29,484 nucleotides of DNA from Clostridiales bacterium (GTDB lineage: Bacteria; Bacillota; Clostridia; Oscillospirales; Feifaniaceae), in assembly GCA_012719075.1 (NCBI GenBank), contig JAAYBB010000067.1, forward strand, positions 1 through 29,484, read 5' to 3'. The position numbers were made by a program, and so were the translations under genes. Numbering within the stretch: position 1 is the first letter of the stretch; every line of letters starts with the position of its first letter. Below the pieces are notes generated by a model. That model did no database searches and was not told the DNA's origin. It saw only the letters and a program-made list of their open reading frames with translations. This document shows, in pieces, positions 1 to 29,484 of the stretch.

Positions 1-603
1 AAAGCCGTCCACCTCGCCGGTCTGCAGGCTCAGCACGCCGTCGATGGGGCTCGAGATCAGCACATACTCGCTGTCGGGCAGGTACTTCTCGGCGTACTCA
101 AACTGCAGCGAGGAGATCTGCACGGCGACCTTTCTGCCGTTGAGCGCCTCAATGGAGTTGATCTCCGCCTCCATGCCCTTGCGGACCAGCGCCCCCTGAT
201 ACCCCTCGTCCAGCGCGTAGGGGCCGGCCATCATGGTGCTCTCGGCCCGCTCGGGCCGGTAGGCCAGCCCCGAGATGCCCACGTCGGCCTGGCCCTGCAC
301 CACCGTCTCGATCACGGTCTCAAAGCTCAGCGGCATGATTTCGAGCTCCACGCCCAGCTGCTCGGCGATGTACTTGCCCAGCGCAATGTCGCAGCCCACA
401 TACTTGTCCTCGCCCTCGCCCGCGTTTAAGTTTTCAAACTCAAAGGGGGCCCACTCGGGGTTGGTGGCCATGACCAGCTTGCCGGTGCCCAGCACCCGCT
501 CCAGCGCGTTTTCGTACACCGTCTCCTTCGGCTGGCAGCCGGCCGAAAACGACAGTGCCAGCGCTGCGGCCAGCCCGGCCGCGATCCTCTTTCTCATGTC
601 CAT
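1..603 (-). CDS. Polar amino-acid ABC transporter substrate-binding lipoprotein (family-3 SBP), C-terminus cut by the window edge
   Basis: Missing from the ORF track because it runs off the window. Reverse-strand translation from ATG 603 is open to base 1 (201 codons): MDMRKRIAAGLAAALALSFSAGCQPKE...GTGKLVMATNPEWAPFEFEN...VGISGLAYRPERAE. It has a signal peptide with a lipobox-like SAGC and typical SBP_bac_3 motifs. RBS GGGAGG lies 8 nt upstream. Confidence 0.85.
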   Translation of the reverse strand, partial: MDMRKRIAAGLAAALALSFSAGCQPKETVYENALERVLGTGKLVMATNPEWAPFEFENLNAGEGEDKYVGCDIALGKYIAEQLGVELEIMPLSFETVIETVVQGQADVGISGLAYRPERAESTMMAGPYALDEGYQGALVRKGMEAEINSIEALNGRKVAVQISSLQFEYAEKYLPDSEYVLISSPIDGVLSLQTGEVDGF

Positions 604-649
604 TTGAAACGCCTCCCGAATCTTTTGTTTTTTGTGTGGCCCGCCGGCC

Positions 650-686
650 AAAATAAAAAAGAGCCCTGTAGTTTCCTACAAGGCTC
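650..686 (-). terminator. Intrinsic terminator inside the 5' leader of the ABC-SBP gene (attenuator terminator)
   Basis: On the minus-strand RNA an 11-bp stem (686-676 pairs with 671-661, one G-U) closes a GAAA tetraloop. It is followed by UUUUUUAUUUU (660-650). It lies 47 nt upstream of the SBP start codon. Confidence 0.8.
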
Positions 687-751
687 CAGTTCACGGTGAT
701 CCTCATAGGCACAAGCACATGTAGCGCCTGTGCCCGGTCGCACACGCGCTT

Positions 752-796
752 CTACCTATGATGGTGGTGCAGGGTAAAGAGGCCGGTTGGCTTCAC
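752..796 (-). CDS. Candidate 14-codon leader peptide (GTG)-KPTGLFTLHHHHR-stop
   Basis: GTG at 796-794 is preceded by GGGAG (810-806, 9-nt spacing). Four consecutive His codons CAC CAC CAT CAT occupy 769-758, then AGG and TAG (754-752). The ORF lies between a promoter and the terminator above, and its 3' end is part of alternative helices (see finding). Confidence 0.5.
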   Translation of the reverse strand: MKPTGLFTLHHHHR

Positions 797-826
797 AGCG
801 GCACGCTCCCGTTGATTGATGTGGCC

Positions 827-854
827 AGTATACCACGGGTTTTTGGCCCTGTAA
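827..854 (-). promoter_or_regulatory. Sigma-A-type promoter for the ABC-SBP leader
   Basis: Minus strand reads TTACAG (854-849), a 16-nt spacer, then TGG-TATACT (extended -10; -10 at 832-827). Confidence 0.6.
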
Positions 855-921
855 AGCCCCCTTTTGCACCGGGGCGCAATTTTTTTGCGGACGGCGGCGC
901 GGGCACCCCCTTGAATTTGGT

Positions 922-950
922 TTGATTTCCGCCCGCAGAAGGGGTAAAAT
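922..950 (+). promoter_or_regulatory. Sigma-A-type promoter, divergent from the ABC promoter, facing polA
   Basis: TTGATT (922-927), a 17-nt spacer, then TAAAAT (945-950). No convincing ORF lies between it and polA at 1547. Confidence 0.5.
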
Positions 951-1546
951 AAGGTATTGTGGGCCTGTCCAGCGGGCGGCGGGGGCGCCCACCCCGGTGC
1001 GGCGCGCCGCCTGACCGCGGCCGCCGGGCGGGGGCCGCGCCGGCCCCCGCTCCCCCCGTCCCCACGCGGGAACCCCTGCGGGGGTTTGCTGCGGCGGAGT
1101 CCGCCGCAGCGGGCGCCTTCGGCGCCTGCGCGGGGGTGGGGCCTTGCCCCGGAGAGGGGCCGAAGCGCCCGGAAAGGCTCCGCCGTCCTTGGGTCCTGCC
1201 CTATCCCGGGCGGCCCCGCCCATCCCAAGGATTCTCCCCCACGCAGCGCAATCCCCCGGTGAAGATTTTTCCCGTCCTGGGCGGACCGAGCGCTTGGCGG
1301 AGGACAAGTCCCCGAAAGGCCAAGTCCCGGGAGCGTCCTTGCCTCACCTTTTGGCCCTATCCCGCTCCTGGGTTCCGCTTTGGGCTCCGCTCTTGAGCCC
1401 CTGCCTTACCTGCGAGCCCCCTTCTGCCCCAAAACCTCCATCCCATCCCGGGAGAGCCGATCCGCCCCGACCGCCAATCCCGCCCCATAAAAACCGCCCC
1501 TCTCCTCCATTTACACCCAGAAAACCGACCGCAAAGGAGTCCGCCG

Positions 1547-4075
1547 ATGAAACTGCTGGTCTTTGACGGCAACAGCATCCTCAACCGCGCCTATTACGCC
1601 ATCCGGCCCCTGACCAACGCCGAGGGGCTGTACACCCACGGCGTCTACGGCTTTTTGGCCATCTTTTACAAGGAGCTCGAGGCCGAGCGCCCCGACGCCG
1701 TCGCGGTGGCCTTCGACCTGCCCGGCCCCACCTTCCGCCACGAGCGCTTCGAGGCCTACAAGGCCCACCGAAAGGGCATGCCCGAGGAGCTGGCGGTGCA
1801 GCTGCCGGTGCTCAAGGAGGTGCTGGGGGCCATGCGGGTCTGTCAGCTGGAACTGCCGGGCTACGAGGCCGACGACATCATCGGCACGCTGGCCGAGCGC
1901 TGCGACCGCATCGGCGACGACTGCGTCATCGTGACCGGCGACAAGGACGATTTGCAGCTGGTCAGCGACCGCGTCACGGTCAAGCTGGCGGTCACCAAGG
2001 GCGGCGTCAGCCAGAGCCTGCGCTACGACCCCGCGCTGGTGCAGGAGACCTACGGCTTTGAACCGGCGCGCATCGTCGACCTCAAGGCCCTGATGGGCGA
2101 CCCCTCCGACAACATCCCCGGGGTGCCCGGCGTCGGCGAGAAGACGGCGCTGTCGCTGCTGCAGCGCTTTGGCAGCCTCGAGGCCATCTACGGCGGGCTC
2201 GAGACGCTCGACATCCGCGACAGCCTGCGCAAAAAGCTGGCCGAGGGGCGCGAGCTGGCCACCCTCTCGCAGGAGCTGGCCCAAATCCACCGCGAGGTGC
2301 CGGTGCCCATCGACCCGCAGGCGCTGCGGCTGCGGGAACCCGACCAGGAGGCGCTGCTGGCGCTGTTTCGCCAGCTGGAGTTTGCGTCCTTTGCCGCAAG
2401 GCTGCAGGCCCAAGCGCCGCAGGCGCCGGCCGGACAGCCGGCGGCCACGCCGATTGCGGACCTGCCCGCGCTCGAGGCGGCGCTGCGCGACGAGCTCTAT
2501 GTCGCGCCGGGCGAGGCGGGGCTGACCTTTGCCTCGGACGCCGGCCTGTTTGCGCTGGAGCGGGCGGCGCTCGGCCCCGCCTACCCGCAGCTGGCCGCCC
2601 GCCTGCTGGGCGGCGACGAGCCCAAGACGGTCGAGGACGCCAAGTCGGCCATGACGGCGCTGGCCCGCGAGGGCCTGCCGCTGGCGGGCCTGGCCTTTGA
2701 CCCGGCGCTGGCCTCCTATCTGATCAACCCCTCCTCCAAACACACGCTCGAGGCCCTCTGCGCCGCCCACCTCGACCGCGCGCTGCCCGAGGGCGAGGCC
2801 GCCCGCGCGCTGGCGCTGCGCGAGCTGCGCCCGCTGCTGGCCGACCGGCTGGAGCAGGACGGGCTGACCGCGCTGATGCAGCAGGTGGAGCTGCCGCTCT
2901 CGCGGGTGCTCAGCGAGATGGAGCAGCGCGGCTTCTCGGTGGACGAGGCGGCGCTGCGCCGCTTTGGCGAGACCCTCAAGCGCGACATCGCCGAGCTCGA
3001 AGAGAAAATTTACGCCTTTGTCGGGCCCTTTAACCTCAACTCGCCCAAGCAGCTCGGCGAGGTGCTGTTCGAGCGGCTGGGGCTGCCGCCGGCCAAAAAG
3101 ACCAAGACCGGCTACTCGACCGACGCCGAGACGCTCGAGCGCCTGCGCGAGGCACACCCCATGCTGCCGCTGATCCTCGAGTACCGCAAGCTGACCAAGC
3201 TCAACTCCACCTATGTCGACGGCTTTCTCGCGCTGGTGCAGAACGGGCGCATCCACACCACCTTCCACCAGACGCTGACGCTGACCGGCCGCCTCTCGTC
3301 GGCCGAGCCGAACCTGCAGAACATCCCGGTGCGCGAGCCGCTGGGGCGGGAGCTGCGCCGCATGTTCGTGGCCGGCGAGGGCTGCACGCTGATCGACGCC
3401 GACTACAGCCAGATCGAGCTGCGGGTGCTGGCCCACATCGCGCAGGACGAGACCATGACCCAGGCCTTCCGCGCGGGGGCCGACATCCACACGCTCACGG
3501 CCTCGCAGGTCTTCGGCGTCTCGCTGGAGGCCGTGACGCCCGCCATGCGCCGCTCGGCCAAGGCCGTCAACTTCGGCATCGTCTACGGCATTTCGGACTT
3601 TTCGCTGGCCGGCGACATCGGGGTCTCCCGCGCCGAGGCCAGGCGGTATATCGACAGCTACTTCGCCACCTACCCCGGCATCCGCCGCTACCTCGACCGC
3701 GTGGTGCAGGAGGCCAGGGAGCGCGGCTACGTGACCACGCTGCTGGGCCGCCGCCGCTACCTGCCCGAGCTGACGGCCTCCAACTTCAACCAGCGCTCCT
3801 TTGGCGAGCGGGCGGCCATGAACACGCCGATCCAGGGCACCGCGGCCGACATCATCAAGCTGGCCATGGTCCGCGTGAGCCGCCGGCTCGAGCGGGAGGG
3901 CCTGAGGGCCCGGCTGGTGCTGCAGGTCCACGACGAGCTGCTGCTCGAGGCCCCGCTCGACGAGGTCGAGGCCGCCTCCCGCGCCGTGCGCGAGGAGATG
4001 GAGGGGGCCATGACGCTGCTGGTGCCGCTGTCGGTCGACCTGCGCAGCGGAAAGAGCTGGTACGATGCGCATTGA
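1547..4075 (+). CDS. polA: DNA polymerase I
   Basis: 842 aa. The N-terminal 5'-nuclease domain begins MKLLVFDGNSILNRAYYA. Family-A polymerase motifs are present: A DYSQIELRVLAH, B RRSAKAVNFGIVYG, C LQVHDELLLE. RBS AAGGAG lies 7 nt upstream. Confidence 0.97.
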   Translation: MKLLVFDGNSILNRAYYAIRPLTNAEGLYTHGVYGFLAIFYKELEAERPDAVAVAFDLPGPTFRHERFEAYKAHRKGMPEELAVQLPVLKEVLGAMRVCQLELPGYEADDIIGTLAERCDRIGDDCVIVTGDKDDLQLVSDRVTVKLAVTKGGVSQSLRYDPALVQETYGFEPARIVDLKALMGDPSDNIPGVPGVGEKTALSLLQRFGSLEAIYGGLETLDIRDSLRKKLAEGRELATLSQELAQIHREVPVPIDPQALRLREPDQEALLALFRQLEFASFAARLQAQAPQAPAGQPAATPIADLPALEAALRDELYVAPGEAGLTFASDAGLFALERAALGPAYPQLAARLLGGDEPKTVEDAKSAMTALAREGLPLAGLAFDPALASYLINPSSKHTLEALCAAHLDRALPEGEAARALALRELRPLLADRLEQDGLTALMQQVELPLSRVLSEMEQRGFSVDEAALRRFGETLKRDIAELEEKIYAFVGPFNLNSPKQLGEVLFERLGLPPAKKTKTGYSTDAETLERLREAHPMLPLILEYRKLTKLNSTYVDGFLALVQNGRIHTTFHQTLTLTGRLSSAEPNLQNIPVREPLGRELRRMFVAGEGCTLIDADYSQIELRVLAHIAQDETMTQAFRAGADIHTLTASQVFGVSLEAVTPAMRRSAKAVNFGIVYGISDFSLAGDIGVSRAEARRYIDSYFATYPGIRRYLDRVVQEARERGYVTTLLGRRRYLPELTASNFNQRSFGERAAMNTPIQGTAADIIKLAMVRVSRRLEREGLRARLVLQVHDELLLEAPLDEVEAASRAVREEMEGAMTLLVPLSVDLRSGKSWYDAH

Positions 4076-4547
4076 GCCGCTCGCGGCCGACCGGCTCGCG
4101 GCCGTCGCCGCGCTCGAGGCGGCCTGCTTTTCGACCCCCTGGACGCCGGGGCAGCTGGCCGGCGAGCTTGGCGCGCCCGGCGCGCTGTCGCTCTGCCTGC
4201 TCGAGGGGGAGCGGCTGCTGGGCTACGCGCTGCTGCGCTGCGCGGCCGACGAGGCCGAGCTGCTGCGCATCGGCGTCGACCCGTCGCTGCGCGGACGGGG
4301 CCTTGGCGCCGCCCTGCTGCAGGGGGCGCTCGACGCGCTGCGGGCAGCCGGCTGCGGCCGCCTGTTTTTAGAGGTGCGGGCCGGCAACACGGCCGCCCGC
4401 CGGCTCTACGCCGCGGCCGGCTTTTACGAGGTCGGGCGCCGGGCCGGCTACTACGACCGGCCGGTCGAGGACGCGCTGCTGCTGCGGCTGGACCTGGCCG
4501 ATTTTGCGTTGAAAGAGGGACCCCACGTTGAAGATCCTGGCCTTTGA
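4065..4547 (+). CDS. rimI: GNAT N-acetyltransferase, ribosomal-protein-alanine acetyltransferase type
   Basis: 160 aa with the acetyl-CoA motif RGRGLGAALL and ...LEVRAGNTAARRLYAAAGF. It overlaps the polA stop by 11 nt and sits directly before tsaD, as in tsaB-rimI-tsaD operons. Confidence 0.8.
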   Translation: MRIEPLAADRLAAVAALEAACFSTPWTPGQLAGELGAPGALSLCLLEGERLLGYALLRCAADEAELLRIGVDPSLRGRGLGAALLQGALDALRAAGCGRLFLEVRAGNTAARRLYAAAGFYEVGRRAGYYDRPVEDALLLRLDLADFALKEGPHVEDPGL

Positions 4548-5538
4548 GACCTCCTGCGACGAGACCGCCGCCGCCGTGGTGGCGGACGGGCGCCATGTGC
4601 TGTCCTCGGTCGTGCGCACACAAATTGACCTGCACCGCCTCTACGGCGGCGTGGTGCCCGAAATCGCCTCGCGCGCCCACGTGGAGAGCATCTCCCAGCT
4701 GGCGGGCGAGGCCCTTGCGCAGGCCGGCTGCGGCCTGGCCGACCTCGGCGCCGTCGGCGTCACGGCCTGGCCGGGGCTGATCGGCGCGCTGCTGGTGGGG
4801 GTCAACTTCGCCAAGTCGCTGGCGCTGTCGGCCGGGCTGCCGCTGGTGCCGGTGCACCACCTGCGCGGCCACATCGCGGCCTGCCGGCTGGCCGACCCGG
4901 CGCTGGCCCACCCCTTCCTCTGCCTGGTGGTTTCGGGCGGGCACACCAGCCTGGTCTGGGCACAGGACCCCGTTACCTTCCGCACGGTCGGCCGCACGCG
5001 CGACGACGCCGCCGGCGAGTGCCTCGACAAGGTGGCCCGCCTGCTCGGCCTGCCCTACCCCGGCGGCGTGGCGCTGGACCGGCTGGCGCAGCGCGGCGAC
5101 CCCGCGGCCTTTCGCTTTCCGGACGCCGAAGTGCGCGACGCGCCGCTCGACTTCAGCTTCTCGGGCCTCAAGACGGCGGCCATCAACCAGCTGCACCAGC
5201 TGGAGCAGCGGGGGCAGGCCGTGGACCCGGCCGACTTTGCCGCCTCCTTTGTGGAGGCGGTCGCGCAGGCCCTCTGCCGCCGGCTGGAGCTCGCGGCGGC
5301 CGAGACCGGCGCCCCGGTGCTGGCCCTCTGCGGCGGCGTGGCCGCCAACACCGCGCTGCGGCGGCATGCGCAGGCCCTGGCCGACCGCCTTGGCCTGCCG
5401 CTGACCGTGCCGCCCCCCGCGCTGTGCGGCGACAATGCCGCCATGATCGGCGCACAGGCCCACGCCGAGCTGCTGGCCGGCCACACGGCCGGCAGCGACC
5501 TCAACGCGCTGGCCACCCGCAGCCTCGACCAAGGTTGA
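4528..5538 (+). CDS. tsaD: tRNA N6-adenosine threonylcarbamoyltransferase (Kae1/Gcp family)
   Basis: 336 aa starting MKILAFETSCDETAAAVV, with metal-binding HHLRGH and a C-terminal CGDNAAMIG motif. TTG start with RBS GAAAGAGGGA. It overlaps rimI by 20 nt. Confidence 0.95.
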   Translation: MKILAFETSCDETAAAVVADGRHVLSSVVRTQIDLHRLYGGVVPEIASRAHVESISQLAGEALAQAGCGLADLGAVGVTAWPGLIGALLVGVNFAKSLALSAGLPLVPVHHLRGHIAACRLADPALAHPFLCLVVSGGHTSLVWAQDPVTFRTVGRTRDDAAGECLDKVARLLGLPYPGGVALDRLAQRGDPAAFRFPDAEVRDAPLDFSFSGLKTAAINQLHQLEQRGQAVDPADFAASFVEAVAQALCRRLELAAAETGAPVLALCGGVAANTALRRHAQALADRLGLPLTVPPPALCGDNAAMIGAQAHAELLAGHTAGSDLNALATRSLDQG

Positions 5539-5654
5539 ACGCAGGCTGCATAAAGCGCCACGGTTTCACATATTTTTTGCTTTATGCGAATATTTTACTT
5601 ATGTAAACTGCTTGTCCGCCTGTTCTCCGATTCTCCCCGCCTGCGATTTCAAAA

Positions 5655-5866
5655 TGTGGAAAACCGGCCTGAAAAATCCGGAAAACAGGCCTTCGTGTGG
5701 ATAACGCTGTGGAAACTGTGGATATGTACCCCCCATCAACCCATCCAGCATAAATCTTATGTCAACTTTTTTGCGCCAAACCTACCCAAAACTTGTTAGT
5801 TATTAGGCGACCTTCGCTTCCAAATGAAAAAAGCACCCTGAATCTGACCGGCCTTTTTGTGGATAA
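5655..5866. promoter_or_regulatory. DnaA-box cluster outside oriC (five boxes, all in the same orientation)
   Basis: On the plus strand: TGTGGAAAA 5655-5663, TGTGGATAA 5696-5704 (perfect), TGTGGAAAC 5708-5716, TGTGGATAT 5717-5725, TGTGGATAA 5858-5866 (perfect). They sit in a locally AT-rich 429-bp intergenic region. Confidence 0.75.
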
Positions 5867-5967
5867 TTCCCGAATTTAGCGACTTTTTTTGCATGTTTCG
5901 ATGAATAGGTCATTGATTATTCAGGCGCACCGGCCGCGCAACTCCCCGTTGAAAGGTGGACCCACCC

Positions 5968-6357
5968 GTGAAAAGAAGGACCCTGCTCGCGTCGATTTTG
6001 CTGCTAGCCGCCTGCCTGTTGCTCTTTGGCGTTTATCACATGTTTTCTCCCGACACAAACAACGAGCTAAAACATGTGACCGTTTCAGTGGTGGCCGATT
6101 CTTATGTAAACTCCCACAGCGCCGACACCCGCGCCGAAACCCTCTATGCGCTGCTCGAGGAGCTGCAGCTGGTCGAGGGGGAGCAGTCGGCCTATGGCTT
6201 CTTCATCACCGCGGTCGAGGGCATCGCGGCCGACGAGGGCCTGCAGCAGTGGTGGTGCATCACCCGGGACGGCGGCCAGCCGGTGAACACCGGGGCCGAG
6301 AGCACGCCGCTGCGGGACGGGGACGTCTTTGAGCTCACGCTGACCCAGGGATGGTAG
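5968..6357 (+). CDS. DUF4430-domain secreted/lipoprotein
   Basis: GTG 5968 has RBS AAGGTGGA 8 nt upstream (the ORF track starts at 5956). The signal peptide has a lipobox-like LLAAC. The C-terminal pattern WWCITRDGGQPVNTGAESTPLRDGDVFELTL is typical of DUF4430. Confidence 0.7.
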   Translation: MKRRTLLASILLLAACLLLFGVYHMFSPDTNNELKHVTVSVVADSYVNSHSADTRAETLYALLEELQLVEGEQSAYGFFITAVEGIAADEGLQQWWCITRDGGQPVNTGAESTPLRDGDVFELTLTQGW

Positions 6358-6869
6358 GGCCCGGGGCGAGGGGCCCACGCCGCACGGCCGAGACCGTCGC
6401 GCGCATGGGCCTGATCGGCGGCCTGACCACCGCCGCGCAGCTGGCCATGGCGCCGCTGCCCAACATCGAGCCGGTCTCGCTGATCTTTTTGCTGTGCGGC
6501 GCCACCTTCGGCCTGCAGACGCTGTTTGCCGCGGCCGTCTTCGTGCTGCTCGAGGGGCTGGTGTTCGGCTTTGGGCCCTGGTGGTTCTCCTACCTCTACC
6601 TCTGGCCGCTGGCCGTGCTGCTGGGCGCGCTGTTTCGCCGCATGGAGGGCGCGCTGCCCTGGGCGCTGCTCTCGGGCTTTTACGGGCTGGCCTTCGGCAC
6701 GCTCTCGGCGCTGATCTTCCTGCCCTTCGGCGGAGTTGCGCTGTTCTTCTCGACCGTGCTGTCCGGCATCCCCTTTGATTTGCTGCACTGCGGCGGCAAC
6801 TTTGCCATCATGCTGCTCTGCTACCGTCCGCTGCGGCGGCTGCTGCGCCGCTACGGCCCGCCCGATTGA
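6351..6869 (+). CDS. Polytopic membrane protein, ECF-transporter S-component-like
   Basis: 172 aa with about 5 hydrophobic helices. Its ATG overlaps the DUF4430 stop (ATGGTAG). DUF4430 genes are commonly paired with ECF S-component-like genes; the family assignment is inferred, not shown. Confidence 0.5.
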   Translation: MVGPGARGPRRTAETVARMGLIGGLTTAAQLAMAPLPNIEPVSLIFLLCGATFGLQTLFAAAVFVLLEGLVFGFGPWWFSYLYLWPLAVLLGALFRRMEGALPWALLSGFYGLAFGTLSALIFLPFGGVALFFSTVLSGIPFDLLHCGGNFAIMLLCYRPLRRLLRRYGPPD

Positions 6870-6880
6870 GGCCTCCCGCA

Positions 6881-6923
6881 AAACAGGCGGCCGTCCGGGG
6901 AAACTGTCCCCGGACGGCCGCCT
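6881..6923. terminator. Hairpin terminator between convergent genes
   Basis: Perfect 19-bp stem (6881-6899 pairs with 6905-6923) with a 5-nt loop. A UUUU run follows on the minus strand, so it ends the gpsA/ATP-grasp transcript and probably also acts on the plus strand. Confidence 0.75.
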
Positions 6924-6987
6924 GTCTCTGTCGAAAAACCTGCATTTTTTGTTTTATTTAAATGATTTAATACATATCGTATTAATT

Positions 6988-7998
6988 TCAACCCTCGCGG
7001 CCGCCGATGGCGGCCGCAAAGCGCGGGGCCAGGCCCATGCGGTCGGGGCCCAGGTGGATCGGAAACTGGTAGAGCTGGTGGTCGGGAAACTGGTTGCCCT
7101 CGATCAGGATGGGCCCGCGCGCCGTCGTGGCGACGTCCCAGCCCACGTAGCGCAGGCCGCCGGTGCGCAGCGCCGCCGCCTCGACCAGCGCCAGGGCCTC
7201 GGCAAAAAAGGGCAGCTGGGTGCCCTGCAGCGGGTGCCCGGTCAGCGGGTGCACCTCGTGCGCGCGGCCGTTCTTGTCGGCGCCCGGCGTCGAGATGCAG
7301 CCCTGCCCGTCCACCAGCGCGCACATGCCGCCGCTGCCCAGGTTGTCCACCGGCTTTCCGTTGCCGATGCGCAGGCAGCGAAAGACCGTCTGCACCCGCT
7401 CGCCGCTGCGAATCGTGACCAGCCGCAGCGTGTTGACCGAGGCGGGGTGCAGCGCGGCCAGCGCCCCGTGCTGCTCCACCCGCTCCTCCACCAGCACCTG
7501 CCCCTGCTCCAGCAGCGTCTGGCGCAGCAGCTCGGGCTCGGCGCCGGCCGCCTCGTAAAAGGCGATGCCGCGGCCGCAGGTGCCGTTGTAGGGCTTGCCC
7601 ACCAGCTGCGGGTGGGCGGCGCAGAAGTCGGCAAACTCGCCGGCGCCGGCGCTGCGCAGGTCGAGCCAGGCCCGCCCGTGCCAGCCGTCGAAGTGCTGTA
7701 AGAACAGGGCCTTGTCGTCGAGCAGCGGCCAGTCCTCGCGCGGGTTGAGGCTGCGCACATAGGCGTTGTTGACGCCGCGCGTGATGTAGCTGGCCCGCTG
7801 GGCCGGCGACAGCCGGTCGAACTGGAACAGCTGGTAGTCGAGGTAGCCCGACTGGTAGCGCAGCGCGCAGGCGGCCATGTCGGCCGCGACGGCGGCGCGG
7901 CTGCGCCCGCTGCGCCGCGCGACCTCGCCCACGGTCTCGGCCATGCCGCCGTAGTTCATGTTCACGAGCCGTTTGGCCAAAAATGCGAGCCTCGACAC
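6988..7998 (-). CDS. ATP-grasp fold protein (sugar-transfer-associated ATP-grasp, ATPgrasp_ST-like)
   Basis: 336 aa from a GTG start with a GGGGGA RBS. Motifs recalled for this family: VGKPYNGTCGRGI, HPASVNTLRLVTI, VDNLGSGGMCALVD, RYVGWDVATTARGPILIEGN. It starts 32 nt downstream of gpsA, so it is likely co-transcribed. Confidence 0.65.
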   Translation of the reverse strand: MSRLAFLAKRLVNMNYGGMAETVGEVARRSGRSRAAVAADMAACALRYQSGYLDYQLFQFDRLSPAQRASYITRGVNNAYVRSLNPREDWPLLDDKALFLQHFDGWHGRAWLDLRSAGAGEFADFCAAHPQLVGKPYNGTCGRGIAFYEAAGAEPELLRQTLLEQGQVLVEERVEQHGALAALHPASVNTLRLVTIRSGERVQTVFRCLRIGNGKPVDNLGSGGMCALVDGQGCISTPGADKNGRAHEVHPLTGHPLQGTQLPFFAEALALVEAAALRTGGLRYVGWDVATTARGPILIEGNQFPDHQLYQFPIHLGPDRMGLAPRFAAAIGGREG

Positions 7999-8030
7999 GG
8001 TGTCCCCCTTTTCTCTGTGGGCCGGCGGCC

Positions 8031-8990
8031 TTAAAACTCCTGCTTGATCGAGCGCAAAAACAGCCCGGTCAGCACCTGCTTGGGGTCGGCCTGCCGGTAG
8101 ACGATGTCGTAGAGCGCCTGCGAGATGGGCAGCTCCACGCCGTGCGCCTGCGAGAGCGCCAGCATGGCCTTGACGGTGTAGACCCCCTCGGCCAGCCGGT
8201 CGAAGGGCTCGCCTTTGACAAAGCGCTCGCCAAAGGTGCGGTTGTTTGAAAAGGGGGAGAACAGCGTGGCCTCGTAGTCCCCGAGGTGGCAGAGCCCGTA
8301 GGCCGAGCGCTCGCTGCCGCCCATGGCCCCGATCAGCCGCGCCACCTCGCGGGCGCCCCGCGCCATCAGCGGCCCCTTGAGGCTCTCGTAGCCGTAGCCG
8401 TCCAGCATGCCGGCCGCCAGGCCGACGACGTTCTTGGCCGCGGCGCCGATCTCGGTACCGATCAGGTCGGTGCCGATGTACAGCCGGATCAGGTCGCTGG
8501 CAAAGACCTCGACCAGCCGGCGGGTCAGCGCGGGGTCCTGCGAGTCGATGACCATCACGCCGGGGATGCCGGCCGTGTAGCTCTGCACGTGGCCCGGCCC
8601 CACCAGCACCGCCACGCCGACCGGCTGGTCGATGGCCTCCTGCATGACCTGGGACAGGCGCTTGCCGCTCTGCTGCTCCATGCCCTTCATGCAGAGCAGA
8701 AAGGCCTTGCCCGACAGGTCGAAGGTGTTGAGCTGTTCGGCCAGCTGGCGCAGGCCCTGGGCCGAGATCGAGATGACCACGACCTCGCTGTGGGCCAGCG
8801 CCGCCCCGAGGTCGTCGGTGACCGCCACCCCGTCGGGCAGCGTCAGGTAGCGGTTTTTGCGCGTCTGCTGCAGCTTCGCCCGGTCGCGGGAGTCCGGCCG
8901 GCCCCAGAGCAGCACCTCATGCCCGCAGCGGTCGGCGTACCAGGCCTGAAAGGAGCCCCAGCGGCCGCAGCCAAGCACCGTGATCTTCAT
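8031..8990 (-). CDS. gpsA: NAD(P)H-dependent glycerol-3-phosphate dehydrogenase
   Basis: 319 aa with an N-terminal Rossmann motif MKITVLGCGRWGS and a central GTEIGAAAKNVVGLAAGMLDG. The layout is typical of GpsA. Confidence 0.88.
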   Translation of the reverse strand: MKITVLGCGRWGSFQAWYADRCGHEVLLWGRPDSRDRAKLQQTRKNRYLTLPDGVAVTDDLGAALAHSEVVVISISAQGLRQLAEQLNTFDLSGKAFLLCMKGMEQQSGKRLSQVMQEAIDQPVGVAVLVGPGHVQSYTAGIPGVMVIDSQDPALTRRLVEVFASDLIRLYIGTDLIGTEIGAAAKNVVGLAAGMLDGYGYESLKGPLMARGAREVARLIGAMGGSERSAYGLCHLGDYEATLFSPFSNNRTFGERFVKGEPFDRLAEGVYTVKAMLALSQAHGVELPISQALYDIVYRQADPKQVLTGLFLRSIKQEF

Positions 8991-9064
8991 GTGCCGTCTC
9001 CTCCAAAGTAGGTTGTGTTGGCGCCCATGCCCCTATGCATGCCGCCGGCGGCTTGTCCATGCTG

Positions 9065-9093
9065 ATTTTAGCACAAACGGCGCCGCCCGCCAA
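9065..9093 (-). promoter_or_regulatory. Sigma-A-type promoter for gpsA
   Basis: Minus strand reads TTGGCG (9093-9088), a 17-nt spacer, then TGC-TAAAAT (-10 at 9070-9065). Confidence 0.5.
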
Positions 9094-9472
9094 GCCAAAG
9101 CGCGGCCGCGGGGATAAAAAGGGGCGCCGGGGCACCCCTTGTGGGGCAAAAAGGGGCGGTTTTTCCCGCGGCGGGCGGGACGGGTGGCCCCGCAAGGCCG
9201 CCCTGCCATGAACAAGGCCCAAAGGGACGGGGTGGGGTGCGCGGGTCGCCCTGCCGAAAAAGGGCTGTCGCCTCCCGGTCGATGGGGCGGCCGCCTGCCG
9301 GCCCTGCCTGTCAAAAAGGGCCGTTTTATCCCACGGGTGGGGAAAGTGGCCTCAATGCCAGCTTCACAATGACAGCGGTGCGGCAGCTGACGCAGCTCAA
9401 CGCCAAGTGCGGTACAGGCAAGCCCACCGACTGTTAAAACGGGCTTTCTCCCCAGGCAGGTCGCCCCGCCCG

Positions 9473-9500
9473 TCAAAAAAGGGGCGCCAAAGCGCCCCTT
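9473..9500 (-). terminator. Intrinsic terminator after secG
   Basis: Minus-strand RNA reads AAGGGGCGC-UUUG-GCGCCCCUU followed by UUUUGAC, 20 nt after the secG stop. Confidence 0.8.
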
Positions 9501-9519
9501 GATGGTCTGTCTGTTTGGC

Positions 9520-9768
9520 CTAGCCCCTGACCGACAGGTTGATTAGCACGCCCATCACGACGGTGGCCAGCACAAAGGCGATGCCGAGAAAGACGGTGCC
9601 CTTGCGCAGCTTGGCCTGCGGCGTGGAGCTCTCGTGCCGGCTGAAAAAGGAATCGGCCCCACCTGAGATGGCGCCGAGACCCCGCTCGTTGCCCTCCTGC
9701 AGCATCACGACCACCACCAGCGCGATGGCCAAAATCATCTGAACTCCAATGGCGATCTTCAGGGCCAT
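9520..9768 (-). CDS. secG: Preprotein translocase subunit SecG
   Basis: 82 aa from ATG 9768 with RBS GGAGGGGAG (the ORF track extends to 9795). Two TM helices flank the SecG signature MLQEGNERGLGAISGGADSFF. Confidence 0.85.
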   Translation of the reverse strand: MALKIAIGVQMILAIALVVVVMLQEGNERGLGAISGGADSFFSRHESSTPQAKLRKGTVFLGIAFVLATVVMGVLINLSVRG

Positions 9769-9960
9769 GTCCTTCTCCCCTCCGCCCGCAGCCACTGCCG
9801 CGGGGGCGCCGTTCTTGCGGCGGACGGCGCGCCGAATTTTGTCTCATTAAGTCCCGGCAGCCGCCGGGGCGCCCTCTTTGGGCTTGTATGTGATCGGCGC
9901 AAGGGCCTCCCGCGTCTGCGCGCAATGTCCTGCACGCCTGTACGCAATAAAGTGCAAATG

Positions 9961-9989
9961 ATATTATAGCACAAGTTTTCGCCCATTTC
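9961..9989 (-). promoter_or_regulatory. Near-consensus sigma-A promoter upstream of secG
   Basis: Minus strand reads TTGAAA (9989-9984), a 17-nt spacer, then TGC-TATAAT (-10 at 9966-9961). Confidence 0.7.
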
Positions 9990-10168
9990 AAGCCGGCGGT
10001 GCAATTTTACAGCGCGATCCGGTCCGGCCGGGTTCATGCGGGTTCAGGTCGGCCCCCCGGTTTGGCGCCCTTCAACCCGGCCCCTTTGGGGTCGGCGTGG
10101 TCCGCACGGGCGGCCCGGCCCGGGCAGCGCGGCCCCGTTCAGGCCGGCCCGGCTCAGGTCGGCCCGGC

Positions 10169-12700
<2,532 letters not shown>

Positions 12701-13008
12701 ACGTCCTCCTTGATGGTCGGGCAACCGGTGCTGACTTATTTGTCGGTCTTTTAAAACCGCGGCCTGCGGCCCGCAGGGGAAAGGTCGTGCTTTTGAGCGG
12801 CAAAAGCACCAAAACCGCATCCTTTTGCGGCGGGCAAAAGGATGCAAAAGCCCCCGGGGGCGTTGCGAGGCCCCCGGACCCCCGGCGCCTCTAAAGTACG
12901 CCCGGCCCCCGAATCATAATCAAGGGGCCAAGCCTGCAATAAAGGCGCATGAAACGTTCAGGTGCCGATTGCACAAGCAAAGCGGTTGGGGGCCGGTCGC
13001 CAGCGTCA

Positions 13009-13079
13009 GAGGAACACTCGAAAAATCAGGACTCGCACCCTGCGGGTGCTCAGACAGCTGATTTTTCCACGCGTTCCTC
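13009..13079. other. 71-nt three-tier extended hairpin in the gyrB-gyrA spacer
   Basis: GAGGAAC (13009-15) pairs with GTTCCTC (13073-79). GAAAAATCAG (13020-29) pairs with CTGATTTTTC (13058-67). GCACCC (13035-40) pairs with GGGTGC (13044-49). That is 23 bp in total. The transcribed strand is unknown. Confidence 0.5.
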
Positions 13080-13214
13080 CCATCCGATACGCTCCGCGTC
13101 TGAGCGTGGGGCCCTGTGGAATATCGTCAAAATGAGCAGGCTTATTTTGCTGTGTCGGCGGGGGATTGCCTTTTATAAAGCCGGTTTTATTTTAAGACTC
13201 CGCCCCTCCCGGGG

Positions 13215-15290
<2,076 letters not shown>

Positions 15291-15316
15291 TCATCACGGC
15301 GGAGCCCACGGGGGGC

Positions 15317-15574
15317 TCAGGCCATGTCGTTCTCCATTCTGCGGCGCAGCGTCGCCGTGGCGATCTGGCCGATGTACACCCGCAGCACGCCCTGCTCCTG
15401 CGTGAGCACAAAGCTGCGGGGCAGCTCGCTCGTGAGCGTGGTCACGCGGCTCTCGCGCTCGGCCCGGGCCAGAAAGTCGCGGGTGCTGCGCTCCACCGTC
15501 GTGGTCTCGATGTCGAAGATGCCGATGACGTCCCGCTTGCGCACCAGCACGTCCTGCCCCAGGTGCAAATACAT
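15317..15574 (-). CDS. remB: DUF370 protein (RemB/YaaB-like), in the conserved slot between recF and gyrB
   Basis: 85 aa starting MYLHLGQDVLVRKRDVIGIFDIE. Size and position match Bacillus yaaB/remB. Confidence 0.75.
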   Translation of the reverse strand: MYLHLGQDVLVRKRDVIGIFDIETTTVERSTRDFLARAERESRVTTLTSELPRSFVLTQEQGVLRVYIGQIATATLRRRMENDMA

Positions 15575-15591
15575 GGGCGTTCCCCTCTCTG

Positions 15592-16695
15592 TTATGAAAG
15601 CGCCGTGATCTCCCCCTGCTCGAGCCGGAAGACCGCGGCGGTCTTCGAGGGCCTGGGCAGCGCGCAGGTCGTAATCAGCGTCTGCCGCTCCCGCAGCCGG
15701 CTGCGGACATACTGCTGGCGGCTGCGGTCCAGCTCGCTGAACACGTCGTCGAGCAGCAGGATCGGGGGCTCCCCCACCGTCTCCTCAACCAGCGCGCACT
15801 CGCCGAGCTTGAGCGAGAGCGCCACGCTGCGCTGCTGCCCCTGCGAGCCGAACAGCCGGGCCGAGCGCCCGTCGATCAGCAGCTCGACGTCGTCGCGGTG
15901 GGGACCCACCAGTGAGACGCTGCGGGCGGTCTCGAGCGGCAGCGCGTCCCAGAGTTCCCGCTCCAGCGCGTCCTTGATCTGCCCGAGGTCTTCCATCTGC
16001 CCGGCCTCCGGCCGGCCGCAGAAGGTCTGGTACTCGAGCGAGAGCGATTCGGCCCCCTTCGAGAGCCTTTCGTGGTGCAGCCCGCTCTGGACCGAGAGCT
16101 TCTGCACATAGCTGAATCGCATGAAGCTCAGGTAGCTGCCCAGGGCGGCCAGCCGCTCGTTCCAGATACCGAGCTGCTCCTGCGCGCCGCCCTGCCGCAG
16201 CAGCATGTTCTTTTGCGCCACCACGCGGCCGTAGTCCTCGAGCACGTTTTGGTATTTGGGCCGCAGCTGCCCGATCGCGGTGTCCAGAAAGCGGCGGCGC
16301 TCCTCGGGGCCCTCCTTGACCAGGTTCAGGTGCCCCGGCTCGAACAGCACGGTGCAAAAGCGCGTGGCCAGCTCGCCGTTGCGGCGGATGGGCTGCCCGT
16401 TGAGCAGGATCTCCTTGCGGGCGCCCCCCTCGGCCACGCGCAGCTCGAGGCTCTCGTCGCCGCGGCGGGTCTCAAACTGGAGCTGCACCCGCGCGGCCGG
16501 GGCGCCAAAGCGCACCCAGTCCCGCTCGCGGCCCTGCCGAAAGCTCCTGGCGCAGCAGAGGATGTACACGGCCTCGAGCAGGCTGGTCTTGCCCTGCGCG
16601 TTTTTGCCGCAGATCAGGTTGACTCCGGGCCCCGGCCGAAAGACCTGGTGCTCAAAGTTTCGAAAGTTGTGCAGCGTCAGTTCCGTTATGCGCAC
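15592..16695 (-). CDS. recF: DNA replication and repair protein RecF
   Basis: Walker [17 protein letters not shown]-like signature [15 protein letters not shown], Walker [14 protein letters not shown] prefer the GTG 16695 start (GGAGG, 5-nt spacing); ATG 16707 and 16716 are alternatives. Confidence 0.95.
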
Positions 16696-16969
16696 CTTGG
16701 CCTCCATCCGCGGCAATCACGCGCAGGCGGGCCTGCCCGGGCAGCTCGACCGTCATGCCGGGCAGGATCTTCCTGCCCCGCATCTGGCAGACCTCCCCCT
16801 CTACGCGCACGGCGCCCGACAGGATCAGCGCCTTGGCCTCGCCGCCGGTCATGCACAGCCCGGCCAGCTTGAGCAGGCTGTCCAGCTTGATGTGGGGCGT
16901 GCGGATTTCGACCGGCTGAAGTTCGGTCTGCTTTGGCCTTGCCCGCACCCGCCTGATGGCTTTTTTCAT
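16652..16969 (-). CDS. yaaA: S4-domain RNA-binding protein (YaaA-like)
   Basis: 105 aa containing [50 protein letters not shown]. It occupies the conserved dnaN-yaaA-recF position. Confidence 0.8.
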
Positions 16970-16994
16970 GTGTCGGCCCCCCGCCTCTGCCGCC

Positions 16995-18098
16995 TCATTC
17001 GCTCTTGAGCCGCACCGGCAGCACCAGATAGGTAAAGGCCTCCCCCTCGACGGGCCGGATGACCATCGGCGAGAGGTTGTTCGCGAGCTCCAATTTGACC
17101 TCGCTCTGTCCGCAGTTTTTAAAGGCCTCCTGCAAAAAGCGGTTGTTGAAGCCGATTTCCACGGTGCCGCCCTCGCAGGAGATGGGCAGCTTGTCGGTCA
17201 CCCGCCCCAGCGGCGTGGAGCAGGAGAAGGCGGCCTCCCGGTCGCGAAAGACGATGCGCACCGGGCTGCGCTGCCGCTCCGAAATCAGCAGCGAGGCGCG
17301 CTCGAGGCAGTCCAGAAAGCCCTTGACCTCAACGCGGCACGAAATGGGTCCATCGGCCGGGATCGAAGAGCGGTAGTTTAAAAACTCCCCCTCGATCGTG
17401 CGGGTCACCACCGAGATGTTCTCGGTCTCAAACAGCACGCTGCGCTCCCCGACAAAGACCGACACCGGCAGCTCGCTCTCGCCCAGGATGCGCGAGATGT
17501 CCTGCAGCGTCCGGCCCGGCACCACAAAGCGGGCCTCGGCCTCGGAGCCCTCGAGCTTTTCCCTGCGCAACGCCAGACGGTAGCCGTCCACCCCCACCAC
17601 CTCAATTTGCCCACTTTCGAGGTGAAACAGACATCCGGTGTGCACCGGCTTGCTGTCGCTCTGCGAGACCGCAAAGACGGTCTGCAGGATCAGCGAGCGC
17701 AGCAGCTTCTGCTGCAGCTCCACCTGGAGACCGGACCTTGAAAAGTCCACCTGCGGAAAGCCTTCGGCCGAGAGCCCGAGGATGACAAACTCGGCCTCGC
17801 CCGACGAGATGCGCACCCGCTCCTCGGCCACCTCGATCCGGACGGTGCCCTCGGGCAGCTTGCGCAGGATGTCCCCAAGCGTGGAGCAGGGCAGCAGGAT
17901 GTCCCCGTCGGAAAGGCCGGCCACCGACAGCAGGCAGCGGATGCCGGTCTCGCCGTCGTAGCCGGTCAGGCTGAGCTGGTCCCCCCGCAGCGAGAGCAGC
18001 AGCCCCTCGAGCACGGGGTTCGAGGAGCGGGGCAGCACGGCGTGGCCGGCCGTGGCCACCGCCTCGGCCAGAACGGCCCGTTCGCAGGAAAACTTCAT
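16995..18098 (-). CDS. dnaN: DNA polymerase III beta sliding clamp
   Basis: 367 aa from ATG 18098 with a GGGAGG RBS, starting [14 protein letters not shown]. It has a three-domain clamp layout and lies directly downstream of dnaA. Confidence 0.95.
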
Positions 18099-18428
18099 CA
18101 AAGACGACCTCCCTGTACAGGGTGTCTTCCCCATCCGTTCGGGGAAGCTCCCCTTTTCTTTTTCGAGAGAAGAGCATAGGAGAAAAGATAGTAGTAGTAG
18201 TAGGGGCTGTGGAGGGCGTGGAAAACCGGCAAGTCCCTGCGGCAGCAGTGAGAGCGGCGACGGCGGTCAGGGCTTGCCTGTTGAAAGCCTGTGGAGAAAA
18301 AACTGGAAGTTGTGCAAACGAAAAAATGCTGTGGACAGCGGGCGGTGGAGGGCGGGGAACTCTGTGGAAAAGAGGGGATAAAAACCCCCCGCCAACGGTG
18401 CCGGCGGCGGGCCCCTCCCCCGGTCCCT
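18099..18428. other. oriC: Chromosomal replication origin (oriC) in the dnaA-dnaN spacer
   Basis: Same-orientation DnaA boxes on the plus strand: TGTGGAGGG 18208-16, CGTGGAAAA 18217-25, TGTGGAGAA 18290-98, TGTGGACAG 18330-38, TGTGGAAAA 18363-71. Beside them are a GGGC cluster (18204-07), (TAG)5 (18189-18203) and an AT-rich tract (about 18154-18188). Confidence 0.8.
18189..18203 (+). repeat. DnaA-trio-like array, TAG x5
   Basis: Plus strand reads TAGTAGTAGTAGTAG, which is 3'-GAT-5' repeated. It is separated from the nearest DnaA box only by GGGC. Confidence 0.7.
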
Positions 18429-19766
18429 TTACCCCTGCCGGATGTTGCCGATGATCTCGTCGATGTCGCCGCGCAGGTCGCTCTGCTCCTCAATTTCGCG
18501 CTCGATCTTCAAAATGGAGTGGCGCACGGTCGTGTGGTCCTTGCCGCCGAACAGGTCGCCGATCTGCTTGAGGGACATGCTGGTGATCTCGCGCAGGATG
18601 TACATGCAGACCTGGCGGGCCTGGATGAAGTCGGCGTTGCGGCGGTTGCCCTTGATGTCCTCGACCGAGACCGAAAAGTAGGCCGAGGTCTCGATGAAGG
18701 CCCGGTCGATGAGCAGCGGCAGCGAGATGTTGTCGCTGAGCACGCCGGCGATGGCGGCCTCGGCCGTCTCGATGTTGATTTCGCGGTGGTCGAGCAGCAC
18801 CAGCGCCTTGATCTTCTTGACCGTGCCCTCGAGCTGGCGAATGTCCTTCTTGAGGCGGCCGGCGATGTAATCGGCGACCTCGGGCGTCATGGCGACCCCG
18901 AGGTCCCGAGACTTGCGGTTGAGGATGGCGGTGCGGGTCTCGATGTCGGGGGCCTGGATGTCGGCGATCAGGCCCCACTCAAAGCGGGTGCGCTGCCGGT
19001 CCTCCAGCGTCTTGATCTCCTTGGGCGGCCGGTCGGAGGTCAGCACGATCTGCTTGTTGGCCTCGTACAGCGTGTTGAAGGTGTGGAAGAACTCCTCCTG
19101 CGTCGACTCCTTGCCGCCGATGAACTGGATGTCGTCGATCAGCAGCACGTCGAGAAAGCGGTACTTCTCGCGAAAGGCCCGCATGGCCGACTGGCCCATG
19201 CCCAGCGAGTCCACCATCTCGTTGGTGAAGTCGTCGCCCTTGATGTAGTGCACCTTGAGCGTGGTCTTGCCAAAGCGCTGCAGCTCGTTTCGGATGGCGT
19301 AGAGCAGGTGGGTCTTGCCAAGGCCCGAGCCGCCGTAGATGAACAGCGGGTTGAAGCTGTCCCCGAGGTGCTTGGTGATGGACTTGCAGGCCGCGTGGGC
19401 AAACTTGTTGGAGTTGCCGACGATGAAGTTCGAGAAGGTGTAGTCGTTTTGCCCCGGCGACTCGGTGGCGTCCTGGTCCTCGATCTCGCGGCTGACCCGC
19501 ATTTCGGCCCTGGCGCGCTCCTCGGCGCTCAGCAGCTCCAGCTTGACCTCAAAGCCCAGCAGCGCCTCGAGGAAGAAGGCGATCTTCTCGGCGAAGTCGG
19601 TCGAGATGACATCGCGCTGGAAGTCGGAGGGGATCAGCAGCTTGACCACATTCCCGTCCAGCGCCAGCGGCCTGACCCCGGTCATCCAGGTCTCGACCAG
19701 CGAAGGCGAGTAGGCGCCCTCCAGTTTTTGAATGATGTGCGCCCAAACGTCACCAATGGAATTCAT
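18429..19766 (-). CDS. dnaA: Chromosomal replication initiator DnaA
   Basis: 445 aa from ATG 19766. AAA+ Walker A GGSGLGKTHLL and a C-terminal DNA-binding signature LKQIGDLFGGKDHTTVRHSILKIE. Confidence 0.98.
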   Translation of the reverse strand: MNSIGDVWAHIIQKLEGAYSPSLVETWMTGVRPLALDGNVVKLLIPSDFQRDVISTDFAEKIAFFLEALLGFEVKLELLSAEERARAEMRVSREIEDQDATESPGQNDYTFSNFIVGNSNKFAHAACKSITKHLGDSFNPLFIYGGSGLGKTHLLYAIRNELQRFGKTTLKVHYIKGDDFTNEMVDSLGMGQSAMRAFREKYRFLDVLLIDDIQFIGGKESTQEEFFHTFNTLYEANKQIVLTSDRPPKEIKTLEDRQRTRFEWGLIADIQAPDIETRTAILNRKSRDLGVAMTPEVADYIAGRLKKDIRQLEGTVKKIKALVLLDHREINIETAEAAIAGVLSDNISLPLLIDRAFIETSAYFSVSVEDIKGNRRNADFIQARQVCMYILREITSMSLKQIGDLFGGKDHTTVRHSILKIEREIEEQSDLRGDIDEIIGNIRQG

Positions 19767-19888
19767 TAAGACACCCCACACAGGCTCTTTGCGGTGATCG
19801 GGGATGGCAGAGAACCTCTTCTATAATTTTAAAATATTATTATAAAAACTTTTTAAATATTTTATATATTTTTTAGTCGGTATGCTCT

Positions 19889-19918
19889 ATTATACCACAG
19901 CGCGCCGGGCGGGCGCAA
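19889..19918 (-). promoter_or_regulatory. Candidate dnaA promoter
   Basis: Minus strand reads TTGCGC (19918-13), an 18-nt spacer, then TGG-TATAAT (-10 at 19894-19889). The transcript would cross the extreme AT block at 19819-19876. Confidence 0.5.
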
Positions 19919-20043
19919 CGGCGGGAGAATAAATAAACCCTCAAAAGGGCTGAAAAAAGGGCGCTGCCGGCCCTTTTCTCCCCTTTCTGCAGGGGGACCA
20001 TGGAAGGGTCCTGCTGACCCGCGGGACTGCGGCCCTCCCCGGA

Positions 20044-20082
20044 CCGACAAAGCGGGGCGCCGTCCAATGGGCGGCGCCCCGC
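20044..20082 (-). terminator. Intrinsic terminator after the DUF2207 gene
   Basis: Minus-strand RNA has an 11-bp GC stem (GCGGGGCGCCG / CGGCGCCCCGC, 20082-20052) followed by UUUGUCGG. Confidence 0.65.
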
Positions 20083-20106
20083 AGGGCAAGGTCTGTCCGG
20101 TCAGGG

Positions 20107-21930
20107 TCAGCGGCCGCCGCGGCCGCCGCCGCCCGAAAATCCGCCGCCTCCGCCGCCCGAGAAGCCGCCGCCCCCGCCCGAGAAGGAGCTGCTGGTCTGC
20201 TGCGCGGCCTGTACGCCGCGGCGGCTGGCCTGCGACATGCGGCTGGCCGAGTAGATCATGCCGTAGGGCACAAACACCGGGCGGCCGGTGCCCGAGGCGG
20301 TGTGCGGCTGCTCAAAGTAGCCGGGATAGAGGTCCTTGAACTCCTTGGCCACCTGCTCGGCAATGCCGAACAGCACGGCAAAGACCAGATAGTCGTCCCA
20401 GAGGTCCACCTCGACGGCGCGGCGCTCGTTGATGATCGTGAAGTCCTTGAGGTACTTCCAAAAGCCGATGGTGTCCACGGCGCGGCCAAAGCCCTGCTCG
20501 GTGAAGACCTCGGGCGGGCTGAGCGGGATGAAGCCAAGCAGCGTGCGCGAGGGGCCCGGGGCGAGGTCGCCGGCCGCCCGCAGCGCGCGCCGTCCGGCCT
20601 CGGCGGCCGAGGTCTCCCAGCCGGTGATGCGGCTGTGGTTGCGCTGGCTCCAGCGCTGCAGCTCCTTTTCTTCGAGCACCCGGTTGCTGCCGGCGGCCGA
20701 GAGCAGCATGTTGTAGAGCTCCAGCTCCAGGGCCGGCAGGTCGGGCTGCCGGTCGGGGAAGAGGACGACCGAAGAGGAGTCCCGCCCGAACAGGCCCCGG
20801 CGCTCGCGCTCCTCCACCTGCAGGTGGCCCTGCATGGACCAGCGCAGCAGATAGCAGCCCAGCAGCGAGGTCTCGGAGGGCAGGCGCCCCACCTTTTTGA
20901 GCGTGTAGTAGGTCGCCAGCAGGTCGCCGCCAAAGGGCAGGTCCCGGCTGTAGTCGGCCTTGGACAGCGAGGGCAGCGACTGCCGCCCGCCGCCGTCGGT
21001 GGGCAGCGTCCGGGCGCTGCGCAGCAGCGAGGCGACGGCAAAGCCGGTGATGGCCACCACCAGGATGGGGAAGAGGCCGAAGGCGGCAAAGCGCCAGGGC
21101 GAGCGCGAGGGCGCGGGGTAGCTAGTGCCCGGATGCACGGGCGGCTTGGCGCCGCCGTAGTCGTCGTCGCGGTCGCCGTAGTCGCTGCCCTCAAGCGCGC
21201 GGTTGACCAAATCGTCCACCGAGCGGTCGTAGACCACGGCGGGCGAGAAGAGGTCGGGCACAAAGCGGCAGAGCACGATCATGCTGTCGCTGCTGCTAAA
21301 GGCGGCGGTGGTGCCGGCGAAAATGCGGCCGTCGGTCGTGAAGAACAGCTCGCTGACGCTGTTGCCAAAGCCCCAGATGTCGGCGTTGCCGTCCTCGAGC
21401 GGCACCCCCTCGTACCCGATCAGCACCGAGGCCTCGCGCAGCGGGTCCCCGGCCGAGATGAACATGTGGTTGAAGCCGGCGCCGTCCTGGTAGCCCTTGA
21501 CCAGGTTGCGCAGCGTGTAGCGGATGGTGTAGGTGTGGGTGCCGAACTCGACGCCCCAGCAGATCTCGTAGCCCTCGGAGGTCGTGGCAATGCCGCAGCG
21601 GAACTCCTTTTCGGCGCGCGAGGCGTTGACGTTCCACGCGTCCAGCGTCTCGTACTGGCGGCCCAGCTCGTCGTGCACCGTCAGGCTGTCGACCGAGGCG
21701 TCGGTCAGGTTGTACAGGGCAAAGCACCACTCGGTCACGTCCGAGACGTTCCGAAGGCTCCAGACCTCGGTGATCACGGCGTCGCCGTTTGACTGCAGAT
21801 CCACCGTGATCTGGATCGAATCGGTCTCGCCGGCGGCCAGCGCGGGCGTGAACAGCGCCAGTGCGAGCAGCAGCGCGAGCAGCGCCGCCGCCGGCCTTGC
21901 GAAGGCTCCGGACAGCGTTGTGCGTTTCAT
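20107..21930 (-). CDS. DUF2207-family membrane protein with a Gly-rich C-terminal tail
   Basis: 607 aa with a signal peptide, an extracellular N-domain, central TM helices and a C-terminal SSSFSGGGGGFSGGGGGGFSGGGGRGGR. It has the classic pairing with an upstream lemA. Confidence 0.8.
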   Translation of the reverse strand: MKRTTLSGAFARPAAALLALLLALALFTPALAAGETDSIQITVDLQSNGDAVITEVWSLRNVSDVTEWCFALYNLTDASVDSLTVHDELGRQYETLDAWNVNASRAEKEFRCGIATTSEGYEICWGVEFGTHTYTIRYTLRNLVKGYQDGAGFNHMFISAGDPLREASVLIGYEGVPLEDGNADIWGFGNSVSELFFTTDGRIFAGTTAAFSSSDSMIVLCRFVPDLFSPAVVYDRSVDDLVNRALEGSDYGDRDDDYGGAKPPVHPGTSYPAPSRSPWRFAAFGLFPILVVAITGFAVASLLRSARTLPTDGGGRQSLPSLSKADYSRDLPFGGDLLATYYTLKKVGRLPSETSLLGCYLLRWSMQGHLQVEERERRGLFGRDSSSVVLFPDRQPDLPALELELYNMLLSAAGSNRVLEEKELQRWSQRNHSRITGWETSAAEAGRRALRAAGDLAPGPSRTLLGFIPLSPPEVFTEQGFGRAVDTIGFWKYLKDFTIINERRAVEVDLWDDYLVFAVLFGIAEQVAKEFKDLYPGYFEQPHTASGTGRPVFVPYGMIYSASRMSQASRRGVQAAQQTSSSFSGGGGGFSGGGGGGFSGGGGRGGR

Positions 21931-21967
21931 GAGGCAGCGCTCCTTATGGGTTGGGTCCGGCAGGGGC

Positions 21968-22513
21968 TCAAAACGAGGGCATCTGGGTCTTGGGCGACTC
22001 GGTCTCGAGGTAGTCGCGCACGCGGAAGCCCAGCATGCCGGCGATCAGGCTGCCCGGGAACATGCGGACCGTGCGGTTGAGCTTGGTGACCGTGTCGTTG
22101 TAGACCATGCGGCTCTTGCGCACGTTGTCCTCGTACTTGTTCAGGCTGTCCATCGTGTTGAGGTAGAGCGTGTTGGCCTTGAGGTCGGGGTAGGCCTCGC
22201 CCACCGCCATCAGGTGGGTCAGGGTCTGCATCAGCGCATTCTCCTGCCCCTGCACGTCGGCGGGGGTGCTGGCGGCCGTGATGGGGCGGCGCATCGCGAT
22301 GACCTTTTGCAGCGTGTCGGCCTCGTGCGCGGAGTAGTTGCGCACCAGCTGGGCCAGGCCGGTCAGGGCATCCCAGCGGCTGTTCTGCTGTACGCCGATG
22401 GTGGAGAGCGCGTTGCCGCAGAGCTCATCCATCCCCACCAGCGTGCGCTGCAGCGAGATGGCCCAGAGCACGACGACCACAATGAGGCCCAGAAAAATCC
22501 AGAGAAACGGCAT
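21968..22513 (-). CDS. lemA: LemA family protein
   Basis: 181 aa from ATG 22513 with an AGGAGGGG RBS. An N-terminal TM helix is followed by ...NALSTIGVQQNSRWDAL...YPDLKAN...YNDTVTKLNRTVRMFPGSLIAGMLGF. Confidence 0.9.
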   Translation of the reverse strand: MPFLWIFLGLIVVVVLWAISLQRTLVGMDELCGNALSTIGVQQNSRWDALTGLAQLVRNYSAHEADTLQKVIAMRRPITAASTPADVQGQENALMQTLTHLMAVGEAYPDLKANTLYLNTMDSLNKYEDNVRKSRMVYNDTVTKLNRTVRMFPGSLIAGMLGFRVRDYLETESPKTQMPSF

Positions 22514-22974
22514 GGGTGGAACCCCTCCTTTTTTGATTGGCAGACGTTTATGGTTGAGGAACTTTTGTTGATGAACTTTTTTGGGCAGGATGGCTGTGGA
22601 CAAAAATGCCGCCCCCGCGGGCGGCCCCCCGGGTTGGGGGAAGGGAACAGCGCAGGTGTGGTGCGGGGAGGACGCGCGGGGCAGTGCGAAGGGCGCACAG
22701 GAAACAGCGCGCGGTGCCGTGTGTTGGGGAGGCGGGGGATGGCGCGGGCAGGACGCGGCGTACCGTGCAGAAGAAACGGAAGTGGGTACGGGTGTGGCAC
22801 AGGGGGCACAGCGGGTTGCCGAGACACTACAAAGTGCAATTTTTAAACGAGAGATTACAAACTGTTGTTGGCTTTGGCCCGCGGCAGACGGCGCCCCGCA
22901 GGGCGCCTGGGCCGGCGGCGGCCGGTCGTGAGAGCCAAAACCCTCCTGGCGCAGCAGGGCCGCCCACACCTTGT

Positions 22975-23003
22975 AGTATACCACAAAAGCGGAGAATTGT
23001 ATA
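22975..23003 (-). promoter_or_regulatory. Candidate promoter far upstream of lemA
   Basis: Minus strand reads TATACA (23003-22998), a 17-nt spacer, then TGG-TATACT (-10 at 22980-22975). It would give a leader of about 455 nt. Confidence 0.4.
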
Positions 23004-23020
23004 GGGAAAAAACAAGGGGG

Positions 23021-23111
23021 CGGCAGGCCGCAGGGCGGCAGGCAGTGGGAGGGCAGGCGCAGAGCGGCAGGCAGTGGGAGCGGCAGGCCGCAGGGCGGCA
23101 GGCAGCGGGAT
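23021..23111. repeat. Tandem repeat (31+29+31 nt) containing six GGCAGGC heptamers at about 15-bp spacing
   Basis: GGCAGGC starts at 23022, 23037, 23052, 23066, 23082 and 23097. The outer 31-mers differ at 2 positions. Confidence 0.9.
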
Positions 23112-23253
23112 GGCCAGCAGCAGCGGCGCCCCGACCAGCGGCCGGGGCGCCTGTGTTGATCGGGCAGGTTGACTGGACCGCGCAGGTGCTGTCTGCACGG
23201 TGGGGCATCGCCGCGGCACAGCGCACGGCAACAGGCGGCACAACGCAAACGCC

Positions 23254-23628
23254 TCAACGCTGCGCAAACCACTTCAAAAGCCAGAGCACAATCAGGATCG
23301 CGCCGAACAGGCCGCGCAGCCCATAGTAACGCCAGTAGTCCCTGCGGGCCAGCGCATACTCGTCTTGCAGCATGCGCAGGCCAAGCGGCGTCAAATGCCC
23401 CACCCGGAAGGTGTCGCCCTCTGCCGAAAACGCGCTGAGAAACCCCTCGTGCTTGCACTGATATAAAGCTCGTCGCAGCGCATCGGGCGAGTGGCGCGAC
23501 GGCGCGGACAGGCGCTCCGTCAGCTCGGGCCAACGGATCGGCTGCGTGCGGTCTTCGGGCCAATCCCTGAACGTCAGCAGCAGGGAGTAAATCAGCCGTC
23601 TCGCCTGATCGTCTGACAATGATTCCAT
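23254..23628 (-). CDS. Hypothetical small protein: winged-helix-like N-domain plus a C-terminal TM anchor
   Basis: About 124 aa from ATG 23628 (RBS GGAAGG; the ORF track starts at GTG 23634). The helix-turn-helix-plus-wing pattern ...IRWPELTERL...SPDALRRALYQCKHEGFLSAFSAEGDTFRVGHLTPLG is my reading. The C-terminal hydrophobic stretch is GLFGAILIVLWLLKWF. It starts 13 nt after the TolC-like stop. Confidence 0.5.
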   Translation of the reverse strand: MESLSDDQARRLIYSLLLTFRDWPEDRTQPIRWPELTERLSAPSRHSPDALRRALYQCKHEGFLSAFSAEGDTFRVGHLTPLGLRMLQDEYALARRDYWRYYGLRGLFGAILIVLWLLKWFAQR

Positions 23629-23641
23629 CTCCACGCCTTCC

Positions 23642-24751
23642 CTATTCGAGCGGCAGGCCCTTCAGCGCCCACTTGTACAGCTCGATGTTCCAAAACAGCG
23701 CCCACTCGGCCTGCTGCAGGGCGTCCTGCTCCAGCCGCAGGGCCTCCCTGGCCTGTTCGAGCGCCAGCTCGCTGAGCAGCCCGGCCGCAAAGGCGGTCTC
23801 GGCGCTGTCGGCATTTAGCCCGGCCAGCGCCAGGTGGGCGCGCCGGTTCTCGCACGCGGCCTGCAGGTTGCCGATTTCGTGGTACTGCTGCTCAAAGCGC
23901 GCGCGGGCCCGGTTGGTCTCGATCTGCAGCTCGGCCTCCTTGATCTGCCGCTCCCGCACCGTGGCGTCGTAGTCGTCGTCCCCAATGCCGGCCAGCGCCC
24001 GCTCAAGCGCGCGCAGCTGGAAGCTGGCCTTCTGCATGGCCCCAAGGTCGGCCGCGAGGTCGATGGCCCCGTAGTAGACCAGGTCGGGGGCCGGCAGCGG
24101 CGCCGTCTCCAGCGCCCGGTCGTAGTCGCGGCCCAGCAGCATGTTCAGGTGGTAAATCAGGCTGCGCACCGACAGCGCCTGCGCGCTGATCTGGGCGTCG
24201 TGGTCGGCCAGCGCCGCGCGGGCCTCCAGCAGCGCCGCCTCGGTGCCCATGCCGGCCGCCTGGGCGGTCTCGGCCTTCAGGACCGCCTGCTCCAGCAGCG
24301 GGCGGGCGCGCCGCAGCGTCTCCAGCCCGCTCTGCGCCCGGATCAGGCCGTAGTAGAGCTGCTCGCCGCTCTGCAAAATGGCCTGGTTGGCCAGCTCGAT
24401 CTGCAGCGCATAGAGGTCGGCCTGCACCGGCGTGGGCGACATGGCCATGACCTGCGCCTGGATCTGCTGCATCAGCACGGCGCTGGCCGGGCTGCCGTCC
24501 TTGAAGGCGGCCGAGGAGGCGGCCAGCTCGGCCTGCCGGTCTTCGAGCTTGTCGTTGCTGCTCAGGTTGAGCAGCTCGAGCCGGTTCTTGCGGATGTGCG
24601 GCGAGTGTTCGAGCAGCAGCTCGGCCACCTGCTCGAAGCGCAGCGGCTCGGCGGCCGGCGCCTCGGCCGCCAGCGCGGCCGTCGGCAGTGCCGCGCACAG
24701 CAGCAGGACGGCCAGCGCCCCTGCGGTGAGGCGGGATTGAAAACGCAGCAT
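23642..24751 (-). CDS. TolC-like outer-membrane-efflux-protein (OEP) family homolog with a signal peptide
   Basis: 369 aa from ATG 24751 with a GGAGG RBS. The signal peptide is MLRFQSRLTAGALAVLLLCAALPTAALAAEA. Two OEP-like helical repeats are present, for example AGMGTEAALLEARAALADHDAQISAQALSVRSLIYHLNMLLG and FAAGLLSELALEQAREALRLEQDALQQAEWAL. Confidence 0.6.
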   Translation of the reverse strand: MLRFQSRLTAGALAVLLLCAALPTAALAAEAPAAEPLRFEQVAELLLEHSPHIRKNRLELLNLSSNDKLEDRQAELAASSAAFKDGSPASAVLMQQIQAQVMAMSPTPVQADLYALQIELANQAILQSGEQLYYGLIRAQSGLETLRRARPLLEQAVLKAETAQAAGMGTEAALLEARAALADHDAQISAQALSVRSLIYHLNMLLGRDYDRALETAPLPAPDLVYYGAIDLAADLGAMQKASFQLRALERALAGIGDDDYDATVRERQIKEAELQIETNRARARFEQQYHEIGNLQAACENRRAHLALAGLNADSAETAFAAGLLSELALEQAREALRLEQDALQQAEWALFWNIELYKWALKGLPLE

Positions 24752-24785
24752 TTTTGAACCTCCGGTTCCCTTTTCAGGTAAGCTA

Positions 24786-24804
24786 TGGTATAATGGCGCC
24801 ATTA
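24786..24804 (+). promoter_or_regulatory. Extended -10 promoter (TGGTATAAT) overlapped by a perfect 14-bp palindrome
   Basis: TGG-TATAAT lies at 24786-24794, facing the hydrolase gene. The palindrome TAATGGCGCCATTA lies at 24791-24804, in the divergent region between the TolC-like operon and the hydrolase. Confidence 0.5.
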
Positions 24805-24859
24805 CAAAAACAAATGTCCGCACTTTGCGGGCAGTTGCATCAAGAGAGGATGTGCAAAT

Positions 24860-25702
24860 GTGGGTAGACTAGACCCCAAACAGATGTACAGGGACCCCGA
24901 ACAGGTGGAGCCGGGCTTTGAGCCCATCATGCACTCGATCCACTACCCCTCCGGCAAGGACAAGGTCCACGGCCTGCTGATGATGGCCGGCGGCCGCGGG
25001 GAGCGCCCGCTGCTGCTGTTGCTGCACGGCTTTCCCGGCACCGAGCGCAACCTCGACGTGGCGCAGGCGCTGCGCATGGCCGGCTGTCACGTGGCCTTCT
25101 TCCACTACCGCGGGGCCTGGGGCAGCCCGGGCGAGTTCAGCTTTGCCCACGTGTTGGAGGACCCCCACAACGTGCTCGACTACCTGCTCTCGCCCGAGGT
25201 GGCGCAGCAGTACCGCATCGACCGCAGCAACGTCTTTGTGGCGGGGCACAGCATGGGTGGCTTTGCGGCGCTGCACACCGGCGCAACGCGCAGCGACCTC
25301 AAGGGCTGCTGCGGCATCGCGCCCTACGACTTCGGCAAGGGCCACCTGATCGCGCAGCGCTCCCCCGAGGCGGCCGAGGTCTACAACATGGTCATGGGGC
25401 AGCCGCTGTCCGAGCTTCGGACGAGGAGCGACGGCGCGCTGCTCGAGGAGATGGCCGCCCACGCGCAGGACTACGCGCTGGAGGGCCTGGCCGACGGGCT
25501 GGCCGGCAAGAACATTCTGCTGTTCGGCTTCGACCAGGACGACGCCTCGGTGCCGGACCTGCACGTCGAGCCGCTGGTCGAGCTCTACGGGGCGCGGTCA
25601 AGCGTCCGCTACGAGCGCTACGACACCGACCACTCCTACAACAGCAAGCGCATCGCCGTGGCCACCGCGCTGTGCGACTGGATGGCCGGCCTCGAGGACT
25701 GA
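24860..25702 (+). CDS. Alpha/beta-fold hydrolase
   Basis: 280 aa with the oxyanion region LLLLHGFPG and the nucleophile elbow GHSMGG. GTG start with RBS AGAGAGGA. Confidence 0.8.
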   Translation: MGRLDPKQMYRDPEQVEPGFEPIMHSIHYPSGKDKVHGLLMMAGGRGERPLLLLLHGFPGTERNLDVAQALRMAGCHVAFFHYRGAWGSPGEFSFAHVLEDPHNVLDYLLSPEVAQQYRIDRSNVFVAGHSMGGFAALHTGATRSDLKGCCGIAPYDFGKGHLIAQRSPEAAEVYNMVMGQPLSELRTRSDGALLEEMAAHAQDYALEGLADGLAGKNILLFGFDQDDASVPDLHVEPLVELYGARSSVRYERYDTDHSYNSKRIAVATALCDWMAGLED

Positions 25703-25769
25703 GCGCCTCAAGGAAAAGTATAGCGGCGGGCGGGAGGCCCTGTCAAGCCGGCCCGGGGACAGGCTGGCT

Positions 25770-25864
25770 GGGCCTGTGTACAGACCTGTGAAGGACACAC
25801 CATCGACCAGTGTCAGGGTCGCCTCGTCCCGCCGGGCCTGTGTACAGGTCTGTGGAGGACACAC
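25770..25864. repeat. Direct repeat pair A (31 nt, 28/31 identical, 64-nt offset)
   Basis: GGGCCTGTGTACAGACCTGTGAAGGACACAC at 25770-25800 and GGGCCTGTGTACAGGTCTGTGGAGGACACAC at 25834-25864. Each has an ACAG-NN-CTGT core. Confidence 0.9.
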
Positions 25865-25902
25865 GGCCGTGCTGCGGCCGCCTTGCGGGTGGCGGCAAGC
25901 CC

Positions 25903-25990
25903 GCCCTGCCCGCGCGAGAGACCGCACTTCGGTGAGACAGTATCAGAAGTACAAACTGGCAGCCTGCCCTGCCCGCGCGCGAGACCGTGC
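25903..25990. repeat. Direct repeat pair B (25 nt, 23/25 identical, 63-nt offset)
   Basis: GCCCTGCCCGCGCGAGAGACCGCAC at 25903-25927 and GCCCTGCCCGCGCGCGAGACCGTGC at 25966-25990. Confidence 0.9.
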
Positions 25991-26162
25991 GGCGCAAGAG
26001 GCGCACAGGCCATTGTGGGCGCGTCGGCCATACGCTCCGCCCGCGGGGCGACTCGACGTGTGGGGAGCGCCCCACGCTTCCCCATAAGCCTACCGCGCCG
26101 GCGCAGAAGATGCAACCAGAATATTTTACATAAGACGAGATATTAAGACGCTCGTTTGTTTG

Positions 26163-26431
26163 GCAAGGCCCGCCCCCGGCTGGGGGCGGGCCTTGCGGAG
26201 ACGGTCAAAAAACCGGTGGTTTTTTGACAAGAGGGCCTGTGCGCTCGCGCCTTCGTTCCTCGCCCCTTTGGGGCTCGAAACGCGCAGGCCCGTTTAGGAG
26301 TAGGAACGTCGGCACATGTCCGCCGTTCCTACGGATTTGATGTCGGGGCTGTTTCTGCCAGCCGCCTTGCATAAGACCGCCTTTTTTGACAGGCTGGGCA
26401 AGGCCCGCCCCCAACCGGGGGCGGGCCTTGC
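26163..26431. repeat. Inverted pair of 50-nt modules (34-nt GC hairpin + 7 nt + GTCAAAAAA) flanking about 170 bp
   Basis: Left module is 26163-26212; right module is the reverse complement of 26382-26431. The hairpin stems are 15 bp (GCAAGGCCCGCCCCC / GGGGGCGGGCCTTGC). In inverted alignment the hairpins differ at 1 loop base and the 9-mers are identical. Confidence 0.85.
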
Positions 26432-26443
26432 GTTTGCCAAAAA

Positions 26444-26472
26444 AGCGGCGCTTTTTTAACGCCGCTTTTTTT
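26444..26472 (+). terminator. Orphan intrinsic terminator (plus strand) in the hydrolase-clpC spacer
   Basis: AGCGGCG (26444-50) pairs with CGCCGCT (26460-66) and is followed by a T-run to 26472. An A-run precedes it, so it could act bidirectionally. No annotated gene ends here. Confidence 0.6.
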
Positions 26473-26493
26473 ATGATGAAAATCACTTGGTCC

Positions 26494-26621
26494 GCGCCGC
26501 CGTTCCCGGCCGCGCCGGGGCCTGAGCCTTGTAGCCCGCGCCGCCGGTCCTGACCCCCGCCGAACCCGGACCCTTGCAACCCTGCGCCGCCGTTCCCGGC
26601 CGCGCCGAGGCCTGAACCTTG
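26494..26621. repeat. Direct repeat pair C (38 nt, 36/38 identical, 90-nt offset)
   Basis: GCGCCGCCGTTCCCGGCCGCGCCGGGGCCTGAGCCTTG at 26494-26531 and GCGCCGCCGTTCCCGGCCGCGCCGAGGCCTGAACCTTG at 26584-26621. Confidence 0.9.
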
Positions 26622-27003
26622 CGTTCCCGCGCCCCTCGTCCCGCCCTGCGAACGCCAAAGGCGTGCGGATTCCCCGGTCCCCGCCCCTGCAAAACTCAAA
26701 ATAGGTGGGCCCATCCGGCGCGCCCCGCCGTTTTGGGTTCGACCTGCGCAGGTCCGCCATTCCCGCGCAGTTGACACGAGCGCCGCTTTTTCCGCCCGCC
26801 CGGCGGGAAAGCGGCCTTTTTCGCCAGCCCGAATGCATCCCGCGCGCCGCGCGGTGACAGGCGTTCGCGCGCACAAAAAGGGCTTGTCTGCGGCGGCGCC
26901 CCCGCAACTGATTAAAAAACGGCAAAGCAGCATATATTATGAACAGCTGTCACGGCGCGCATCGCGCCATCCAAAAATTGAGATCAGAGGCTTTGGGGGT
27001 ACT

Positions 27004-29484
27004 ATGGACAACAAATTTACCGAAAAGGCGGTCGGCGCCCTCAACCAGGGGCTGGAGTTTGCGCGGGTGCTGGGGCACAGCTTTGTCGGCACCCAGCACC
27101 TGCTGTACGGGCTGGCGGCCGAGCCGGGCGGACTGGCCAAGCGCCTGCTGCTGGGCGAGGGCGTCACCATCGAGGGGGTACAGACGCTGCTGGAGCGGCA
27201 GGACGGCCGCGGCGGCCGCACCAACCTCTCGCCGGCCGACCTCACGCCCCGCTGCAAGCGGGTGATCGAGACCGCCTATGCCATCTCGGGCTCCTTCAAC
27301 CACGGACATGTCGGCACCGAGCACCTGCTGCTGGCGCTGCTGAGCGAAAAGGACTCGGCCGCCTGCGTGCTGCTGCAGGAGCTGGGTGCCGACCTGCGCC
27401 GCCTGAGCGAGGACGTCTACGCCGCGCTGGGGCAGTACAACGCCGGCGAGGTCGACGCGCCGCCCAGCGGCGGCAGCCCCAAGACGCCCACGCTCAACCA
27501 GTTTTCGCGGGACTTGACCGAGCTGGCGCGGCAGAGCAAGACCGACCCCGTGATCGGCCGCGAAAAGGAGACCGACCGCGTGATCCAGATCCTCTCGCGC
27601 CGGCAGAAGAACAACCCCTGCCTGATCGGCGAGCCGGGTGTGGGCAAGACCGCGGTGGTGGAGGGGCTGGCCCAGCGCATCCTGCTGGGCAGCGTGCCCG
27701 AGACGCTGCGCGGCAAGCGGGTGGTGTCGCTGGATCTGTCCAGCATGATCGCCGGGGCCAAGTACCGCGGCGAGTTTGAAGAGCGCCTCAAGACGGCGCT
27801 CGAGGAGGTGCGCCGGGCCGGCGACGTGGTGCTGTTCATCGACGAGGTGCACACGCTGATCGGCGCCGGCGCGGCCGAGGGGGCGGTGGACGCCGCCAAC
27901 ATCTTAAAGCCGCTGCTGGCCCGCGGCGAGCTGCAGGTCATCGGCGCGACGACGCTGGACGAGTACCGCCGCCACATCGAGCGGGACGCCGCGCTGGAGC
28001 GGCGCTTTCAGCCGGTCATGGTGGGCGAGCCCAGCGAGGAGCAGGCCCTGAGCATCCTGCGCGGCCTGCGCGACCGCTACGAGTCGCACCACAGCGTCGA
28101 GATCACCGACGCCGCGCTGCGCGCGGCCGTCGAGCTGTCCTCGCGGTATATCAGCGACCGCTTTTTGCCCGACAAGGCCATCGACCTGATCGACGAGGCG
28201 GCCTCCCGCACCCGGCTGTCCCGCATGACGGCGCCCTCCGATCTGCGCGGCCTGGAGCAGGACCTCAAAAAGCTGCAGCACGAGAAGCAGTCGGCCGTCG
28301 CGGCGCAGGAGTTTGAGCGCGCGGCCTCGCTGCGCGACCGCGAGCGCCGGCGCTCGGCCGAGCTGCAGGACCGGCGGCAGCTCTGGGAGCGCCGCAGCGG
28401 CCGTTACGGCACCGTGGGGGTGCAGGAGGTGGCCGAGGTGGTGTCGGGCTGGACCGGCATTCCGGCCGGCCGGCTGCAGGAGGGCGAGGCGGGCCGGTTG
28501 CTCAACCTCGAAGAGGTGCTCCACCGGCGGGTGGTGGGGCAGCAGGAGGCCGTGGAGGCGGTGGTGCGCGCGGTGCGCCGCGGCCGCGTCGGCCTCAAGG
28601 ACCCCAACCGGCCGGTGGGCTCCTTCCTGTTCCTCGGGCCGACCGGCGTCGGCAAGACCGAGCTCAGCAAGGCGCTGGCCGAGGCGGTGTTCGGCAGCGA
28701 GGAGGCCATGATCCGCCTCGACATGTCCGAGTATATGGAAAAGCACACGGTCTCGCGGCTGGTGGGCTCGCCGCCCGGCTACGTCGGCTACGACGAGGGG
28801 GGCCAGCTGACCGAAAAGGTGCGCCGCCGCCCCTACGCCGTGGTACTGTTTGACGAGCTTGAAAAGGCCCACCCCGACGTGTGGAACATCCTGCTGCAAA
28901 TCCTCGAGGAGGGGCATCTGACCGACGCGCAGGGCCGCAAGGTCAACTTCCGGCACACCATCCTGATCATGACCTCCAACATCGGGGCGCGGCGCCTGAC
29001 CGAGGGCAGCCGCATCGTCGGCTTTGACCAGAGCGGCCAGTCGTCCGAGGAGAAGCTCAAGCAGCTGCTGCTCGAGGAGCTCAAAAAGACGCTGAGCCCC
29101 GAGCTGCTCAACCGCGTGGACGAGGTCGTGGTTTTCCGCAAGCTCTCGGAGGAGGAGCTGCGGCAGGTGGCCGGCATCCTGTGCGAACGGGTGCGGGAGC
29201 GGCTGGCCAAGCTGGGCATCGTGCTGCGGGTGGAGGAGTCGGCGCTGCAGGCGCTGATCGAGACCGGCGCCGACGCCGCCTACGGCGCGCGGCCGCTGCG
29301 CCGGGCCGTGGTGTCGCAGATCGAGGACGCGCTGGCGCAGCAGATCCTGGAGGGCAGCCTCTCGGCCGGCGACCGCGTCGTGGCCGTCGGCGTCGAGGGC
29401 GGCATCCGGTTCCAGAGCGAGGTGGACCGCCGGTTCAGCGTCGACGGCGCCGACAATCGCGCCGGACAGCCCGGCGGCGCGTAG
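27004..29484 (+). CDS. clpC: ATP-dependent Clp protease ATP-binding subunit ClpC (class I AAA+ unfoldase)
   Basis: 826 aa from ATG 27004 (the ORF track extends to 26833); the TAG stop is the last codon of the window. It has Clp_N repeats, Walker A motifs GEPGVGKT and GPTGVGKTE, a UVR-like linker ([31 protein letters not shown]) and a ClpP-docking VGF loop. Confidence 0.95.

Follow-up and report, generated by a model that had tools for sequence, protein, structure and literature searches.

A predicted histidine-responsive leader-peptide attenuator upstream of a polar amino-acid ABC-transporter operon in uncultured Clostridia

Among the closest described systems is the hisL leader of E. coli and Salmonella (RF00514). 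It shares several features with the leader described here, which lies on the minus strand of a 29,484-nucleotide stretch of contig JAAYBB010000067.1 from a Clostridiales bacterium (the whole stretch analysed is called the window). Both contain a short open reading frame (ORF) with tandem His codons, several overlapping RNA segments whose pairing depends, for the present leader by prediction, on the position of the ribosome, and an intrinsic terminator as output. In both, scarcity of charged tRNA-His should raise expression, and the set of pairings is expected to differ between a stalled ribosome and one at the stop codon. The two differ in that no similarity of sequence or structure is detectable between them. 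The hisL leader of E. coli contains seven His codons, the leaders studied here three or four; its target is hisGDCBHAFI, as opposed to an ABC-transporter binding-protein operon (hisS or hisZ in homologues), and the host here belongs to a Gram-positive Clostridia lineage. At gathering threshold the His_leader model RF00514 matched neither the window nor any of seven homologous loci, and at E <= 10 it had no match within positions 500-1600 of the window.

Within the Firmicutes, 17 genomes have predicted His leader-peptide attenuators, which carry 3-5 His codons and occur in the B. cereus group, in Peptostreptococcaceae plus Lutispora, and in Erysipelotrichales (Ashniev et al. 2022, PMC9413887). 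The initial annotation of the window, which regarded such an element as unusual for Firmicutes, was overstated in this respect. The attenuators of that study belong to the same phylum, have the same predicted mechanism and carry consecutive His codons just 5' of the attenuator, antiterminator and terminator hairpins; short motifs imposed by the His codons are also alike, e.g. CAUAG(G/A)NAC ... CUAUGA. They differ in their targets, as the published table lists only his biosynthesis operons (PMC9413887), while the targets here are a transporter, hisS and hisZ. A further difference is that the first helix here takes in the His codons themselves, and the element is more compact for it. None of the 17 genomes is from Oscillospiraceae, and the cultured Oscillospiraceae and Ruminococcaceae in the tables use HisR (PMC9413887). 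A profile of the nine leaders described below gave no plus-strand nhmmer match with E < 1 in the sequences transcribed from the PDF text layer of Additional file 6, which covered Lutispora, Terrisporobacter and Acetoanaerobium and, in incomplete form, C. difficile and Intestinibacter. The element is a new RNA family within an already known kind, given the earlier predictions of His leader-peptide attenuators in other Firmicutes.

Other known regulators of histidine genes were compared as well. T-box leaders specific for His, found ahead of hisXYZ, hisS and his operons in Lactobacillales and some Clostridia, control a like set of genes, have a terminator/antiterminator output and respond to tRNA-His charging. 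Unlike the present element they sense uncharged tRNA directly, through a conserved specifier loop and T-box sequence, and the leader here, at ~170 nt including the ORF, is too short for one. The T-box model RF00230 matched neither at gathering (window and seven homologous loci) nor at E <= 10 (window 500-1600). No other Rfam family reached its gathering threshold in the window or the seven loci either, in agreement with the earlier assignment as an attenuator. A weak match to RF04312, the trpB motif (23.7 bits, gathering threshold 59; E = 1.1), covered just two hairpins and was taken as chance. HutP of the Bacillus hut operon induces in response to histidine, which is opposite to the logic expected of this leader, and its site TAG-N4-TAG-N4-TAG occurs nowhere in the window, even with 1 mismatch. 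HisR, a TrpR-family protein with a 20-bp operator ahead of hisXYZ and his operons in Clostridia, is alike in controlling the same transporter family (in the related locus L025, see below) and unlike in being a protein that binds a DNA operator, not an RNA switch. No HisR operator was found within 600-900 of the window, even at 3 mismatches, and the exact core CTTTA-N6-TAAAG is absent from all leader-bearing loci, occurring only in L025, which has no leader. That box on a related transporter fits the proposal that attenuators replaced HisR control in lineages without HisR (PMC9413887). Kaiser et al. 2018 (PMC5794164) report a leucine-rich leader-peptide attenuator of the ilv-leu operon of Staphylococcus aureus, which is alike as a case of leader-peptide control of amino-acid genes in a Firmicute and differs in its amino acid, in its unrelated RNA and in its biosynthetic target.

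The leader transcript is preceded by a sigma-70-type promoter (827-855, minus strand, as are all features below), identified by a promoter scan with 10/12 matches and an extended -10. It consists of a -35 box TTTACA (855-850), a spacer of 17 nt and the extended -10 TGgTATACT (TG-n-TATACT; 835-827). Transcription is expected to start near 822-819. The same arrangement, TTTACA-17-TATACT, stands at equal distance in the homologous loci. The initial annotation had placed the promoter at the right site, with the register shifted by one base (TTACAG-16); its other elements are likewise all present on the minus strand, some of them one base away from where they had been put. The Shine-Dalgarno sequence GGGAG (806-810), read from the sequence and noted at the outset, lies 9 nt 5' of the GTG start codon of the leader-peptide ORF. 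The ORF (752-796) consists of GTG (796-794), 13 more codons and TAG, and encodes (M)KPTGLFTLHHHHR* with the C-terminus LHHHHR. Its four consecutive His codons CAC CAC CAT CAT (758-769) are the proposed regulatory codons and are located as first described. They form the only run of at least four His codons in the six frames of the window. Mononucleotide shuffles yield 0.045 such runs per window, and conservation in nine distinct homologous leaders (see below) excludes a chance origin in any case.

The RNA that follows can form several mutually exclusive helices. Segment 0, UCAUAGGUA (753-761), runs from the final His codon through Arg into the stop codon, and was defined from the minimum free energy (MFE) fold and RNAalifold. 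Its partner is UGCCUAUGA (711-703), and this pairing would sequester the 5' strand of the antiterminator if no ribosome covers segment 0. The pairs are part of the RNAalifold consensus (columns 59-66 with 108-115) and are kept in 8-9 of the nine sequences; the complementarity CAUAGG (760-755) : CCUAUG (709-704) proposed at the outset is real and belongs to this consensus. Segment A, GCGCGUGUGC (740-749), begins 2 nt past the stop codon, is invariant in 9/9 sequences and also lies within the consensus. It pairs with segment B, GGGCACAGGCGC (724-735), through 733-724, with a helix energy of -18.4 kcal/mol. The helix between GCGCGUGUGC (749-740) and GCACAGGCGC (733-724) had been described before; 9 of its 10 positions pair, and the central G-G mismatch had gone unmentioned. 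Segment B, invariant in all nine sequences, has an alternative partner in segment C, GUGCUUGUGCC (708-718). The resulting B:C hairpin (734-724 with 718-708; -20.5 kcal/mol) takes up the two C residues that open the antiterminator strand, and in four homologues it grows to 15 bp and covers all of CCUAUG. This hairpin had been missed; the predicted switch has more states than the three helices 1:2, 2:3 and 3:4 first proposed allow for. Probably it is B:C that distinguishes a ribosome stalled on the His codons from one at the stop codon.

The 5' strand of the antiterminator, CCUAUGAGG (701-709), in which CCUAUGAG is invariant in 9/9 sequences, can pair either with segment 0 or with the 3' strand CCUUGUAGG (675-683), part of which also belongs to the 5' arm of the terminator. 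The antiterminator helix has 9 bp, 7 Watson-Crick and 2 G-U as originally counted, and an energy of -10.0 kcal/mol (-12.7 including the inner hairpin). The intrinsic terminator (650-687; -20.3 kcal/mol), found by a terminator scan, has a stem of 687-676 with 671-660, a GAAA loop and a U-tract at 659-650. Loop and U-tract agree with the first description, while the stem has 12 bp, not 11, when the terminal G-U is counted. The MFE fold of the naked leader, likewise missed at first, is a single long hairpin (761-703) plus the terminator, with z = -5.1 and none of 200 shuffles as stable.

Nine distinct homologous leaders, among them six GTDB species, were compared; all carriers are uncultured organisms known from Oscillospiraceae/Clostridia MAGs. 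A protein pattern from the 201-aa SBP fragment of the window found no relatives in the genome contigs; a DNA-pattern scan did. In each of the nine leaders a Shine-Dalgarno sequence and a start codon are followed by an open frame, 13-17 codons long. This frame has a run of three or four His codons, behind which come Arg (in L015 also a further His) and, 0-3 nt ahead of segment A, the stop. The SD-like purine run lies 4-10 nt ahead of the start codon in 9/9. The peptides of the homologues are MIRMLANCKLNLHHHR, MIFNKLFNLHHHR, MRSYLPALQLNLHHHR, MLQYLSVSKLNLHHHR, MRLFLLNNKLHHHR, MTGILYTGIHHHRH, MMLLYLPVFKLNLHHHR and MMTVILATIQKLHHHR. Mean pairwise nucleotide identity among the nine is 30-32% in the ORF N-terminus and spacer (N-terminus 32%) and 87% in the core. 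A variable N-terminus with frame and His codons kept is the pattern expected of a leader peptide in which only the regulatory codons and the frame matter. The third positions of the His codons vary only between C and U, and His is kept even where a possible pairing with GAGGAUG breaks. Neither the window nor the homologous and related loci contained a second copy of the element by nhmmer profile search. A metagenomic locus (L020), the sole match to the pattern variant …CCTATGAGH, turned out to be a chance GC hairpin without a leader.

The RNAalifold consensus reproduces the state with helices 1:2 and 3:4 that had been claimed. Compensatory double changes occur at five pairs of the terminator (3:4); the other helices (0:AT, A:B, B:C and the antiterminator, which include 1:2 and 2:3) are invariant, and covariation speaks neither for nor against them. 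In the nine-leader alignment the hairpin loops are free to vary, and the invariant bases all lie in segments that have a choice of two or three partners. This choice of partners explains the invariance of the core without a ligand pocket. The sequence GUAG in the 3' strand of the antiterminator is invariant in 9/9 leaders, although its place in the terminator differs: three leaders have it in the stem, five have half of it in the loop, and in L015 it is wholly loop. Invariance even as a loop fits pairing with CUAU better than a role in the terminator.

The gene behind the leader (1-617, including an RBS GGGAGG at 617-612 and ATG at 603-601) encodes an SBP_bac_3 lipoprotein (PF00497, E = 8.5e-18) of a polar amino-acid ABC transporter. 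It is truncated, running off the start of the window, and shows the lipoprotein signal ...LSFSAGC; a full-length protein of 276 aa (P0001) is 100% identical to it in the best local alignment. In the homologues the permease and ATPase genes come next after the SBP gene. The best NCBIfam matches of the window SBP are weak (Lys/Arg/Orn, cystine and Gln binders) and do not identify the substrate by sequence; its proposed specificity for histidine is drawn from the regulation, not from the protein sequence. In L015 the leader stands ahead of a hisZ-like gene (TIGR00443, E = 1.1e-10); this locus ends 230 nt into the gene, and no homologues of its 77-aa HisZ-like fragment were found. In L006 the leader heads an SBP-permease-ATPase-hisS operon with neither a terminator nor a T-box before hisS (289 bits against a cut-off of 287). 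In L018 it precedes a second SBP clade, only 33% identical. A 65%-identical relative of the L018 protein, in L025, has a HisR-type operator in place of the leader, a perfect CTTTA-N6-TAAAG at 2434-2449, 50-65 nt upstream. The genes behind the leader fall into three different classes of histidine-related gene. The hisZ-like gene and the hisS operon make the link to histidine stronger than the initial annotation could know, and together with the two SBP clades they indicate that the leader marks a histidine regulon. Distant SBP paralogues (39-46% identity, in M20 peptidase operons; L008, L009, L021-L024) have no His leader, and CACCATCAT upstream of L008 was rejected as a leader, as an in-frame stop precedes it and a terminator is absent. 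Assignment of the L018-type SBP to hisX of Clostridium symbiosum was also dropped, that genome having no hisXYZ in the tables of Ashniev et al.

The leader is most likely a histidine-responsive, ribosome-mediated (leader-peptide) transcription attenuator controlling a polar amino-acid ABC-transporter operon, presumably for histidine uptake, and is read here as having three states. The interpretation as a stalled-ribosome His attenuator, advanced initially from this locus alone, gains support from the consensus fold, which agrees with it, from the lack of an Rfam match and from the fact that no related leader (n = 9) has lost the small ORF or its His run. The observations comprise the sequence elements and their conservation, the genes that follow and the energies of the helices; we infer from them that the ORF is translated, that ribosomes would stall in it and that the helices would fold in the following order. 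A transcript of ~170 nt would start from the promoter at 855-827, with the 14-codon ORF ending in four His codons, Arg and the stop, and past the His run five RNA segments would compete: 0, A, B, C and the antiterminator strand that overlaps the terminator. With the ribosome absent or released, segment 0 would pair with CCUAUGA and A with B, or both would merge into one 761-703 hairpin; the antiterminator strand would be locked, the terminator at 687-660 would form and transcription would stop. When His-tRNA is scarce, a ribosome stalled with an early His codon in its A site would cover segment 0 and not segment A. The A:B helix would then hold B, the free CCUAUGAGG (709-701) would pair with the emerging CCUUGUAGG (683-675), and with the terminator blocked the transporter gene would be transcribed. 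When His-tRNA is plentiful, the ribosome would reach the stop codon, 2 nt before A, melting A:B; B would pair with C, taking the first bases of the antiterminator strand (all of CCUAUG in four homologues), and the terminator would win. Two points count against this reading. Transcription outruns translation in Bacillus subtilis, so that coupling of ribosome and RNA polymerase in Firmicutes is not to be taken for granted, and the His run of three or four codons is short beside the seven of E. coli hisL.

Folding with a ribosome footprint was performed on transcripts ending before the 3' arm of the terminator, because the full leader always folds the terminator (P ~0.97 or more). Once the terminator is complete, equilibrium folding thus always favours termination, as it does for classical attenuators. 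In the window leader the antiterminator strand is sequestered without a ribosome. With the A site on His1-3 the full 9-bp antiterminator forms, and with the A site on Arg or the stop, B:C plus a mere 7-bp remnant (-3.8 kcal/mol) is left. L005, L013, L015 and L018 follow the same trend. With the His codons masked, the antiterminator is the most stable fold at equilibrium in 5/9 leaders and not in the remaining four (L001, L007, L010, L016). In L007, L010 and L016 an extended B:C hairpin is more stable by 5-8 kcal/mol, so that the model needs kinetic persistence of the first-formed A:B helix. When A:B is imposed, the antiterminator forms in 8/9 sequences, the sole exception being L001, in which C pairs with the spacer instead.

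Conservation of this degree might also indicate that the invariant core of ~60 nt (CAUAGGUA..AGCGCGUGUGC..GGCACAGGCGCU..GCUUGUGCCUAUGAG) is the sensor itself. It would then be riboswitch-like or bind a protein or tRNA, its signal being histidine, uncharged tRNA-His or a regulatory protein, and the ORF would be incidental or auxiliary. The 87% identity of the core, with most columns invariant next to flanks of 30-32%, would suit such an element, as would its conservation across hosts whose SBPs are only 33-73% identical. The pattern within the core is, however, the reverse of that of an aptamer: its stems are invariant and its loops vary (GACCGG, GUGG, AAAG, GUAG, UUAG, GUCAG; UACAU, UAAAC, UAUUC and others), and the two or three alternative partners account for every invariant base. 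The proposed helices lack covariation support and the ribosome-dependent switch is not reproduced at equilibrium in 4/9 homologues, both of which count in favour of a sensor core; against it, SD, start, frame and His run are kept in 9/9 despite an unconserved upstream ORF sequence, and SD, frame and His run would not be needed by a non-translated element. With no Rfam match (T-box included) and no HutP-type UAG-N4-UAG-N4-UAG site either, a core acting as the sensor in its own right is considered improbable. Equally little weight is given to a core that adds to the leader peptide a second sensor, whether of histidine, of uncharged tRNA-His or of a protein. Such a sensor is unnecessary, since the invariant bases each have multiple pairing partners and the loops vary; the idea keeps a small probability because covariation is silent on the core helices and the predicted switch fails at equilibrium in four of the nine homologues. 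If true, the leader would be a dual-input attenuator that, in an uncultured Oscillospiraceae lineage, took over from HisR at genes for uptake, tRNA charging and biosynthesis.

Attenuation could depend on translation without being specific for histidine, sensing translation capacity, ribosome availability or a slow step at Arg (AGG/AGA) or stop, with the His codons kept mainly for the pairing CAUCAUAGG : CCUAUGAGG. The last His, Arg and stop codons all lie within segment 0, where structure alone constrains them, but the upstream codons stay His through C/U changes that break the possible pairing with GAGGAUG, and the fourth codon of the window is His and not any other. AGG and AGA are often rare codons, which counts for a slow Arg step, and in four homologues the predicted number of antiterminator pairs rises only once the footprint reaches the stop (+15 setting). 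Set against these points, the contexts are specific to histidine (hisS, the hisZ-like gene and a family of transporters of which a member elsewhere has a HisR box), and the chance that the response is a general one appears slim. Least probable of all, and very unlikely, is a leader without regulation, either a remnant or a 5' UTR that is constitutive and has a leaky terminator, with a His run that serves no function. The terminator is always preferred thermodynamically, as such a leader would have it, yet purifying selection acts on the ORF, the His run, the core and the terminator in nine distinct lineages beside neighbouring sequence of ~30% identity, the element is tied to three classes of histidine-related gene, and a four-His run is expected just 0.045 times per window.

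Read as a three-state histidine attenuator, the leader would be a well-defined RNA family absent from Rfam that joins a short list of leader-peptide attenuators beyond the Proteobacteria. Its compact five-segment design, with the His codons in the first helix and the stop abutting segment A, would make it a convenient model or a part for synthetic biology, and the attenuator bears on whether ribosome-RNA polymerase coupling is adequate in Clostridia. Predicted histidine attenuation in Firmicutes, so far confined to biosynthesis operons, would then also reach an uptake system and hisS. For the abundant, uncultured gut Oscillospiraceae it predicts histidine as the substrate of an uncharacterised SBP_bac_3 clade. 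One transporter family that is controlled by a HisR DNA operator or by a leader-peptide RNA switch, depending on the lineage, would be a natural case of regulator turnover and would bear on how amino-acid regulons are rewired.

On the minus strand of the window a sigma-70-type promoter, TTTACA-17 nt-TG-n-TATACT (855-827; 10 of 12 matches in a promoter scan), is followed by a Shine-Dalgarno (SD) sequence, GGGAG (810-806, read from the sequence), and, by translation, by a GTG-initiated leader ORF, (M)KPTGLFTLHHHHR-TAG (796-752), with four consecutive His codons (769-758). Between this ORF and a GC-rich terminator hairpin (687-650; terminator scan) with 12 bp, a GAAA loop and a U-tract lies a block of mutually complementary segments. 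The RBS GGGAGG (617-612) and the ATG (603-601) of the regulated gene follow. This gene encodes a substrate-binding lipoprotein (SBP) of the SBP_bac_3 family and is incomplete; it extends past the window start, and 201 residues are present. No other run of four His codons occurs in any of the window's six frames, and shuffles expect 0.045 per window. The naked leader, at -77.3 kcal/mol, is far more stable than its shuffled controls (z = -5.1). The observation made in the initial annotation was confirmed, with every coordinate correct to within one base when rechecked on the minus strand. Its promoter site holds, with the -35 hexamer better placed one base over; the terminator stem has 12 pairs, not 11; and the proposed helix 749-740/733-724 is present but contains a central G-G mismatch.

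Relatives were sought with the 201-residue SBP fragment against the protein database, then on the contigs of the relatives, and then with the core DNA pattern against the GTDB species genomes. Nine distinct leaders were found, the window's own included; the others are those of the homologous loci L001 (= L019), L005 (= L006), L007 (= L017), L010 (= L011, L012, L014), L013, L015, L016 and L018. All carriers are MAGs of uncultured gut Clostridia / Oscillospiraceae, one being Candidatus Galloscillospira excrementipullorum. The His run and the ORF are conserved throughout: all nine leaders contain an SD-like run 4-10 nt 5' of ATG or GTG, an open ORF of 13-17 codons, and three or four consecutive His codons followed by Arg (Arg-His in L015) and a stop codon, which is located 0-3 nt 5' of segment A, GCGCGUGUGC (749-740). 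Mean pairwise nucleotide identity is 0.32 in the N-terminal part of the ORF, 0.87 in the core (His run to CCUAUGAG), 0.30 in the spacer 5' of the terminator and 0.71 in the terminator. The peptides have only L/I-HHH(H)-R in common. Upstream His codons differ among leaders by C or U in the third position, and His is retained even when the change disrupts potential pairing to GAGGAUG downstream. The diverged N-terminus, together with His codons kept through such third-position changes, is characteristic of a regulatory ORF that is translated and constrained in nothing but its reading frame and its regulatory codons.

The RNAalifold consensus of the nine sequences pairs CAUAGGUA with UGCCUAUG, with the A:B hairpin inside, and includes the terminator; this is exactly the terminated state proposed initially. 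Compensatory double changes were identified at five terminator pairs. The core pairs are invariant, and covariation is uninformative for them, neither for nor against. Their invariance is simply accounted for, as each core segment has two or three alternative partners: A pairs with B (735-724) or C (718-708), B with A or C, C with B or A, and CCUAUGAGG (709-701) has three options, namely the His/Arg/stop segment (761-753), the terminator 5' arm (683-675) or, through its first bases, B. All nine leaders keep a GUAG in the terminator region, although its setting differs: three place it in the stem, five place half of it in the loop, and L015 places all of it there. CUAU of the antiterminator strand would be the partner that it always keeps, a point in favour of the antiterminator. 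Hairpin loops vary in almost every leader, and invariant stems with variable loops are the opposite of a ligand-binding aptamer. Even taken together, the rival readings of the leader as a stand-alone RNA sensor, a translation sensor not specific for histidine or an element with no function are unlikely. The leader is likely a histidine-responsive leader-peptide transcription attenuator.

The window transcript was folded only up to the terminator loop, with the ribosome footprint masked. With no ribosome, the most stable fold is a long hairpin (761-703) in which the antiterminator strand is buried. With the A site on His1-His3, A:B (or A:C) and the full 9-bp antiterminator form; on His4, an extended B:C is formed and the minimum-energy fold lacks the antiterminator; and on Arg or the stop codon, B:C leaves a 7-bp remnant of -3.8 kcal/mol. 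Helix energies are -18.4 kcal/mol for A:B, -20.5 kcal/mol for B:C, -10.0 kcal/mol for the 9-bp antiterminator (-12.7 with its inner hairpin) and -20.3 kcal/mol for the terminator. These folds and energies suggest a three-state device, in which an untranslated leader or a released ribosome would give termination, a ribosome stalled on the early His codons would give read-through, and a ribosome at the stop codon would allow B:C to form and again give termination. The interpretation given in the initial annotation is supported, and refined by the added B:C state. The switch geometry is kept in all nine leaders: the stop codon abuts A, and 16-20 nt separate A from the first His codon upstream. 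When the whole terminator is present it is always preferred at equilibrium, as it is in classical attenuators. With the His codons masked, L001, L007, L010 and L016 have a fold more stable than the antiterminator; in the last three, B:C grows to 15 bp and engulfs CCUAUG, in a fold 5-8 kcal/mol more stable. When A:B is imposed, mimicking sequential 5'-to-3' folding, the antiterminator forms in eight of the nine leaders, the exception being L001. As folding support is uneven among the homologues, the exact ribosome-position read-out is a model; the identity of the leader elements is solid.

In L015 (7533-8000) the leader (peptide MTGILYTGIHHHRH-stop) precedes a hisZ-like gene, divergent from a pstSCAB operon. 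Judged on its first 77 residues (the locus stops 230 nt into this gene of a presumed his operon), the product matches TIGR00443, the hisZ equivalog, with E = 1.1e-10 versus 0.0025 for hisS, and also Pfam tRNA-synt_His. In L005/L006 the leader precedes SBP, permease and ATPase genes, and hisS follows after 67 nt (3026-4252 in L006; TIGR00442, 289.4 bits, just over the cut-off of 286.75). Neither a plus-strand terminator nor a T-box was found in the ATPase-hisS interval, which suggests that this histidyl-tRNA synthetase gene would be under the His leader. The SBP gene behind the L018 leader is of another type: its product is a member of a very large family in Firmicutes and only 33% identical to the SBP of the window. 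Neither the leader nor a His run in a plausible ORF accompanies the more distant SBP paralogues, which share 39-46% identity and lie in M20 peptidase operons. Together, these contexts make the element a marker of histidine-related genes. Histidine as the substrate of the window's SBP is a prediction solely from the leader regulation; family matches of this protein are weak and generic. In L001-L004 the leader-controlled operon consists of SBP (4001-4828) and permease (4943-5599) genes and no ATPase gene, the next gene being a convergent glutamate dehydrogenase; the transporter would have to use an ATPase encoded elsewhere, or be incomplete.

The leaderless locus L025 encodes an SBP (2501-3364) 65% identical to that of L018 and of the same family, in an SBP-permease-ATPase-M20 peptidase operon. 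A perfect HisR-type palindrome, gaCTTTAGCATGGTAAAGcg (2434-2449), is located 50-65 nt upstream of the SBP gene; this motif class is listed for hisXYZ in Faecalibacterium, Oscillibacter and Flavonifractor (Ashniev et al., PMC9413887). No HisR-type box was found in the leader-bearing loci. With a HisR box in L025 and a leader in the related L018, one transporter family seems to be controlled alternatively by the attenuator or by the HisR operator. AT-rich palindromes (e.g., TATGCATTATAATGCATA) 5' of the distant M20-operon paralogues in L021 (680-720), L022 (2940-2985) and L023 (2800-2830), which have no His leader, look like putative repressor operator sites.

No Rfam 15 family, known riboswitches and T-boxes included, matched the window or seven homologous loci at the gathering cut-off, and at E ≤ 10 the leader region gave chance-level matches only. 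The best, to the trpB ncRNA motif RF04312 (652-734, minus strand; 23.7 bits versus a gathering cut-off of 59, E = 1.1), covers the B:C hairpin and the terminator and was judged a chance likeness of two hairpins. The enterobacterial His_leader (RF00514) and the T-box can therefore be ruled out as families, not as analogies; the proposed three-state switch parallels the multi-segment logic of enterobacterial hisL. The nearest published study reports that RF00514 finds no Firmicutes matches, and predicts new His leader-peptide attenuators with 3-5 His codons ahead of his biosynthesis operons. The 17 genomes concerned are from the B. cereus group, Peptostreptococcaceae plus Lutispora, and Erysipelotrichales; HisR control is tabulated for cultured Oscillospiraceae and Ruminococcaceae (Ashniev et al. 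2022, PMC9413887). The tabulated targets of those attenuators are his biosynthesis operons, whereas here they are a transporter and hisS, unlisted there for Firmicutes attenuators. The Peptostreptococcaceae/Lutispora stems have short motifs (CAUAGGUAC... / ...GCUAUGAUGGG) in common with the present leaders, largely forced by the His codons, and an nhmmer profile of the nine leaders had no significant similarity to those sequences, some of which are incomplete. The leader is thus a new lineage-specific family of a kind already known and predicted in Firmicutes. The initial view that such an attenuator is unusual is tempered by this precedent and only partly correct.

An apparently non-coding spacer of ~690 nt (860-1546) separates the leader promoter from the divergent polA. 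It has a very high GC content, reaching 83% at 1001-1200, with no Rfam match above chance, no notable repeats and only spurious, GC-driven ORFs. The polA-side spacer of the homologous loci is unlike it in both sequence and length; that of L007 contains an acetyltransferase gene. The chromosomal origin neighbourhood occupies 8031-19781 on the minus strand, with dnaA (19781-18429), dnaN (18134-16995), gyrB (15278-13215), gyrA (12847-10169) and gpsA (8990-8031); a putative oriC is probably located just upstream of dnaA, at ~19.8-20.1 kb. A minus-strand gene at 21968-23563, adjoined by that of a DUF2207 membrane protein (20107-21930), encodes a 531-aa protein whose LemA domain is confined to the final 145 residues, the long N-terminal part being unassigned.

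The leader leaves current understanding unchallenged. As a predicted attenuator of uncultured gut Clostridia it is clean, compact and strongly conserved; it predicts a substrate for one SBP clade and provides an example of turnover, with a HisR operator giving way to an RNA attenuator.
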